Source: a virus (lineage: Duplodnaviria; Caudoviricetes). From it: a stretch of 64,000 nt of DNA. Shown here in pieces: positions 1-64,000 of the stretch. The stretch is taken from the IMG/VR virus record IMGVR_UViG_3300022923_000005, positions 32,001 to 96,000 of that record; one strand, 5' to 3'. Below the pieces are notes generated by a model, which saw only the letters and a list, made by a program, of their open reading frames with translations, did not search any database and was not told where the DNA came from. How positions within the stretch are numbered: the stretch's first letter is position 1; each line of letters begins with the position of its first letter. The translations under genes and the position numbers were made by a program.

Positions 1-669
1 AAAGCCTTGTCCACCACTAATCTTATCATCTGGATCAAACATATCCTGTGATGCATAAGTGTGGTTAGTACATACCATACCTACATTGTAACTACCAAAC
101 ATATTAACACAGTTACGTACAAGTGCTGTTAGTGCTTTAGGCTTTCTACCCATATCACCTTTTAAATCACCTTTACCAAACTGATCAACATCTGTTGGAG
201 TTAGTAGCATACCAAGTGAGTCAATTACAAATAATACTTTAGGACGTTCTTCGCCTGCCATATCTCTGTATTCTTTCATAAACTCTGATACTGTTTTAGC
301 AACATCATCAATCATTGACATATTAAGTTTAAGAAGTTTTTCTTCACTTGTGTCAACATCTAATGCGTGTAGCCATTTCTCATCAAGTGCATTCTCTGAG
401 TCAATTAGTACTACAAAGATACCTTGTTCTTGTGCTGATTTTACAATATTGCCGGCTGCAATATAAGATTTACCTGCACCGGATTCACCTGCTAGTACAG
501 TAACTTTACCAAGAGGTACACCTCTATTAAAGTCACCACTAATAAGATAGTTTAGTGCATAGTTGCCTGTGCTGATCCAATCAGTAGGATCATTAAAGCC
601 AATACCTAATCCGTCAATGGACTTTGTAAGGCTCTTTCTAAATTTAGTTACGTCAAACGCTTTTGCCAT
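1..669 (-). CDS. uvsX: RecA-like recombinase UvsX, N-terminal part (runs off the window end; absent from the ORF track)
   Basis: Manual translation from the ATG at 669 gives MAKAFDVTKFRKSLTKSIDGLGIGFNDPTDWISTGNYALNYLISGDFNRGVPLGKVTVLAGESGAGKS. It has a Walker A motif, then IDSENA and VIDSLG RecA motifs. SD-like AAGG upstream. Confidence 0.93.
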   Translation of the reverse strand, partial: MAKAFDVTKFRKSLTKSIDGLGIGFNDPTDWISTGNYALNYLISGDFNRGVPLGKVTVLAGESGAGKSYIAAGNIVKSAQEQGIFVVLIDSENALDEKWLHALDVDTSEEKLLKLNMSMIDDVAKTVSEFMKEYRDMAGEERPKVLFVIDSLGMLLTPTDVDQFGKGDLKGDMGRKPKALTALVRNCVNMFGSYNVGMVCTNHTYASQDMFDPDDKISGGQGF

Positions 670-687
670 AATTACCTTTCCTTTGTT

Positions 688-748
688 AAAGTATGAGAGA
701 CCTCGCTGGTTACCGTACGGAGGTTTTTGCCGGAACTCTCATAAACTC
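688..748 (-). ncRNA. Structured intergenic RNA element between gp32 and uvsX
   Basis: Outer stem UAUGAGAG/CUCUCAUA encloses an inner stem ACCUC/GAGGU; there is no proper U-tract. Confidence 0.45.
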
Positions 749-751
749 TTT

Positions 752-1759
752 TTATTGCTGACGGTTGCGAATCATTGCAAGAATGTCTTGCGCACGACCC
801 GATCCATTGTCCTCAGTAGTTGCAGTTTCTGCCGCTGGTGCTGCTGCTGGTGCTTCAGTTACAGGCGCTGCTGCTGGAGCAGGTTCTGCCGCTGGAGCAG
901 GTGCAGGAGTTACCGGAGCACTTGCTGCTGGTGCTGCTGCCTTATTAGGATCGCCAGTTGCCTGACTCATTCCCGCTGGACGGAAATATTGACCCCAACG
1001 TTCCGGATCATATGCTTCACCATCAACTGATGCTTCAAACATTTCCTTCATTACTTGAAGCTCAACTTCACCTGGCTTCTTAGGAAGGAAATCATTTAAG
1101 TTAAACAACCCGTGTTGTTCAACTGCTGCATTCTCTGTATCATTTAATGCACGTTCTTTACGTGACCATTGTGATGTAGAGTAGTCAGCATAACCACCTT
1201 TTGATGTTTTCTTAATACGGAAGTCAACACCACGAAGATAATCTGTTGGCAATTCTTCCAACTCTGGATCCATCAAAGCACCTTTAATGATTTGATAAAT
1301 CTGTGGACCAATAATAAACCTACGGATAGGATTCTCAGGTGTTCTCTCTTCGTTAAGAGGATCGTCTGTTACAAACCCTTGGAAAATGTACGAACGCTTT
1401 TTCCAATATTTACGTCCCATATCTTCTAGTGATTTGTCTTTAAACCAACCACGTACCTCAGAAAGAATTGGACAAGTAGTACCATCGTTGTACATTTCCA
1501 CACACGGAACTTGCACAATAGTATTACGACTGTCTGTTTCTCCTTTGATACCTGCGAATGGTAATTTAATCATCGCACGTTCTACCCAAAAGAATGTGTT
1601 GTCAGCGTTGCCGTCTGGTAAGAATCTTACCACGGCTTCTCTGCCTTCTTGCATATTCCAATGTGGGTAAATTGCGTTGTCACCGCCTCCAGTAGAATTA
1701 CCAGATGAGCGATTGTTTGCTTCTTGCAGTTTTGCACGAATTTCTGCTAATGATGCCAT
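752..1759 (-). CDS. gp32: Single-stranded DNA-binding protein gp32
   Basis: VRFLPD, CP..., KYWKKRSY and DFRIKKT..GYADYSTS motifs; Ala/Pro-rich linker; adjacent to uvsX; SD GGAGG. Confidence 0.9.
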   Translation of the reverse strand: MASLAEIRAKLQEANNRSSGNSTGGGDNAIYPHWNMQEGREAVVRFLPDGNADNTFFWVERAMIKLPFAGIKGETDSRNTIVQVPCVEMYNDGTTCPILSEVRGWFKDKSLEDMGRKYWKKRSYIFQGFVTDDPLNEERTPENPIRRFIIGPQIYQIIKGALMDPELEELPTDYLRGVDFRIKKTSKGGYADYSTSQWSRKERALNDTENAAVEQHGLFNLNDFLPKKPGEVELQVMKEMFEASVDGEAYDPERWGQYFRPAGMSQATGDPNKAAAPAASAPVTPAPAPAAEPAPAAAPVTEAPAAAPAAETATTEDNGSGRAQDILAMIRNRQQ

Positions 1760-1819
1760 TTGTTAGCCTCCTTTGTTTGCCTAATAAAAAATGTCATTTT
1801 ATGCCTAATGCATATATGT

Positions 1820-1848
1820 ATTATATGCAACTTTATTTATCTTGTCAA
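1820..1848 (-). promoter_or_regulatory. Consensus sigma70 (early) promoter for gp32, with an ATAAATA late-type element inside the spacer
   Basis: TTGACA (1848-1843), a 17-nt spacer, then TATAAT (1825-1820). Confidence 0.85.
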
Positions 1849-1882
1849 GTGTATTTTTAACTAAATGTGATTTTGTTTAGCC

Positions 1883-1912
1883 AAAAGAAAAGGATCCTAA
1901 GATCCTTTCTTT
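1883..1912 (-). terminator. Intrinsic terminator downstream of pqqA
   Basis: AAAGGATC-TTAG-GATCCTTT followed by TCTTTT. Confidence 0.7.
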
Positions 1913-1966
1913 ATTCACAGTCCAATGTTTCTAACAATCTGTGTATATCTACTTCTACTTCTTTAT

Positions 1967-2038
1967 CTATCGGTTGGCTACATACATCGTTACTTCGAAG
2001 CCAAATCTCATCTCTGTTGCTATTGGTTTTGTCCACAT
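1967..2038 (-). CDS. pqqA: Coenzyme PQQ precursor peptide PqqA (23 aa; below the ORF-track cutoff)
   Basis: Translation [23 protein letters not shown]: canonical MWxKP start, R-x-G-x-E-V-T-x-Y with the E-x-x-x-Y core, and typical length. SD AAGGA lies just upstream. Confidence 0.93.
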
Positions 2039-2059
2039 AATGTTTTCCTTTATAAAGTG

Positions 2060-2100
2060 AAAAAAAATAGTGTAGCAGTTTCCTACTACACTATTATTTA
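2060..2100 (-). terminator. Intrinsic terminator of the upstream 733-aa gene, overlapped by a TAAATA late promoter for pqqA
   Basis: AATAGTGTAGTAG-GAAA-CTGCTACACTATT with the 3' arm running into a T8 tract; TAAATA at 2100-2095. Confidence 0.75.
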
Positions 2101-2135
2101 AACATCTTTACGTAAAAAATCAATACGTAAAATCA

Positions 2136-4337
2136 TTAAAACATACTAAGTTGTTTAATTCTTTCAAGTTCTTCTAAGTCTTCTGCGCCTTGTTCTTGTG
2201 CAGGAGCCATTCTTTCTACCATCTTACGTGCAACTTGCTCAGCCTGTTCACCAAACTTTTTGCCTACCATAGTAGCAACACCTTCTGGTCCTTTTGGAAA
2301 AGTGCCTGTATTTTTATCATAAAAAGATTTAATAAATTCTGCTAAACCTTCTAGTGTATGTTCTTCACCATCTGAAGTTTTAAACTTAGTGCCTTTCTTA
2401 GCACCTGCTGCTTTCATTTGTCTTACTTTTTGTGAAAACTCATTGCCTTCAGTTTCTTGGCTTTCCATATCCATAATATCGCCTGCGATATCACCGTGAA
2501 ACTCTTGTCTATCAATTTCGTGTCTCACTTTATCAAAGCCATCTGTTTTAATTTTTTCAATGTAGTCTTGATAAATTTTGTCTGCATAGGATTCGTCTGG
2601 CTCGTTGCTACCTGTGATTTCATCTTCAAGTCTTTTAATACATTCTTCTGCATCATCACAATCTTGAATAATTTCCATTCCTGTAGTAACTGCTAAATCC
2701 CAAGCATTGCCGCCTTCTGCAACTTCAACTGATTCTTCTTTGTTAAGTAATTCTTCTTGATGTTTTTTAAGTTCTTCAATGCTATCAAACTCGCCTGTAA
2801 TCTCATTGTCTTTAATGCTATAGAATTTGCCACCTTTATTAATAGCAGCAAGTCCATACTTGTTAAAACCTTTTGACATATCTTCTTGTTGTGGTTCAAC
2901 TTCGTCTGCTCCTACAGCAGGTTCGTCTGCCATATCACCGAAATCTAATTCACCTAGTACGTCTGGCGCATTTTCTTCGATCCACGCTTTAAGCAAAGGT
3001 CTTACATCAGCGTTAGCATCTTCAGTTGCTTTTGCTTTAATATCTTGCTCTAGTTTTGGATCATCGATAATGCCTTCTAAACTTGTAATTGCGTTTGTGC
3101 CATCAACGCCTGCTGCAAACTCTTGGCTTGTAAGTTCATTTAAACTTTTTACCATATCTGCTTTTTCTTCATCATCTGCAATTTGGATTGGACTTTCTTC
3201 GCCTAATGCGTCTACCCAACTTTCAAATTTTTCAAAGCCCGGTAGTGTATCGATTGTGTCTTCGTGTTCTTCAGCAAGTTTTGGTTCAGCCTCTGCCGTC
3301 ATACCGACTATGTCGTCATAGCCTACTGTTTCTTCTTCTTTCATTAATCTATGAATTACTGGGAATACATCAGTTAAGTCCTCTTTAAAGTTCTTAACAG
3401 TAAACATATCTTTGTACTGCTCCATCACATCATCGTCTACTTCTACGTCTGCTGTTGCCTCAAATGATTCTTTAAAAGCCTCATAGTATGACTGTTTAGA
3501 TAATTTTCCAATTCTTTCTCTGAGAGTGTCAAGTTGTACTTTACTGCGTTCAACAATTCGATTAGTGTCGGAGTTCATCAAATCGTTGCGTACAACATAG
3601 CCTGTAAATGTTTTAAGTTGAGCAATTTCTTCACTCATCTTAACAATGCTTTCACCAATTTCATCGTATGGTGCGCCACCGTTCGCTACGTGACGTTGCA
3701 TTGCTCTTGCACCTGCTAAGTGAACGAAAGGATATTTAAATCTTTCTCCTGATTCGTTCTGTACAAATAGTGCAGAAATATTTCTTGATCTTGCACCTGG
3801 TTTTAATTCCATATCATCAGCAAGTTTTTTGCTGTGCTTGATAATAAGTTTCGTATCTTCTAGTTTCTGGAAACTTTGTGTTTTAGTTCCATATAAATTA
3901 CTCTCATTCATTACATTCTCTCCGACAGGTTTTGTAATTGTATCATTGTCTGACGCTGGGTTTGCATATTGACTAAGGAAAGCATAATCTCTTTTATCTA
4001 AATTATCCTTTGCAATATCTCTTGTGTCAAATGCTAGTAGTCTACGTTTTGCGAACTTTCTTAATTCTCTCAAAAACCCATACCAACCATCTTTTTGGTC
4101 TCTGTCCATACCCTCAGTAATACCATTGGAAAAGTATACTTTCATTGAGTTTGGCTCTGCAAGACTAATACTTACGTGTCCAATTTTCTTATCTTCTTCC
4201 ATATAGTCGAAGTCAAAGAAACGTGCATCTTCAGGGTTAATAGTAATTTGTCCTGAATCATCACCAAGTTTTAGATTAGAAAATCTACTTCTAACCTTAA
4301 AAAATAAGTCTGTTGCTATATTATTAGTTGCGTCCAT
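2136..4337 (-). CDS. Large acidic hypothetical protein, possibly a head-internal/core protein (start revised to ATG 4337)
   Basis: Long ORF, very Asp/Glu-rich. The C-terminus ELERIKQLSMF resembles the scaffold C-terminus IRRLAGLKI. TAAATA-N5-ATG at 4337. Confidence 0.6.
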   Translation of the reverse strand: MDATNNIATDLFFKVRSRFSNLKLGDDSGQITINPEDARFFDFDYMEEDKKIGHVSISLAEPNSMKVYFSNGITEGMDRDQKDGWYGFLRELRKFAKRRLLAFDTRDIAKDNLDKRDYAFLSQYANPASDNDTITKPVGENVMNESNLYGTKTQSFQKLEDTKLIIKHSKKLADDMELKPGARSRNISALFVQNESGERFKYPFVHLAGARAMQRHVANGGAPYDEIGESIVKMSEEIAQLKTFTGYVVRNDLMNSDTNRIVERSKVQLDTLRERIGKLSKQSYYEAFKESFEATADVEVDDDVMEQYKDMFTVKNFKEDLTDVFPVIHRLMKEEETVGYDDIVGMTAEAEPKLAEEHEDTIDTLPGFEKFESWVDALGEESPIQIADDEEKADMVKSLNELTSQEFAAGVDGTNAITSLEGIIDDPKLEQDIKAKATEDANADVRPLLKAWIEENAPDVLGELDFGDMADEPAVGADEVEPQQEDMSKGFNKYGLAAINKGGKFYSIKDNEITGEFDSIEELKKHQEELLNKEESVEVAEGGNAWDLAVTTGMEIIQDCDDAEECIKRLEDEITGSNEPDESYADKIYQDYIEKIKTDGFDKVRHEIDRQEFHGDIAGDIMDMESQETEGNEFSQKVRQMKAAGAKKGTKFKTSDGEEHTLEGLAEFIKSFYDKNTGTFPKGPEGVATMVGKKFGEQAEQVARKMVERMAPAQEQGAEDLEELERIKQLSMF

Positions 4338-4348
4338 ATAAGTATTTA

Positions 4349-5938
4349 TCAAAAACCGCCAGATACGAATATCGGCAATGGATACTCGTCGTCAGTCATT
4401 CTCTCCGTCATTTTTTCATATATTTTTGGATCCCAGTTTGCTAATTGATCTGCCATACGCATAATTAGCAATACTGCTGATACTAGATCGTCGTGTTCGC
4501 CTGTTTTTGCATTGTAACTGACACCTGTTGCTACAAATGTCTTAAGTTCAGATATCAAAGGTTTACTAGATATTGACATTTTGTCTCTTTCCAATGCATT
4601 TTTAAATAAACTACACGCTGTAATTTTAGTCTTGTGTGTAGTATTAAATCCTTTTCTATAACGCCTTACGTGTCCTTTTCTAATAGGTTCACTTAAAAAT
4701 AATCCATTAAAGTTTTCTTCGCCAATGTCAGTAATAACAACAAGTGCTGCTTCACCTATTGTGTTATTTTCTACACTATAGTAAACAGTAGGATTAGGAT
4801 TGCCGCCTGCAATTTGTTCGTTAGTAATATATTTTAAAATATCTTGAAGCACTCTAATCTGTTGTTGTACAGGAGTCAAATTATGTCGCCATTCGCCAAC
4901 TTGTTTCATTGCTGGCATTTCAAATATTTGTATTGCAGCGTAGTCACCGCCTGTACCTAAACTAGGATCAAGTGCAATTAAGTGTGTTGCTTTAGGATTA
5001 ATTTTACTATACCAACGTGTTTGTCCTGTATTAGCAATAGGCTCTTTGCCTTCAAGTGTTGCTAGTTTAACACTGTTAATTAATGTTTCATCAAATATTA
5101 AGAACTCACAATCAAACTCACGACGAAATCTTTCTTCGCCAATCTTTGCACGTTCTTCGTTTGCCCAATCATCATCTCTATCAGGATGTTCTGTCCACGG
5201 AGCAAAGTAAGGATAGAAACCGTTCGTACCTACTTTCTGATCATTGCCGTGTTCGTCAAACTTTTTATTTGCTTCTGCCCAAATCATAGCAAACTGATCT
5301 TCATCTGAGTTTGGTGTGCTTGTAACGATTGCTTTACCACCTGTTGACAGTGTAGGAGAAAGTGCAGTCCAAAACTCTTTGGCTTTCTCTGGCGGTTGCA
5401 CAAATGCAAACTCATCACAATATATTAATGAAAGTGATTTACCACGTCCAGTATCTTCTGTTGTAGTAGTTGCTTGTATTCTACTACCATTATCAAATTC
5501 AATTGTGTTTCTGTTATATGTATAGATACCTGCACGTATAAAGTCTGGTAAAGTTTCGTAACCGAATCTATATCTATTCATAATATCCTGCGCACCTGTA
5601 TATTTGTGTGCAGCAATTAAAACTTGTGATTCAGGTGTAAACATAGTGTACCATAGTAGGTAACCAGCAGCACAAGTTGTTTTACCCATCTGTCTTGGTA
5701 ACATAGCAACACAATATCTATTTTCTGCGTATGCTTGTATTAGTTCTCTTTGAAATCCGTATGGTACAAACTTCATTGATCCTTTTGTAGGGTGTTGAAT
5801 AGTTAAAAAGTTTTCACAGAAATATAATGGTCCTGTAATAGGATCCATACAAGCCTCTAAGTGCTTAACTTCTTCAAGTGTATATTTTTGTTTTTTATGG
5901 GCCTTCTTAATTTGAACGCCATCTAAACTCTTTGCCAT
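4349..5938 (-). CDS. gp17: Terminase large subunit gp17
   Basis: LPRQMGKT (Walker A), LIYCDEFAF (Walker B), TSTPN, FRREF, ALDPSLG..GD and HDDLV nuclease motifs. Confidence 0.95.
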   Translation of the reverse strand: MAKSLDGVQIKKAHKKQKYTLEEVKHLEACMDPITGPLYFCENFLTIQHPTKGSMKFVPYGFQRELIQAYAENRYCVAMLPRQMGKTTCAAGYLLWYTMFTPESQVLIAAHKYTGAQDIMNRYRFGYETLPDFIRAGIYTYNRNTIEFDNGSRIQATTTTEDTGRGKSLSLIYCDEFAFVQPPEKAKEFWTALSPTLSTGGKAIVTSTPNSDEDQFAMIWAEANKKFDEHGNDQKVGTNGFYPYFAPWTEHPDRDDDWANEERAKIGEERFRREFDCEFLIFDETLINSVKLATLEGKEPIANTGQTRWYSKINPKATHLIALDPSLGTGGDYAAIQIFEMPAMKQVGEWRHNLTPVQQQIRVLQDILKYITNEQIAGGNPNPTVYYSVENNTIGEAALVVITDIGEENFNGLFLSEPIRKGHVRRYRKGFNTTHKTKITACSLFKNALERDKMSISSKPLISELKTFVATGVSYNAKTGEHDDLVSAVLLIMRMADQLANWDPKIYEKMTERMTDDEYPLPIFVSGGF

Positions 5939-5943
5939 ACAAG

Positions 5944-5951
5944 TATTTATA
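5944..5951 (-). promoter_or_regulatory. T4-type late promoter TATAAATA upstream of the terminase
   Basis: Exact T4 gp55 consensus, 5 nt before the ATG at 5938. Confidence 0.8.
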
Positions 5952-5956
5952 GAAGA

Positions 5957-5980
5957 AAATAGGCTCCGAAGAGCCTATTT
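5957..5980 (-). terminator. Intrinsic terminator with a C(UUCG)G tetraloop
   Basis: AAATAGGCTC-TTCG-GAGCCTATTT followed by TCTT. Confidence 0.8.
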
Positions 5981-6001
5981 GGATAATATGAAACTTATGA
6001 T

Positions 6002-6430
6002 TTATGCGAAATCAAATGATGTTTTAACTGTTGCAGTTACAGCAGTCATATCGAAGTTGTTGTTTCCGTATGTAGCACCTAGTGCAATACATTCATCTTC
6101 AATTTGTTCTACTAGTGTTTCTGCTCCAGCACCATCATAATCTAATGATGCATTTGATTGTTCAACTGCAAAACACATCTTTTGGTTAGTTGCGTGTAGG
6201 TCGCCTCTGATAACAATTGTACAATACTTACCGATAATTTCGATAAGTGCTTGGATTGCTTCATTAGCACCTGTTTCAGCATTTGCTGCTGCTCCAAAAT
6301 CAACTTCAAAAAATGTTAAATTTTTTCCACCTGGGAAGTCAATAGCAGTAACATCTGCTGCAGGTTTTCTATTTGCTGCAACTAATACTGAGCTACCACC
6401 GCCAATCGTTGATGTTAATAAGTCTGCCAT
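6002..6430 (-). CDS. Hypothetical protein, probably virion structural
   Basis: 142-aa ORF coupled to the upstream gene (TAATG); SD AGGAG; followed by a strong terminator. Confidence 0.6.
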   Translation of the reverse strand: MADLLTSTIGGGSSVLVAANRKPAADVTAIDFPGGKNLTFFEVDFGAAANAETGANEAIQALIEIIGKYCTIVIRGDLHATNQKMCFAVEQSNASLDYDGAGAETLVEQIEDECIALGATYGNNNFDMTAVTATVKTSFDFA

Positions 6431-7173
6431 TATTTTGCTCCTTTAGTTTCTGCTAACGCTTTTTGTAATTCTGCTTTAATAGAAGCACGTAAGTCGTCGC
6501 CTTCTTTTACTTTTTGCATAGGATTGTCTGCACCAGCAACTTTAGGATGTGTTCCTTTTCTGCGGTTCATTCCACCTTGTAATTTTGTCATTTGATAATT
6601 AACGGATCTTTCATCTTCGTCAGGCTCGTTTGCCCACGCTTCTTCTTTATCCTTTTTATCATCATCTTTGTCGTCTTTTTCCATATCGTGATCATCCATA
6701 TCGTGATCGTCATCACCGTCTTTATCTAGTGACTTAATCATTACGTGATCTTTATCGTGGTCTTTAGGAAGATCTTTTTCTCCGCCTGGCATATCATCAT
6801 TGTCGCCGTCGAAGTCTGGAATTAATTTGTTAATTGGTTTAGGCATTGGCCCTTCTGGTTCATCCATCGGTCCGTCCATACCTGGTGCCATAATTGATAA
6901 AGTAGGCATCTCTGGTTTTTCAGGCTGGTTAATCATATCTGGATTAACTTTCGTCATTAACTTTAGCACGTCGTCAATTGCATCGCCTTTAGCAGTAATG
7001 TTTATATTCATTGTTGCTTCTTCTTTTTCTTTTGGCTGCATCATATCTGGTGCGTTCGGTGCCATCATAGGTGGCATCTCGTTCATACCACACTCATCTG
7101 TCTTTGTTTCTACAGGTGTGTTTTGCGCGGTATCAATAGCAGTCATCTTACGTACTAGTTCTTGAAAATCCAT
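6430..7173 (-). CDS. Low-complexity acidic Met/Pro/Asp-rich protein (possible head-internal protein)
   Basis: 247 aa with DHDMDDHDM-type repeats; operonic packing. Confidence 0.55.
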   Translation of the reverse strand: MDFQELVRKMTAIDTAQNTPVETKTDECGMNEMPPMMAPNAPDMMQPKEKEEATMNINITAKGDAIDDVLKLMTKVNPDMINQPEKPEMPTLSIMAPGMDGPMDEPEGPMPKPINKLIPDFDGDNDDMPGGEKDLPKDHDKDHVMIKSLDKDGDDDHDMDDHDMEKDDKDDDKKDKEEAWANEPDEDERSVNYQMTKLQGGMNRRKGTHPKVAGADNPMQKVKEGDDLRASIKAELQKALAETKGAK

Positions 7174-7174
7174 A

Positions 7175-7756
7175 TTAGTTACTCCCTACAGGACTTTTTA
7201 CACCTGCGTCATCTTGTTTTAATTTTGGTACGTCTTGGTAAACGTCCGCTTTTAATTTATCGTGCCCCAATTCTTTTGCACGTTCGGCTGCTGTTTTGGA
7301 TAAGTCTTGTAAAAATGACTTATTAAACTCATCACCGAAATAATCTTTGTGTGCTACAGCAATACCTTCTTTGTATTCGTTATCGTGTAACAATGCACCT
7401 TCACGCTTACCGTCAGTTGCTTGATACTCTTCTGATGGACTTAATGCATTACGTGCTACATACATTCCTTCTTTACAACAACCCATTTCAAAAATTTCTT
7501 TTTCAACATCAGTTGGTGTGCAAGGATATTCTGTAACCAATGAAAACGTATGTACTTCACAGTTTGCTAACTGTGGAAAGTCTAGCGGTGTTTCAGTAAC
7601 TGGTGTAGTTTTCAATTGTTCAAATTCAACAATGCCTCTGTTGTCTAGTCTTGACTTCAAATCATCACCAAAGCCTTCAGGAAGCTCTCCAGCAACCTTT
7701 ACTTTGATACTGTATACTTTTTTGCTCTCTGCGAGATATTCTTTAAACGTCTTCAT
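7175..7756 (-). CDS. Hypothetical protein with a capsid-targeting-sequence-like N-terminus
   Basis: Starts MKTFKEYLAE, like the T4 internal-protein CTS MKTYQEFIAE; TAAATA-N5-ATG. Confidence 0.6.
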   Translation of the reverse strand: MKTFKEYLAESKKVYSIKVKVAGELPEGFGDDLKSRLDNRGIVEFEQLKTTPVTETPLDFPQLANCEVHTFSLVTEYPCTPTDVEKEIFEMGCCKEGMYVARNALSPSEEYQATDGKREGALLHDNEYKEGIAVAHKDYFGDEFNKSFLQDLSKTAAERAKELGHDKLKADVYQDVPKLKQDDAGVKSPVGSN

Positions 7757-7764
7757 ATTACTAT

Positions 7765-8277
7765 TTATTCCTTTCCGCCTAATTTCTTAATTAATTCATT
7801 GCGATCTAGCATTACATAGCCAGTTCCATCCACTAATTCATTGGGATCTTCTGGAGAATCGCGGTCAATTTTAAGTTTTTTCAGTTGTAGATCAACTGCT
7901 TTAAGTTTTTTATCAACTTTAGCGGTTTTTGCATCAATAGCATTCTTTAACATACTACCTGCTACTTCAAATATACGTCCGCTATAACGTACTTCTACAT
8001 TCATACCCAAATCCATAAGATCGTCATATGCTTGTTCTGCTTTACTTGCAAGATGATCCAATTCACCTTCGCCCATTGCGTCTAGTTCACGCATTTGTGG
8101 CAAGTCCTTAGTAACTTGTGCAATTGCTTTGTAAGAAGCATCTACACTTTTGATTTCTTCTTGTGCTACTTCAGGATCAATTGCTTTAGTTTCTACAGGT
8201 GCTTCTTCAGTTGCAATTTGTTCTTCTGCAACTTTTTGATCTTCCATATTAAATAATTCTTCTAACTTTTTGGTCAT
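7765..8277 (-). CDS. Probable terminase small subunit (gp16-like)
   Basis: The helical segment YDDLMDLG...GRIFEVAGSMLKNAIDAK resembles the RAYEVAGQLIK motif of T4-like small terminases; close to gp17. Confidence 0.6.
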   Translation of the reverse strand: MTKKLEELFNMEDQKVAEEQIATEEAPVETKAIDPEVAQEEIKSVDASYKAIAQVTKDLPQMRELDAMGEGELDHLASKAEQAYDDLMDLGMNVEVRYSGRIFEVAGSMLKNAIDAKTAKVDKKLKAVDLQLKKLKIDRDSPEDPNELVDGTGYVMLDRNELIKKLGGKE

Positions 8278-8303
8278 ATTGTTTTACCATATTATAATAG
8301 TAT

Positions 8304-8744
8304 TTATTTGCGCTTGGCACCTTGATGAAATATTTCTTCTTCACTAACTATGCGGAATCTAACACGCTTTTGCTTACACCAAGCAGCAGCAGCCTCCCAT
8401 TTGGCCATATTTTTTATATATTGTTCTTGGTTAAATCTGCTTTTACCTACTTTTTCACGCAACGTTTGATTCTTAGGTTTTACTTCAATTACTTCTGCGT
8501 GTTGCTTACCATTCTTATCATTATAAACAATAAAGAAGTCCGGGACATAAATTGAATACTTTCCTGTCAACGGATCTTTGTATGGTATCTTAATACTTTC
8601 ACTTGCCCACTGTGCTACACTTGGATGTTCGTCTAACATACGCATAAAAACAGTTTCCCAACTGCTTCTTGCAAGTGGACTTTTTGTACCTACATACTTT
8701 GCAGGATTTTTAACTACGTAGCGACCCTGTGCAAACTTTGCCAT
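8304..8744 (-). CDS. gp4: Head completion nuclease gp4 (TnsA-like)
   Basis: KNPAKY.G, RSSWE, WASE...IPY, YVPDF, IEVKP and KWEAA motifs. Confidence 0.88.
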   Translation of the reverse strand: MAKFAQGRYVVKNPAKYVGTKSPLARSSWETVFMRMLDEHPSVAQWASESIKIPYKDPLTGKYSIYVPDFFIVYNDKNGKQHAEVIEVKPKNQTLREKVGKSRFNQEQYIKNMAKWEAAAAWCKQKRVRFRIVSEEEIFHQGAKRK

Positions 8745-9122
8745 TTACACAACCACATTACGTTCTTTACTTACATCTGGTGTAGTTTGTCTATAACCAA
8801 GTGTTGAAGTTGACGGTCTATGATTATTCATAATCTCGCCTACTAATGCAGATACTTGTAGTTCTTGTAAACCAGATAATGTATCTAATAATTCATTAAT
8901 TGGAATGTTTTCTAGTTTTGCTTGTTTAAGTAAAACCGCTGCTGATAAATTTGCAGCAGGATCAGTAAATCCTTTTTTTCTAAAAAAGTTAATAGCAGCA
9001 TCAATGTCTGGAACTTTATAAGATAAAGGTTCTTTACCATATGTGTCAAAGAATAATTTAGTTCTTGCTCCACTATCTTGTACTATTTTTTGTGGTAAGT
9101 TAGTTTGTACTTCGCCTGCCAT
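8745..9122 (-). CDS. Hypothetical protein
   Basis: 125-aa ORF tightly packed in the operon. Confidence 0.6.
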   Translation of the reverse strand: MAGEVQTNLPQKIVQDSGARTKLFFDTYGKEPLSYKVPDIDAAINFFRKKGFTDPAANLSAAVLLKQAKLENIPINELLDTLSGLQELQVSALVGEIMNNHRPSTSTLGYRQTTPDVSKERNVVV

Positions 9123-9123
9123 A

Positions 9124-10233
9124 TTATGTTCCTATATCCTGTCTACCTACTCCACTACCGCCTAATACTTTTTTTGGTGATGCAGTTGTAGTTCCTTTTG
9201 TGTTTGTATTCTTAGGAAACACTGCTCCTACTACACCATTAATTGTATTTGCAACAGTCTGTTGGCCTGCTGGACTAGTTAAAATATTAATACCTTCTTG
9301 TAAGATACTGTCCTTGCTTAAACCTTTTGCATTCTTGTAAGTGTTAATTGCTGATACTGCTGTGCTTAAGAAACCTTGTGGTGAACTAAATGCACTACCA
9401 TCACCAACAGCACCAAATACTGATTCTAATCCGTCAAGTACGCCACCGCTGCCGAGTAAGTTACTTACTCCGCCACCGCCCATTTGCAATGGACCTGGTG
9501 TAGTATCATAATGTAAAGTTGCAAAGCCTTTAGGCGAACCTTCACTAACAGTACCTGCTGAATATCTCACTGCTTCATATTGCAGTTGCATTGTACTTTC
9601 TGCAGGTTCACTTCCTGCCTGATAATCAAAGTCACCGTGTTGCCAAGATGTAATTCTTGGATTAATTAATTCGTAGCCAATAAATCTTCTACGACCCATT
9701 GTGTAGATTTGCACACTCTTAAATAATGGTGTGGTAATATTATTATCTAAACCATATCTATACTGGTCCATATTAGTATCAGTAACACGATAATGATTAA
9801 AGTCAAATGCAGAGTTAGGTAAGTTTCTATCTGCAACATAGTATCCGTAATACAATGCCCAAAGTGCATTTACTACACCTTGATTATCATCGTGGAATGT
9901 AAACTGTACAGGATCATAATTAATCATCTTATAGATAATTTTCTTTCTATTATACTGATTCAAAACTTCTGTATCAAATTTAAAACTAGGTAAGTTGATA
10001 TTTTTAACTAACAATCCAACTTCTTCTGCGTGTTTAGCAGTAAAGTTAGGTGCTTTATGTGCTGAAGGATCTAATTCAACTCTTACGTAGTAGTTGTATT
10101 TGTGTTTAGGAGAAAGTCTAAAATTATCATCAATAAACAATCTAGTAGCGTGTGTATAGTTCGCTACTCTACCTTTAGGATTTGACAGTCCTGTGAACAC
10201 ATCTGTTAGAAATCTTGTAAACTTGTTGGCCAT
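9124..10233 (-). CDS. Tail-tube-fold baseplate/tube initiator (gp54/gp48-like)
   Basis: Tube-like features (PKHKYNYYV, LP.F, YDPVQFTFHDD, L.NP.I); directly after gp19. Confidence 0.6.
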   Translation of the reverse strand: MANKFTRFLTDVFTGLSNPKGRVANYTHATRLFIDDNFRLSPKHKYNYYVRVELDPSAHKAPNFTAKHAEEVGLLVKNINLPSFKFDTEVLNQYNRKKIIYKMINYDPVQFTFHDDNQGVVNALWALYYGYYVADRNLPNSAFDFNHYRVTDTNMDQYRYGLDNNITTPLFKSVQIYTMGRRRFIGYELINPRITSWQHGDFDYQAGSEPAESTMQLQYEAVRYSAGTVSEGSPKGFATLHYDTTPGPLQMGGGGVSNLLGSGGVLDGLESVFGAVGDGSAFSSPQGFLSTAVSAINTYKNAKGLSKDSILQEGINILTSPAGQQTVANTINGVVGAVFPKNTNTKGTTTASPKKVLGGSGVGRQDIGT

Positions 10234-10249
10234 ACTATTATTTAGCCAT

Positions 10250-10280
10250 AAAAAAAGCCCGGAAAAATATCCGGGCTTTT
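10250..10280 (-). terminator. Intrinsic terminator after gp18-gp19
   Basis: AAAAGCCCGGA-loop-TCCGGGCTTTTTTT. Confidence 0.85.
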
Positions 10281-10302
10281 AGTGTTTTTAATAAAACTAG
10301 TA

Positions 10303-10947
10303 TTAAGCGCCTTGAGCTGCTGTAGCACCAGTAGTAGTGTTGCCGAGTGTTCTTTCGACAGTAGCACCAATACCAACACCAACGCCTTGCTCGCCTGCAC
10401 CCCATTGTACCATATTATCAAAGCGTATAGTTAGTGCAACTTGCATCGCTTCGTTAGTACCATAGTTTGCATCGCCGTAATCAACGTTAGTTAGGAAACA
10501 ACCGTACATATTTTGTGTTTCAAGCACGTTAACGCCTGCTGCGTTATTTCCGTTACCACCGTCTAATACTTCAATCTTAGTTGTAAATTTGTAGTCAATA
10601 CCAGATCTTGCAGAAGCCTGTTCAACGAAGTCGAACTGTTTCTGTACCTGTTGACCGACAAGTTTTTGTACCTCGCCAGTCGCATCGTCACGTAAGTTAA
10701 GCGATAATGTTTCAAATGTGTACTTACCTGCTAGGTATACTTTTGAGTTGTATACGTCTAACGGCATTTCTTCAAAACCAACTTTTGGTCTTGAAACATC
10801 AACAACTTGCTTAGTAAGTTCTGTGGCAGCATTTACTCCGAATCCAAGTAAAGTAACGCGAAAGCGATACTTTAACTTTGGCATCAAGAGCACTTGGTTG
10901 CCTGCGTCTGTTGGTACCCCAAAGTTATTAAGTGATGTAATAGGCAT
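10303..10947 (-). CDS. gp19: Tail tube protein gp19
   Basis: PKLKYRFRV, RPKV.F, YLAGK, LRDD and YGCF...YGD motifs; directly downstream of the sheath gene. Confidence 0.85.
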   Translation of the reverse strand: MPITSLNNFGVPTDAGNQVLLMPKLKYRFRVTLLGFGVNAATELTKQVVDVSRPKVGFEEMPLDVYNSKVYLAGKYTFETLSLNLRDDATGEVQKLVGQQVQKQFDFVEQASARSGIDYKFTTKIEVLDGGNGNNAAGVNVLETQNMYGCFLTNVDYGDANYGTNEAMQVALTIRFDNMVQWGAGEQGVGVGIGATVERTLGNTTTGATAAQGA

Positions 10948-13900
10948 TATATTTCTCCTGTGTTCTTGACACGCAATGGAATGTAAATGAACTCAATAGC
11001 CTTAACAGGTTCAATAGCAATGTCTACATAAAGTTCATTTCTATCAATCCTTGCTGGCGTATTGTTTGTTTCATCACAAACAACAGCGAAATCATAAAGA
11101 GCTCTTAAGCCAACTAACTCAAGTAGTAAACTTTCTACTGCTTGTTTGACTTCGTCTCTAGTGATTTTATCATTTGGTTCAAAGATATACGGACGAGCCA
11201 ATTTATTAAGTTGACTACGTAAGTATACTACCAATCTTGCAACGTTAATTCTGTCTAACGCGGATGCATTTCTGCCTCTTGTCTTCTGACCGTAGTTAAC
11301 TAATCCAACACCATTAAAGAATGTAATTGGGTTAATCTTTTGATCATATAACGTATCACGCTGTCCTTCGTTAAGTGCAACTGTTTGGAATTCGCCTGTC
11401 GCTGCATCAATAAATCCTACTGCTGTAGCATTGCTAATTCCACCACGTCTTGTACCTGCTGGTGCAAACCACGGAAACGATACTTGATCGCTTAGTGCAA
11501 TAGTTCTTAGCATCATATGTGAGCTAGGAACAACTGCGTTTGCTCCGCCTAGGTCTGTTGTAAATCCATTTGGATAAAATACTGCCATATACTCATCGTA
11601 TGTAACAATACCGTTATCGTTGTTGTCTACAACTAGTTCTGCATTAGAACCATAGTTTGTTAGTGATGTAGCATCTGCTGGTAATCTAAATGGTGTGTCA
11701 CCAACTACAAATGCTGTTAAGCCTCTGTCAATGTTTAAGTTAACAAGGTTGCTCATTGTTTCTGTGTAACCTGGACAAGCAATTAAGTTAAAGTTACGTC
11801 TTTCTTCGTCTCTAATCTCATCACTTGTGTCAATTGCAGATTTCAATGCTTGTGTAACAACCATACGCTGTGCTTTTCTACCAAATGATCCGCTACCATC
11901 TTCTTGGTTGCCTGACTCAGTAGTCCATCTGTCTGTTGCGTAGTTTGTCATTGACTCACTGTTGTTAAATCTTTCATTATCAGCAGTTGTGTCAATGTAA
12001 TTGTTGTTGTACTTCTTAACGTTACCACCACTTCTACGTAAGTTCCATAACAACATACCCTGCGGATAAAGTGCAGGATCTGGAGCATCTGGATCTAAGT
12101 AGTCGCTTGTAAGTAAGTCTTTGATTTCTGCTGCTGTGTTACCAGTAGCACCTGATAAACCAAAACGTGCATCTGCAAACAGTACACCTTCTTCTGTAGT
12201 TTGATCAGTTTTATCAATTTGTACCCAAGCAAGTGTAGTTCCGTTCCATCTGTAAATAGTTGGGAAGTTCTCTAAATCTGCTGTGCTAATCCAAAGATCA
12301 CCATCTACTAGTGCAGTACCATCTGATTGTCCAGTAGTTGCACTTGGCTCAGTTGCTGAAACAATTGGGCCATTTGGTGAAGTTGTAGCATAAACATTTT
12401 GATATCCAACCCAAGTAGTACCATTGTGTACCATAATGTCAACTTCGCTAAACTCTGGATTGTACCAAAGTTGTCCGTCTGCTGGTTCATTTTCTGGATT
12501 GTCTGAACTTGCTTTAAAGTCACTTGCTGCTAGTGGCTGCCATAAACTTGCTACAAAGTCATCATCACTTCCTGCTGGTGCAGCATATAAGTTTGCTGTG
12601 CCTGCTAAAGTGTTAATGTTGTATGCTGGGAAAGCCGCTGCAATTGGTGTGTTAGCACCGTCTTTTAATCTAAAGTCTCCACCTAATTTGTGGAAAATTT
12701 GTACTTCGTTATCAGTTGTTACTGCTGCTTCAATGTTAGTAAAGCCTGCACTGTTAACTGCGTCAGCAAGTAAGTCTGCGTCTGTAGTTGCACCAGTTGC
12801 TGTAAACGACACACTAATTGCCGTTGCTAAACTTGCGCTTCCTTTTACACTTTCTGAAATTTCTACAGTGTTTATACCTGAAGTAAATGTAGATGATGTA
12901 ATTTCGCTTGACTTAATAATAGTGTTGCCAGTTCCTGCTCTGCGCCACATTCTAAATGTTGCAGTTGATGGAGTAGCATCAAAACCACTATGTTCGTTGC
13001 TGTTTGATTGTACAAAAATTGCATCAGTAGCAATGTTCGTGCCGCCGCCGCTTCTGTCTAACCAATATATAGCCTCGTGTCCTGTTCCGTAAATTGGACT
13101 GTTAACTGCGTTCCAAGTTGTTGTTGCAGATGACCAGTTATAAACTCTCCATCTTGCACCATTGTTAGGTTCAGTTGTTTTTAACCAAACACTTCCTGTT
13201 GGTCTTGGAGCACTGTCGCCTGTTTTCCATTGTGGAACAGTTGTATGTGCGCTTTGCTGTAATGCAGGTGAGTAATAAGTTCCTTTTGCAATACCTAATG
13301 TAGCAAAGTCAATTGCTGGACTTGTACTTGCATCATCAATAACAATTGCTTGTGTTAATGTTGAGTCTGCATTGTTAGCATCTTGCTCTTTGCCTTGTGC
13401 GTAAAGGTAAAGTTTACCACTTACGTTTCTAGCATAGATACCTTGTGTTCTGCTAATCTGTCCGTTAATTGCTGTTACTAAATCGTCAAGTGTGCCAGTT
13501 ACTTCAAAGTCTGTGCTGTTGATGCTGAACTTACCACTTGATGCAGTAAATGTGCCACCTGTAATTGTTGGGTGACTTGCAGTCCAATCATTACTACCAA
13601 CAAGTACCCAAGTACCTGCTGTTGGAGAAACACCATTACCAGCGGATTTGTAATACACTCTTGCTGTTTCTTTACTTGCAGTAAATGTTCCTGAACCGTC
13701 TACTGTTTCAAAAACGATTGCATAATCTCCGATAGCACCTACTGAACCTTTAGGTAATCCTGTACCGGAATCAATTTTAGTTGTATCTGTATCAGTTAAA
13801 ACAATTGGAGTCTTGTTAGTAAATTTTTGGCCGCCTGTTGTTGTTATTGCAGCGCCATTCCATTCCTGGATACCCCAAGTTGTTCCTCTAGTATCAACCC

Positions 13901-14306
13901 ACCAAGTACCATCATTTGGATTCGCTCCCGGAGCATCCGCTGTACCTGCCAGTTGACCTAAGTCTACGTTAGCTCTAGTAATAAATGCTGCGTTGCTTAC
14001 GCCTAGCAATGAATATGCTGCTAACAAACCATATTCGTTCAATTCACTTCCGTGAATTGGAGTATTACTTGCTGTCTTTTCAAAGTTTGGAACTCCAAAA
14101 AGATCTACTAATTCTTTCTGTGATGTTACCTTAAATGCTTTTCCAGCATTTGCGGCTGTTGTCGCTGAAGCAGTTCCTGTGCCAGCAGCGTTAATTTTAT
14201 CTTGGGCTGTTGCAACTACGATAAGAGGAGTAGTACCCGGTTCAGCGGGGGTGTAAAAACTCTCATCTATTACGGTTACTTCAACGCCTGGTGATTGTAG
14301 TGCCAT
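10947..14306 (-). CDS. gp18: Tail sheath protein gp18 (enlarged, 1119 aa)
   Basis: SPGVEVTVIDES N-terminus; PWFAPAG.RRG, RDTLY...INPI, GQKT, ALDRINV.RL, FEPND, VCDETNNT and IEFIYI motifs. Confidence 0.95.
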   Translation of the reverse strand: MALQSPGVEVTVIDESFYTPAEPGTTPLIVVATAQDKINAAGTGTASATTAANAGKAFKVTSQKELVDLFGVPNFEKTASNTPIHGSELNEYGLLAAYSLLGVSNAAFITRANVDLGQLAGTADAPGANPNDGTWWVDTRGTTWGIQEWNGAAITTTGGQKFTNKTPIVLTDTDTTKIDSGTGLPKGSVGAIGDYAIVFETVDGSGTFTASKETARVYYKSAGNGVSPTAGTWVLVGSNDWTASHPTITGGTFTASSGKFSINSTDFEVTGTLDDLVTAINGQISRTQGIYARNVSGKLYLYAQGKEQDANNADSTLTQAIVIDDASTSPAIDFATLGIAKGTYYSPALQQSAHTTVPQWKTGDSAPRPTGSVWLKTTEPNNGARWRVYNWSSATTTWNAVNSPIYGTGHEAIYWLDRSGGGTNIATDAIFVQSNSNEHSGFDATPSTATFRMWRRAGTGNTIIKSSEITSSTFTSGINTVEISESVKGSASLATAISVSFTATGATTDADLLADAVNSAGFTNIEAAVTTDNEVQIFHKLGGDFRLKDGANTPIAAAFPAYNINTLAGTANLYAAPAGSDDDFVASLWQPLAASDFKASSDNPENEPADGQLWYNPEFSEVDIMVHNGTTWVGYQNVYATTSPNGPIVSATEPSATTGQSDGTALVDGDLWISTADLENFPTIYRWNGTTLAWVQIDKTDQTTEEGVLFADARFGLSGATGNTAAEIKDLLTSDYLDPDAPDPALYPQGMLLWNLRRSGGNVKKYNNNYIDTTADNERFNNSESMTNYATDRWTTESGNQEDGSGSFGRKAQRMVVTQALKSAIDTSDEIRDEERRNFNLIACPGYTETMSNLVNLNIDRGLTAFVVGDTPFRLPADATSLTNYGSNAELVVDNNDNGIVTYDEYMAVFYPNGFTTDLGGANAVVPSSHMMLRTIALSDQVSFPWFAPAGTRRGGISNATAVGFIDAATGEFQTVALNEGQRDTLYDQKINPITFFNGVGLVNYGQKTRGRNASALDRINVARLVVYLRSQLNKLARPYIFEPNDKITRDEVKQAVESLLLELVGLRALYDFAVVCDETNNTPARIDRNELYVDIAIEPVKAIEFIYIPLRVKNTGEI

Positions 14307-14437
14307 TCCTGTTTCTCCTGGTAATGTAAAAGTATATTGTTATACCTAATCTGTATTACTAATGTATTTAGTAGGATTATCAAAAAAGTGCTGTTTATAC
14401 CGTAAGAAAAAGGGGTCTAAAAGGTGTAAATATATGT

Positions 14438-14773
14438 ATGAGACCACTATGTAAGTGCGGATTAAGACCCCGTGCAGTTAACTATAAGAAGCAAGGTAAG
14501 ACATATTACAGGAGTTTGTGTGAGGCTTGCAGTAAACACGGACTGTATCACGGTGTGCCTAGATGGCAACGTGCAGGATACAAAATTAAAAAACAGTGTG
14601 ATAAATGCGGCTTTCGATCACCACACAAAGAAGTATTCAGAGTATTTCACGTAGATGAAAACCTTGATAATTGCAGACCGCAAAATCTAAAAACTGTATG
14701 TGCTAATTGTAGGAGCGTGTTATCTAAAGAAAATATACGCTGGAAACAGGGTGACTTAGTGGCTGACTACTAG
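14438..14773 (+). CDS. Small Zn-finger/HNH-like nuclease
   Basis: CxC and CxxC pairs; FHVDENLDNC..NLKTVCANC HNH-type segment; TAAATA-N5-ATG. Confidence 0.7.
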   Translation: MRPLCKCGLRPRAVNYKKQGKTYYRSLCEACSKHGLYHGVPRWQRAGYKIKKQCDKCGFRSPHKEVFRVFHVDENLDNCRPQNLKTVCANCRSVLSKENIRWKQGDLVADY

Positions 14774-15379
14774 CAGATTTTCAACCTGTGCATACAACTG
14801 ATCAATAGATCCATTGTTCTCAACTACAGCATCAAACTTACTATTAATCCACGCCCATTCGCTAGGATGTATTTTTTGCTGTTTCATTTCGTTGATGTGA
14901 GAATTTGATCCTTCATTTGCTTGTTGTGCAGTTACGTACCAACTAGGTAAATCTCCACGTTTTACCCAAATAACTTTACCGCCTGCTTCGTGTATAACTT
15001 TAACTTCATTAGGAAATCTACAATCGCTAATAACAACATCATCTGTGCTATTACGTAATTTGTTCTCCAAACTTGCTACCCAAATATCATCGTGAAAGCC
15101 TTTTCTAGCAACTTCTGTACCCCAATATTGCAATACCCATCTTGGTGTTAAAGTTGGCATATCTAGTCGCTCTGCCCACCACGGGTCTATTTGTTCACGC
15201 CATTCACGAGCTTCTTTAGATCTACCTTCGAGCATTTCTCTATCCCAACCAAAAACGTAGGACACTGCATCTTTCAGTGTTCCTGCAAAACTTTCTCTTC
15301 TAAAGCCGTGATCGTTTGTTAGATAATCTGCTACTGTGTCTTTGCCGCAGCCAATAAAGCCGCAAATGCCTATAATCAT
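14756..15379 (-). CDS. gp1: Deoxynucleoside monophosphate kinase gp1
   Basis: IIGICG.IGCGKDT P-loop; FA..LK, TPR..LQ..GTE, ISDCRF.NE and H.SE motifs. Confidence 0.92.
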   Translation of the reverse strand: MIIGICGFIGCGKDTVADYLTNDHGFRRESFAGTLKDAVSYVFGWDREMLEGRSKEAREWREQIDPWWAERLDMPTLTPRWVLQYWGTEVARKGFHDDIWVASLENKLRNSTDDVVISDCRFPNEVKVIHEAGGKVIWVKRGDLPSWYVTAQQANEGSNSHINEMKQQKIHPSEWAWINSKFDAVVENNGSIDQLYAQVENLLVVSH

Positions 15380-15407
15380 AAATGATATCTCCTAAGTAAT
15401 ACTATAC

Positions 15408-15435
15408 ATTATAGCATCACTTACAGGAATGTCAA
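15408..15435 (-). promoter_or_regulatory. sigma70-type early promoter for the dNMP kinase
   Basis: TTGACA (15435-15430), a 16-nt spacer, TATAAT (15413-15408); SD AGGAG downstream. Confidence 0.75.
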
Positions 15436-15437
15436 GT

Positions 15438-15776
15438 CTAAATATAAGGTCTTGGCTGTCCGCCTTTGCCCGTATTAAGTTTACGTGCTAACACACTTGC
15501 TGTGTTAATGGACTTAGTTCTTTGTTGTCTACGTACTGCTGTAGGTCCAGTTCTAGCTCTGGTTGTCTTCATTTTTTGTGCTTTAGCAACATTATATTGT
15601 TGATGACATTTGGACGGATGACTTACTTGTCTACCTGCTCGTGGTCCTGATGAGCAACGAAAACGCAATTTGGTTTTTCCGCCTTTGGCAGTACCAGTTG
15701 TTCTACCCCAAACCATTTTGGCAGTCTCAGTGTAAAACTGTTCGTATTCTTCTGCTATAAATTCTGTTGCTTTCAT
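15438..15776 (-). CDS. Basic hypothetical protein with a CTS-like N-terminus
   Basis: Starts MKATEFIAEE; Arg/Lys-rich body. Confidence 0.6.
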   Translation of the reverse strand: MKATEFIAEEYEQFYTETAKMVWGRTTGTAKGGKTKLRFRCSSGPRAGRQVSHPSKCHQQYNVAKAQKMKTTRARTGPTAVRRQQRTKSINTASVLARKLNTGKGGQPRPYI

Positions 15777-16534
15777 TATCCGTTAATCCAATAGTATCCC
15801 TGTCCGCCTGGTACAAGTGTTACTAGTTCTGCTGTAAGTCTTTCAATATCTGAAAAACCTTCTTGCTTAATACTAGCACCATTAAGTGCAGTACCGCCTT
15901 GTGGTCCTGCAATACTAGCAAACTTTTCTCTTGCTTGTCCTAACATAACTTTACAGTTTGCAAGTGTATAATCTCTTATCCACTGTCCTGCATACTGATC
16001 ATTTATGATAGTGTAATCAGGCTTATTATTGTAACACCATAGGAGTACTTGTTCTTCTCCTCTTGGGCGTTGCATAATAATTAGTTTCTTGCTTTGTGGG
16101 TTCCAAGTAAAGTTGATAAATGAACCAAACATTTTACCTACTAGTTCTTGGTATCCTGCAAATAATTCGTATGTAGCAAGTCCACCCATATTTGTTGAAC
16201 TTAACAAATATGTGTTTGTGTATGCTAAGTTGAAGGGTTCAAAAACTGTACCACCAGTTCCATTACCTGTACGTGAACCAACTGAACGTCTAAAAATTTG
16301 TCTTACTTGCTGTATTTCATCAGGCAAAATATAATCATTCTTTTCTTTTTCAAGTGTTAGAGTGATGTAACTTTCTTCAACAGCATTATCAGATCTTTGT
16401 TTAAAAACACCTAATGCACGTTTAAGTCCTGTTTCATAGTGTACAGGATCTAGTTCGACGTCGATCATACCATCGCCGAGCATTGCTTTTACGTAATCAA
16501 ATACTTCTTGTTTTGCGTTGTCTATTTGGCTCAT
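15776..16534 (-). CDS. gp13: Neck protein gp13 (start revised to 16534)
   Basis: LG...IDVELD, W..DYTLA..K..LG..R.KF and GPQGG..LNG motifs; TAAATA-N5-ATG at 16534. Confidence 0.85.
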   Translation of the reverse strand: MSQIDNAKQEVFDYVKAMLGDGMIDVELDPVHYETGLKRALGVFKQRSDNAVEESYITLTLEKEKNDYILPDEIQQVRQIFRRSVGSRTGNGTGGTVFEPFNLAYTNTYLLSSTNMGGLATYELFAGYQELVGKMFGSFINFTWNPQSKKLIIMQRPRGEEQVLLWCYNNKPDYTIINDQYAGQWIRDYTLANCKVMLGQAREKFASIAGPQGGTALNGASIKQEGFSDIERLTAELVTLVPGGQGYYWING

Positions 16535-16539
16535 ATAAG

Positions 16540-16570
16540 TATTTATGCCTTGTGACGGAATAGGTAAATA
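16540..16570. promoter_or_regulatory. Back-to-back late promoters for gp13 (minus) and gp14 (plus)
   Basis: TAAATA on minus at 16545-16540 and TAAATA on plus at 16565-16570. Confidence 0.7.
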
Positions 16571-16578
16571 CATATACT

Positions 16579-17952
16579 ATGCCAAGACTGAGTTTATACC
16601 GTCCCGAGAAGGGAAACGACTACAAATTTATTGATAAAACTGCCTGGGAGATGTTCCAAGTTGGTGGTACCGATGTGCTTATACACCGCTATCTAGGACC
16701 TGGAACTAGCAGGGAAGAAACTCCTACTACACCTAAATATAACGCAAATGATCCTACAAATATTCAGGATATGTTATTCCTTGAAAATAGAGATCGTAAG
16801 TATGATCCTGATGTATATGTTTTACGTGGAGTATATAATGTAAATGATGTAGATTTTAATCTTAGTCAGTTTGGCTTGTTTTTACAAAACGACACATTGT
16901 TCATTACATTTCATATTAATGACACTGTTGAAAAATTAGGCAGAAAACTTATTGCAGGTGATGTAATTGAATTACCACACTTAAAGGACGAGTATGCATT
17001 AAATGATTTAAATTATGCACTCAAAAGATTTTATGTAATTGAAGATGTAAACAGAGCAGCAGAAGGTTTTTCTGTAACTTGGTATCCTCATTTATACAGA
17101 GCAAAATGTAAACCACTAGTAGACGCACAAGAGTTTAAAGATATTCTTGATGCTGTTGCAGGAGAAGAAAATAATAAAGGCGAATACAATGCCAATTCAA
17201 CTTACTTCCCTGGAGACATTGTTTCTTACAATGGAGAAAAATACGAAGCACTTGCAGAAACTACTGCATCACCACCGGGCGGTGACTGGAAACTTGCAGA
17301 TACACTTAAAGACATTATGTCTACTTACGAAAAAGAAATGCAAATTACAGGAGCAGTTCTCGATCAAGCAGAAAAAGATGCTCCGCAAAGTGGTTATGAT
17401 ACAACTAAATTTTACACACTACAGCGTGACGAAGTTGGCAATGCCGAACTAGTTACAGCAGACGACACACAATTATTAATACCATCAACTGATAAGAATG
17501 GTAATCCTATATATGATGATAATGGTGATGAAGTTTACACAAGTTATACAGCAGATATGGTTGCGGCTAACGCAGAAATGTCTGGTTATGATGGTTATCT
17601 TGTAGGCGATGGAATACCACCAAACGGTGCACCATTTACACAAGGTATTGCTTTCCCAATGAATCCAGGAGAAGGACAATTCCATCTTAGAACAGATTAC
17701 AAACCAACAAGACTTTTCATATTTAAGAAAGGCAGATGGGGCAAGGTTGAGGATGATGTAAGAATGACAATGAGCCACTTAGGACCAAGCGATGTTGCAG
17801 CAGGTAAAGACTTTGCTGGACACGATGCTAGAGAAAACAAAGGTCTCAAATCAACATTTATTAATAACACTAACACACAAGTTATTGATGGTAAGACAGT
17901 TAAAGAAAAACAAAGTCTGTCTAAAGCACTTAAACCGGAGGCAGATGAATAA
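16579..17952 (+). CDS. gp14: Neck protein gp14-like, extended
   Basis: LSQFGLFL..D, GDVIELP and YRAKC motifs; lies between gp13 and gp15. Confidence 0.7.
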   Translation: MPRLSLYRPEKGNDYKFIDKTAWEMFQVGGTDVLIHRYLGPGTSREETPTTPKYNANDPTNIQDMLFLENRDRKYDPDVYVLRGVYNVNDVDFNLSQFGLFLQNDTLFITFHINDTVEKLGRKLIAGDVIELPHLKDEYALNDLNYALKRFYVIEDVNRAAEGFSVTWYPHLYRAKCKPLVDAQEFKDILDAVAGEENNKGEYNANSTYFPGDIVSYNGEKYEALAETTASPPGGDWKLADTLKDIMSTYEKEMQITGAVLDQAEKDAPQSGYDTTKFYTLQRDEVGNAELVTADDTQLLIPSTDKNGNPIYDDNGDEVYTSYTADMVAANAEMSGYDGYLVGDGIPPNGAPFTQGIAFPMNPGEGQFHLRTDYKPTRLFIFKKGRWGKVEDDVRMTMSHLGPSDVAAGKDFAGHDARENKGLKSTFINNTNTQVIDGKTVKEKQSLSKALKPEADE

Positions 17953-18131
17953 TGCGTATTGATGAAATATTAGGATTTGCAACAAGCAGACCAAAAAAAC
18001 ATACAGTGAAAAGACGGCCTCCTGAACCTGAAGAAGATTCAGTTGCTGTAAAAATTAAGCAACGTAGAGCAGCGGCAGCAAAAGGTGACGACAACGCATT
18101 TAAACATAATTTTAAAAAGGCAAGTAAGTAA
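17952..18131 (+). CDS. 59-aa basic hypothetical protein (missed by the ORF track)
   Basis: MRIDEILGFATSRPKKHTVKRRPPEPEEDSVAVKIKQRRAAAAKGDDNAFKHNFKKASK*, with TAATG overlaps at both ends. Confidence 0.75.
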   Translation: MRIDEILGFATSRPKKHTVKRRPPEPEEDSVAVKIKQRRAAAAKGDDNAFKHNFKKASK

Positions 18132-19585
18132 TGGATTTTTTCTATGACGGACAGATAAGAAGATATGTCACTCAGTTTATGCGTATCTTTATCGGCTTTA
18201 AGTATGAAGCAGGTGATGGTAAGCAACAAACTGTACCAGTGATGTATGGTGATCTTACACGTCAAGTAGCAAACATTATCAGAGAAAATTCTGAAAACAA
18301 AATGCCTACAGTTCCACGTATGGCTTGTTACGTAACAGGATTACAAACAGATCCAACTAGACTTTCTGATCCTACATTTACAAGTAAAGTAAACATAAGA
18401 GAACGTAGGTATACTGAACAAGACGATGGCACAAGAACATATACAGGCGAACAAGGTAAGAATGTAACTGTAGAAAGACTTATGCCAACACCGTATTCTT
18501 TATCTATGAAAGCAGATATATGGACAAGTAATACAGATCAAAAATTACAATTGCTAGAACAGATACTAGTGTTGTTTAATCCTGCTCTAGAAATACAAAC
18601 AACAGATAATTATGTTGACTGGACAAGTTTAAGTGTTGTATATTTAGATAGTACAAACTTTAGTTCAAGATCAATTCCTGCAGGTACAGAATCAGATATT
18701 GATATTTGTAGTTTAGATTTTACAATTCCAATTTGGATTTCTCCACCAGTTAAAGTAAAAAAACTAGGTGTTATTAGAAGTATTATTGCAAACATATTTA
18801 CTGAAGATGGTGATGTTAAAAACATTAGTTCGCTTGTTTATAACGGTGACGGTAGTAATACAGTTTATGTCAATCCAAGATTTCCTGTATTACTGTTTAA
18901 GGCTAATAACAATCAACCATACGATTACGAACTAACAATTATTGATCCATATGCAGCAATTGAAAGCGTAGGTCTTGGCGAAAAAGAATCTGTTGCTAAT
19001 AATAAACAGTATGATTGGAATGCCATACTTACACGTTTAGGTAATTTCAATGCAAACAGTGTAATTTATTTTAGACAACCTAATGGAACAGAAATGGCAG
19101 GCACATTTGCAATTCATCCAACAGACCCTAAAATATTATTAGTTACATTTGACCAAGATACTATTCCGTCTAATACAATTATAGAAGGAACTAGAGCAGC
19201 AGCACAAAGCACAAGTATTGATGCTATTGTTAATCCAACTACATTTAATCCTATTGACAAATGGAATGGCTTAGCAAATATACCTGTTGGCACTAGATAT
19301 CTTTTATTAGAAAGTGTAGGCGACCCAGACAGTGTAAGTCCAGATGCTTGGAAGGGCACTGACGGTTCAACACAAACATCGTATCAATTGTTACAAAATA
19401 ACATTGTAGAATGGGACGGTTCTAGTTGGAACACAGTATTTGACACTGCAAAAGCAGCAGATACAACATATGTAACAAACATTAGAACAGGTATTCAATA
19501 TAAATGGGATGGCATACAGTGGTTAAAATCATTTGAAGGCGAATATTCACCAGGATATTGGAGACTTGATCCAGACCCTGCATAA
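18131..19585 (+). CDS. gp15: Tail sheath stabiliser/terminator gp15, C-terminally extended
   Basis: FFYD.QIRRY...F, VPV.YG, PRM, P.PY and QLLEQIL..FNP motifs. Confidence 0.85.
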   Translation: MDFFYDGQIRRYVTQFMRIFIGFKYEAGDGKQQTVPVMYGDLTRQVANIIRENSENKMPTVPRMACYVTGLQTDPTRLSDPTFTSKVNIRERRYTEQDDGTRTYTGEQGKNVTVERLMPTPYSLSMKADIWTSNTDQKLQLLEQILVLFNPALEIQTTDNYVDWTSLSVVYLDSTNFSSRSIPAGTESDIDICSLDFTIPIWISPPVKVKKLGVIRSIIANIFTEDGDVKNISSLVYNGDGSNTVYVNPRFPVLLFKANNNQPYDYELTIIDPYAAIESVGLGEKESVANNKQYDWNAILTRLGNFNANSVIYFRQPNGTEMAGTFAIHPTDPKILLVTFDQDTIPSNTIIEGTRAAAQSTSIDAIVNPTTFNPIDKWNGLANIPVGTRYLLLESVGDPDSVSPDAWKGTDGSTQTSYQLLQNNIVEWDGSSWNTVFDTAKAADTTYVTNIRTGIQYKWDGIQWLKSFEGEYSPGYWRLDPDPA

Positions 19586-19593
19586 TTAATAGT

Positions 19594-19974
19594 ATGCAAA
19601 AACGTGCCGGACTTTTATTTTTATCTAAAGTAGAAAAAAGAATACTGCTTATTCTTGAGAAAGAAAAGTGGACTGTACCTACATTTGCAAGAAATAAATC
19701 ATTGTTTGAAGATAGTAAACAAGCGATGGTAGATTTTTCAGAAGGCAAAATTTTACCTATTGAACTTTATCTATCAAGAGATAAAGGTTTTGAATATAGC
19801 ACATATATTTGTTTAGTAGATAATGAATTTATGCCAACTGTTGTAGACACTTTTTGCTGGGCAACACTAGAACACTTGCCCAAAAATATACATAATGGTC
19901 TGAGAAATACTTTAAATAATAATTTAATTAGGACCAAAATAGAAACCGTATTGGAGTTAGAAAATGCTTCTTAA
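19594..19974 (+). CDS. Hypothetical protein, degenerate Nudix-like fold possible
   Basis: AGLLF....RILL and F.Y.TY...V..EF.P....W...LP..IH.GL pattern, but no Nudix box. Confidence 0.55.
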   Translation: MQKRAGLLFLSKVEKRILLILEKEKWTVPTFARNKSLFEDSKQAMVDFSEGKILPIELYLSRDKGFEYSTYICLVDNEFMPTVVDTFCWATLEHLPKNIHNGLRNTLNNNLIRTKIETVLELENAS

Positions 19975-20224
19975 AGAGAATCCGAGATATTTGCAAGAGA
20001 AAAAAATGTTTCAAGATAGAATTAATAATATGCCTGACGGTGAAGCAAAATTAAGGTCGACAAATTTGTTAAGACAACTAGAGGGCGAAGTACAAGAATT
20101 AGATAGATGGCACGAGCAACTACTAATGAATTCTGAAACTGCTAAAAAGTTTAATCAAGATGATACAAGAGATATTATTTCTAGTATTAGAAAACAAATT
20201 GATGATTTAACTAAAAACTTCTAA
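19964..20224 (+). CDS. Hypothetical helical protein
   Basis: 86-aa ORF with SD GGAG. Confidence 0.6.
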   Translation: MLLKENPRYLQEKKMFQDRINNMPDGEAKLRSTNLLRQLEGEVQELDRWHEQLLMNSETAKKFNQDDTRDIISSIRKQIDDLTKNF

Positions 20225-21087
20225 AGCGAAGCAATATCTTTAATAAACAAACTTCCAACCATTGCAGCGTGGCTTGTACACTGATATCTGTATCCGCCTG
20301 ATATACTAGAAGGAATCTTAAAGTATAATGTTCCGCTTGTTTGTGCATTAGCACTTGTACCTGTAGTAACTACTCCACTTGTTGAAACGTGTACTAAACC
20401 AGCACCTGTATATGGATTACCAATCGGGTCTTGAATTTGGAAAGGATGTGATGAACCTTGTTGTAAATCAAATGCAATTGTTGTTCCGTTAATACAATAA
20501 ACAGTTGGATTGTCACTAGCACCATATTGATCAAATCTATATGACGAATTACCGCTGTTAGTAACAACCAATCTAGTAATTGCAGGTAAGTAGATTGAAC
20601 CTAAATTTAAACTTGCACTTTGTACATCTGTTAGTGTACCAAAAGTAGGTGCTCCAGCAGTTGATGTAATTGTAACACTGTCTGTACCATTTGTTGAAAG
20701 TGAAATACCTGACCCAGCAACTAAATTTAATGTATCAGTAACTGCATCTGCTGCAACTGTAGTTGAGCCTGATACTGCAATATTACTGAATGCATTCTGG
20801 TTAACATCACCGCCGCCACCACCTGCTTGGCCGTTAATGGTTACACTTTTTCCTGCTGCATCTGTAGTGATAACAATGTTAGAACCTGCAACAACTGTAA
20901 GAGTATCTTGTCCTGATCCTGCTACAACATCGTCTTGTCCTGCTACTGCAACTGTCTTAAAAGTGTTCGGAGTAACATTGGCTGTACTTGTAACTAAGTT
21001 CCAAGATGTACCATTCCATTGCCACGATGTATCGCCGTCAGTAAACGTATCGTCTAACGCTGGTGTGTTTGGAAAGTTTATAGCCAT
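20221..21087 (-). CDS. Virion structural/fibre protein with a C-terminal cupredoxin-like domain
   Basis: MAINFP..P N-terminal module; repeated F..(I/V)AV.G / DTL..VAG units; SHPFQI...YQCTSHAAM. Confidence 0.7.
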   Translation of the reverse strand: MAINFPNTPALDDTFTDGDTSWQWNGTSWNLVTSTANVTPNTFKTVAVAGQDDVVAGSGQDTLTVVAGSNIVITTDAAGKSVTINGQAGGGGGDVNQNAFSNIAVSGSTTVAADAVTDTLNLVAGSGISLSTNGTDSVTITSTAGAPTFGTLTDVQSASLNLGSIYLPAITRLVVTNSGNSSYRFDQYGASDNPTVYCINGTTIAFDLQQGSSHPFQIQDPIGNPYTGAGLVHVSTSGVVTTGTSANAQTSGTLYFKIPSSISGGYRYQCTSHAAMVGSLFIKDIASL

Positions 21088-21108
21088 ATAATATTACCTC
21101 GTATGTAT

Positions 21109-24100
21109 TTATGTGTTTACTGTAATTGTGTTATTCATACCACCGTGTATGCTACACTGATAATAGTATGTTCCTGTACTAGCAATAGTCCAATTTAATT
21201 GGCTTGTTCCTTGTCCTGAAACATCTGCTACTTGATTACCTAGTCCAGCACCTTGTGTAGTTTTTATATAGAATGGGTGTCCACTAGCAGTATCAGAATT
21301 AACTACAAACTGTACTTTATCTCCTGTATTAAATGTTAAAGCAGGCTGCGATGCACTTGCAAAAGATCCGCTTCTATCAGTACCGCTTAACAAATAATTG
21401 TTTCCGCTATTCTCTACTGTAATTGTGTAATCAGGAACAAATGTAACTGATGTATCTACAATATTAATATTGACACTTAATGCACCTGTTGAAGTTCCAT
21501 TACTATCAGTAGCACCTAGTGTAAATGTAAGTGTTTCAGCACCTTCAGTTGTAGTATCTTCTTTTAGTGTCACTGCAAGACTAGCACTGTTGGCAGTCAT
21601 TGTCAAATTACCACTTAATGGAGTATCTGTGTCTCCTGGATTTGAAATACCTGTAATAGTATATGGTACTGTTGTGTTTTCCGGAATATTAGTACCTTGT
21701 AGAGTAAATGTTACAGTTTCGCCTTCATTTATTGAACCATTGCCTGAGTCATTAAGTAGGTTAGTGTAAACAGGAGTTCTACTAGTATCTTGAATATTAA
21801 TTGTATGAGTATCCTCTCCGTTATCCAAACTTACAAGCATAACCTCTGTACCTTCTGTACTTAAATCTGCTGCAAGTGTCCAACTTACTTGTGCTGTATT
21901 GTTGTTTACTGTAAAATTACCAAGTGTTGTACCGCTCGTAAAGTCACTAGCAATGGCGCCTGTAACGCTGTATGCGACCTCTGTAGCGTCATCTACGTTA
22001 GTAGTAGTCAAAGTTACTGTAATTGTATCGCCTTCGTTTGCGCTTGTAGGACCAGATAGTGTATATGTTGGGTCTGGTGTTGGCGGAGTGATGCTTGTAT
22101 CATTTACTGTAACATCGTGGAAGTCTTCACCATTATCCAAACTTAGTCTAATTGTTTCAGCACCTTCTGTTGTGCTGTCTTCTGCAAACGTAACTGCTAA
22201 AGTATCAGTATTATTAGTAATTGTAAAGTTACCAGTCAAAGAAGCCGGAGTATCTGATACATATCCCGATGCTCCTGCAACTGTCGGATCGCCTGTGTCA
22301 CCGTCTTGGAATATATTTCTAATTGTTGTCAACGAAGGCTTACTAATAACAGGAGCAATATATGTATTATGTAATGCGTAACCTAATGGGTTATTTGTTT
22401 GTATACCAGACGGTGTACGCATATCGTCTGTCCATTCAGGAGCAAGGCTTCCACCATCCCATAGACTCGAGTATTCAAACATACCAAAGTTTAGTAGGAA
22501 CAAATATTCCTTAGCCGCTACTTCAAATGCATCTCCATCAGTCTTCCAAGCGTTTCCGCCATATCCTGATGAATCCCATTTGCCTGCATCGTATGCTTCT
22601 TCCATAGCCTCATATAGTGGACCACTTGCCCAGTCTGTACTAATATATGGATACATCTTTAATGATACTGCGTCAAGACCGTGCATATGTAATGTATGAA
22701 ATACGTGTTCAATTACTTCTTGTGCATCATTGTCGCCGTCTCCAGGGGCATCACCAGTTGAGTTTAGATACCAAACCATATCGTTGGCAACGTGACTATC
22801 AAATAGTGGTGACAAGTTATAAGAAGCAATACCTGCATCAGTTAAGAAGTTTGGTGTGTAATCAGCACCAGCACCTCTTGCTACTCGTTGTAACGTTGGG
22901 CCAACTGCTGCGTGATAAGTTCCTGCGTCACCACTTAGCGTTTTAATAAATGTACGCTGTGATGTTTCGTTAATGCCTGCACCATTTGGATCTGTAAACA
23001 ATTCAAACATACGTGCTACCTTTTCAACAAAGGCATCAGGCACTGCTGTTTGGCCGCCGACAGTTCCTGCCGCCACAATTCTTACACCATTAACTGTAAC
23101 TTCTCTACTAAAGAAATCGCTACCATCGCCAGTAAGATCAATAATTGCACCGTTGTTGTATTGTGCATCTATATTGTAACCACCTATATCTGCAAGAGTA
23201 ACTCCTGTAATCGTGTAAGGAATAAGCGTTCCATCTGGTATTTGTGTAGTTGTTAATGTAAATGTAACTGTGTCGCCTTCGTTTACATTTGGTACATCTG
23301 AACTTAGTGTATAAGTTGCTGCTGGAGGTGTAACACTTGTATCATTAATTGTTACTGCCTGAGACGCTTGACCGTTAAGCAATGATAAAGTTAATGTTTC
23401 TGCACCTTCAGTTGTAAGATCGTTTGCAAGTGTAAATGCTGCTGTTGCAGTATTACTTGTAACAGTGAATACTCCTGATAGTGATCCGCTGCTTAAATCA
23501 CTTGACTGTATTCCACTTACAGCATAAGAAACTGTAACTCCGTCACCTAATCCTGTTGTTGTTAAAGTAAATGTAACTGTGCCGCCTTCATCTACATTTG
23601 TTACATCTGCTGCCAATGCGTAAGTAGCACTTGATGCTCCTGTTGTCATTGCAAATCCTGCAAATGATAAAGGTTGTTGACTGTATTTACTGTACAACAT
23701 TCTGTTAGGTGTACCCATTAAACTATTTTGATAAGAATCATAATCTGTGTCTTGTCCAGTTGTGTAAACTGTATCAATTTTTGCATCTGCATTTATTCTT
23801 GTTTGCATTTGTGCTGGCGTAATTGTTGGAAACAATTCTAAATGTTGTGCAATTACACCTGCTACTTGAGGTGCTGCCATACTAGTTCCGCCAATTGCTG
23901 TAATTTTAAAACTTGTATTTTCTGGGTAATCAAAATCTGAAAATCTATTAGTTGTACTTGTTGCAGCCATAATTTCTTGACCTGGTGCTAACATATTAAT
24001 TGCAGGTCCACGCGAACTTGAATCTGTAATAATATCTGTACCAGTTGGGCCAATTAATTCTTCAGTATGATAATCTATATTACCTACAATGTAGGTACCT

Positions 24101-25254
24101 GCATCATCACTATGTGGAGAACTTCCTCTATGATAATTGTATGTTGTGCCACTAAACACAACAGTATTATCGTAATCGTCTCCAGTAGGTATGTCGTGTT
24201 TGAATACATTGTTACCTGCTGCAATTGTTACGTGGATTCCTGCTGCAATCATATCATCTATTTCAGCATCAACTGATGCAACGCGAACTGGCATAATTGT
24301 AAATGTTGTACCAGTGCCAAATATTTTGTCTACTACGCCTGTTGAACTCCATAAGCCTGATCTTGAATCATATCCTGATTGGAATTCACCTGGATTCCAA
24401 ACCCAAGCATTGCCTCTATAGTTTCCACTTGAAGGGTCTGCTGTTAAGTTTGCACTATATCCCCAACTCATATTTACAACTGTTGGTCTTCCTGTATACG
24501 CAGCATCGTTTGGATCATTCTTTGCATTGTGCCATAATCTAATTGCATCAAATGCATTACCTATTGAAATGCCGTTGCCTGGATCTGTAGTTCCTTCTAG
24601 TCCTGCTAATTTTTGTGCATAAATGTGTGCTGCTTTTGCCCAACCATATTTTAAACCTGCGGCAATACTTGCACAATGCGTACCGTGTCCGTCATAGTCT
24701 TCGTAAAAGTTTGCATCTTGTGTTCCTGTTATTCCACTTGCAGTATACCAATTAAGTTGTTGTACTCTTGTAACACCATTTCTATCAAAAAAATCTGGAT
24801 GGTCTGCTTGAATACCGCTATCTTGTATTACAACATCAACACCTCTACCGCCTATACCAGTTGTGTAATCTACTGACGGTGCAACATTGTTTGCATATAT
24901 AGAATTAGATGCACTTATACATCTAACTAAACCCCAATTAATATCTGTGTTTGCGTGTACAGTTGTTCTTCTAAAATTTGAACCACCTTGTGTTAGGTTA
25001 TGTCCAATTTGTATATCTGTTCTTTCACCTACTGGTATTTCTACAGACAACACACGATCGTCTTTCATTAGTTCAGTTGCTTCATCAGCAGTAAGCATAA
25101 AGTGAGTCATTCTTGTTGACCCAATTCTTGCATCTGCAACTGGAACTGATCTGTTTGGAATAGGACCTGAACCGGAACTTGCTGTTAGTTCTGTTTCTAG
25201 TTCTGCTAAGTTAACACCTTTGTTAACGACTACTACGTATTCTCTTTCACTCAT
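21109..25254 (-). CDS. Multidomain subtilisin-like (S8) protease with Ig/Calx-like repeats, an inserted domain and a C-terminal cupredoxin-like domain
   Basis: Catalytic motifs VVIQDSG, GHGTHCAS, AAGN and GTSMAAP; four xEG.TVTFTL...TEG.E repeats; GHPFYI...YQCSIHGGM. Confidence 0.88.
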   Translation of the reverse strand: MSEREYVVVVNKGVNLAELETELTASSGSGPIPNRSVPVADARIGSTRMTHFMLTADEATELMKDDRVLSVEIPVGERTDIQIGHNLTQGGSNFRRTTVHANTDINWGLVRCISASNSIYANNVAPSVDYTTGIGGRGVDVVIQDSGIQADHPDFFDRNGVTRVQQLNWYTASGITGTQDANFYEDYDGHGTHCASIAAGLKYGWAKAAHIYAQKLAGLEGTTDPGNGISIGNAFDAIRLWHNAKNDPNDAAYTGRPTVVNMSWGYSANLTADPSSGNYRGNAWVWNPGEFQSGYDSRSGLWSSTGVVDKIFGTGTTFTIMPVRVASVDAEIDDMIAAGIHVTIAAGNNVFKHDIPTGDDYDNTVVFSGTTYNYHRGSSPHSDDAGTYIVGNIDYHTEELIGPTGTDIITDSSSRGPAINMLAPGQEIMAATSTTNRFSDFDYPENTSFKITAIGGTSMAAPQVAGVIAQHLELFPTITPAQMQTRINADAKIDTVYTTGQDTDYDSYQNSLMGTPNRMLYSKYSQQPLSFAGFAMTTGASSATYALAADVTNVDEGGTVTFTLTTTGLGDGVTVSYAVSGIQSSDLSSGSLSGVFTVTSNTATAAFTLANDLTTEGAETLTLSLLNGQASQAVTINDTSVTPPAATYTLSSDVPNVNEGDTVTFTLTTTQIPDGTLIPYTITGVTLADIGGYNIDAQYNNGAIIDLTGDGSDFFSREVTVNGVRIVAAGTVGGQTAVPDAFVEKVARMFELFTDPNGAGINETSQRTFIKTLSGDAGTYHAAVGPTLQRVARGAGADYTPNFLTDAGIASYNLSPLFDSHVANDMVWYLNSTGDAPGDGDNDAQEVIEHVFHTLHMHGLDAVSLKMYPYISTDWASGPLYEAMEEAYDAGKWDSSGYGGNAWKTDGDAFEVAAKEYLFLLNFGMFEYSSLWDGGSLAPEWTDDMRTPSGIQTNNPLGYALHNTYIAPVISKPSLTTIRNIFQDGDTGDPTVAGASGYVSDTPASLTGNFTITNNTDTLAVTFAEDSTTEGAETIRLSLDNGEDFHDVTVNDTSITPPTPDPTYTLSGPTSANEGDTITVTLTTTNVDDATEVAYSVTGAIASDFTSGTTLGNFTVNNNTAQVSWTLAADLSTEGTEVMLVSLDNGEDTHTINIQDTSRTPVYTNLLNDSGNGSINEGETVTFTLQGTNIPENTTVPYTITGISNPGDTDTPLSGNLTMTANSASLAVTLKEDTTTEGAETLTFTLGATDSNGTSTGALSVNINIVDTSVTFVPDYTITVENSGNNYLLSGTDRSGSFASASQPALTFNTGDKVQFVVNSDTASGHPFYIKTTQGAGLGNQVADVSGQGTSQLNWTIASTGTYYYQCSIHGGMNNTITVNT

Positions 25255-26348
25255 TATGCTGCCGCGCCAGTGTCTAATTCAATCCAACCACCATTTTGAT
25301 AAGCCTCTATCTTATTGGAAGTTGTATTATAAATCATATCACCGTTCACAGCAGTTAAACCATTACGTGCAGTATCATCCATCGATGGTAGTCTTACAGG
25401 TCCACCTGTAAATCTTGCACCATCTACAGTAGTAATTGTTACTGCTGATGTACTGTTAATTTCAGTTGCACCAATACCAGTGTCACTAAATGTAGAAGTA
25501 TTCAATCCGCCGACGGTAATTGTGTTTGTAGTAATTGCGCCTCTACCAGTAATTGTATCAAGTGTATCAGACTCTGTTGTAAGATACCCAACACCCGAAT
25601 GATCGCCCCAACCAAATGCTGTGTCCCAATTACTAGCATTTGCTGTAGCAGTATTAAGTGCTGTGGTAGTTGCGTATGTTGTTAATTCTGATTTGTTTGC
25701 AAGTTCAACCCATCCGCCTGCGTGAGCAAAATACATTCCTCCGTCTGCGTGGCTGTGTGCAATTGCTCCGTGATATGTAGTTGCATCTGGAAAGTCAGTT
25801 GTAGTTGGATAATAAAATCTTAATCCGTGTGCGTCTACTGTAGGAGCATCAATAGCACCTGTAATAGTTGCTCCTGTTTTAGGAACAGCATCTGTAATAC
25901 CATAACCGCCTAATGTTGTAGGCTTATCTTGTAAATCTCCCCAACTGGATACACCTCCGCCACCACCTGTTGATGCTGGTACTGCTGGTTGAATCCACTG
26001 GGCACTGTTTCCGTCATTTACATATACATACAATCTTGCAGTTGAACTATCAAACCAAATTGTGCCTTCATCAGGACTACTTGGAGCACTATCGCCTACT
26101 TCAATACTGCCGCTTCCGCCGCCGCCTACGCCTGCCGCTAGTGCTTTTGCAGCAAATACTGCGTTAGTTACATTTGATAAATCTTCTTTTACAAGTTCAG
26201 TACCGCCTATAGTTTGTGCATCGTACAAGCGTAAAGTTTTTTTATCGTTATCGTAAAAAATCTCACCACGTAAACCCAATTTTCTATCAAGAAAATCGGT
26301 ATCTCTTGGTACTACTCTTAAGTTATTAATAATTGGTAATCTTGCCAT
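25254..26348 (-). CDS. Fibre-like virion protein
   Basis: GEIFYD, G.IWFDS, W.D..DKPTTLGGYGITD, A.GWGDH, ESDTLD.IT.RG and GDMIYNTT fibre modules. Confidence 0.7.
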   Translation of the reverse strand: MARLPIINNLRVVPRDTDFLDRKLGLRGEIFYDNDKKTLRLYDAQTIGGTELVKEDLSNVTNAVFAAKALAAGVGGGGSGSIEVGDSAPSSPDEGTIWFDSSTARLYVYVNDGNSAQWIQPAVPASTGGGGGVSSWGDLQDKPTTLGGYGITDAVPKTGATITGAIDAPTVDAHGLRFYYPTTTDFPDATTYHGAIAHSHADGGMYFAHAGGWVELANKSELTTYATTTALNTATANASNWDTAFGWGDHSGVGYLTTESDTLDTITGRGAITTNTITVGGLNTSTFSDTGIGATEINSTSAVTITTVDGARFTGGPVRLPSMDDTARNGLTAVNGDMIYNTTSNKIEAYQNGGWIELDTGAAA

Positions 26349-26435
26349 ATTTTTCTCTGATCCAAACTTGTTGTATAGTATTTATCCGACTGCCAAGATA
26401 ACGTGTCTATGTAAAAAAGCACCATAAATAGTTTT

Positions 26436-27029
26436 ATGGAACATATAACAGTTGAAAATGCACTTCCTAGAGCCTATCAAGACGAAGTAGAAAGACTTAT
26501 GTATGGTATGGATTTTCCGTGGTTTGCTAATCACGAGCATTATTACAATAGCAATACATATAGTTTGGGTTTTACACATCTTGCACTAAATGACGGTCCT
26601 GATTTACCAAAAGGAACTACTGCAAGTAATCATTTACAATCACTACTTCCTATTTGGTACACAATGGGTGATGCTTTAGGACAAGAATTAGTAAAATTAC
26701 TTAGACTGCGTTGCGGTTTGCTTGTGCCAAGCAATACTAGTAAAGAGATGGTAACAAATGCTGATGCAGTTGATGGAGGCGATGAGCCACATTTAGATTT
26801 TTTATGTCCTCATTGGACAGGATTATATTATGTAAACGACAGCGATGGCGATACTGTTGTTTATGATCAAACAAAACCATCTGATCACTATACAATATTA
26901 ACAACATCAACACCTAAAAAAGGAAAGATGTTTATTTTTAACGGTAAACATTATCATTCAAGTAGTAAACCTACAGATGCATATTCAAGATGTGTACTTA
27001 CTTTTAATTTTACAACTACTGAAATGTAA
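26436..27029 (+). CDS. Fe(II)/2OG oxygenase-like protein (HxD type)
   Basis: PHLD...LYYVNDSDGDT...F.G..YHSSS.P....R motifs. Confidence 0.8.
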   Translation: MEHITVENALPRAYQDEVERLMYGMDFPWFANHEHYYNSNTYSLGFTHLALNDGPDLPKGTTASNHLQSLLPIWYTMGDALGQELVKLLRLRCGLLVPSNTSKEMVTNADAVDGGDEPHLDFLCPHWTGLYYVNDSDGDTVVYDQTKPSDHYTILTTSTPKKGKMFIFNGKHYHSSSKPTDAYSRCVLTFNFTTTEM

Positions 27030-27033
27030 AAAT

Positions 27034-27762
27034 ATGATTAATTGGCTTAAAAACAAATTTAAAAAGAAACAACCATTAGTAACCTGTTACACAACTGTAA
27101 GAGGATTAGAAGAAATCTATCCTCCTAGAGTTGCAACCGCAGCGATACCAGATTGGTTTAAGAAAATGCCTAAAGAAATAATGGAACAATGGAGCGGACA
27201 TCCTGGCACAGCAAAAAAATGTCCTGCATTTATTGATTATTATAAGTCGGGCGTTGTTTTATATTTGTGGTGCGACTTATGGGTAAAAATAAATGAAGAT
27301 ACAACGTGGGAAGTAAAGACTCCTGAAAAACTTTTTAGTTTTACAAATCATTTAGATAATCAATTTTTAGACCATTTAGATAACCGCGAATATGCAATGG
27401 TGCTTAAAGCAAATAGTCCTTGGAGAATGGTAACACCTAAAGGATATGATTTAATGCAATTGCCTTTACACTATCACTTTGATAAAAGATTTGAAGTATT
27501 GCCTGGTGTAATGAGTGCTGATATACATTATGAAGTCAACCCACAAATGGCATTTAAAGAGTATGGCGAATATATGATTCCAAGAGGTACACCATTAGCA
27601 ATGTACGTGCCAATTAAAAGAGAAAAAATGACACTTGAAGTTCGTGAGATGGACGATGAGATGAAACGTTTAGAAGAAAAACAATACTATTGGTTTTCAG
27701 GCAAGTTCAGTGGTGGATACAAAGAGCATCAAACTATCATTAAAAAGCAAGAAAAGAAATGA
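27034..27762 (+). CDS. Hypothetical beta-rich protein, paralogue of the next gene (start revised to 27034)
   Basis: IPDWFK, TAK.CP, PW...TPKG, LPG and RGTPL motifs shared with 27759..28490. Confidence 0.7.
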   Translation: MINWLKNKFKKKQPLVTCYTTVRGLEEIYPPRVATAAIPDWFKKMPKEIMEQWSGHPGTAKKCPAFIDYYKSGVVLYLWCDLWVKINEDTTWEVKTPEKLFSFTNHLDNQFLDHLDNREYAMVLKANSPWRMVTPKGYDLMQLPLHYHFDKRFEVLPGVMSADIHYEVNPQMAFKEYGEYMIPRGTPLAMYVPIKREKMTLEVREMDDEMKRLEEKQYYWFSGKFSGGYKEHQTIIKKQEKK

Positions 27763-28490
27763 ACTGGTTCAAAAAAACACAACCAACTATTGAATTCTGG
27801 TCTGTAGAAAAAGGTTTAGAACATACTGCGCCGCCGGTCCCTGCTACACAATGTATACCAGATTGGTTTAAAGAAATGCCTGCTGCTGTAAAAGATGTTT
27901 ACAACAATTTTGGTGCTAACGGCAGAGTAGAAACTGCAAAACAATGTCCAGCATACGCAGAATTTTTTAAACAAGCGTATGTGTTAAGAATGTGGACAGA
28001 CTTTAAAATTACAATTAATAAAGATCACAGTTATTATGTTGAATCCGCAGATGATAGATTTGAATTTACTAATCACGGCGAATTACAGTTCCAACAACAT
28101 TTACCTGATCCTAACAAATACAGTATGGTACTTAAAGCAATAAGTCCGTGGAGATTAAAAACTCCTAAAGGGTGGTCAGTATTGCAATTACCTATGTTGT
28201 TTCATTACGATAAAAGATTCGAAGTATTACCAGGATCATTTTGGTCTGATATACATCACGAATGCACACAGCAGATGGCATTTTTTGATTATGGAGAATA
28301 TATTATTGAAAGAGGTACACCTCTTTGTATGTTTGTTCCTGTACAAAGAAATGCAATCAAACATAAGGTGTCCGAATTTACAGACAGGCTATATAATATA
28401 ACTAATCAAAGTTATTTGTGGTGGGCAGGTAAATTTAAAAACGGATACAAAGAACACCAACGAATAGTTAAAAAGGAGAAAAGTAAATGA
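27759..28490 (+). CDS. Hypothetical beta-rich protein, paralogue of the previous gene
   Basis: Same motif series, ending W..GKF..GYKEHQ. Confidence 0.7.
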   Translation: MNWFKKTQPTIEFWSVEKGLEHTAPPVPATQCIPDWFKEMPAAVKDVYNNFGANGRVETAKQCPAYAEFFKQAYVLRMWTDFKITINKDHSYYVESADDRFEFTNHGELQFQQHLPDPNKYSMVLKAISPWRLKTPKGWSVLQLPMLFHYDKRFEVLPGSFWSDIHHECTQQMAFFDYGEYIIERGTPLCMFVPVQRNAIKHKVSEFTDRLYNITNQSYLWWAGKFKNGYKEHQRIVKKEKSK

Positions 28491-28741
28491 GTACTATTAC
28501 AGTAGAATCATTAGAACCGGGAGTAAATTACTTCTGTATTTACGAAACAGAAATTGATCCTAATACAATGCCTTTGTTATCACAATCAGATGAAACAATT
28601 CCTAAGGCTATTATTACAGGTAAAGGTCAAATTTTACAAAGAGATAAAGAGAAAAAACTTGTTGAAGTAATTGATCTTGAAACACATCAACGTTATGTTG
28701 TTGGTTGGGATAAAATTACTGAAATCGCAGTTGCTGACTAA
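28487..28741 (+). CDS. Hypothetical protein
   Basis: 84 aa, SD AAGGAG, overlapping both neighbours. Confidence 0.65.
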   Translation: MSTITVESLEPGVNYFCIYETEIDPNTMPLLSQSDETIPKAIITGKGQILQRDKEKKLVEVIDLETHQRYVVGWDKITEIAVAD

Positions 28742-29355
28742 TGAAAATTAGGTCAATATTTCCAGAAGGCATTGGCCTAGCGACTAATACTGACATTAAA
28801 CTTGATATTGATAGTTTAATGAAAAGTATAGAGTGGAAAACTGACGATAATGGCTTAGGTGAATTTGATCAAAGTCAAACAAATTTACAAGAAGTAGAAG
28901 AATGGCAGCCATTGCTAAATTGGATTGTAAAAAAGGCTGAACATTATTGGTCAGAATTAGGCTACAAGCACGATGGTATGTTAATTACACAAGCGTGGCT
29001 TAATAAAATGCCCGATGGTGGTACTATTGATTGGCATTGGCACAGCAATTCACTTATTTCAGCAGTATACTATCTTAAAGCAGATGAAGGCACAGGACCT
29101 ACATTGTTTCAAACTACTAAAAATCCACTACAACTTAGTCTACAAACAGAAGTAGACAAGTTTACTAACTACAATTGCCCTGAAATAGCAGTAAGACCGG
29201 AGCAAGATACTGTAGTATTATTTCCATCGTATATTAACCATCGCAGTGCTGCTAATTTTAATGCTAATTCTGAACGCTATACAGTAGCGGTCAATATAAT
29301 GCCCAATACGCTTGGAAAAGAAAACCACTTTAATTGGGCTAAATTGCATAAATAA
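28741..29355 (+). CDS. Putative Fe(II)/2OG oxygenase (HxH, TIGR02466-like)
   Basis: W.N...HWH.NS.ISAVYY...LFPSY..H...R..VAVN. Confidence 0.8.
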   Translation: MKIRSIFPEGIGLATNTDIKLDIDSLMKSIEWKTDDNGLGEFDQSQTNLQEVEEWQPLLNWIVKKAEHYWSELGYKHDGMLITQAWLNKMPDGGTIDWHWHSNSLISAVYYLKADEGTGPTLFQTTKNPLQLSLQTEVDKFTNYNCPEIAVRPEQDTVVLFPSYINHRSAANFNANSERYTVAVNIMPNTLGKENHFNWAKLHK

Positions 29356-29389
29356 ACATATAACAGACGTATTAAGGAGACTTGTTACT

Positions 29390-29566
29390 ATGGCAACATT
29401 TACAGTTGAAGGGAAAACTTTCGACAAGTATTACAAAGCATACGACTATGCAATGTTTTTGTACAATACTGAAAATAGACAGATCGAAATGAGTAAAGAC
29501 GGCGGAGCACCTATCTTGATCGGTGACCCAATTAACGAAGAAGAACTAGATAATCTTAATTACTAG
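29390..29566 (+). CDS. Small Tyr-rich protein (58 aa; start revised to 29390)
   Basis: SD AAGGAG and its own TAAATA at 29349-29354; MATFTVEGKTFDKYYKAYDYAMFLY... Confidence 0.65.
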   Translation: MATFTVEGKTFDKYYKAYDYAMFLYNTENRQIEMSKDGGAPILIGDPINEEELDNLNY

Positions 29567-30206
29567 TTTTACTAAGATCTAATTCAGTAAGACTGTCAAG
29601 TCTTCCAATCTTTTCAAAAATAAACGTATTAAAAGCAAGGCTCTTTCTAGGAAGGTCTTGCTTTATTTTACCTACACTATGTTGAGTTTCACTAGGAAAT
29701 AGTACTAAAGTATTTTTCCTTGGTGTAAATGAGTGGTGATCAAAAGCATATGGGGCTTCAATATCTTCATTGCGATCTACTTCAAAGTTGCTAAATTTTC
29801 TAGGACGTAAAAAACTAATAGGTTCTATATCGCCTTCGTCCCAATAAAATACGCCTGAAATTAGACTGTTAGGATGTATGTGATATTTGTGTCTTTGTCC
29901 TTTTTCCTTTATAGATACCCAACTCATAGTAAGATCTATTTTCTTAAAGTTCCAAGCAAGTACGTTTCTAGCATAGTTGTCTACGTGATGCATAATCCAA
30001 TTCCTTAAAGGAGTCATTTCATCACGGTTGAGAATGTAACTATCCTCACTTATTGTACCATATTCTTTAATTGTTTCGACATCTTTTTCTATATCAATCG
30101 GTGCATTATCCATATAATCAATGCACTGCTGTATTTCATCTTTACAAATAGCAAAGTATACAGGAATAGGAAAAATAGGTACTACTTCAATATGATCATC
30201 GTTCAT
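29556..30206 (-). CDS. Putative Fe(II)/2OG oxygenase (HxH, TIGR02466-like)
   Basis: IFP.PVY, HIHPNSLISGVFY, LFPS...H and RKSLAFN motifs. Confidence 0.8.
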   Translation of the reverse strand: MNDDHIEVVPIFPIPVYFAICKDEIQQCIDYMDNAPIDIEKDVETIKEYGTISEDSYILNRDEMTPLRNWIMHHVDNYARNVLAWNFKKIDLTMSWVSIKEKGQRHKYHIHPNSLISGVFYWDEGDIEPISFLRPRKFSNFEVDRNEDIEAPYAFDHHSFTPRKNTLVLFPSETQHSVGKIKQDLPRKSLAFNTFIFEKIGRLDSLTELDLSKTSN

Positions 30207-30787
30207 TAGTTTACCAACTTTACATTAAATGCAATACTGATTCTTTCTTCATTGCTTTTATTTTTTACAACCATATGCTCTAAATACGATGGCCATAACA
30301 ACATTCTTCCTACAACAGGCTCAAACCAAACATTAGGTTGCATATTCCTTGCTCTGTGTGTAAGTTTATGAAAGTTGTATGCACTTGCAGGAGGATTAAA
30401 AATTATATTTCCACTGTCTTTAGGAGCAGTAACATAAAATATACCACTTATGTCGCTTTCTGGATGCATATGAAACTCTTGCCACATACCTGGCTTACTA
30501 AAGTTATACCACGATTCATCTAAATTAACAATTGTGTACGGAGGATCTACTGCTAATTCTTCTAAGTATTGATGTATGTTTCTATAGATATGTTTACTTA
30601 CAAGCGGACATTGATCTTTTAGTACATTTACATATTCATCAAACTTAAATGTGCTTTGTATATCGCTTGACCAAGGATTAGTTGTGTGCTGTCTTTGTGT
30701 TTCTGCAACTTGTACTGCCTCGTCAATAATACTTTGATTATCAGTATCAACTAATTTAACAGGAATACCAAAATAATTTTCTATCAT
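30206..30787 (-). CDS. Putative Fe(II)/2OG oxygenase (HxH, TIGR02466-like)
   Basis: SWYN, HMHPES.ISGIFY, LWPSYLEH and RISIAFN motifs. Confidence 0.82.
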   Translation of the reverse strand: MIENYFGIPVKLVDTDNQSIIDEAVQVAETQRQHTTNPWSSDIQSTFKFDEYVNVLKDQCPLVSKHIYRNIHQYLEELAVDPPYTIVNLDESWYNFSKPGMWQEFHMHPESDISGIFYVTAPKDSGNIIFNPPASAYNFHKLTHRARNMQPNVWFEPVVGRMLLWPSYLEHMVVKNKSNEERISIAFNVKLVN

Positions 30788-31380
30788 TGCATATTTCCTA
30801 TTACATCGAAATTAATAATTGCTCTAGATGACTCGTTAGGGCTAGAACTTGAATGATAGTATTTGCCATTAAAAAATAATGCTCTACCTTTTTTAGGTTG
30901 GCAAGTTACTAAAGGCTCCCATTGTACATTTTCCATATTCGCAGACTGCGTGTCGTGCCGTGTCTGCTTGTATAATGTAGTTGGTGCTTCATTATCAACA
31001 ACATAATATAAACAAACTAAATGATCAAACTGTAAATCTATGTGTGGATGATTGCTAGGAACATCTTTACTAATAGGTAATTGTAAAAAACTACGTGCTT
31101 GATATACGTGTTCAACATCAATATTAATTTTGTCACAAGCAATATACACTAGCGGCTTAATAAACGGCCACCAAGCATCGCCGTTGTCGTTGTTGTCTTC
31201 ATAAAATACGTGATTAAACGCAGGACAAATTGCTCTTGTGTTGTATCTTTTAATTTTGTCAGCAGTAAGTGTTACGTCAGCAACATAGTACCAAGGAAAA
31301 CTATTGTTACCTAAAAGTAAATCTTCAATATCGTCTTGATATACTTTTGGTATTACATTATCTACAATTTGATATTCCAT
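30784..31380 (-). CDS. Fe(II)/2OG oxygenase-like protein (HxD type), paralogue of 26436..27029
   Basis: FPWY, PHID, LYYV and PKKG...F.G.YYHSSS.P...R motifs. Confidence 0.8.
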   Translation of the reverse strand: MEYQIVDNVIPKVYQDDIEDLLLGNNSFPWYYVADVTLTADKIKRYNTRAICPAFNHVFYEDNNDNGDAWWPFIKPLVYIACDKINIDVEHVYQARSFLQLPISKDVPSNHPHIDLQFDHLVCLYYVVDNEAPTTLYKQTRHDTQSANMENVQWEPLVTCQPKKGRALFFNGKYYHSSSSPNESSRAIINFDVIGNMQ

Positions 31381-32537
31381 TAGAAATAATTATATCCCAT
31401 CTTTTTATCAACTAATGACCAAAGTTCCATACTCAATGGTTTGAAAATAATTCTTGGATCATCAACACCGTTTGTTTTTAATACTTGCATCATACTTTTT
31501 ACATTCTGAAACACATCACTATTATGCAGTGCTTTTGTTGTTTTGTCAACTGTTATTTTCCAGAACTCGCTATCAAATGTACTTCCGCCGTGATATACAA
31601 AGTAAATAAATGCGCAATATACTTCAGCAGTATGACGCAATGAAGCATTTGCTGCATCTGCTGTAGTATCGCCCATAATTACATTTGCAGCCTCAATTGC
31701 TACTGCTTCATAATACGAACCACTTAATGCTTCTAATGGTTCAAAAAATAACGCTCTATTACCATTACTAATAATTCTGCCGTCTATAGTATTTTTCTTA
31801 TAGTAGTTTTTCCAACTAAATTCTCTTACTTGTATAGGATCATCAAACAGTGTTTGCATATCTTCTTTTGCTTCTTCGACGCTAGTAATTGTGTCATTAA
31901 ATAGATATCCCCAGCCTTGTCTTGTTTCTAAAGGTATACCAAACATCCAACCATTTCTAGTTGCTTGATGATATGTGTAATTCCAATTACCTGGTTTGTC
32001 GATGCCATTTACTATAGCGTGGTTAACAGGAAGATCATCTTTTAATTCATAATCAGAATAATCATCTGGATATCCCATACAGTCAATAATATAATCAAAC
32101 TTATGTTCAGTACTATCAATAAGTAAATTTACGTGTGTATCTGTTTGTTTAATAGATTTAATTGCACCGTGTATTTCAAAGAAACCTTTTTTGTTTCTCA
32201 ATCTTCCTAATACTAGTTCACTTAATTTAAAGTTGTTAAAGTGTATAGCGTGATAAGGAGGTATAAACTGATTATGAAAATCGTTGTCTCTCCAGTTTTT
32301 ATATTTTACACCGTGTTTAGTTGTAGCGTCTAAGGTAGGACCGTCATCTAACATTCTAAAATCACAAGCCTGTGCTAATATGTGAGGTAGAAATGTTGTT
32401 GTACTTTCTCCAATACCTAGAATTTTTTGTTCAGGATCGTGTATGCTGTATACTTCAATGTCATCATCTAGTGTGTTCATAAAGTATGCTAGTGTTTGAA
32501 GTCCGGCAGTGCCGATACCTATAACTGCAACTTTCAT
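31380..32537 (-). CDS. Tryptophan-halogenase-family flavoprotein (short form)
   Basis: GIGTAG, GIGEST, ATTKHG, IDCMG, GWMFGIP and FFEPLEA motifs. Confidence 0.8.
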   Translation of the reverse strand: MKVAVIGIGTAGLQTLAYFMNTLDDDIEVYSIHDPEQKILGIGESTTTFLPHILAQACDFRMLDDGPTLDATTKHGVKYKNWRDNDFHNQFIPPYHAIHFNNFKLSELVLGRLRNKKGFFEIHGAIKSIKQTDTHVNLLIDSTEHKFDYIIDCMGYPDDYSDYELKDDLPVNHAIVNGIDKPGNWNYTYHQATRNGWMFGIPLETRQGWGYLFNDTITSVEEAKEDMQTLFDDPIQVREFSWKNYYKKNTIDGRIISNGNRALFFEPLEALSGSYYEAVAIEAANVIMGDTTADAANASLRHTAEVYCAFIYFVYHGGSTFDSEFWKITVDKTTKALHNSDVFQNVKSMMQVLKTNGVDDPRIIFKPLSMELWSLVDKKMGYNYF

Positions 32538-32538
32538 A

Positions 32539-33210
32539 TTATCCTCCGCCTAGGCTAGTGTCCTTCATTCCATCTGTTAAGACTTTTGCTTCACCTAAAG
32601 TAGGAACAAATTTTGTTGCTAATGAAAATCTAAAGAATTGACCGTGTTCAGAAGCAAGTTGTGTTGGAGGTCGAATCATATGCGGAATCTGCGGATGAAA
32701 TAAAACTAAACGACCGGGTCTATATGAACATACGTGTTCAAAGTCAGTACCTTCTTCATTTAAGAAGCAAGTATCTCCGCCCCATTCAATGTTCCATTGC
32801 AAGTTTGCATAATAAACCATTGTCCATCCATTAGAGTCGTTGTCAATATGCATATGAAATCTATCGTGTGGAGTACATAAGTTAATCATAGTGTTATGAT
32901 GAAACTTGTAATACATATTGTGTCGTTCTATAACTTCTTTAGGTAGATTTTCTAACAATTGTGTATGTTTGAAATCATCTACTTGCCAGGTCGATACAAC
33001 TGAAATATGTTGTGTGTTTTCTAAAACACCGTTATCTGTACCATTTAATTTGTACAACGACTTGCTGCACATTTCGTAAATACCTGTCCTTACTGAATAC
33101 GGCAAAATGTCATCGTAAACAAAAATTTTCCTATCAGGAAAATTAGACATAGAATATTCTTTTACTTTATATTCGAAGTTTTTTCTATCCATTTTTCTAT
33201 TTTTATACAC
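32539..33210 (-). CDS. Prolyl-hydroxylase-like Fe(II)/2OG oxygenase (start uncertain: 33210, 33192 or 33150)
   Basis: HID, YYAN..W...WGGDT.F, PGR.V.F...IPH and R.SLA.K motifs. Confidence 0.8.
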   Translation of the reverse strand: MYKNRKMDRKNFEYKVKEYSMSNFPDRKIFVYDDILPYSVRTGIYEMCSKSLYKLNGTDNGVLENTQHISVVSTWQVDDFKHTQLLENLPKEVIERHNMYYKFHHNTMINLCTPHDRFHMHIDNDSNGWTMVYYANLQWNIEWGGDTCFLNEEGTDFEHVCSYRPGRLVLFHPQIPHMIRPPTQLASEHGQFFRFSLATKFVPTLGEAKVLTDGMKDTSLGGG

Positions 33211-34664
33211 CTTCTATATATGTGATCGTATGGCTCTATAGTCTCTTTATAGTAATTATCGATCAATTGGTGCTTATCACCAACAGATATGGCTTTACTA
33301 TTACATAGATCCATTCCTTGTATCACTGTTAGCCAACTTTCAAAACTAAATCCGCTTAGATATTTTGAAAAATCCATTTTTCCTGTGGCAAAATATCTTT
33401 CAAAGTCTGAAAGTCTTTCCTGTAGTGTATCTGGTACGTTATTTGGATTAGATTGTTCTTTCCAAAATGCAGATTCGTTTCCTTTACCTCTATAATGTAA
33501 AGATAAAAAGTCACGTATTCCTAAATATTGTTTATATACACTACTGTTAAATTGATCTTCATTCAACTCGTTGTACATTGTTGGATTCCAAGTCTCTAAC
33601 AAAGTTAATAATTGATCAACAATAATTCCTGTACCGTTTGCTTCTAATGGTTCCATAAACCCTGTGCTTAAACCTATGCCAATTACATTTTTTAATTGAC
33701 TTTGTAACATTATACTTGGTGTAAATTGTAAACTTGCTACTGGTTCAATATGTTCTCCGAACTTACTTCTAATTTCATCTAGTGCTTGATCTTTTGTAAG
33801 GTGGTTAGGATCATACAAATATCCTTGTCCTGTTCTTTCTTTTAAACCTATTTGCCAAGTCCAACCTGCGTCCATAGTAGTTGCAAGTGTTGCTGTACTG
33901 TAGCAAGGTTCGTCCCACCAAGGTAAAACTGCACAAGCAGGAAAATATTGTGATTGATCTACTGATGTTGCTTTCATTTCTTTTTCAAGAAGCAATCTTG
34001 CAAATCCACTACAATCAAAAAACCAAGTTGCTGGCAATGTAATATCATTTTCTAATTGAATACTTTTAATTTTTCCTAAGTCATCTTTTGTGCTAGAAAT
34101 ATATGTACCTTCAACTAGTTTTATATTACGTTCCAAACCTTTTGCTTTTAAATATGCAGCATTTGCTCTACTGTCAAAGTGCCACATAGGAAAAATTTTA
34201 TCTACAATAGCACCATAGTCATCAAATGGTACTTTATCATTTTTAAGTAATGCGCCAGTTGGAACTATATCTGCAATATCTATACCCGTACCTATTAACA
34301 TACGTAAGAAATAATACCGCTCTTCTAAACTAGAAAAACGTTTGCTCCATTTTGCAAAATAATGATCTGTAATTAAACTGTGCCAAAACACAGACTCTTT
34401 TCCGTTCCAGCCAACAAACTTTCCTCCTAGTTTAGGAGTCGCTCCTACTGCTTTAGCCCATTCGTTAAAAGGAATACCTACTGTATCGTATAATCGAGAA
34501 AGCGCAAAGCCTCCTGATTCACCTGCAATAATAGGCGGTTTTTTTGGATCTTCTACTACTGAAATATCTATACTAGGCCAATAGTGTTTTACAAATAGTG
34601 CTGTAAGCCAACCTGCTGTGCCGCCGCCTAGTATTACTGCTTTAACACTATTCTTTTCCGTCAT
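33162..34664 (-). CDS. Tryptophan-halogenase-family flavoprotein
   Basis: GGGTAGW, GES, ATPKLG, HFD, DCSGF, GWTWQI and FMEPLEA motifs. Confidence 0.85.
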   Translation of the reverse strand: MTEKNSVKAVILGGGTAGWLTALFVKHYWPSIDISVVEDPKKPPIIAGESGGFALSRLYDTVGIPFNEWAKAVGATPKLGGKFVGWNGKESVFWHSLITDHYFAKWSKRFSSLEERYYFLRMLIGTGIDIADIVPTGALLKNDKVPFDDYGAIVDKIFPMWHFDSRANAAYLKAKGLERNIKLVEGTYISSTKDDLGKIKSIQLENDITLPATWFFDCSGFARLLLEKEMKATSVDQSQYFPACAVLPWWDEPCYSTATLATTMDAGWTWQIGLKERTGQGYLYDPNHLTKDQALDEIRSKFGEHIEPVASLQFTPSIMLQSQLKNVIGIGLSTGFMEPLEANGTGIIVDQLLTLLETWNPTMYNELNEDQFNSSVYKQYLGIRDFLSLHYRGKGNESAFWKEQSNPNNVPDTLQERLSDFERYFATGKMDFSKYLSGFSFESWLTVIQGMDLCNSKAISVGDKHQLIDNYYKETIEPYDHIYRRCIKIEKWIEKTSNIK

Positions 34665-36237
34665 AGAACTTACCTTTCAAATATTGATAATGCGTTGGTA
34701 ATGTTTTACATAATTCTAAAACGTCTTGTTTATGTTTTTGATGTCTATCCATTGCTGCTTTCCAAATACTTGGCAAGCCTGGATATCTAAATGCTTCCAT
34801 ATCTGCGTGTGCTTTACTAATAGGATTGTATCCCATACCTGCTAGGATAAAATATTTTCCGTCATTAGTATCTCCGTCTAGATGTAGACGTGTGTTCATT
34901 CTGTAGTTGTAATCTTGTACACAATTATCCCACGCTTCGGCAGGATCAGGAATGTAATTTACAGTATCAGTTACGTGCCTCCAATAAGGAGTATCTCTAC
35001 GAGCACTTAAACCATAGTGCATACTTACAAATTGTTTAAAGTTATCAAGTTCAAACCTTGCTGCTGAATTCCATCCTTCAACATCCATATTGTTTACAAG
35101 TCCGTTTCTACGTGTAAGTGTTCCTACTAAGCGTATAATGTTTTCGTGCGTTGTAAGCAGTCCTGTGCTTTCTAATGGCTCAACAAAACCTAATGCTAAT
35201 CCTATAGCACATACATTTCCTTTCCAAGGAGTGTCTTGTACACCGTGTCTAATATTAATTCTGTTAAATTCTAATTTTTCTATTTGTTCTGGTTTTAATC
35301 TTTTGCTTAGATAGTTTTTAAATTCTACTTCTGCTTGATCCCAATCAACAAATTTGCTACTGTGTACATATCCTGTACCACGTCTATGATATAAAGGAAT
35401 ATCCCATACCCAACCGTTTTCAATAGCAGTACAATCTGTAAAACTGTGCATTTCATTTTCTTTATCGTTGTAAGGAATACGAGTTGCCATTGCACGATCA
35501 TTCATTAATACATCACCAAAACTTACAAATTTAGTTTTCATTATTTTTTCAATTAATAATTTTGTAAATCCAGTACAGTCAATATACAAATCTGCAAAGT
35601 GAGATTGTTCTTCTCCTATTAGTTCAATAATATTTCCATTTTCATCTTGTTTTACATCTTTAACTGTATCCCAGAAATGTTTTGTACCATTAGGAAGAGC
35701 GATATTATTTTTTAAATATTGACCAAATTTTTCTGCATCCATATGGTATGCTGTATTAAGGTGGAAATCAAATCCTCTAATTTGTTGTTTTTCATCTGCG
35801 TTGTCATACAATTTATTTTGATCAGTCATAATAGTTTGATTCAACGCCCAACCTGCAAACTCACTATGATCATATTCATTTTCAGTATATGCTTGATGCC
35901 AAAAGTAATCCATTATTCCGTTTGATGTATGATCAAAAGGCATTGTTCCAAAAGGATATTGAAAACTAGTTCCGTCTTTTTCTTTAAAATCTGTGAATCT
36001 AATACTAGTCTTGTAAGTTGCATTACACTCTGCCATCCAGTCACTGTCTTTTAATTCAAGCATATCTAAATATTTGTTAATATGCCCTAGTGTAGATTCT
36101 CCTACGCCTACAGTTGAAACTTTAGGTGATTCAACTAAACTAAGTTCTATATTTTTTAATTTTTTTGAAAGCATTGCTGCTGTCATCCAGCCTGCACTAC
36201 CTCCTCCAACAATACAAATCTTTTTAATTTGCGGCAT
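34648..36237 (-). CDS. Tryptophan-halogenase-family flavoprotein
   Basis: GGGSAGW, VGVGEST, ATYKTSI.F, AYH.DA, IDCTGF, GWVWDIP and FVEPLESTG motifs. Confidence 0.9.
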   Translation of the reverse strand: MPQIKKICIVGGGSAGWMTAAMLSKKLKNIELSLVESPKVSTVGVGESTLGHINKYLDMLELKDSDWMAECNATYKTSIRFTDFKEKDGTSFQYPFGTMPFDHTSNGIMDYFWHQAYTENEYDHSEFAGWALNQTIMTDQNKLYDNADEKQQIRGFDFHLNTAYHMDAEKFGQYLKNNIALPNGTKHFWDTVKDVKQDENGNIIELIGEEQSHFADLYIDCTGFTKLLIEKIMKTKFVSFGDVLMNDRAMATRIPYNDKENEMHSFTDCTAIENGWVWDIPLYHRRGTGYVHSSKFVDWDQAEVEFKNYLSKRLKPEQIEKLEFNRINIRHGVQDTPWKGNVCAIGLALGFVEPLESTGLLTTHENIIRLVGTLTRRNGLVNNMDVEGWNSAARFELDNFKQFVSMHYGLSARRDTPYWRHVTDTVNYIPDPAEAWDNCVQDYNYRMNTRLHLDGDTNDGKYFILAGMGYNPISKAHADMEAFRYPGLPSIWKAAMDRHQKHKQDVLELCKTLPTHYQYLKGKFYDGKE

Positions 36238-37681
36238 AGTGTGTGTCCTTAATGTAGTTAATTGCTTCTTTGTGTCCTAGTACTGGTGCTTCTCTAGTGT
36301 AGTACACATCTAGTTTTATGTCTGCTTCTGTTTTTGTATCATAAGGCAGTTTATTCCATTGGTCTAAATATGATTGTCTATCAATCAATTCTAATCCTGT
36401 TAAAACCATTGTCCAATTAAAGTTATTGAATAGTGCATACGGGTTAGCAAAGTCAGTCCATAATGGAATTTTCTTTTTGTATAATTCAATTGTTGCTTCA
36501 TTAAAATCTGTCTTTTTAATGTTATGACTGTTTTTCCAAAACTCAGAATCTTTTCTTTTAGTAAAGTAATGTAATTGTACAAAGTCAACAGTGTTTTCAA
36601 AAACTTTTGCAAACTTTTTATTGTAACTATCTTGTACACTATCACTATTTGGGTCGTAAAGTCCTATATGATTAACAAAGGCTAGTGCTTGTTGTATTGC
36701 TGTTCCAATGTTAGTGGCTTCTAAAGGCTCAATAAAACTTGCACTAAGTCCTACTGCTAAACAATTTTTGTTCCATACATTACGAAGATATCCAGCACCA
36801 AACTTAAATTTTTTACGTATGTCTAGTTCGTGTCCGTAGTATTTTGTTACTTCTTCTATTGCTTGATCTTCAGTAATAAAATCGTCACAGTATACATATC
36901 CATTACCGTATCTTTCTTGTGTAGGTATTTGCCATACCCATCCAGAACTTAATGCTGTAGCAGCAGTGTAAGCAGGAAACTTATCATCTAATTTAGTTGG
37001 GAAAGTAACAGCACTGTTCATTGGCAAATATTCTCTGCAATCTTTCCAATCACTTCCTACTTTACTGTGTATTACTTTTGCAAAACCTGTTGCATCTATA
37101 TAAAAATCACTTTCGTAAATACCTTTTTCACCGTGTAATTTTTTTACACTACCAAGTGCTTCAACAGACGTAATTGTATCAACAATAATATCAATCCTAC
37201 GTTTTGCGCAAACATCATTTAAAAATTCATTTAGTTTAAATGTATCGAAATGATATTGATTTGTACTTTCTAATACAGGTTGATAATGTTGTGAATTAAT
37301 AATAAATTCATCAAACATACTCATTTGATTTTCATTTTCAACAATTAGTTTGTGTAGTACATTAGGATGTCCAATTCTACTTTCTTCAATAATGTATGTA
37401 GGAACATTGTGCAAATAATCTTTGCCGTCACCGTTCCAGTTCTTAAAATATATTCCGTGTTTAAATGTGCTACCACAATGTAAAAAAAATTCTGCAGGAT
37501 TAATTTTTACAAATTCTAAAAAATCTCTCCAATGCTCAGTAGTACCTTCTCCTACTCCGACAATATCTATAGTGTCAGAGCGTATAAGTTGTATTTTCAT
37601 ATCAGGATATGCAGCACGTAAAATAAGTCCAGTTGTTAAACCTGCTGTACCGCCACCTACAATTGTTACACTATCAATCAT
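36224..37681 (-). CDS. Tryptophan-halogenase-family flavoprotein
   Basis: GGGTAG, VGVGEGT, TFKHGI.F, YHFD, IDATGF, GWVWQIP and FIEPLEAT motifs. Confidence 0.9.
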   Translation of the reverse strand: MIDSVTIVGGGTAGLTTGLILRAAYPDMKIQLIRSDTIDIVGVGEGTTEHWRDFLEFVKINPAEFFLHCGSTFKHGIYFKNWNGDGKDYLHNVPTYIIEESRIGHPNVLHKLIVENENQMSMFDEFIINSQHYQPVLESTNQYHFDTFKLNEFLNDVCAKRRIDIIVDTITSVEALGSVKKLHGEKGIYESDFYIDATGFAKVIHSKVGSDWKDCREYLPMNSAVTFPTKLDDKFPAYTAATALSSGWVWQIPTQERYGNGYVYCDDFITEDQAIEEVTKYYGHELDIRKKFKFGAGYLRNVWNKNCLAVGLSASFIEPLEATNIGTAIQQALAFVNHIGLYDPNSDSVQDSYNKKFAKVFENTVDFVQLHYFTKRKDSEFWKNSHNIKKTDFNEATIELYKKKIPLWTDFANPYALFNNFNWTMVLTGLELIDRQSYLDQWNKLPYDTKTEADIKLDVYYTREAPVLGHKEAINYIKDTHYAAN

Positions 37682-38273
37682 TTACTTCCTCTTGGTCTAC
37701 ATTAAAGTTAATACTAATTCTCACTTCATCTGAATTATTTACTTCAGTATAGTGTTTAATGTGTGCAGGAAAGAGTATTAAATCTTCTTCACTAACATAT
37801 AATGTATGTCGCATATCATTTATTTTTCCTGCTTCAGAGTACGGATAATAATGTTGAGCATATTCGTTAGGATTAACAAATACAATATTACCTGCATCGC
37901 TATCATATTTTAAATAGTAACATCCTGCTAGTACGTGTGTACTGTGAGAATGTTCTAAAGTATAATCACCTTTATTATGTATGTTTGCCCACATAGATGC
38001 AATCTTAGGACGACAGCCTGGACTAAACCCTGCATTGTTCCAGTAATGTAAAAGGTGCTTGTATATTTCTGTTACTAGCGGTAAAAACAATTCTTCATTT
38101 TGTAAATCTCTATTTACAGAATGTGTGCTTTTGCCACCTGCTTCTAATGCGTGATTAGAATCTTTTACAGAATCAAATAAAGTCAATAAAAAGTCAAGTA
38201 TTTTGGACTTTTCATTTTCTTCTAATTTTACTTCTGTTTTATAGGTACGAACAGGGAACATATCTAATAGCAT
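37674..38273 (-). CDS. Putative Fe(II)/2OG oxygenase (HxH, TIGR02466-like)
   Basis: MWAN, HSH...AGCYY, LFPAHIKH and RISINFN motifs. Confidence 0.82.
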   Translation of the reverse strand: MLLDMFPVRTYKTEVKLEENEKSKILDFLLTLFDSVKDSNHALEAGGKSTHSVNRDLQNEELFLPLVTEIYKHLLHYWNNAGFSPGCRPKIASMWANIHNKGDYTLEHSHSTHVLAGCYYLKYDSDAGNIVFVNPNEYAQHYYPYSEAGKINDMRHTLYVSEEDLILFPAHIKHYTEVNNSDEVRISINFNVDQEEVND

Positions 38274-38317
38274 ATTATTACTTATTTAGATACAGTTCCC
38301 TGTACTTTATTAGTGAT

Positions 38318-38779
38318 TTAGTCTGAAATCTTTTTACCGATTGTTTTAACTAAATTTGGTACTTCTCTATTAACAGTATCTGTCCAAGCAGGTGATTCTT
38401 CTGTACCCCAATTAATAGTAACACGAGAAGCTCTCATTTCACGTGCTTCTTCACTATTTGGTCCTGGTACAGTATTTTTCACTGCTGCAATGTGATCTTG
38501 CCAATTTGTTGTTCCATTTTGCATATCTTTAAACAACATATCAAGTTGCTCACCGATATCACCGTATGCGTTTCTTCTTAAAACACTGTATGATGGTGGT
38601 GCTTGAACATTTTGTTCCCACACACCGTTATGTAAAATCCAAGTATCATTAATATCATCAGATGCACAAGTTGTCCATCTTACTTTTGCGTCCGGACCTT
38701 CGTAAACTTCGAATTCTTCGCCCGGCTCGCAGATATGTTGAATACCACCTTGGAAATCTACTAATACACTTTTAGCCAT
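38318..38779 (-). CDS. Fibre-associated protein (possible chaperone/adaptor)
   Basis: R..AY..I.EQLDML..D....W..HI..VK motif, as seen next to marine phage fibre genes; follows the Gly-rich trio. Confidence 0.55.
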   Translation of the reverse strand: MAKSVLVDFQGGIQHICEPGEEFEVYEGPDAKVRWTTCASDDINDTWILHNGVWEQNVQAPPSYSVLRRNAYGDIGEQLDMLFKDMQNGTTNWQDHIAAVKNTVPGPNSEEAREMRASRVTINWGTEESPAWTDTVNREVPNLVKTIGKKISD

Positions 38780-38791
38780 AATTTATTACTC

Positions 38792-39709
38792 CTATTTGTA
38801 GTTCCATACTATGCAGATGCCTCTTCGGCCCGTTCCGCCACGTCTTCTACCACGTGGTGCACCAACTCCACCACTACCTGGTGATGCTTGGCCTTCACGT
38901 TGTGATGGTTGTGGGCCACTATCGTGAACACCAATACTAGAACCACCAAAATATGAACTGCCTCCTAAACCTCCTCCGTGGTGTGTATGTCCGCGTCCTC
39001 CGCCTCCATACTGGTTTAGGTTTCCACCGGATCCAACTCCGGGACGTCCACCTGAGTGTCCGCCAACACGTCTTGCTCCTTCGCCACCACTTGCTGATAG
39101 ATAAGGACCAAAACTACTTGAACCACCGTTACCCGCTGAGTTGTGATAGTTTACACCACCACCTCCACCGTTAAGTGTAACGGAAACTGATGAAATACCT
39201 GTTACGTCAATTACTTCTTCTGCGTAACCGCCAGCACCTCCGGATTCACCGTGGCCTGTTCCACCGCCACCTGCTCCGCAGATCTGTACTCTAATTCTTT
39301 GTACGCCGGCCGGTCTGTTCCAAGTAGAATTACTTGTATAATAGTTAACACTTACTAAGTCTCCATAAGTGTAATCATAACCGTTTCCTGCGTCATTAAT
39401 TTTTAAAACTTGGTTAGCAGCACCTAAACTAGATTTACCTGTACCACCACCTGATGGTGCTAGTGAACCTGTAACTGCTGCTCCTGTTAAATCAACACTA
39501 CCTGCTGCAAATTTTGCTGCTGATAATCCGTTTGCTGGATCAATCTTAGCACCTGTTACTGCTCCGTCTGCAATGTTATCTGTGTCAATTGAAGAATCAA
39601 TAATTTTGTTTCTGTTAATTTGTCCTGAGCCAATGTCTGCTGCACCAATAGTACCGTCAACAATACCAGCACCTGTAATTTTCTTTAGTCCTTCGTAACT
39701 TATTGCCAT
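38792..39709 (-). CDS. Glycine-rich fibre/adhesin-like protein (paralogue 3)
   Basis: I.DG..T..K repeats, then W..P.GV..IRVQ..G.GGGG and a polyglycine domain. Confidence 0.75.
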   Translation of the reverse strand: MAISYEGLKKITGAGIVDGTIGAADIGSGQINRNKIIDSSIDTDNIADGAVTGAKIDPANGLSAAKFAAGSVDLTGAAVTGSLAPSGGGTGKSSLGAANQVLKINDAGNGYDYTYGDLVSVNYYTSNSTWNRPAGVQRIRVQICGAGGGGTGHGESGGAGGYAEEVIDVTGISSVSVTLNGGGGGVNYHNSAGNGGSSSFGPYLSASGGEGARRVGGHSGGRPGVGSGGNLNQYGGGGRGHTHHGGGLGGSSYFGGSSIGVHDSGPQPSQREGQASPGSGGVGAPRGRRRGGTGRRGICIVWNYK

Positions 39710-39710
39710 A

Positions 39711-40625
39711 CTATCTGTACTCCCAAACCACTACCATTCCAGAACGTCCTGTACCACCTCTTCTTCTACCTCGAGGAGCACCTGTTCCGCCTGTTCCTTG
39801 TGATGCTTGTCCTTCACGTTGTGATACTTGAGGACCACTGTCGTGAACTCCAATACTTGATCCACCAAAATAACCATTACCGCCAGCGCCGCCACCGTGG
39901 TGTGTATGACCTGCACCGCCTCCACCGTAAATGTTTAAATTACCTCCTGAACCAATACCTGGGCGTCCACCTGAGTGTCCACCTACTCGTCTAGCACCTT
40001 CTCCGCCTGACGCACTTAAATATGGTCCAAATGATGTTGTTCCGCCATTACCAGCACTGTTATGGTAGTTTACACCACCTCCACCACCGCCAATGGAAAT
40101 ACTTACTGAACTAATACTTGATACATTTAGATATTCTTCTGCATATCCACCTGATCCGCCTGCTTCTCCGTGACCTGTTCCGCCACCTCCGCCGCCGATT
40201 ACTTGTACTCTAATTCTTGTTACACCTGATGGTTTACTCCAAGTTGTGTTACTTGTGTAAACTCTACAAGCACTTAAACCTGTTTCGCCTGTAGTTGGAT
40301 TACCACTACCGTCTGTTTTAATATTTCTTCTAGCAGATCCGCCGCTGTATGCTAAACCAGTACCACCTTTTGATCCTGAAAGAGCTCCGCCTACTTTACT
40401 TCCTGCTAAGTCAATACTATTATTACCTAATTTACTTGCTGTAATTGCACCGTCTGCAACATCACCTGTTGGAATACTTGCGTTTGCAAGTTTGGCTTCT
40501 GTAATTGCTCCAGTATCAAATTTTGGAGTATCAATTGTTGTTCCTGCAACGTCATTTGCAACAATAGTTGTATCAACTAGGCCTTCGCCTGTAATTTTTT
40601 GTAATCCTTCGTAACTAAATGCCAT
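39711..40625 (-). CDS. Glycine-rich fibre/adhesin-like protein (paralogue 2; start revised to 40625)
   Basis: MAFSYEGLQKIT aligns with the N-termini of both neighbours; same domain layout. Confidence 0.75.
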   Translation of the reverse strand: MAFSYEGLQKITGEGLVDTTIVANDVAGTTIDTPKFDTGAITEAKLANASIPTGDVADGAITASKLGNNSIDLAGSKVGGALSGSKGGTGLAYSGGSARRNIKTDGSGNPTTGETGLSACRVYTSNTTWSKPSGVTRIRVQVIGGGGGGTGHGEAGGSGGYAEEYLNVSSISSVSISIGGGGGGVNYHNSAGNGGTTSFGPYLSASGGEGARRVGGHSGGRPGIGSGGNLNIYGGGGAGHTHHGGGAGGNGYFGGSSIGVHDSGPQVSQREGQASQGTGGTGAPRGRRRGGTGRSGMVVVWEYR

Positions 40626-41536
40626 TATCTTAAACTCCAAACAACTACCATACCGGATTTTCCACTTGCACCTCTTCTACGTGCTTGTGGTGCGCCAACA
40701 CCACCACTTCCGGGTGCTGCTTGACCTTCACGCTGTGATGGTTGCGGTCCACTATCGTGAACTCCAATGTTTCCTCCACCGAAATAACTAGTACCTCCGT
40801 GTCCTCCACCGTGGTGCGTATGGCCTGCGCCACCGCCTCCGTACATATTAATATTACCACTTGATCCAATGCCTGGTCGTCCGCCTGTGTGTCCACCAAC
40901 ACGTCTTGCACCTTCGCCACCACTTGCTGATAAGTAAGGACCAAAACTTGATGTTCCTCCATTACCTGCTTGGTTGTGATAGTTAACGCCGCCGCCTTGT
41001 CCGCCAATTGTTACACTAACTGAACTTACGCCTGTTACATCAATGATTTCTTCTGAGTAACCACCTGCGCCACCTGCTTCTCCGTGACCTGAACCACCTG
41101 CACCTCCACCAACTACTTGTACTCTTACTCTAGTACAGCCTGTTGGTTTACTCCAAGTACTGTTTCCTGTGTACACATTACACTGAATAAGTCCACTAAA
41201 TCCCCATTCAAGTGCATTACCTGAATTGTTTACCATTAAAGTTCTATCAGCAGTTGTCGAAGTTAATGCCGTACCACCGTTGGCAACAGGTAATGTACCG
41301 GTCGGTATGCTGCCTGATAAACTAACTGCACCGTCTGCGATAGCAGTTTCAGTAATACTAGTATCACCTATTTTATCAGCAGTAATGTTTGCTGCATTAA
41401 TTTTATCACCTGTAATATCTCCTGCTGCTACTGATGCTGCGTTAACTGCACCTCCAGCAAAATCATCACCTGTTAATGATGCATCAACAATACCTTCATT
41501 TGTAATCTTCTTAACACTGTTATAATTAAATGGCAT
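40625..41536 (-). CDS. Glycine-rich fibre/adhesin-like protein (paralogue 1)
   Basis: Same layout as the two downstream genes; SD AGGAG. Confidence 0.75.
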   Translation of the reverse strand: MPFNYNSVKKITNEGIVDASLTGDDFAGGAVNAASVAAGDITGDKINAANITADKIGDTSITETAIADGAVSLSGSIPTGTLPVANGGTALTSTTADRTLMVNNSGNALEWGFSGLIQCNVYTGNSTWSKPTGCTRVRVQVVGGGAGGSGHGEAGGAGGYSEEIIDVTGVSSVSVTIGGQGGGVNYHNQAGNGGTSSFGPYLSASGGEGARRVGGHTGGRPGIGSSGNINMYGGGGAGHTHHGGGHGGTSYFGGGNIGVHDSGPQPSQREGQAAPGSGGVGAPQARRRGASGKSGMVVVWSLR

Positions 41537-41551
41537 TTACAAATTCTCCTA

Positions 41552-41893
41552 TTAAATCGCCTCTACAAGCCAGCCACTTGCTGTACCTGAATAAACTAAT
41601 GTAAAAGCCGCACCCTCTGTACTCACTGTCATAGTATCTGCATTACGCATAATCTTATGTGACCCAGGATCAACTGTTAAGTTGTTTGTTTGAAACGATC
41701 CATTTACATCAAAAATCTTAATGATGTCTCCTACGAAAGGGTTACCTGGTAGGTCTAATGTTGCTACACCTGACGAAGTATCTACAAAATAAATTTTGTT
41801 TGCTTCAATTGCTTGGCTAGCATTAATCGATTCCTGAGCGAAGAGTGAGGGAGGTACAACTCCTCTTGGATTTGCTTTAACTTCTCTTCCCAT
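41552..41893 (-). CDS. Small virion structural protein
   Basis: YFVDTS....LP..P.VGD.I...D..G.F..NNLTV...GW repeat unit, typical of T4-like fibre/baseplate proteins. Confidence 0.65.
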   Translation of the reverse strand: MGREVKANPRGVVPPSLFAQESINASQAIEANKIYFVDTSSGVATLDLPGNPFVGDIIKIFDVNGSFQTNNLTVDPGSHKIMRNADTMTVSTEGAAFTLVYSGTASGWLVEAI

Positions 41894-41907
41894 CTTTTCT
41901 CTCCTCG

Positions 41908-42228
41908 TTATACTGTTGCTGTTTCAATGCCGTATGCTACTGCACTGACGTTAATTGTGTCAGAACGTACAACTAAAACTTTGTTAGCGTCCATTACAAT
42001 ACCTGTACGCTCAATAACTGAATTACCAACTAACTCTGAATCAAATTCAATAAATTCATCATTTGCTGGTGTTGCACTTGCGGACACCGCCACTCTAATT
42101 TTTGCCGAACTAGCATTCCTATTACATACAGACAGTGTAATTACACTAAAAGTATCTGCTGGAACAGTGTACAGAGTAGTATCTGTAGCCGCTGCTAGAT
42201 CTGCTGTTCCTAATCTTCCTGTTGCCAT
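41908..42228 (-). CDS. Small beta-sandwich virion protein
   Basis: LYTVP....V..SVCN...IE.D......ER.GIV; similar to 55758..56090 and 59870..60247. Confidence 0.65.
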   Translation of the reverse strand: MATGRLGTADLAAATDTTLYTVPADTFSVITLSVCNRNASSAKIRVAVSASATPANDEFIEFDSELVGNSVIERTGIVMDANKVLVVRSDTINVSAVAYGIETATV

Positions 42229-42250
42229 TTTACATTTTCTCCATTATGTT

Positions 42251-45200
42251 TTATGTTAAGAAGTAACTCCACGCTACTGGTAAACCACGCACACCGCCTT
42301 TAAAGTTCATATTTGCATCAACATTAATTGCCTGTTGTGTTGTAGTTGTTATAGCATCAGCAGCAATGTATATGAAACCTGCTGTAACACTATTTACGTT
42401 TAGTGATGCACCACCACCACCAATTTGTGAACTAATGTACGCTTTAATTGCTCTCTGCGTAGGTACAACACTATCACTATCTGCTGTAAAGAATGGATCT
42501 GTACTAAATTCGTCAATACTTGCTGATCCACCACCTAGTGTAACTTCACCCAGTGATAGTTCTTGTAGTCCTGCAATGTTAAATGCATCTGCATTCAATG
42601 TTGCAACACCAGTTGATTGTTCAATACTAAACAAGTCACCAACTCTAAAGTTACCGTCTTGGTCAGTAGCAGTGAAGAACACTCTACCACCATTACGCTC
42701 TCTAGTTTCATTGGACTGTATTGGATCCTGTAAAGGATCATTTGGATAGTTTGTTTCTGTAAACGATCCAGTACCAATGTCTAGGAAGTCGTGTCCTGTT
42801 AGACGTACTTGTGAGTATCTAATTCTTGTAGTAACACTTGTACCGTGCGGTGGAACATTAATAACTTTCATTTCTGGTGATATCTGTAAGAAACAAGTTA
42901 ATGCACCATCGTTTGATCCAAGTAGTGTAACAATGTTAACCAACTTGAATGTTTCGTTTGGTAAGTGTCCAAATACAATATTTGATCCTGTTGGCGGAAG
43001 TGAACTTAATTGTCTAATTGCAATAAAGTTTCCGCTTTGGAAGAAGTCTGCATAACCATTACCGCCTACTAAGTCAGCACTTGCTGAAACGTATCCTGTA
43101 CCTCTACTTCTTAATGAAGGAGTAGCAAGTACACCGCTTCCTGTTCTAACTTCGAATGGTAATGCATAAATCTCACTTGGATCTGTAATTGTCATTGTAG
43201 GTGCAGTATCATATCCTGAACCTGGTTCAGTAATACGAACTTCAAAGATTTTATTCTGAGCTACTCCAGCTCTACCTTTTGTAGTTGCACCTGTTTTAAT
43301 TCTGTATACACCGTCGCCTGTATCTGTATCAATAATTGTCCAGTAACCTACACGCTGATGTGTACCAAATGCTACAGCACTAAATCCGTTTGATGTAACA
43401 TCTCCAGATCCAACACCTTGCCAAGTAAAGTTAAAGCCATCTTGTGACATAGCAACGTATGAATAACCTTCGCCATCTTCACCTGTTTTGTATGCAGTAA
43501 TCATAAACTGACCTTGGCCGTATGCAATTTTCTGCAATCCTGCTGGTGTAGTTGAGTCTGGTGAACTAATATCTTTGGATTTCCAAGTTGCACCTTTATC
43601 AATACTAACTGCAATTGTGCTGCTGTCTGTTGCTGTTGCAACAAAGTGGTTTTGACCAAATGCTATACTTGACCAAGCACTTGCTCCTGGTAAAGTAGTT
43701 ACATCTACCCAGTTAAGTCCTGCGTCAACACTGTAAGCAGCAGTTGTTGTACCTGATTTAACTGCAATCATTGTACCTTGTCCTGCTGTAATTGCAGTAA
43801 AGCCTGTGCTGTTTAAAGTTCCTGTTACGTCCCAAACTTCACCGTCTAATGAAATCGCTACAGTTGTACTATCACTTGCAATTGCAATAAATCTTTGGTT
43901 GTAATTATCGTATGTTACGTCAATCCAACTTGCACTTGCTGGTAAACTAGTTGCTGTCCAAGTAATACCGTCTGCTGAGTAAGCAGCATTTGATGTTCCT
44001 GAAGCAACTGCAACTATTCTAGCAACCTTAGCAATGGATGATCCATCGTCAATTTTACCTGATGCCATTGCAGTCCAGTTAGAAGCACTTGGTAATGTTA
44101 CTCCACTCCAAGTTTTACCGTCAACGCTTCTTGCGCCGCCTGCACTACCTGTTTGTGCTGCAACAAATGCACCTGCTCTACCGTAACCTGCTGTGTCAAC
44201 TTCAAGGATTTCTCCTGTTGCACTATTAATTGCTGTTACTGTTAATGTAATATCGTTAACACCGTCAACACCACCTAACTGTGATCCTGTAATTGTTAAG
44301 TCTTCAAGTCTAGTATAACCAGTACCGCCTGATACAACACTAACTGAGTACTTCCATCCGTTTCTAATTACTTGGAAGGACGCACTTGTACCAGTGCCGC
44401 CTGTTGCTGTCGGTAAGTAAACATCAGCAGTTTCAATAAATTGTGCTGTTGTCCAAGTACCTGAACTTGGCATTGTACTAACTTCTGTTCCAAATCCTGG
44501 ATCGCTAAACTGTATTCTAGGTTCAACAATGTATGTTGAAGAAGCATCTGGTGCTTGAATTGTAGTACCTGCTACAATGTGATCCCAGCCACTCGCGCCA
44601 TCGCTTTCTCTAATTACTGCTGCAAGTTTTGTACCTGCATTGTATGCACTAATTAAACCAAACTGTCCAACACCTGCACCGCCTGTAACATATACTTTCA
44701 TTCCAACATATGCTGAGCTAATTTCTGCATCAGTTGCTGCAAGTGTAATTGCACTTGTAGTACCACCCTGTGCTGTGTTAGCGTTACTTACGTAACCAAA
44801 TCCACCAAAGTTACCAACTACTTCTGGAGCATTAGCACTATCGTCTACGTTGTCTTGTAAGAAAACACTGTGTACAGCGTTATCTCTAAACTCGTCAACA
44901 ATTGCTGCTGCGCCTGTACCAGCACCTGAAATTAGGAACTCGCCTTCTTCGTAGTCAATACCAGCATTTTCAAATTCAAATGCGTAAACTTCTTCTGCAT
45001 TGTCTGTTGTAACGTCTTTAACTGTTGCTTCATACTGGAATTTGTTATCTACTATAGCAGTTTGTGGTGTTTCTGAACCATCAAAGCCTTCTGCTACTGA
45101 ACCAAAGTCACCGTATGAGTTGTTACCATTTGTACCTCTAATTCTTCCACCTTCAGTTGACAAGTAACCAATGTGTGAGTAGTAAGTAAACACTGATACA

Positions 45201-48200
45201 AGCTCTGCTCTACCATTGTTTGCTACCCAAGCACCAATACCGTCGGATATAACCTGTGTAAAGTCGTTGGATACAATCGAATCGTTACCACCGTTGTGTA
45301 AAGCACCATCAATCTTTTGACCGATACCACCGTTACCAAACGTTGTATTGTTTTGTACATATGGAGAACGTTCTGTAATCCATACTCTGTAATCTTCTGG
45401 ACCCCAACCTGGATCAAGTGAACAATAAGCACCACCTGATACACGACTTGTTCCGTAAGTATTTGGAGCAAGTAAGTCACCATTCATACCTTTTAATGTT
45501 TGGTTTCTAATACCTGTACCGTTACGCAAGTAGTATAAGTCTTCTTCTTGTGATCCGTTTACAGCATTACCATAGTATCTTGCACATAGTAATGTTTTGT
45601 AGTTACCTGGATATGAAATATCATAAATTAATGCTTCTAATATTTCTCCAATGTCTCTTTCACAAGATGCACTGTTGTATACTAACTTAACAGTTGCTGA
45701 ACCTGTGTCATCTACCATTACTCTAGCAGTACCATTTCTTTCATTTGAAATAGTAAACTTAGTTGCACTTAAAATGTTTTGTACATAGTAAGTTACACCT
45801 GCTTTAATACCATCTGATTCATCAGCAAGTGACGGAGCACCAACAATTGTTCCTTCGAATTGAATTGCTGTGTTTCTCTGTAACCAACTTGTACTACCAA
45901 TTGTAATACTGTTGTCTGATGCTGTTGTTGCTGTAACAGTTTCTTTGTAAGTATCTGCAATGTATGCTGTTGATTCTGCAACAATAAAGTCTTTGTTTCT
46001 TAAAATCTGTGTAGCAGCGTGATGTACATTTCTGTAATCTGATACACATCTACTGCCTTCAGTTGATCCACTGTAAATCACATCAAGTAAATCTTCCATC
46101 AATGTTTCAATACGTGCTTCTGCTGTTGCATCACCTGCAACACCATCCATATAAGTTTTTAAGAAATCAAATGCAGCAATAGTTGCTGTTTTTTGACCTT
46201 TATCATATACATCACTTGCAGTACTTCTTAAGTAAGCGTATGCTGCTTTAAGTGTTTTGTGATTACTGTTAAACATAAAGTCAAACATTACTGCTTCAGA
46301 AATTAATCTAGCATCACGTTTACACTTGTCAGTGTCATATGTTAAACTTGGATAAGTTGCTGCTAAGAAGTTGCTCATAGCAGTAACCATTGTTTCTTGT
46401 GCAGCATCTACGTTTTGTGCTGCTGTAATTAATGCAGTAGTAGTTGAAACAGCATTTGTTGCTGCTGGTTCTTGTACAACGTCTGCAATGATTGCTAAAC
46501 CGCTACCATCACTTAAACTTGCTGCACTGCCATTAAACACTGTTGATACAGTTAATGTCGCTGCTGCTGGAGTACTAACTACCCAATATTTTTGTCCTGC
46601 TGTTAAACCATTACCAGTTGTTCTAGGTGTAAACGAATCTCCTGTGCTTAAACCGTGTGCTGATGCAGTAGTAATTACGTTTGATGCAATGCTACTTACA
46701 CTTACACTTGGTGCACTAGTTGTTGCGCCACCACTAATTAAGTCAATAATAATATTCATTAACTCAACAACTCTGTCTTTTGCTGCTGTAGACGCTGCTG
46801 TACCAAATTTAAATTGTGCTACAGTAGATTGTCTTGATGTAGCAGTTTGATCTAGCACAATATTTGCTAAATGATCACGCATAAATTGATATGCTGCTAC
46901 AGTCGCAGTAGGTTCACTTGAATCTGCTCCAAAGTTACCAGCGTATGGTCCGCCAGGTCCATCATAGTATGCTAAACCAGCTCTAATTGCTTGACTGTTA
47001 CCGCCATATGTCATATCATATGTAAGTGCGTCAATCAAATAACCAACATCTTGTTTACATTTTGTTCTGCTGTATTTTAATAATGGATATTCAGCAGTAA
47101 TAAATGCTGTAACTTCTTCTTGTAAGTATTTTTTGTTTTCAACAAGTTGTGTTCTTGCATTTCCATAACCAACCAAGTAACTAGTGTTGTAACCTGTTGG
47201 GTCTGTTCTGAAACTGTGTGCAAAATTACCAACTCTAAAATCACTTTGTTGAATTAATGCACCCATTAATCTATCAACAAAGTTCTTTTCTGGTGTATCA
47301 GCAAATGGTACTGCAATGCTTTGTGATTCTGCATTACCTGTTGTAGGAGTTACAGTTGCTCCTGTAACCACACTTTGTATCACACCGTTTAAGTGTTTGT
47401 ATGTTTCGATAGAATATTTTGCATCTGTAGTATGAGTTGTACCAGTATCCATAGTTACTGTAGTTGAACGTACTTCTTCACCAATTACACAAGTATTTTC
47501 TGGAACCATAATTGGTCCTACTTCAGTGTATAAACCTGTTTTTACTTTTACAAGTGAGTTAGGCATATATCTAGCAGGTACTCTTGAAGCATCTTCATCT
47601 TCAAGTGCATTCAATACAATAGTAATAAGTGCAGTTGACTTTGTCAAAACACCTGATTCTGCTGCAATTGTAGCATCTTTGTGTTGTGCAACAACTGAAG
47701 TTGAATTATCACCGTTTGTAGTTTGATAATTTACTGCTGGATCTGTTTGTGCAAAAACGTGTCCTACAACTGTAAGCATATATTGGAATGCAGCAATGTG
47801 CTGATCTTTTTGATCACCTAAAAGTGGATTCGCTACAGATTCTGACTCGCTTAATGCTCCGACATAACTGTTAGCAGCACCTCTTGACTTAACGTTACCG
47901 CCATTACCAAGGTCATAAACTAGTGCATCAACAAGGAAGCCTGTATCTCTTTCACACTTTACATCATCATATGTAAAGTTATACCAAATGCTTGTAGCAT
48001 CTGGTGCTGTATTTGTAAAGTATTCAATTTGATAGTCAATCCATTCTTGAACTTCTCTTTGAATGAAGTGTCTATTCTTTCTTAATAAATCTTTTGCATT
48101 AGGGTTTAAAGCACCTTGATCAATTTGATGACAAGCATAACGTATACTTGCAAATGGTTTATCAACTGTTCCACCTGCTAATGGATATGGTTTATCTTGT

Positions 48201-49801
48201 CCGTGTTCTGCTACCCAGTATACATAATCACTTTGTCCAAGTAAAGCCCACTCTGGATATTCTGCGCCAGCACGTAGTACTTCACCTTCTTGTCCAATTG
48301 GAAGTCTAGTAACACCAGAACCACCAAAGTATACTAAGTCACCTTTTGTAGTAAGGATACTTGTTTCAGAACCTGTAATTAATTGATTCCAATAACTACC
48401 TGTAATGTCTAAATCTGGTCTTGAGTTAGCAGCACCGCCACCTTCTCCACCAATAGTTGAGTCAGTGTCACCTTCTGAACGGTGTTTCTGTACACAAATA
48501 AATGCGTTGTCGCCTAATTTAACTGCGTCACCAACTTCATACTCGCGGTCATCAGTCCAATCACCCTGCCAACTAATACCTTCGTTAAGTTTATTCCAGT
48601 AAGTTGTATTTGTAGGATGAGCAGCGCCTGTACCTGTCATAGATCCAGTTGCTGTTGTAGGAGTAAATACTGATCCTCCTAATGTTGTTGAAATTGTAAA
48701 TGTTGTTCCTGAGTCTACAGTTTTAACATAGTACGTTCCACCTGGGAATACGTTACCAAATGTTGAACCACTAAATTGAATTACTTGGTTAGCAATTAAT
48801 CCTGTAGTATCTGCTGCTGTAAACTGGTTGGTACCGTTATCAGTTGCTGTTACAGTCATTGCAATTGCAGGACTATCTTGTACAGCTCTATATGTGTAAC
48901 CGTTAAGTGTTACTACTTCACCAATTTTATAACTTGTAGCAATTGCCCAGTTGTTTTGATATGCAAAACCTGTTGCAAATAAATCCCAATCGTCAGCACT
49001 TGCAGGAGGTGTTGCGCCTGTGCTAATTCTTTTAGCAACATACGAATTACCACCATATAGTACTACATCGCCTGTTTTGTATTCTGTAGAAGCATTATAA
49101 GCATTTTCAAAATTAAAGCCTTCAACAAAAGCATCCCATCTAGCACTATCTGTGGCAAATGCTGCTGATGCTGTATGATGTTGGCCTGCTTTTACAACGT
49201 AAAGATTAGCACCATATTTAACTACATCATATTCTTTGTATCTTGTACCAGTAACCCAGTCACCTTTATAATCAATACCATCATTATATTTGTCCCAGTT
49301 ACCAATGTCTGCTTCTAAACCGTCGGCAGTAGTTGCGGCAGATGCGTGTCCAGTTGAGCAGAGATATGTGTTTCCACCATATTTAACTAGGTCATTTAAC
49401 TTATAACGAGTTCCAACTGTCCAGTTTCCTTTCCAATCAGTTCCTTCTGCATAAGTTGTCCAACTTGAAGAATCATCTTCAAGTCCAAGGGCAGTTGTTG
49501 CGGCAGATGTGTGTGCGGTATTTGCAATGTACAAATTCCCACCATATTTTACAACATCATTAATTACATAATCTGTTGCAATAGTCCAATCCCCTTTCCA
49601 GGATTGACCATCTGTCATTTGGTTCCATTTACTTGGAACTACATTTAAGTCCGTATAAAAATCGCTGTTGGCGGTATGACCAACTGCACAGATGTAAGTA
49701 CGTCCTCCGTACTTTACAACATCATCTTTGTAGTATGTCGTGGCACCTGCCCAGTCCCCTTTCCATACAAATCTAATTCTACCTAGTTTAAACTCTGCCA
49801 T
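42251..49801 (-). CDS. Giant tail spike/fibre protein (2516 aa)
   Basis: N-terminal W.G.W....Y...D.V.YGG..Y sugar-binding-like repeats; beta-helix region (SPYVQN, NDFTQV.SDG.G); KC.RD helical inserts; propeller-type W...LP...W..IA.G repeats. Confidence 0.8.
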   Translation of the reverse strand: MAEFKLGRIRFVWKGDWAGATTYYKDDVVKYGGRTYICAVGHTANSDFYTDLNVVPSKWNQMTDGQSWKGDWTIATDYVINDVVKYGGNLYIANTAHTSAATTALGLEDDSSSWTTYAEGTDWKGNWTVGTRYKLNDLVKYGGNTYLCSTGHASAATTADGLEADIGNWDKYNDGIDYKGDWVTGTRYKEYDVVKYGANLYVVKAGQHHTASAAFATDSARWDAFVEGFNFENAYNASTEYKTGDVVLYGGNSYVAKRISTGATPPASADDWDLFATGFAYQNNWAIATSYKIGEVVTLNGYTYRAVQDSPAIAMTVTATDNGTNQFTAADTTGLIANQVIQFSGSTFGNVFPGGTYYVKTVDSGTTFTISTTLGGSVFTPTTATGSMTGTGAAHPTNTTYWNKLNEGISWQGDWTDDREYEVGDAVKLGDNAFICVQKHRSEGDTDSTIGGEGGGAANSRPDLDITGSYWNQLITGSETSILTTKGDLVYFGGSGVTRLPIGQEGEVLRAGAEYPEWALLGQSDYVYWVAEHGQDKPYPLAGGTVDKPFASIRYACHQIDQGALNPNAKDLLRKNRHFIQREVQEWIDYQIEYFTNTAPDATSIWYNFTYDDVKCERDTGFLVDALVYDLGNGGNVKSRGAANSYVGALSESESVANPLLGDQKDQHIAAFQYMLTVVGHVFAQTDPAVNYQTTNGDNSTSVVAQHKDATIAAESGVLTKSTALITIVLNALEDEDASRVPARYMPNSLVKVKTGLYTEVGPIMVPENTCVIGEEVRSTTVTMDTGTTHTTDAKYSIETYKHLNGVIQSVVTGATVTPTTGNAESQSIAVPFADTPEKNFVDRLMGALIQQSDFRVGNFAHSFRTDPTGYNTSYLVGYGNARTQLVENKKYLQEEVTAFITAEYPLLKYSRTKCKQDVGYLIDALTYDMTYGGNSQAIRAGLAYYDGPGGPYAGNFGADSSEPTATVAAYQFMRDHLANIVLDQTATSRQSTVAQFKFGTAASTAAKDRVVELMNIIIDLISGGATTSAPSVSVSSIASNVITTASAHGLSTGDSFTPRTTGNGLTAGQKYWVVSTPAAATLTVSTVFNGSAASLSDGSGLAIIADVVQEPAATNAVSTTTALITAAQNVDAAQETMVTAMSNFLAATYPSLTYDTDKCKRDARLISEAVMFDFMFNSNHKTLKAAYAYLRSTASDVYDKGQKTATIAAFDFLKTYMDGVAGDATAEARIETLMEDLLDVIYSGSTEGSRCVSDYRNVHHAATQILRNKDFIVAESTAYIADTYKETVTATTASDNSITIGSTSWLQRNTAIQFEGTIVGAPSLADESDGIKAGVTYYVQNILSATKFTISNERNGTARVMVDDTGSATVKLVYNSASCERDIGEILEALIYDISYPGNYKTLLCARYYGNAVNGSQEEDLYYLRNGTGIRNQTLKGMNGDLLAPNTYGTSRVSGGAYCSLDPGWGPEDYRVWITERSPYVQNNTTFGNGGIGQKIDGALHNGGNDSIVSNDFTQVISDGIGAWVANNGRAELVSVFTYYSHIGYLSTEGGRIRGTNGNNSYGDFGSVAEGFDGSETPQTAIVDNKFQYEATVKDVTTDNAEEVYAFEFENAGIDYEEGEFLISGAGTGAAAIVDEFRDNAVHSVFLQDNVDDSANAPEVVGNFGGFGYVSNANTAQGGTTSAITLAATDAEISSAYVGMKVYVTGGAGVGQFGLISAYNAGTKLAAVIRESDGASGWDHIVAGTTIQAPDASSTYIVEPRIQFSDPGFGTEVSTMPSSGTWTTAQFIETADVYLPTATGGTGTSASFQVIRNGWKYSVSVVSGGTGYTRLEDLTITGSQLGGVDGVNDITLTVTAINSATGEILEVDTAGYGRAGAFVAAQTGSAGGARSVDGKTWSGVTLPSASNWTAMASGKIDDGSSIAKVARIVAVASGTSNAAYSADGITWTATSLPASASWIDVTYDNYNQRFIAIASDSTTVAISLDGEVWDVTGTLNSTGFTAITAGQGTMIAVKSGTTTAAYSVDAGLNWVDVTTLPGASAWSSIAFGQNHFVATATDSSTIAVSIDKGATWKSKDISSPDSTTPAGLQKIAYGQGQFMITAYKTGEDGEGYSYVAMSQDGFNFTWQGVGSGDVTSNGFSAVAFGTHQRVGYWTIIDTDTGDGVYRIKTGATTKGRAGVAQNKIFEVRITEPGSGYDTAPTMTITDPSEIYALPFEVRTGSGVLATPSLRSRGTGYVSASADLVGGNGYADFFQSGNFIAIRQLSSLPPTGSNIVFGHLPNETFKLVNIVTLLGSNDGALTCFLQISPEMKVINVPPHGTSVTTRIRYSQVRLTGHDFLDIGTGSFTETNYPNDPLQDPIQSNETRERNGGRVFFTATDQDGNFRVGDLFSIEQSTGVATLNADAFNIAGLQELSLGEVTLGGGSASIDEFSTDPFFTADSDSVVPTQRAIKAYISSQIGGGGASLNVNSVTAGFIYIAADAITTTTQQAINVDANMNFKGGVRGLPVAWSYFLT

Positions 49802-49831
49802 TATCTACTCCGTAGTGTACATATATTTATG

Positions 49832-52800
49832 TTATTCTCTATTCTTAAATGATCTAAAGAACATACTTTGTGCTAACATACTGCCTTGAATGCCAGCCTT
49901 TTCTCCTTTAAAATCCATTACAACAGGAACTTGAACTGTCAAGTTTGCCGAGTTGCCAATGAGATTTGGTCCTATTTTAACCGTACCTGCGATGAAGCTC
50001 GCTGTTAACAAGTCTGCACCACCAACATTTAGTCTGTTAGTCAAGTACGCTTTAATTGCTCTTTGTGTTGGAACAATATTGTTTGAGTCTGCTGTGAATA
50101 ATGGATCAGTACTAAATTCTCTAATTACTGTTCCAGTACCACCAACTCTAATTCCGCCTAGTGCTAGTTCTGATAATCCATTAAGATCAAAGAAGTCTGC
50201 ACTAATTGTTACGATACCAGTTGCCTGTTCAACTGCAAATAATTCACCACATCTAAAGTTACCTGATTGGTCAGTACTTGCATAGAACACTCTACCACCG
50301 TTTAATTCTTGTACTTCGTTTTCTGGATATGATAGGTAATTTTGCGTATACAACTGTGGATAGTTTGTTTCTGTAAAGTTACCTGTACCAATGTCCAAAT
50401 AGTCGTGTCCTGTAATACGACACTGACTGTATCTTGTATTAATTGTTACACCTGTATCATTAACAATATCATTTTCAATCTTTAAGTCAGGTGTTACACG
50501 GAATGTTAACAAGAAGTTTCCATCTTCTTGTTGACCTTCATTTTCAATTGCAACAACTGTGTATAGTTCAGGATTGTCAGTAAGTCTTAACTGCGCACCC
50601 GGACCAATTACTTTAGGCATATCTTTAACTGTAATAAATTTACCTACTGGTGTAATATCAGCAAAACCGTCACCTAAAATAGTAACCGATGTTGTTGATG
50701 TTTTATATTGTGTACCTCTGTTAATCCAACTTGGTTGTGCAAGTACTCTATCTGCAATTCTTGTAGTATCAAGTACAAGTTCACCTGTGTTGTTAGGATC
50801 AATAACATTGTATGTAGGTCCTGTAGCAGGATATCCACTACCTGGATCAATTAAGTTAACTGATGCAATTCTACCTGCATTAACATTTGCTCTACCAAAT
50901 GCTTTTCTACCAGTAGTAACTAACAAGTGTGTAGTTGTTACATCTTCGTTTAGAATTACCCAATGACCTTTTCTGTTGTCGCCACCGTCGCCTGTTGTTA
51001 CATCTGGATTACCAAATGCAAGTTGACCCCAGTTACCTTCTGATATAACTGTTTTCTTAGTCCAATAAATTCCATCTTCTGATTGGTAAATGTAATCTAC
51101 AGGTCCTAATGTTGGTTCACCTGCAATTTCTTGTCCATTTGTATCAACTGTTGCAATAAACAAACCTTGTCCATATGCTAAGTCATTCCAATCAAGTATT
51201 GTTGAACCATCTGGTGTAGGCATAGTCGCTGCTTGCCAAGTTTCACCTCTAGTATAACTGTATGCAACTTCACCTGTTGGTGCAATTGCTACGAATCTGT
51301 TATTACCATATGCTAATTTAAACCAATCTTTCTGTGAACTGTCTGCAACTACGTCCATAATAACTGTTGTCCAGTTAATTGTTGAACCGTTATATTCACC
51401 GTATGCTGCTATGTTTTGCGATTGTGAAATTGCAACAAATCTTCCTGAACCATATGCTACTTGAGTCCATTGGTCGAACGTTGAGTCACCACCTGCTGGA
51501 ATATTTGCAAGTGTCCAGGTTGTTCCTGTTTCACTAAATGCTGCATAACCACCTGTCTTAGATACAGCAACAAATATGCCGCCGCCAAATGTAATACTTG
51601 ACCAATCAGCACTAATTGGTAATGTGTATGCACCCCAAGTGTTACCGTCTTCTGATACAGCAACTTCGTTGCTTAATTCTTTAATTGCAACAAATCTATT
51701 GTTACCAGCAGCAATTGTATGCCAATTTCCTGAACTTGGTAAGTTAGAAACATTCCAGTTTGTACCATCGTTTGACCAGTTTACTGTCGAACCTGTACTT
51801 GCAACTGCAACATATCTACCACTTGCGGCTTGTCCTTCTGCACTAAAAGTAACAATGCTGTTTGTACTATCATTTGAAATACTTGTTACAGTAATTGTAA
51901 TGTTATTATCGTCATTACCAATTAACCCTGTGCCTTCTAATACAATTGTGTCTCCAACTGTGTATCCTGCTCCGCCGGAGTTAAGTGTTACAGTGTAATC
52001 TCTACCTTCTTTCAACACGTTAAATGTTGCAGTAGCAGGAATAACATCAACTGTTGTTCCGTTACCTGGATCACCTACTACGTTTGTAAATAATTTTCTT
52101 GTTTCTCCAAATGTAATATCACCCCAAGTTGTTCCTGCTGTCAAACTCATTGTTGCAGAAGCAAACGGTGGTGGATCAAATACTACTCTTGGTTCAAACA
52201 AGTAAGAAGAAGTAGTTGTAATTAAACTTACTGGTGGTGTACCAGGAATAATATGATCCCATCCGTCTTCACCTGTAGTTTCTTTCTTAACTTGTAATTG
52301 TTTTGTTAAACTATTGTATGCTTTAACTTCACCATACTGTCCTGTACCAGGACCTGATGTAATAATAATTCTTAAACCTAATAAGTTTGCTTCATCATTG
52401 TCGTCCTGTGCTGCAAGTTGGATGCTAGTTTCGTTACCAGACTGTGCGTTGTTACCAATAAGTGTAAATCCGCCTCCACCTGCTGCTGCTGATGCTTCAC
52501 CTGTAACAATTCTTGCTTCAAATAATGCATCATCTCTAAATTCTTCTTGTACAACTTCAACATCTGCACCAGAACCAATAAATGTATAATCTGCTGATGT
52601 GTAATTTTGTCCACAGTGTAAAAACTCAACTGCTAAAATTTCATCATTTACTTCACCTGCAAATGCACGTTGTACAGATGCTTGGTTATTTCTAGTGTTT
52701 ACTTTTGCAATTACAGGAACTTCAGTTGGATCAGTACCGTCTGCTAATGCTCCAATAAATCCGTATGAGTTGTTACCGTTAGTTGCTCTAATAACGCCGC

Positions 52801-55369
52801 CGTTTTCTGCAAGGTAACCTACTTGACAGTAATATGTAAACACTGATACAAGTTCTGCTCTACCGTTGTTTAAAACGTGTGCGCCTATACCATCACTTAA
52901 AACTTGTGTAAAGTCGTTGGATACAATAGACTTATTACCACCGTTGTGCAACGAACCGTCAATTTTTTGTCCTGTACAATTATTACCTTGATTGGTTACG
53001 TTTTGAATGTAAGGAGATCTATTAATAATCCAACATTCTTCGTGTGCAGGTCCCCAACCTGGATCAAGTGATACACAAGATGGTCCAGTTGGTCTTTGAT
53101 ATTGTTCAAAGACGTTTGGCGGATTAAGTGTTCCTGTTAAACCTTTGATAGATAAGTTTCTAACACCGCAGGTATCTCTAACACGGAACATATCTGTTAA
53201 TGCACTTCCGTTAATTTTGTTTGAATAGTAAAGTGCTTCTAATTGTGTTTTGTAATTAGAAGTGTATAATAAATCCCATTTGATTGCAATTACGTATCTT
53301 TCAATATCATAACCTAAATCACTAGGTTGTACATAGTCTGAATAAAACGCTGTCATATAAGCAGCAGTTTCTGCTGCTAAAAATGCTTTATTCGCTTCTA
53401 AAACTCTATTTGCATTTACAATTGCTTCTGCTGATGAAGCAGCATTTTCACCGTACTTCGCAGGTGCATCACCTGAACCTACTACAGCATATGTGTAGTA
53501 CGTTACAAAGTCAGTTAGAATACTATCTACTCTATCTGCCGTTGCTGCATCACTAAAAATAGGAATATTTGTAATAATAGGATCTTCAACACCTACACCA
53601 CCACCTGATATTTCTTGATCAATAATAAACACTTGTTCTTGAGTGTTTCCTGCTGTCTTAGAAACATTTTGATTTAACAATATCTGTCTAATCACTTGTT
53701 TCAAGTGTGTAATAATTGTACCTCTACTTGTAGTATCAGCACTTGTCAATGTTGCTGTTGCCGGACGAACAGTGCTTGAACGTAGTTCGTCGCCAAGTAC
53801 AACTGTTTTCTTAGGAACAATAAGAGGTAAAATTTCTTCAAATTTTCCTGTTGTAAGTTGTACAGTTTTAGTTGTGTCTTGTCCATCGTCTGCAATTTCT
53901 AATGCAAATCTAATTGTTTTAACAGGTTTCTGAATATCAATACCTGCGTCTGGATCTGTTGTATCGTCAACACCTTTGATTGGGTCAACGTGAATAATTT
54001 TTGGAATACGTCCGTACAGATCATAATCTGCTGTGTCGTCATTTTGTACAGTTAGGATATTTCCTTCTAATCCTTTTGCAATATTAGTTGCACCTAAAGT
54101 AGAACCGTCCCCAACGTTTGCTCTTGCAAGACCAAAAGATAATAAATCACCAGGATTAACTAATCCTGCTTGACTTGAACCTTCTAATAATGTATCCCAG
54201 TACTGATAACCTTCACCGTTATCTCCTGGAAAGTTCATTGCGCCTTCTGCATTAGATGCTACGTGTTCAAAGTTACATTTGTATGCACTACCTTTGTAAG
54301 TTACTACATCACCAACTGCATAAGTTTGATTTTCTGTCCAAGCATTTTTAAATGATTGTCCTGTAACTACAATTTCCCAGTTACCTGCATCTAAATAATC
54401 TAATGAACTACCGTCTGATGTTGTATCTAATAATGCAACATATGTATAACCGCCACGTCTTACAACGTCACCTGTTTTATATTGTCCTGTTGGTGTCCAG
54501 TCGCCTACAAGTTTCATTCCTTTATGAATGATAGCCCAATGTACTGTATTGTCGCCTACTTGATAAATCGAATCGCTTGGAATCTGTCCTATATGATTTG
54601 TTAACGCTTGGTAAACATAACCACCGTGCATTACTAAGTCACCTACTGCGTAGTAATCTTCTAATACCCAAGCGCCTTTTGCTTTTCCGCCTGGTATCTC
54701 AGTTGCAAAATTTGCATCGTCTAAATTAGTTGTTGCTGTATGTCCTGTAGTTACACGTAACAAACTACCACCATAACTTACTAAATCGTTATACTTGTAT
54801 CTGTAACCATCAGTCCAGTCACCTACATAACCTTTTAGTTGTGTGTAAATTTCCCATTTCGCTTGATCTGCTTCTAAGCCGTCTGCTGCTGATGCCGCTG
54901 CTGTGTGTCCAGTAATACATTTGTATACTGTTGCGCCATACTTAACTAGATCACCGATACCATATACTGCACCTGCTGTCCAAGCACCGTCCCAATCAAC
55001 AGTAGTTGCATAAATTGCCCAGTTAGAAATGTTTACATCAAAATCACTTGTTGATGTATATGCAGTTGTGTTTATCCATAAGTAACCGCCGTATCTTACA
55101 ATATCACCTGGATAGTAATCTGTACTTCCAGCCCAATCACTTCGCCAGTTTTGACCTTGAGTCATTACTGTCCAAGCCGGTGTTGCAAATGTTTCACCCG
55201 GTGGTGTAAAAATTTGATCTGTGTTAAAAGTTGAACTTGAAGTGTGAGCTCTAATAGCAATATATGAACTACCGCTATATTCTACAACGTCATCTTTGTT
55301 GTATGCAACAGCACCACTCCACGCACCTTTCCACGTATACCTAATTCGACTTATTTTAAACTCTGCCAT
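49832..55369 (-). CDS. Giant tail spike/fibre protein (1845 aa), paralogue of 42251..49801
   Basis: Same N-terminus (MAEFK..RIR..WKG.W), beta-helix, propeller and C-terminal GHD.LDIGTG.F.ETNYP...PTQRAIKAY domain. Confidence 0.8.
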   Translation of the reverse strand: MAEFKISRIRYTWKGAWSGAVAYNKDDVVEYSGSSYIAIRAHTSSSTFNTDQIFTPPGETFATPAWTVMTQGQNWRSDWAGSTDYYPGDIVRYGGYLWINTTAYTSTSDFDVNISNWAIYATTVDWDGAWTAGAVYGIGDLVKYGATVYKCITGHTAAASAADGLEADQAKWEIYTQLKGYVGDWTDGYRYKYNDLVSYGGSLLRVTTGHTATTNLDDANFATEIPGGKAKGAWVLEDYYAVGDLVMHGGYVYQALTNHIGQIPSDSIYQVGDNTVHWAIIHKGMKLVGDWTPTGQYKTGDVVRRGGYTYVALLDTTSDGSSLDYLDAGNWEIVVTGQSFKNAWTENQTYAVGDVVTYKGSAYKCNFEHVASNAEGAMNFPGDNGEGYQYWDTLLEGSSQAGLVNPGDLLSFGLARANVGDGSTLGATNIAKGLEGNILTVQNDDTADYDLYGRIPKIIHVDPIKGVDDTTDPDAGIDIQKPVKTIRFALEIADDGQDTTKTVQLTTGKFEEILPLIVPKKTVVLGDELRSSTVRPATATLTSADTTSRGTIITHLKQVIRQILLNQNVSKTAGNTQEQVFIIDQEISGGGVGVEDPIITNIPIFSDAATADRVDSILTDFVTYYTYAVVGSGDAPAKYGENAASSAEAIVNANRVLEANKAFLAAETAAYMTAFYSDYVQPSDLGYDIERYVIAIKWDLLYTSNYKTQLEALYYSNKINGSALTDMFRVRDTCGVRNLSIKGLTGTLNPPNVFEQYQRPTGPSCVSLDPGWGPAHEECWIINRSPYIQNVTNQGNNCTGQKIDGSLHNGGNKSIVSNDFTQVLSDGIGAHVLNNGRAELVSVFTYYCQVGYLAENGGVIRATNGNNSYGFIGALADGTDPTEVPVIAKVNTRNNQASVQRAFAGEVNDEILAVEFLHCGQNYTSADYTFIGSGADVEVVQEEFRDDALFEARIVTGEASAAAGGGGFTLIGNNAQSGNETSIQLAAQDDNDEANLLGLRIIITSGPGTGQYGEVKAYNSLTKQLQVKKETTGEDGWDHIIPGTPPVSLITTTSSYLFEPRVVFDPPPFASATMSLTAGTTWGDITFGETRKLFTNVVGDPGNGTTVDVIPATATFNVLKEGRDYTVTLNSGGAGYTVGDTIVLEGTGLIGNDDNNITITVTSISNDSTNSIVTFSAEGQAASGRYVAVASTGSTVNWSNDGTNWNVSNLPSSGNWHTIAAGNNRFVAIKELSNEVAVSEDGNTWGAYTLPISADWSSITFGGGIFVAVSKTGGYAAFSETGTTWTLANIPAGGDSTFDQWTQVAYGSGRFVAISQSQNIAAYGEYNGSTINWTTVIMDVVADSSQKDWFKLAYGNNRFVAIAPTGEVAYSYTRGETWQAATMPTPDGSTILDWNDLAYGQGLFIATVDTNGQEIAGEPTLGPVDYIYQSEDGIYWTKKTVISEGNWGQLAFGNPDVTTGDGGDNRKGHWVILNEDVTTTHLLVTTGRKAFGRANVNAGRIASVNLIDPGSGYPATGPTYNVIDPNNTGELVLDTTRIADRVLAQPSWINRGTQYKTSTTSVTILGDGFADITPVGKFITVKDMPKVIGPGAQLRLTDNPELYTVVAIENEGQQEDGNFLLTFRVTPDLKIENDIVNDTGVTINTRYSQCRITGHDYLDIGTGNFTETNYPQLYTQNYLSYPENEVQELNGGRVFYASTDQSGNFRCGELFAVEQATGIVTISADFFDLNGLSELALGGIRVGGTGTVIREFSTDPLFTADSNNIVPTQRAIKAYLTNRLNVGGADLLTASFIAGTVKIGPNLIGNSANLTVQVPVVMDFKGEKAGIQGSMLAQSMFFRSFKNRE

Positions 55370-55378
55370 ATCTTAATC

Positions 55379-55747
55379 CTAATCGCCTGAAAGATTAGCA
55401 GGGAAAGTGTAATCCTGGTTTACTCTTTGTACTAACATTCCTTCATCGTCCACGTAATATAATATACTTCTTTGATCCCATTTGTATTGTGGGTATTTCA
55501 TATTTGCAAAGTTTGGCTCGTGATTTTCAGCAATACCTTCAAAATAATCAATACCGGGTTCAAAGTCCTCAAATGTTTGCTCAGGCGGTCCAGGTAAGTT
55601 GATATCAATTGAATCTTTATCTTTCAATTGATCGCTTCTTAATAAAAACAGTTCGCCGTCTGCGTTTCTTCTGATAGCGTAAAAATATCTAGGGCTATCG
55701 CCTAATGATTCATCTGGTGATTGTCCAAAATAATATGGGCTCGGCAT
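55379..55747 (-). CDS. Hypothetical virion-region protein
   Basis: 122-aa ORF with SD AGGAG. Confidence 0.6.
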   Translation of the reverse strand: MPSPYYFGQSPDESLGDSPRYFYAIRRNADGELFLLRSDQLKDKDSIDINLPGPPEQTFEDFEPGIDYFEGIAENHEPNFANMKYPQYKWDQRSILYYVDDEGMLVQRVNQDYTFPANLSGD

Positions 55748-55757
55748 AATTTTCCTC

Positions 55758-56090
55758 CTACGATATCTCTACGTAACTTATTACTACATCAACACTGTCA
55801 TCAGTGTCTGATTCTATTCTTAAACCTGCTGTGGCTGGTAAAATTAATCTTTCACCTTGTGTCACAACTTTTGCACTCGACGCCGGAGGTATAGGTACTG
55901 ATCGTACATAGTTTCCTTGCGTAGAATTCTCATCAATAACATAGACATTAACAACAACAGTATCATAATCTGATGTATTCGCTAAATTACATCCTACAAC
56001 AGTTGCTCTAACTCCTTCAGGAATTTGCAACACATCTACTGGTTCTGTGCCTACGTTGTTTATTACTGCGTTTTTAAATACTGTTGGCAT
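55758..56090 (-). CDS. Small beta-sandwich virion protein
   Basis: P....T.VG.NLAN...IP...S......LIL.....I.SD...VDVVIS.VEI. Confidence 0.65.
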   Translation of the reverse strand: MPTVFKNAVINNVGTEPVDVLQIPEGVRATVVGCNLANTSDYDTVVVNVYVIDENSTQGNYVRSVPIPPASSAKVVTQGERLILPATAGLRIESDTDDSVDVVISYVEIS

Positions 56091-56096
56091 ATCTTT

Positions 56097-57164
56097 TTAT
56101 CCTAACATTAGTGCAAATGACGCTGCAATATCATTCGCTACAATTTCTGATACCGCACCTGAAGCACCTGCTGGTGAACTCCAAGCACTACCATCCCAAA
56201 TCTCTAAAGACTTAGAATTAGTATTGTATCTTGTCATTCCAAGTACTGCATATGCAGTTGGTCTTTCAGCATTTGTACCTCTTGGTGGAACAAAGCCGTT
56301 GTTTGTATCAATTTTAAAATAACCTGTTCCTGTTTGCAAAATCTGTGTAATTGCATTATTAGAAACATTTTCAATAACATTATCAGTTATTTTAAAATTA
56401 CCTAATCTTACACCGCCGGCTCCATTACCGTCAATATGTAAGTCTAATCCTGTAGTAGTAGTTATCTCATTATCGCGAAACATTAAATTTCCTACATCAA
56501 GCGTAGGCACATTTAGCGTATCTGCGTAAACGTCATTCACATACATTGATCTCCATCTAAATGATGGGCTACCTAAATCAAATGTAACATCTTGTTCTGG
56601 AATCAAATTACTTTTAATTGCAGCATTAATAGTAATTGAGTCTGTAATACTGTCACCAAATGTAATATTACCTGCAATAGTTACATCGCCGTCTACTGAT
56701 AAATCACCAGTAATATCTACATTTCCATTAATAGTTGTATTTGAATGTACTTCAAGTATACCTGCTCCGTTTGGTCTAATTTCTAAATTAGAATTAGATA
56801 CAATAGTTTGGATAGTATTGCCTGAAATTTCAAAATCATCTACTTGTAATTTACTGTTATAGACAACAGGATCATCACCTGATGGTGCAAAACTAATTGT
56901 ATTAAGATCGCTGGAAATAGTGTTACCAGTAATGTGTAAATTACCGATATCTAGTTGATTGTCTACTCTAAGTGTTGTTGTGCGTGTTGTTCCACTAACG
57001 TCTAAGTCAGTTGTAGGAGATGAGTTGTTGACACCAATGCGAGCATTGTTTACATCAATATACAAAATATCTGGGTCTGTTGCTCCATTTCTGAAAGATA
57101 AATCTACGTTATCTCTAACCAGATTTGCTTTCAAGAGCGGCCCACTTATACGACCTATTGCCAT
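56097..57164 (-). CDS. Fibre-like virion protein
   Basis: RIG.N...P...LDV.G and I.GN.I beta repeats, P.GT.AERP...G..RYNT module, hydrophobic C-terminus FALMLG. Confidence 0.7.
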   Translation of the reverse strand: MAIGRISGPLLKANLVRDNVDLSFRNGATDPDILYIDVNNARIGVNNSSPTTDLDVSGTTRTTTLRVDNQLDIGNLHITGNTISSDLNTISFAPSGDDPVVYNSKLQVDDFEISGNTIQTIVSNSNLEIRPNGAGILEVHSNTTINGNVDITGDLSVDGDVTIAGNITFGDSITDSITINAAIKSNLIPEQDVTFDLGSPSFRWRSMYVNDVYADTLNVPTLDVGNLMFRDNEITTTTGLDLHIDGNGAGGVRLGNFKITDNVIENVSNNAITQILQTGTGYFKIDTNNGFVPPRGTNAERPTAYAVLGMTRYNTNSKSLEIWDGSAWSSPAGASGAVSEIVANDIAASFALMLG

Positions 57165-57254
57165 TTGCTCTCCTTAACACGGGGATCCTGTCCCTCCAAC
57201 TACCTTACATTGCGAGTTGACCACAGTAAAAGGTTAACGTTGGTCTTCGTTAAC
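57165..57254 (-). ncRNA. Structured 5' leader with a probable pseudoknot
   Basis: Begins at the predicted late +1: GUUAACG/CGUUAAC hairpin; UUAC-UGUGG/UCGCA-AU-GUAA stem whose loop CAAC can pair with GUUG; GGGA/UCCC hairpin before the SD. Confidence 0.55.
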
Positions 57255-57279
57255 AATAGTATTTAGCCAAAAGGAAAAA

Positions 57280-58671
57280 TTAGCCGAGTATAAGGCTGTA
57301 TTCGTTACCTAAATCTTCCATAAGATTAATGTCTACTTCAGCACCACCACCTGTTGCAACCCTATATCCTGCTGTAGTTTGAGAGCCTACTGTAAGGGTA
57401 ACATCGTTGACAGCATCTGTGCCGCCTAGGAAAACTGCTCCTGAAATAGTAATGGAATTAGTTGCATTATAACCAATTCCTTCTTCGGTAATTTCGACGC
57501 TTAGAACGCCTGATGCAATAGTTAATCTACACTCAAACCCATTACCAAAACCGTTGGTAGATGTAGGTCCACTATTAATAATTTGATCTACTAAACCTGA
57601 TATATTGCTACTTGCAATTGTTACTGCTTCAACTTGTCCGGCAAAACACTCTAAACGCTGTCCGTCAGTATTCCATCTTGTATCGCCAATTTCTGGTACA
57701 CTAGGTCTAGTGCTATCGTCACCTGCTGGAATCTTAAATGCATTTGTACCCATAAATCTAAGATATCCAATTCCTGTATTACGCATTTTGACTGGCTCAG
57801 TTGCTGACATATTTGTTATATCATTGTTTTGAAAATCAAACCCTTCAATATGTGTAATACCTGTATCAGGCGAAAGGAAAAAATCATCATCTGATTGTAA
57901 ACCAAATAATTGATTGCTTACACCATTTAACCACATCTGATCACTAACTTTAACTGCATTAGGTCTGTTAGTTTCAACATTTGTTAAGTCTGGTGTATAC
58001 ATACTGTTCCATCTTCTTACAGTACTATCAACAATATTTCCTGTACCAAAATCATACTGGTCGTCATCGCCTGGAATAATTGATTGTGAAAAATCTGGAA
58101 TAATTTCTATAGTGTCGCCACCAGGTGTATCTGGATTGTAAAGTTCGTCACCTAAAATTATATTTGAATATTTTGTAAGATTACCATCAACTGTTACATT
58201 ACCTGTAACATTCATATTACCTAAAAAACTTCCTGCTGATTGTACGTCTACAATACCTGTGCCACTTGCACTTAGTTCTACTGCTGTTGCTGAATTATTA
58301 CTGCTTATTACATTGTCAGTAAACTGTAAATCGTCTGTACGCATACGTTCCATTACAATAGTACCCATACCGCCATTTAACATAATGTTGATAGGTCCTA
58401 CAACGGAACTAAATTTTGCTGTATCTGCGTCAACAGTTACATTATCTATTTTTGCATTTTGTGTTACAGAAGCATTAGTTGTCTTTACATCTGTTCTTAC
58501 ATCTAAATCATATAAAGGAGCGTCAGTCTTAATACCTATAAGACCGTTTTCAACATCAAATTGTAATATTGGTGTTGCATCAAACGTAGTATTTTTAAAA
58601 GCAAGATTTACTCCTTCTCTTGTAAGAGTAGAGTTGAGTAAGTGTCCGCCAATTCGCCCCAATTGAGCCAT
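57280..58671 (-). CDS. Fibre-like virion protein, paralogue of 56097..57164
   Basis: MAQLGRIGG.LL...L.R.GV.L.F N-terminus; P.G....RP...G..RWNT module; C-terminus YSLILG. Confidence 0.7.
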   Translation of the reverse strand: MAQLGRIGGHLLNSTLTREGVNLAFKNTTFDATPILQFDVENGLIGIKTDAPLYDLDVRTDVKTTNASVTQNAKIDNVTVDADTAKFSSVVGPINIMLNGGMGTIVMERMRTDDLQFTDNVISSNNSATAVELSASGTGIVDVQSAGSFLGNMNVTGNVTVDGNLTKYSNIILGDELYNPDTPGGDTIEIIPDFSQSIIPGDDDQYDFGTGNIVDSTVRRWNSMYTPDLTNVETNRPNAVKVSDQMWLNGVSNQLFGLQSDDDFFLSPDTGITHIEGFDFQNNDITNMSATEPVKMRNTGIGYLRFMGTNAFKIPAGDDSTRPSVPEIGDTRWNTDGQRLECFAGQVEAVTIASSNISGLVDQIINSGPTSTNGFGNGFECRLTIASGVLSVEITEEGIGYNATNSITISGAVFLGGTDAVNDVTLTVGSQTTAGYRVATGGGAEVDINLMEDLGNEYSLILG

Positions 58672-58681
58672 CTACTTCTCC

Positions 58682-59209
58682 TTAGTTTGCAAATCCAAAA
58701 AATACTGTAATATTTTTACTAAAAGGTACTGGACTAGTAAATTTTAAATACCAACCATCTGCATATGGTGCTCCAGGTCCTGATAAACTTCCGCTTGAAC
58801 TTTGTTCTAGTGTAAAGTTAGTTGTTGGAATTTGCATTACGTTTTCAACAAGCACAATAACATTATTTGCACTTGCAGGAATATTTGCTAAAGGACCAAA
58901 TACTGTTTCAACAGCATCGCCAGGACCAAAAGATTCAATGCTAATTGCACTTGCACCTGCTGCTCTAATTGTTTCCCAATTGTTTCCAACATATCCTTCA
59001 ATTTCGTTTGTATCTGTATTATAACGAATTGACCCATTAGCATCTGTAGGTTGTCTCACGCCAGACACTTGTGGTCTTTGTGCTGTTGTGCCTTTAGGCA
59101 TTAACAAAGCACCGTTTGCATCCATCACAACTCGACCATATGGATTTACACTAATAGTGTTATCGCTTGGACTGTACTTTGATGTATTTTGTGCTTTTAA
59201 AAACTTCAT
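58682..59209 (-). CDS. Virion structural protein
   Basis: PKGTTAQRP...G.IRYNT module plus a V.VENV.Q.P...F..P small domain. Confidence 0.65.
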   Translation of the reverse strand: MKFLKAQNTSKYSPSDNTISVNPYGRVVMDANGALLMPKGTTAQRPQVSGVRQPTDANGSIRYNTDTNEIEGYVGNNWETIRAAGASAISIESFGPGDAVETVFGPLANIPASANNVIVLVENVMQIPTTNFTLEQSSSGSLSGPGAPYADGWYLKFTSPVPFSKNITVFFGFAN

Positions 59210-59212
59210 TAT

Positions 59213-59860
59213 CTATCCTTCGTTTGGTATCATTACCCTGTCAATATTACGTGAACATACTTCTACTACTTTGTAATTTAGTTCCTCAATAGCATATTCT
59301 AAAGCAAACTTTTGCCAACTAAATCTTTCAGGTAATGAAGTATCCCAACTAGCATCTTCTACAATTAAAAGAGGCTTATGTTTTTTTATTGTTTCTGTTG
59401 CTCCTACAAGCACATCCCAGTCTCCGCCATCACAATCAATCTTAATGTAATCTATATTTTCAAAATCAAAATCGTCAATTGCATAGTAAATTTGACTAGG
59501 GTGTATTTTTGCTCTTAAACGGAACCTCATTTTTTCTGCTTCTTGTCCTACTGCACAATGAAAGTGTGTTACTTTATCTTGTGCTACATTGTAGGGAAAA
59601 AACTTTCTACATCTTTGATCAAAACAAAATACGTGTTCAAAATCGTGTTGTAAGTATCTTGAAAATTCACCGTCTCTACATCCAATATCAATAGCATTAC
59701 GATAATTTTTAATGTAAGGCTTGCTTAATATGTATGTTTGCTTACAGTGATGATCTGGGAACTCCTTAATACCATCAGGACTATAAAAGAAGTCAGTATC
59801 AAACCATTCAGGTTTATAACTCCAAGTGTCCCAATGTGTGGCTTCTAATGGATATCCCAT
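59213..59860 (-). CDS. FkbM-like SAM-dependent methyltransferase
   Basis: AIDIGC..G, IDYIKIDCDG....L.GA..TI....P...VE motifs. Confidence 0.75.
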   Translation of the reverse strand: MGYPLEATHWDTWSYKPEWFDTDFFYSPDGIKEFPDHHCKQTYILSKPYIKNYRNAIDIGCRDGEFSRYLQHDFEHVFCFDQRCRKFFPYNVAQDKVTHFHCAVGQEAEKMRFRLRAKIHPSQIYYAIDDFDFENIDYIKIDCDGGDWDVLVGATETIKKHKPLLIVEDASWDTSLPERFSWQKFALEYAIEELNYKVVEVCSRNIDRVMIPNEG

Positions 59861-59869
59861 AATAAATCC

Positions 59870-60247
59870 TTAAACCGGTAACGTACTAATAGTTACAGCA
59901 AGTAATCCTGAAGCACTAGTTGCTACCCAAACTTCATCCCCTTCGTCTAAAACAATTTTTTCATCGCTGAAAAATACTGTTTCTCCTGCTGGCACTGTTA
60001 ATCTACTTACAACAGTGTTTGCAGCACTAGGTGAATCACCGCTAGGAACAATATGAATAGTTGCAACAATTGTGTTAACTGATTCGTCAGTAATATCAAG
60101 TGTACCTGTATTACATAACGCCATTGTAGTAATAGCATTACGCTGTCCTGTAACTGCACCGCCAATCGGTGCGCCCGTTGTACTACTTGTAAATACCTTA
60201 ACCGGAACTGTTACGTCTGTTGATGTGCTTAATGTATTTGTTATCAT
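59870..60247 (-). CDS. Small beta-sandwich virion protein
   Basis: AITT..LCN...VP.GET.....KIVL..GD. Confidence 0.65.
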   Translation of the reverse strand: MITNTLSTSTDVTVPVKVFTSSTTGAPIGGAVTGQRNAITTMALCNTGTLDITDESVNTIVATIHIVPSGDSPSAANTVVSRLTVPAGETVFFSDEKIVLDEGDEVWVATSASGLLAVTISTLPV

Positions 60248-60256
60248 CTCTTTATC

Positions 60257-61228
60257 CTAAAATAGCATACTTAATAATAATGCTTTGTTTTTACTTATCA
60301 ATTCGTCACTAACACCATTGGAGCCTACGAACACAATCCCTGACCCGCCTATGCCTGGAGTACAAGCGTGTATAATAGTAGAACCGTTTACAAATGCAGG
60401 TGTTACAGCAATCTCTTCTAATTCAATTGCATAGTTAGTTTGTAATTTACCTGTTCCTTGTGTTCTTACAAACACGTTAGCGTTTGTATCGTTATTTGTA
60501 AGTTCGTTACCTATAATTTCTATATCTTGAATTACAGTTCTATTTGTGTAAAATTGTGTATTTAAAATACCGTCAACTAAAACTGATACTCCACTTTCTC
60601 CAAATGTACTGTAACCTGTTTCATCTTCTAAATATTGTAATGAACCAGTTACGTCTTTCTCACTAATGATAACTCTTGTGTTGTCATCAATAATTTGGAA
60701 TGTTGGATTATCTCTAATGCTGTCATCAACATATTTTTTGTTAGGAATATCGTCATCGTCTGTAATTTGTTGTTCGTAATTTGTTGTACCGCTAACTTTA
60801 ACAACACCGCCACCGGTACCAATAAGTGTTAAATCACCTGAGTCTGTATCTGAATTAGTTAAAATACTTCTAAGTCTTAATTTAGACGTAGCATAGTTAA
60901 CTGCTCCGCCTTCAACAGAGCCTATAGCAATATTAAATGCATCATCATTTTCGTCATAAAAGAATGATACTGGTTCTGATGTACCTCTATCAATTTCTAA
61001 ACCTGAATATCTTAATGATACTCCTGCGCCTGTTTCACCAACGTTTAATCTGATGATATTATCTTGAACATCTAAGTTTTCTGCACTAACAGTAAGTGTA
61101 TCACCTTCAACAACAAGGTTACCTGTAACTTTAATCTGGCCTATTCTTGGACCAGTATCAAGAGTAATAACACCACCTTCGTATGTCTTTATAGTGTAGT
61201 CACCGTTAGTTTGTAAAAACTGTGCCAT
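60257..61228 (-). CDS. Fibre/baseplate-like virion protein
   Basis: VTGNL.V.G, DNII.LN.GE, SG.EIDRG and NKKYVD motifs; hydrophobic C-terminus LLLSMLF. Confidence 0.7.
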   Translation of the reverse strand: MAQFLQTNGDYTIKTYEGGVITLDTGPRIGQIKVTGNLVVEGDTLTVSAENLDVQDNIIRLNVGETGAGVSLRYSGLEIDRGTSEPVSFFYDENDDAFNIAIGSVEGGAVNYATSKLRLRSILTNSDTDSGDLTLIGTGGGVVKVSGTTNYEQQITDDDDIPNKKYVDDSIRDNPTFQIIDDNTRVIISEKDVTGSLQYLEDETGYSTFGESGVSVLVDGILNTQFYTNRTVIQDIEIIGNELTNNDTNANVFVRTQGTGKLQTNYAIELEEIAVTPAFVNGSTIIHACTPGIGGSGIVFVGSNGVSDELISKNKALLLSMLF

Positions 61229-61591
61229 CTATATTCCCTTTAGCAAAACTATACGTTGAGATGAATCATCATCTACTTCCCAACTATAATTTTTATTTGT
61301 AAAATCTTTCATCACGTTATCAACTATTTCTTTTATAAAAACCCAAACACTTGATTCTAAAACTAATCCGGATAATGACATTTCATTATCTTCTAGTTCG
61401 CTTACTTGTTTTTTAACAAGTTTACAAATGCCTACGTTGCCTTCTCTATCTTCTACCTTAAACTCTGAGTTTGAAATTTGTGCTAAGACGTTACCGTTAT
61501 GGCACGCCTTAGCACTTTCAATTTTAACCGAAACAACCAAGTCTTTTAGATTTTTTAAAAAATCCCAAAATACATTAATTGGTGGTTCCAT
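61229..61591 (-). CDS. Hypothetical protein, diverged paralogue of 61604..62053
   Basis: G.V..Q....F.......C.L.......L...EM.(L/I)S pattern shared with the upstream gene. Confidence 0.6.
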   Translation of the reverse strand: MEPPINVFWDFLKNLKDLVVSVKIESAKACHNGNVLAQISNSEFKVEDREGNVGICKLVKKQVSELEDNEMSLSGLVLESSVWVFIKEIVDNVMKDFTNKNYSWEVDDDSSQRIVLLKGI

Positions 61592-61603
61592 CCTCAGTTA
61601 TCC

Positions 61604-62053
61604 TTAAGCGTCTTCAGTGAAGTCGTCGTCATCAGTACCAGTTAAGGTATTGTCATCACCTGCTTCTTCAACTTGTGCTGCGCCATCTGAAGTAGATGTT
61701 GCAAAGTTCCAAGGAACAGTCAAACCGTCATATGCGTTTGAACCTGTTGCTGTAGGTGCTGATAGTGTTGCTTTCTTTCCAGCAATTTTACTTACTAGAT
61801 AAGTTTCACTGTCGTCCATTTTAAACGAAATACACATTTCACCTGCTGCTAAGTTTGCTGGCAATTTACCAGTTGTTAGTACACAAGTATATTCGCCTGC
61901 TGTTTCAATTTCTTCGCATACAAATTTCTTTGAACCTTTTTGCTTTACGATATAACCTTCTTTAACTGCTGTGTCGTTATGAAAGTTTACTTTGATTTCA
62001 GATCCAGCCGCTGTTGGCTCTCCGAATAATCTTTTGTTTAGTGGTCTTCCCAT
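61604..62053 (-). CDS. Conserved-looking virion protein (start revised to MGRPLNK, 62053)
   Basis: SD AGGAG before ATG 62053; G.IVKQKG..KF motif. Confidence 0.65.
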   Translation of the reverse strand: MGRPLNKRLFGEPTAAGSEIKVNFHNDTAVKEGYIVKQKGSKKFVCEEIETAGEYTCVLTTGKLPANLAAGEMCISFKMDDSETYLVSKIAGKKATLSAPTATGSNAYDGLTVPWNFATSTSDGAAQVEEAGDDNTLTGTDDDDFTEDA

Positions 62054-62146
62054 TTGTTTTCTCCTATATAAGTAGTCCAATCCGGGTTCTATCCGGTACG
62101 CTGTGGGTTAAACAGCATAAGTCCGCCTTGCGGCTCGCTATCTGAC
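62054..62146 (-). ncRNA. Structured 5' leader
   Basis: After TAAATA (62157-62152): GCC-GCAA-GGC, UAUGCUGU/ACAGCGUA and CCGG/CCGG hairpins; GC-rich against an AT-rich background. Confidence 0.5.
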
Positions 62147-62154
62147 ACAAGTAT

Positions 62155-62427
62155 TTATCTTTTAGATAATAAAGCCATAAGCTCTACTTTACTAATAGCA
62201 GTAAGTATGCGATTAATATGGTCTAATTCTTCTTGTGCTTTTTCTAGATAAGTTGTGCGTTTTGTTTGCTTATATTTTATAATATGCTCCATATGTTCCT
62301 TCATATGCTTTTCTAACATTTTATCAAATGTTTTAACATCGTGAGCAAACATAGGAAAACGTTTCCGCCACTTTTGTAATTGATCTCTAAGTTTAGGAAA
62401 ATCTCTGTAACTTGTAATCTTTTCCAT
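62155..62427 (-). CDS. Hypothetical helical protein (start revised to 62427)
   Basis: TAAATA-N5-ATG at 62427. Confidence 0.6.
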   Translation of the reverse strand: MEKITSYRDFPKLRDQLQKWRKRFPMFAHDVKTFDKMLEKHMKEHMEHIIKYKQTKRTTYLEKAQEELDHINRILTAISKVELMALLSKR

Positions 62428-62459
62428 ATTGCTATTTAACAATCAGAAAGTCAAGTCAT

Positions 62460-62490
62460 AAAAAAAGGGCAGTGTTTCCACCGCCCTTTC
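62460..62490 (-). terminator. Intrinsic terminator after the major capsid gene
   Basis: AAAGGGCGGTG-GAAA-CACTGCCCTTTTTTT. Confidence 0.88.
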
Positions 62491-62511
62491 TAAATACTCT
62501 AATGAGTTGGC

Positions 62512-63684
62512 TTACGCAAAACGTAAGTTTGCTGATGTTACAGCAACTTTACCCAAGTAGTCAGCCGCATTACCAAGAGATGATGCAGTGTTTGTTAACT
62601 CTACATAACCATATCTTGTCATAAACGAAACTACTGGCTCAAAAGTACCTGGATCAAGTACAACACCAGATGACATTAAAGGAATGTATGGGCAATAGAA
62701 TGCTGCCGCATCTGATTCTGAAGATCCTTTGTAACCAACAAGTACATCGTCTGATGTAGCATAGCCGTTTACGTATACTTTCATAGCACTGTTTAAAGTT
62801 CCTACAAACTTAGTGTTTGTTGGTGCTTCAAATGTACCTTCTGTAGTTCTAGCAAATGCTGAAGTTGTAGCAGACTGTAATAATGTTAATACAGTTGGTG
62901 ATACAACAGCCCAGTTACCAGCACCACGACGTGTACGCTGTGCAATCAAGTTGCTAACTCTGTTGATTTGAACAGCAAGTGCTGCGTGTTCGTCACCAAC
63001 GAAAGTAGCAGTACCTGATACTGCGCCTTGGTCGTATGTAAGTGCTGCTGTGCCAGCAAGTGTTGATAAAGAAGTAATAACTTCTTGGTCGATCTCAGCA
63101 GTAATTTCCTGCGCTAACGCAGCCATAATTTCTGCTTCAACATCAATACCTTGTTGTGCTTGAGCATCTTGAGCAGCCTCAAAAGTCCAGCGAGCTGATA
63201 ACTTACGAGTTTTTGCTTCTACAGTTTGTTTCAAGATTTGAATTGAAAGTCTGTTACCAGCAGCGCCTTCTAATGAAGCAGTTGAACCTGCTTTAATATC
63301 GTCGTTACCTGAATAACCTTCAGCAATCTTGAATGGGCTTAGTGCCTCTTCACCTGCTGTGGCACCTGTGCCTGAGCTAGATGAAAAATCGTCAGCATAT
63401 CTTACACGTAATGTGTGGATTTGGCCAACTGGTCCAGTCATTGGTTGTACACCAACAAGTTCATTTGCAATGACTGTTGGCATTACACGTCTGATCACTG
63501 GTAGGATCACACGATTTAGTGTTGCAACGTTGCCAGCGGAAGTGGCGCCTGCTGTAGCACTCTCTGACAAATACTTACGGGTATTCTCGAGAGTTGCCTC
63601 CATTACAGAACGCTTGTTACCTTGGAGCCCTTCTAAAAGTGCGCCTTTGGTTTCCGACCAGCGTGACTCTAATAATTGTGACAT
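62512..63684 (-). CDS. gp23: Major capsid protein gp23 (start revised to 63684)
   Basis: LEN, RRVMP..IA...GVQPMTGP.GQI, VEAKTRKL.A.WT.E.AQD, EI.AEID.E, FYCPYIPL and TRYG motifs; SD AAGGAG. Confidence 0.96.
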   Translation of the reverse strand: MSQLLESRWSETKGALLEGLQGNKRSVMEATLENTRKYLSESATAGATSAGNVATLNRVILPVIRRVMPTVIANELVGVQPMTGPVGQIHTLRVRYADDFSSSSGTGATAGEEALSPFKIAEGYSGNDDIKAGSTASLEGAAGNRLSIQILKQTVEAKTRKLSARWTFEAAQDAQAQQGIDVEAEIMAALAQEITAEIDQEVITSLSTLAGTAALTYDQGAVSGTATFVGDEHAALAVQINRVSNLIAQRTRRGAGNWAVVSPTVLTLLQSATTSAFARTTEGTFEAPTNTKFVGTLNSAMKVYVNGYATSDDVLVGYKGSSESDAAAFYCPYIPLMSSGVVLDPGTFEPVVSFMTRYGYVELTNTASSLGNAADYLGKVAVTSANLRFA

Positions 63685-63697
63685 TTTGTTTATCTCC

Positions 63698-64000
63698 TTA
63701 AATTTTAAGTCCCGCAAGTCTGCGGATGTCAAATATCTCAGCGGTCTTATTCTCTTGACCGTTGATATGTGCCTGTGTTTCTTTATCGCCTGTTACTTCC
63801 TTAGCCTCGTTCAACGCTACTTTCTTAGTAGATTTTCCATCCATTACGGCTGGAATATACTTGTCGAATGTTGCGTGTAGTTTATCTGTTTGGACAGATT
63901 CTAAAAGTTCACTCATTACTTCTTGCTTTTCTTTGTTTAGAGGTGATAACAATTCTGCCATTACTTCTTTACGCTGAGCTGCATCTTGCATACGAGCAAT
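63698..64000 (-). CDS. gp22: Prohead core scaffold gp22, C-terminal part
   Basis: Helical acidic ORF directly upstream of gp23, with LxE sites; runs off the window. Confidence 0.7.
   Translation of the reverse strand: MARMQDAAQRKEVMAELLSPLNKEKQEVMSELLESVQTDKLHATFDKYIPAVMDGKSTKKVALNEAKEVTGDKETQAHINGQENKTAEIFDIRRLAGLKI

Follow-up and report, generated by a model that had tools for sequence, protein, structure and literature searches.

We identify a stand-alone pqqA gene, encoding the peptide precursor of PQQ, on a small mobile cassette of a jumbo myophage that probably infects coastal Methylophilaceae, and we consider it highly likely that this is a genuine phage gene supplying precursor to the host. 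The window, i.e. the whole stretch of 64,000 nucleotides analysed, comprises bases 32001-96000 of a linear 132,571-bp IMG/VR record (IMGVR_UViG_3300022923_000005; 36.9% GC).

A 23-codon ORF encodes a true PqqA

The 23-aa peptide that an earlier note on this DNA had quoted as PqqA was recovered exactly, on the minus strand at 1967-2038. The product matches the Pfam PqqA model PF08042 (42.1 bits, cut-off 21.1, E 7.8e-11) and the NCBIfam equivalog TIGR02107 (41.7 bits, cut-off 20) at full model length and at about twice the curated cut-offs. The HMM search proposed in that note thus bore out the assignment, and both curated sequence models confirm ORF 2038..1967 as a true PqqA. The first 6 kb hold 81 ORFs of at least 20 aa, which scales to about 900 for the window, and a chance match is excluded.

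PQQ is made from the Glu and Tyr of a Glu-x-x-x-Tyr pair in PqqA, and one peptide is consumed per PQQ made. In the phage peptide these cross-link residues are Glu15 and Tyr19 (E-V-T-M-Y); the N-terminal leader W2-T-K-P5 and the R-x-G motif (R11-F-G13) are also present. The gene departs from the usual location of pqqA in that it does not adjoin pqqBCDE. Because most Methylophilaceae pqqA copies are likewise orphans, this position is not disqualifying.

The pqqA-bearing phage genome

TerL is 54% identical to that of the Pseudomonas jumbo phage PA5oct and its relatives, and we assign the record to the PA5oct-like jumbo myophages. CheckV puts its completeness at ∼38%. A second IMG/VR record, G001 (356 kb, 96% complete), is collinear with it over ∼100 kb. 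Megablast of window positions 1-6000 against GenBank phages gave no match. The DNA is almost completely present in a dozen 2018 salt-marsh metagenome runs and one seawater run; words sampled from the 6-kb stretch are present to 94-98% in more than a dozen DNA runs, and six salt-marsh metatranscriptome runs contain 51-70%. The window also contains an Rfam RF02980 match, freshwater-2 RNA, at 62051-62137 on the minus strand (64.8 bits, gathering score 49.9), although the samples that yielded this phage are from salt marsh and coast.

Phages that carry pqqA and their hosts

A degenerate-pattern scan detected pqqA in at least 119 IMG/VR contigs, with the ORF intact and 23-27 aa long in all of them. 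The eighty contigs among the matches listed come from 76 different metagenome ids, counted from names. The commonest neighbours of viral pqqA are genes for exonuclease, primase/helicase, endolysins, Sak-like annealing protein, MCP, DNA polymerase, TerL and portal; the carriers are real phages of several lineages.

The peptide type (WTKP...) gave at least 120 matches when one genome per prokaryote species was searched. Among the matches listed (80 titles), 52 bear the name of the Methylophilaceae or of one of their genera, 24 carry unspecific beta/proteobacterial MAG labels and four are others, which upholds the earlier description of the peptide as the Methylophilaceae type. The closest bacterial PqqA is identical at 20 of 22 positions after the Met, and the differing positions also vary among hosts. 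In a class-wide tally, PqqA identity followed a gradient from the Methylophilus centre genome (83-87%) to most others (55-74%); genomes G306, G318, G151 and G049 had PqqA matches of 57-59% only and support none of our conclusions. The host genus is not resolvable from the peptide, since Methylophilaceae genera differ in PqqA only at variable positions.

Twelve peptide matches were obtained in 50,697 GenBank phage records. Nine are cultured phages whose isolation hosts were OM43 or LD28 Methylophilales, namely Venkman, P19250A, MEP301, MEP401, MEP402 and four Melnitz records; these carriers span podo-, sipho- and myovirus genomes. The remaining three are one uncultured spring virus and two Acinetobacter-phage MAG records (64% identity). 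The latter hold PqqA-like ORFs of Acinetobacter phage MD-2021a (CAKLQF020000010.1, 108210-108275, and CAKLQH020000055.1, 419-484), and phage pqqA may not be confined to phages of methylotrophs. The suggestion of an OM43/Methylophilales-like host is thus supported at the level of the family: a Methylophilaceae host is well supported by these sequence comparisons, and our best guess, from the peptide type, the cultured-phage matches, the coastal habitat and the 37% GC, is that it would be OM43-like.

The earlier expectation that standard annotation misses the gene also holds for the GenBank phage records. In Melnitz-1 (MZ577095.1; L267:1495-1569) pqqA is intact and overlapped by no annotation except a hypothetical protein on the opposite strand; its intact counterpart in P19250A (KX815270.1; L268:1501-1572) lies in an annotation gap and has WTTP in place of WTKP. 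The gene is unannotated in these two cultured OM43/LD28 records inspected and in most of the other records matched, because it is shorter than gene callers usually accept. Phage pqqA is common and mostly unannotated. P19250A has been said to encode none of the reported auxiliary genes (PMC7678222); as regards pqqA, that statement is not true.

Cassette layout and expression signals

The features of the cassette and its surroundings are as follows.

2136..4337, minus: upstream neighbour, virion structural protein (phrog_13484), a late gene; likely ATG at 4337 with TAAATA-N5 ahead
2123..2138, minus: upstream box TAATGATTTTACGTAT, cassette-specific, overlapping the TAA stop of the structural gene (2138-2136)
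2095..2100, minus: TAAATA, putative core of a late-type promoter, 57 nt ahead of the pqqA start
2058..2095, minus: structural-gene terminator, a 13-bp hairpin with a T8 run (-18.1 kcal/mol, z -8.3)
2046..2050, minus: Shine-Dalgarno sequence AAGGA, 8 nt ahead of the pqqA start (AAGGAG in relatives)
1967..2038, minus: pqqA CDS, 23 codons plus TAG (ORF list and PF08042/TIGR02107 match)
1911..2036, minus: overlapping ORF of 41 codons in the +2 frame, starting at a GTG inside ATG-TGG and ending in ...RLLETLDCE and a stop
1880..1909, minus: intrinsic terminator closing the cassette (-12.1 kcal/mol, z -3.1)
1820-1848, minus: perfect sigma-70 promoter of the gp32-like gene (TTGACA-17-TATAAT)
752..1759, minus: downstream neighbour, gp32-like ssDNA-binding protein (phrog_1192)
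669..1, minus: UvsX, beyond the gp32-like gene and running off the window

The gene therefore sits between a late gene and gp32, as had been described. Of the expression signals claimed for it, the Shine-Dalgarno sequence and the terminator were found; for its own promoter the evidence is a conserved box and TAAATA, and the sigma-70 promoter scan detected no site directly upstream of pqqA. From this conservation, a promoter of its own is plausible.

In the whole record TAAATA precedes an ATG with a spacer of exactly 5 at 17 sites, 12 of them ahead of ORFs of at least 80 aa, and TAAATA itself is under-represented (121 observed, ∼262 expected). We read TAAATA-N5-ATG as the late-gene signature of this phage genome. 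Late genes with this signature lack a Shine-Dalgarno sequence (e.g. minus-strand starts 4337, 5938, 7756 and 10233), which implies that the late mRNAs would be near-leaderless. Unlike these genes, pqqA has its TAAATA 57 nt upstream together with a Shine-Dalgarno sequence, and the terminator hairpin of the structural gene falls within its putative 5' leader.

The box is followed, ∼22 nt on, by TGTT-TAAATA-ATAG, and this module accompanies pqqA at two genomic sites in relatives. Among the matches listed, 39 of 131 viral pqqA copies and 5 of 127 bacterial ones have the box within the 160 nt upstream, where by our own calculation chance would give about one match per set. Specific to pqqA cassettes, which it marks in unrelated phages and in a few of the host copies, the box could serve to bind a regulator or be a piece of a captured host promoter. 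A general promoter class of the genome, built on the box or on the conserved tail described below, was considered and rejected because the 132-kb record has a single occurrence of the box.

RNA-library contigs cover the whole pqqA ORF in run X15 (1920-2127) and part of it in run X18 (2002-2153), both at depth 2-3. In such assembled contigs strand and transcript ends are invisible, and at this low depth DNA carry-over is possible; since both also extend upstream of the TAAATA, read-through from the upstream late gene may contribute to them. Runs X16 and X17 gave no contig across pqqA, an absence that is no proof of silence. Contig depths were 3-7 for the structural gene and 18-128 for gp32, the latter far deeper than its late neighbour. 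A gp32 contig from run X15 (1652-1809) ends at 1809, near the start predicted from the sigma-70 promoter.

In syntenic relatives and several unrelated viral contigs, a structured leader of ∼60 nt lies between the promoter region and the pqqA Shine-Dalgarno sequence; it is absent from the window's own pqqA. Positions are L020:802-865 (plus strand) and L092:6654-6717, L017:956-1019 and L079:4640-4703 (minus strand), with further examples in L054, L114, L042, L039 and L043. The fold consists of two stacked stems with compensatory double changes in 8 of 12 pairs. An Rfam search with the conserved leader from relatives returned no family. A covariance model found three further weak viral matches, each directly upstream of pqqA, and three weak matches in bacterial Methylophilaceae MAG loci, one directly upstream of pqqA (L186) and two ∼220 nt upstream (L138, L140).

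A candidate second reading frame overlaps pqqA

The +2 frame is open through all of pqqA and ends 18 codons past the pqqA stop in ...DIHRLLETLDCE and a stop codon (1911). Within the clade this ORF is 36-47 codons long. A tail of the form [RK]LLE[TS]x(x)DC[EV] plus stop follows pqqA in 20 viral cassettes representing 12 distinct nucleotide variants; 15 of the 19 tail loci outside the window belong to relatives of the phage, in which the cassette occupies one or the other of two genomic sites. The tail RLLETxDCE was not found in the 127 bacterial pqqA copies examined among the matches listed. Across its nine core codons pS is 0.76 and pN 0.07. Among the matches listed, only 7 of the 110 viral genes of the first scan have a +2 frame that continues beyond the pqqA stop, and five of these seven carry the tail; in bacterial copies the frame does so in only 3 of 131.

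Codon choice inside pqqA was compared at 'danger' positions, i.e. codons where a third-position T creates a stop in the overlapping frame. T-ending codons occupy 5 of 46 such positions in tail-bearing and 215 of 415 in tail-less genes (Fisher p 3.5e-8), counts that overstate independence, as the tail-bearing cassettes are related; at safe positions the proportions are 30% and 28%. Five representatives with 75-90% mutual identity have T at 0 of 21 danger and 19 of 70 safe sites. Within the same gene F12 is TTT in 10 of 11 and F14 is TTC in 10 of 11, a contrast that, as a pattern of codons, would be hard to explain otherwise than by constraint on the +2 frame. This avoidance of stop-creating codons shows that the +2 frame is kept open in tail-bearing cassettes, and suggests selection on it. 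The chances appear evenly balanced that pqqA of the jumbo clade is dual-coding, for the PQQ precursor and for a second small peptide that would start at GTG and share its ribosome-binding site. Pfam search of the 41-aa product found nothing. RNA structure was considered as the cause of the conserved tail; stems drawn by eye in four sequences fell in different registers and coding constraint is preferred. The tail could also be read as an 11-codon mini-ORF, M[QH]RLLETQDCE, whose start codon is present in most cassettes, but the window has ATA at that position. The overlapping frame is the one element of the cassette that may be new.

The cassette might be kept mainly for the 41-aa peptide, or for a PqqA-like peptide that acts on host PqqD/E as a decoy or regulator, and not for PQQ precursor. 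The stop-avoiding codons and the low pN of the tail speak for a product of this kind, yet ∼90% of viral pqqA genes (first scan, among the matches listed) have no tail while PqqA is conserved in all, and the +2 frame closes before the pqqA stop in 103 of 110 (among the matches listed). The cross-link Glu and Tyr are kept, although loss of these residues would be expected in a decoy. We therefore think it unlikely that another product is the main reason for the cassette, and note that a PQQ precursor and another product are not mutually exclusive.

Selection and mobility of the cassette

Over 111 distinct nucleotide versions among the matches listed, mean pS is 0.66 and pN 0.14; the scan pattern fixes eight PqqA residues, and the unconstrained positions are also conserved. 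Glu and Tyr are invariant in the 111 viral variants, both residues being required by the pattern itself. Compared with the syntenic relative L079, 9 of 14.2 synonymous and 2 of 51.8 nonsynonymous sites have changed. These substitution patterns show the peptide to be under purifying selection, with synonymous sites near saturation.

In the jumbo clade pqqA is found at three different intergenic sites.

Site 1: between the structural gene and gp32 (the record, L020, L092, L017, L079)
Site 2: beside a homolog of genome ORF 94512-95732 (L093, L083, L076, L062)
Site 3: at 5.9 kb in G001

The flanking terminators, the box and putative TAAATA promoter that travel with the gene, and the multiple sites mark pqqA as a mobile, moron-like cassette. 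Such a gene might have been captured from the host chromosome and be carried without benefit: dispersed orphan host copies are numerous and easily captured, and within one phage clade the cassette occupies three or more sites. A neutral passenger would not be expected to keep its ORF intact in all of at least 119 viral contigs scanned, to show strong purifying selection in spite of saturated synonymous sites, to conserve its Shine-Dalgarno sequence and start context, or to occur in every cultured OM43/LD28 phage record matched, whether podo-, sipho- or myovirus. Carriage without benefit is thus very unlikely, and supply of precursor to the host remains the reading we prefer.

The remainder of the pathway was not found

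A profile search of the 132.6-kb record returned no PF13360, PF01011, Radical_SAM, PqqD or TENA/PqqC, and PF01011 was not found in five further pqqA-bearing records. The record and G001 were also searched by tblastn, together with G005, a complete 66-kb phage bearing pqqA. The queries were PqqB/C/D/E from three Methylophilaceae operons (the L121 set was verified at 388, 334, 91 and 517 bits) and three methanol-dehydrogenase-like proteins with PF01011 matches from Methylophilaceae genomes. None matched at E 1e-3 in any of the three, nor did the same queries match the flanks of 119 viral pqqA genes among the matches listed. The absence of another pqq gene, noted before for the window, extends to the whole record, and the proposed check for pqqB-E and a dehydrogenase in the rest of the genome found none in the record or in collinear G001.

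With the record itself only ∼38% complete, the peptide-only state rests on 96%-complete G001; these searches support the view that phages of the pqqA-bearing jumbo clade would carry the precursor gene only. The missing ∼60% of the genome could in principle encode further pathway members, whether pqqB-E or a methanol dehydrogenase, and the Lake Baikal viruses VP_266 and VP_139 do carry methanol dehydrogenase and radical SAM genes alongside PqqA. This is most improbable, as both G001, which has pqqA, and the complete G005 are devoid of PqqB-E homologs and PQQ dehydrogenases. An assembly chimera or host contamination, already judged unlikely in the earlier note and for which we found nothing in favour, can be dismissed: pqqA has phage core genes within 100 nt on either side and is flanked by genes for TerL, a structural protein, SSB and UvsX, the independent contigs L020, L092, L017 and L079 of other samples show identical junctions, the 6-kb stretch is nearly complete in many DNA runs, and no pqqB follows pqqA.

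Proposed role

We propose that the phage makes the precursor peptide only. The Glu15-Tyr19 cross-link would be formed by two host proteins, the chaperone PqqD and PqqE, a radical-SAM enzyme. PQQ would be completed by peptidases of the host together with PqqB and PqqC, and the cofactor would then serve periplasmic methanol dehydrogenases. Expressed by the phage, the precursor would keep or raise the supply of PQQ while host transcription falls. The timing of this expression, the processing by host enzymes and the benefit to the phage are what we infer.

Methylophilaceae have 3-12 pqqA copies and a single pqqBCDE (Beck et al., 2014; PMC4109929). Five Methylophilaceae genomes searched here hold 2-6 copies, and pqqBCDE adjoins only ∼12 of the ∼130 bacterial pqqA copies fetched among the matches listed. 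The hosts thus themselves amplify precursor gene dosage, to which the phage adds one copy. Extra precursor may be helpful since one peptide is destroyed per PQQ and hosts keep 2-12 copies. As a counterpoint, it is not evident what the phage would gain, because PQQ is stable and hosts are already multi-copy for pqqA.

Relation to known systems

The concept of phage PqqA is already published, first in 2020, and is not new here. Coutinho et al. (2020; Microbiome 8:163, PMC7678222) described PqqA in a T4-like Lake Baikal virus of population VP_266 with 35% GC and a predicted Methylophilaceae host, and regarded viral PqqA as an auxiliary gene boosting PQQ for methanol oxidation. The literature check called for in the earlier note therefore confirms phage pqqA, with the same rationale, and removes its novelty; our literature search found no report of viral pqqA besides that study, and the Melnitz paper names PQQ only as a medium supplement. 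VP_266 resembles the present phage in being T4-like, with ∼35-37% GC, a predicted Methylophilaceae host and an encoded PqqA. The Baikal viruses differ in coming from freshwater and in encoding also methanol dehydrogenase and (VP_139) radical SAM genes, whereas the present phage is from salt-marsh and coastal samples and has no other pqq or dehydrogenase gene, nor does its near-complete relative.

The cultured OM43/LD28 phages share with it an intact, unannotated, stand-alone PqqA of 23-24 codons (77-87% identical), but have genomes of 35-44 kb or, in one case, that of a 141-kb Kyanoviridae myophage, as opposed to the PA5oct-like jumbo phage here; Melnitz has no RLLETxDCE tail, since a tRNA gene comes directly after its pqqA. 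Orphan Methylophilaceae pqqA genes encode the same peptide type (up to 20 of 22 identical) away from pqqBCDE, and a few share the upstream box TAATGATTTTACG; unlike the phage gene they are chromosomal and without the RLLETxDCE tail. The overlapping frames recall lambda Rz/Rz1, in that two frames of one short stretch are both apparently under selection; unlike in Rz/Rz1, the candidate frames would share one ribosome-binding site, with starts 2 nt apart (ATG/GTG in ATGTGG).

Implications

The gene has the context of an auxiliary metabolic gene, being a host-type metabolic gene with phage genes on both sides in a bona fide phage genome, and pqqA may be the smallest such gene known in phages. If the overlapping frame is real, overprinting would gain a further, compact example, here on the precursor gene of a RiPP. 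As pqqA marks phages of methylotrophs, it would be a useful signal for host prediction. Its multiplication in hosts and its carriage by phages point to the supply of precursor peptide, not of enzymes, as the limiting step that both amplify, and would link viral infection with methanol turnover in coastal and fresh waters.

Follow-up and report, generated by a model that had tools for sequence, protein, structure and literature searches.

The baseplate/fiber region of an uncultured giant marine phage carries an island of enzyme genes, comprising four members of the Trp halogenase family, seven oxygenase-like genes, two paralogs with a predicted dUTPase shape, and two small conserved ORFs. We consider it close to an even chance, if slightly below it, that this island is an enlarged version of the cluster found in cyanophage Syn9, fused to a fiber-tip module and tailoring fibers late in infection. 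The island lies in a window of 64 kb (the whole stretch of DNA analyzed) on a contig of 132.6 kb; the carrier belongs to a jumbo myovirus lineage, and its capsid protein is 71% identical to that of Vibrio phage 2.275.O. The genes form two convergent operons adjoining the tail-fiber tip genes (table 1). A megablast search of cultured phages with the island as query gave no match.

Clusters of this kind have been known since 2010, when Iyer, Abhiman, de Souza, and Aravind described the Syn9 array, in which dioxygenases are encoded together with two halogenases and with a protein of dUTPase fold that bears a conserved Cys (PMC2938197). The sequence-only reading, which took individual phage halogenases as established, understated the earlier work, in which the whole array had been described. 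New in the present window are the jumbo myovirus carrier and three further halogenase subfamilies; the window is one more example of the cassette, though its four halogenase subfamilies make it a rich one.

Comparison with the Syn9-Type Cluster

Several components of the cassette were found in the island, namely Trp halogenases, a tandem array of dioxygenases from more than one family, and a predicted dUTPase-fold protein with a conserved Cys. The island is colinear with Syn9 gp34–gp54 and S-RIM44 gp170–gp157, and shares with the Syn9/Syn10-type cluster (Syn9 gp40–gp54) the tandem 2OG dioxygenases, the Trp-type halogenases including one of the VirX1 type, the dUTPase-fold protein with its Cys, and a position behind Gly-rich "tail fiber assembly" genes and a gp40-like gene. 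It differs in encoding four halogenases instead of two, in having two dUTPase-fold paralogs, which are placed in a separate convergent operon, in lacking a JmjC/MINA-type and a TPR-fused member, and in its carrier, a jumbo phage related to Vibrio phage 2.275.O and not a member of the Kyanoviridae. Syn9 gp49, the JmjC/MINA-type protein, gave no tblastn match, and there was no JmjC_2 match on the contig; a member of the gp49 type is also missing from some cyanophage loci. The 84-aa ORF was considered as a counterpart of Syn9 gp44 and rejected, as the two have no similarity (E 0.38).

Table 1. Features of the Enzyme Island and the Adjoining Fiber Genes
Feature	Position	Strand	Evidence or remark
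TAAATA late-type box	26425..26430	+	11 nt upstream of first plus-strand gene
197-aa oxygenase-like	26436..27029	+	phrog_274 E 5e-32; PF13640 24.4 bits, cut-off 27; tblastn Syn9 gp51/gp53
dUTPase-fold paralog a (predicted)	26977..27762	+	phrog_7084 E 1.5e-47; likely start 27034
dUTPase-fold paralog b (predicted), 243 aa, invariant Cys63	27759..28490	+	phrog_7084; AF2 and structural matches
84-aa ORF	28487..28741	+	Conserved in L010, L011, L090; no Pfam or PHROG match
204-aa 2OG-Fe(II) oxygenase	28741..29355	+	PF13759, phrog_81
58-aa Tyr-rich ORF, convergent junction	29390..29566	+	Conserved in L010, L011, L090 only
216-aa 2OG-Fe(II) oxygenase	29556..30206	-	PF13759
193-aa 2OG-Fe(II) oxygenase	30206..30787	-	PF13759, 87 bits; PDB 3bvc E 1e-13
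198-aa oxygenase-like	30784..31380	-	phrog_274 E 1e-30; Pfam subthreshold, 16.5 bits
385-aa minimal halogenase, WMFGIP	31380..32537	-	PF04820, 90.6 bits
223-aa 2OG-Fe(II) oxygenase	32539..33210	-	PF13640, 30.3 bits, above cut-off
500-aa halogenase, WTWQIG	33162..34664	-	PF04820, E 2e-75
529-aa halogenase, VirX1 ortholog by sequence	34648..36237	-	PF04820 E 9e-107; PDB 6qgm E 1e-137
485-aa halogenase, WVWQIP	36224..37681	-	PF04820, E 3e-93
199-aa 2OG-Fe(II) oxygenase, first gene of minus-strand island	37674..38273	-	PF13759
TAAATA box	38283..38288	-	15 nt upstream of ATG at 38273
153-aa protein, Syn9 gp40 type, possible fiber-assembly helper	38318..38779	-	phrog_1787
Three Gly/His-rich paralogs, candidate fiber tips and candidate substrates	38792..41536	-	PF21722, phrog_863
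113-aa and 106-aa small genes and giant fibers (2516, 1845 aa)	41552..55369	-	Common to cyanophage-type contigs

A late-type TAAATA box precedes both operons, in agreement with the arrangement proposed from the sequence alone. The exact T4-type late promoter TATAAATA, expected at about −10, is absent at the island, its sole copy in the 64-kb window being at the terminase gene; the island carries CATAAATA and TCTAAATA instead. TAAATA boxes are strongly enriched at −11 (nine observed between −17 and −10, against 0.24 expected), and the 11-nt spacing between box and ATG in the plus-strand operon is common to six other genes, including those for the terminase and the tail tube. Between the fiber operon and the island there is a gap of 44 nt with no predicted terminator. 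The late-type boxes and the shared direction with the fiber operon are consistent with a fiber-linked role. These cluster genes go unmentioned in PMC7238727.

Halogenases, Oxygenases, and dUTPase-Fold Proteins

All four halogenases match PF04820 far above its cut-off (90.6–358 bits vs. 21), and all four keep GxGxxG, the (A/S)TxK lysine at the position of PrnA K79, and the FxEPLE Glu, as had been claimed for them; these motifs are also present in their L090 and L093 orthologs. The WxWxIP motif is exact in the 529-aa and 485-aa proteins and altered in the 385-aa (WMFGIP) and 500-aa (WTWQIG) proteins. As the variants are kept in the L093 orthologs at 52–56% identity, they do not appear to be the result of decay, and the full set of four, with its odd motifs, is retained in a lineage at only 52–61% identity. 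Pfam family and catalytic motifs are shared with PrnA, RebH, PyrH, and Thal, but the biosynthetic cluster context of these enzymes is absent around the island genes, and the 385-aa member is missing about 90 residues internally, as well as the C-terminal region that covers the substrate.

Phylogenetic analysis placed the 529-aa halogenase inside the gp42/VirX1 clade (15 rows including Syn9 gp42; support 100/100), and the other three outside the gp41 and gp42 clades. Over its full length (residues 2–527), the 529-aa protein can be aligned with VirX1 of cyanophage Syn10 (PDB 6QGM) at an identity of about 43–45%, and the Lys, the Glu, and WxWxIP are all retained; on this sequence evidence, it is a VirX1 ortholog.

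The seven oxygenase-like genes that had been counted were likewise recovered: five exceed the Pfam cut-offs (four PF13759, one PF13640), and two fall below them (24.4 and 16.5 bits) but match phrog_274 with E values of 1e-30 or better, and both match Syn9 gp51/gp53. In an alignment of all seven, which has low identity, two His and one Arg are invariant, and the residue two positions after the first His is D in three sequences, N in two, E in one, and T in one. Two more PF13640 genes are found elsewhere on the contig.

The two paralogs that had been left as unknowns, which are 48% identical to each other, have a dUTPase-like beta-barrel fold according to structure prediction. The AF2 model of paralog b (pLDDT 94) gave structural matches with a Foldseek E value of 1e-4, and its best 22 structural matches all belong to the dUTPase/dCTP deaminase superfamily, at identities of 6–19%; the match to 3h6x has Z 10.8 and an rmsd of 3.1 over 119 residues. 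Compared with the trimeric dUTPases and dCTP deaminases, with which it has the beta-barrel in common, the island protein adds an insertion and a C-terminal helical hairpin. The sequence-profile match to dUTPases is weak (E 0.047) and covers 40 residues only, and in the alignment, as far as it goes, conservation falls on Cys, Trp, and His instead of the dUTPase motifs. The sequence-only claim that no nucleotide-modification gene is present in the window thus holds at the level of sequence but not by fold. The family of paralog b spans 1773 clusters; the nearest Atlas clusters have only 12–21% of members carrying DUF6065, Pfam DUF6065 (PF19541) did not match the dUTPase-fold proteins at E 10 or E 0.1, and a literature search on DUF6065 found no paper. 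A complex prediction for the VirX1-type halogenase with paralog b was uninformative either way (scores 0.00 and 0.00).

Linkage to Fiber-Tip Genes and Transfer between Lineages

The co-occurrence of island genes with specific fiber genes, suggested as a check on the sequence-only reading, came out positive. Among 50,697 phage records, full-length homologs of the 153-aa gene and of the Gly/His-rich trio were found only in halogenase-bearing phages; in cultured phages, the gp40-like and Gly-rich homologs occur in about ten species, always directly upstream of a halogenase. In IMG/VR, 80 loci with a gp40-like gene (32–90% identity) were compared. All 80 have the order Gly-rich (one to three copies), gp40-like, VirX1-type halogenase (one or two copies), dUTPase-fold, oxygenases; it should be noted that many of these loci are from related cyanomyoviruses, so that 80 of 80 overstates the number of independent events. 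In 51 of 52 distinct loci, the halogenase frame overlaps or directly adjoins that of the dUTPase-fold gene that follows. Gene order and co-occurrence thus support a link between the island and the fibers, as judged from genome comparison. Fiber-type genes are joined to these enzymes in other arrangements as well (L032, L041, L083, and L085). Relatives also occur away from fiber genes, namely in HTVC008M between the terminase genes and in S-B64 adjoining SbcC, and the neighborhoods of distant dUTPase-fold homologs, taken from IMG/VR loci, include replication modules (L017 and L038).

The block of fiber and enzyme genes is 45–52% identical to its counterparts on cyanophage-type contigs, and the giant fibers are 51% identical over 1985 aa and 40% over 1176 aa, whereas the capsid protein of the carrier is only 31–34% identical to those of cyanophages. 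As the block is nearer to the cyanophage contigs than the capsid is, the fiber and enzyme genes seem to have moved as a unit; the best explanation is an exchange of a block of at least 25 kb between cyanomyovirus-type phages and the jumbo myovirus lineage.

For the 153-aa protein, an AF2 model (pLDDT 83) has a small beta domain and a helical hairpin; in BFVD it matches gp40 (E 8e-13) and, weakly, tail-fiber-assembly models. The possibility that it is the missing flavin reductase was rejected in view of this model, the lack of a Pfam match, and PDB matches that all stay below Z 5. Neither the enzymes nor the fiber and tip proteins are listed in the virion proteomes of S-SZBM1 and S-CREM1, which are therefore uninformative.

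Possible Roles of the Island Enzymes

The sequence-only reading had suggested post-translational tailoring of virion appendage proteins, and the present evidence supports it in part. Under the fiber-tailoring reading, the fiber-tip module would consist of the giant fibers, the small adaptor genes, the Gly/His-rich PF21722 proteins, and the 153-aa gp40-like protein. The island genes would be expressed late, together with the fiber genes, and the enzymes would draw on host FADH2, 2-oxoglutarate, Fe(II), O2, and halide, a host flavin reductase being assumed to supply the reduced flavin. Before or during fiber assembly, side chains of the co-encoded Gly/His-rich tips or of the giant fibers would be hydroxylated and halogenated. 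That it is specifically the phage's own Gly/His-rich receptor-binding tips that are hydroxylated and halogenated (iodinated, brominated, or chlorinated) by the island enzymes is a tentative proposal, with a probability well short of even. To our knowledge, the substrates of flavin-dependent halogenases are small molecules, carrier-bound substrates, and peptides, and do not include folded proteins; for a substrate made by the ribosome, the closest parallel would be the peptide-acting MibH and SrpI, whose substrates are short peptides with dedicated precursor genes.

Fiber tailoring is favored by the lack of peptide synthetase and flavin reductase genes, which the sequence-only reading had noted for the window and which extends to the entire 132.6-kb contig (no match to Flavin_Reduct, AMP-binding, or Condensation), and by VirX1, which is a trimer with a large and accessible active site (PMC8407142). 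The enzyme relatives outside fiber regions (HTVC008M, S-B64, L017, and L038) count against it, as does the halogenation of small aromatics by VirX1 in vitro (PMC8407142). The broad small-molecule activity of VirX1 points to a pathway in which the enzymes act successively on a free amino acid or another host metabolite late in infection, yielding a halogenated, hydroxylated compound, with the fiber-gene neighborhood reflecting block inheritance only. Such a pathway has been put forward both for the Syn9 cluster and for clusters in bacteria that combine halogenase, JmjC, and TonB receptor genes (PMC2938197), the characterized PDB relatives of the island halogenases are all Trp or small-molecule halogenases, and dUTPase-fold and 2OG relatives occur outside fiber regions too. 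We nevertheless regard it as unlikely, if a serious candidate: searches of the 132.6-kb contig (which covers only 38% of a carrier genome of about 350 kb, so that precursor-making genes could lie elsewhere) turned up no gene for a synthetase, a carrier protein, export, or a precursor, the cluster is never parted from the Gly-rich and gp40-like genes in the 80 loci, and the late-type boxes would leave little time for a metabolite to benefit the phage.

It is improbable that a hyperplastic spot behind the fiber genes has simply accumulated 2OG oxygenases and halogenases that each do something different, for example in DNA repair or in the sensing of 2OG and nitrogen, functions proposed in cyanophages: the order of halogenase and dUTPase-fold genes is fixed with overlapping or abutting frames, the set of four halogenases is maintained, and the block moved as a unit between phage families. 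Scattered accessory genes are nevertheless how Sullivan et al. 2010 (PMC3037559) and later genome papers treat them, and both the additional PF13640 genes on the contig and an oxygenase copy number that differs among IMG/VR loci would suit that view. Least probable is a role in nucleotide or DNA chemistry, with nucleotide binding by the dUTPase-fold proteins and modification of a base by the halogenases or oxygenases. The fold, the weak dUTPase profile match, and the homologs adjoining DNA polymerase, UvsX, and helicase genes speak for it; the late-type boxes, the place of the island among virion genes, and conserved residues that differ from the dUTPase motifs speak against it, and we know of no such DNA modification reported for Syn9-type phages.

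If fiber tailoring is correct, it would be the first case in which an enzyme halogenates a virion protein, and it would provide the natural substrate of VirX1-type viral halogenases; marine phages would tune adsorption through covalent chemistry on their own fibers. Virion chemistry would gain a new kind, and iodinating and brominating enzymes would gain a biological role in the sea. Should the reading prove false, the weight shifts to the small-molecule pathway. The Syn9 genome was reportedly published in 2007, and the targets of phage halogenases and 2OG oxygenases are said to have been a standing question since then. Two results, the strict linkage of the cluster to a single class of Gly/His-rich fiber-tip genes and the joint movement of fiber and enzyme genes between unrelated phage lineages, allow a short list of candidate substrates to be drawn up. 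A conserved Trp in the C-terminal region of the tip proteins was considered as a halogenation site and set aside, being confined to this lineage and not kept in the cyanophage homologs. In at least 85% of 148 homologs, the Gly-rich proteins keep W128, Y186, Y201, and four His, which speaks for fiber tailoring, but this conservation of aromatic and His residues may serve structure alone.

A halogenase and oxygenase island between fibre genes

The interval 26436-38273 is filled by two convergent runs of genes, and its composition is as the sequence-only reading had observed: four halogenases, seven oxygenase-like genes, and two paralogous unknowns. The minus-strand run encodes PF04820 halogenases of 385, 500, 529, and 485 aa and five oxygenase-like proteins; the plus-strand run encodes two oxygenase-like proteins, the two paralogues (phrog_7084), and two small ORFs (84 and 58 aa). 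Genes for a fibre-like protein of 364 aa, a protein of 1381 aa, and the baseplate-fibre connector flank the island on its left; on its right are those for a 153-aa protein, three Gly-rich PF21722 paralogues (candidate fibre tips), two small proteins, and two fibres (2516 and 1845 aa). The 106-aa gene between a 113-aa gene and the 2516-aa fibre gene lies in a stretch kept at approximately 51-59% identity in 22 related loci; a plus-strand ORF at this site was rejected as a shadow ORF.

Clusters of this kind are already known: the neighbourhood in cyanophage Syn9 was described in 2010 by Iyer, Abhiman, de Souza, and Aravind (PMC2938197), VirX1 of cyanophage Syn10 has been characterized, and papers on cyanophage genomes (including PMC3037559) count prnA and several 2OG oxygenases among the accessory genes. 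To this known cassette the island adds a new, enlarged member, in a new phage lineage.

Coordinates of features discussed in the text (window positions unless a related locus or the whole contig, G000:C1, is named)
Feature	Position	Strand
dUTPase-fold paralogue (phrog_7084)	26977-27762	+
dUTPase-fold paralogue (phrog_7084)	27759-28490	+
PF13759 protein, N/T and HxH	28741-29355	
PF13759 protein, N/T and HxH	29556-30206	
PF13759 protein, N/T and HxH	37674-38273	
153-aa gene	38318-38779	-
106-aa gene	41908-42228	-
Shadow ORF	41927-42259	+
Genes with TAAATA at -11 (upstream 17 nt)	2136-4337, 4349-5938, 7175-7756, 9124-10233, 14438-14773, 26436-27029, 62155-62427	
PF13640 genes outside the window	G000 C1:2280-2519, C1:109564-109812	
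phrog_7084 homologues in related loci	L017:9998-10705, L038:9968-10753	

As that reading stated, GxGxxG, the Lys, and FxEPLE are kept in all four halogenases, with WxWxIP exact in two and represented by WMFGIP and WTWQIG in one each. Each variant is found again in orthologues of 52-56% identity and is thus maintained. VirX1, a trimeric, iodide-preferring enzyme with a large and open active site (PMC8407142), has a full-length orthologue in the 529-aa halogenase (E 1e-137), which a tree places within the Syn9 gp42 clade at full support. Each of the remaining three pairs only with its sister-contig counterpart, and none of them joins the gp41 or gp42 group of cyanophages; the 385-aa protein, which is without approximately 90 internal residues and the C-terminal region, has a very long branch.

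Five of the seven oxygenase-like proteins pass Pfam cut-offs (four PF13759, one PF13640); the remaining two fall below these, and match phrog_274 (E 1e-30 or better) and Syn9 gp51/gp53. In a low-identity alignment, three of the four PF13759 proteins carry N or T, not D/E, two places after the conserved His and a second His two places before it (HxH). Iron in this family may have ligands other than the classical triad. Two more PF13640 genes lie away from the island. In public annotations, phrog_274 and phrog_1644 (for example Syn9 gp51/gp53 and gp46/gp52) go by "DNA endonuclease V" and "minor coat protein", names that look like propagated mis-annotations of oxygenase-like families, because members match 2OG oxygenase models and are counted as dioxygenases by Iyer et al. 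(PMC2938197).

Carrier phage and exchange of the fibre and enzyme block

The window represents bases 32001-96000 of a 132.6-kb IMG/VR contig (CheckV completeness 38%) and holds a T4-like structural module, which encodes the terminase, a sheath of 1119 aa, the tube, the baseplate connector, the giant fibres, and the capsid protein. At 71% identity, the capsid protein is closest to that of Vibrio phage 2.275.O (349 kb); it shares approximately 68% with those of Serratia BF, Yersinia fHe-Yen9-04, and Erwinia jumbo phages, which makes the carrier an uncultured jumbo myovirus with a genome of roughly 350 kb. Identity to cyanomyovirus capsid proteins is just 31-34%, against 40-52% to cyanophage-type contigs for the fibre and tip proteins (38318-55369), and cultured relatives of this jumbo phage have none of the genes of the block. 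These comparisons indicate that fibres and enzymes were exchanged together, the block having evidently passed between phage families as a single piece. Given a cyanomyovirus-like fibre module beside a Vibrio-jumbo-like capsid, the host could be picocyanobacterial, or these phages could have a receptor type in common.

Candidate late-type promoters

The sequence-only reading had placed a late-type promoter before each operon. TAAATA, a shorter box than TATAAATA, does head both; TATAAATA in its exact form has a single copy in the window, at the terminase gene. Seven genes, among them those for terminase and tail tube and the leading gene of the plus-strand island, have TAAATA precisely 11 nt ahead of the ATG, and the first minus-strand island gene has it at -15; the -17 to -10 zone holds nine boxes compared with 0.24 expected. 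The minus-strand island starts 44 nt downstream of the 153-aa gene with no predicted terminator in this gap. It therefore closes a fibre operon of approximately 32 kb that is read in the same direction. From these sequence features, late expression of the island is plausible. The seven genes with the box at -11 usually have no Shine-Dalgarno between box and ATG. If TAAATA serves these genes as the -10 element of a late promoter, their mRNAs would have little or no leader.

Association with fibre genes and possible roles

Syn9 gp34-gp54 and S-RIM44 gp170-gp157 are colinear with the window: the fibre comes first, followed by the Gly-rich genes, the gp40-like gene, the halogenases, the dUTPase-fold gene, and finally the oxygenases. 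Syn9 gp40 has its counterpart in the 153-aa protein, whose model weakly resembles tail-fibre-assembly proteins. In a set of 50,697 cultured phage records, gp40-like genes of full length were found in about ten cyanophage species, always directly upstream of a halogenase, and the Gly-rich subfamily is limited to gp40-like-bearing phages. The same order was found in all 80 IMG/VR loci retrieved by the gp40-like profile (32-90% identity), many of which are related and so do not represent 80 independent events. Of 52 distinct loci, 51 have halogenase and dUTPase-fold genes that overlap or directly adjoin each other. Fibre-type genes are joined with these enzymes in other arrangements too (loci L032, L041, L083, and L085). 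As a limit on this association, halogenases and oxygenases occur at other sites in pelagiphage HTVC008M and in S-B64.

On this gene context, tailoring of virion appendages, as the sequence-only reading had proposed, is the likeliest explanation, held tentatively and at somewhat less than an even chance. A serious rival, itself rather doubtful, is that the enzymes act on metabolites: Iyer et al. proposed that the Syn9 cluster makes halogenated, hydroxylated amino-acid-derived metabolites (PMC2938197). The 132.6-kb contig, which covers 38% of the genome, yielded no gene for a peptide synthetase, a flavin reductase, or a JmjC protein. As to appendage tailoring, at least 85% of 148 homologues of the tip proteins keep one Trp, two Tyr, and four His, although the role of these residues may be structural.

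Both phrog_7084 proteins are members of a large family (1773 clusters) that is mostly viral. A confident model (pLDDT 94) shows a dUTPase/dCTP-deaminase barrel with an added insertion and a C-terminal helical hairpin; all of the top 22 matches among solved structures come from that superfamily (best Z 10.8), and Cys63 is invariant. Homologues elsewhere lie within replication modules or adjoin glycosyltransferases, and those among replication genes show that the family has uses outside fibre regions. In L017 and L038 they lie between DNA polymerase, helicase, and UvsX genes, one adjoining a cupin annotated "cysteine dioxygenase", and up to four copies form tandem arrays in L073 and L075.
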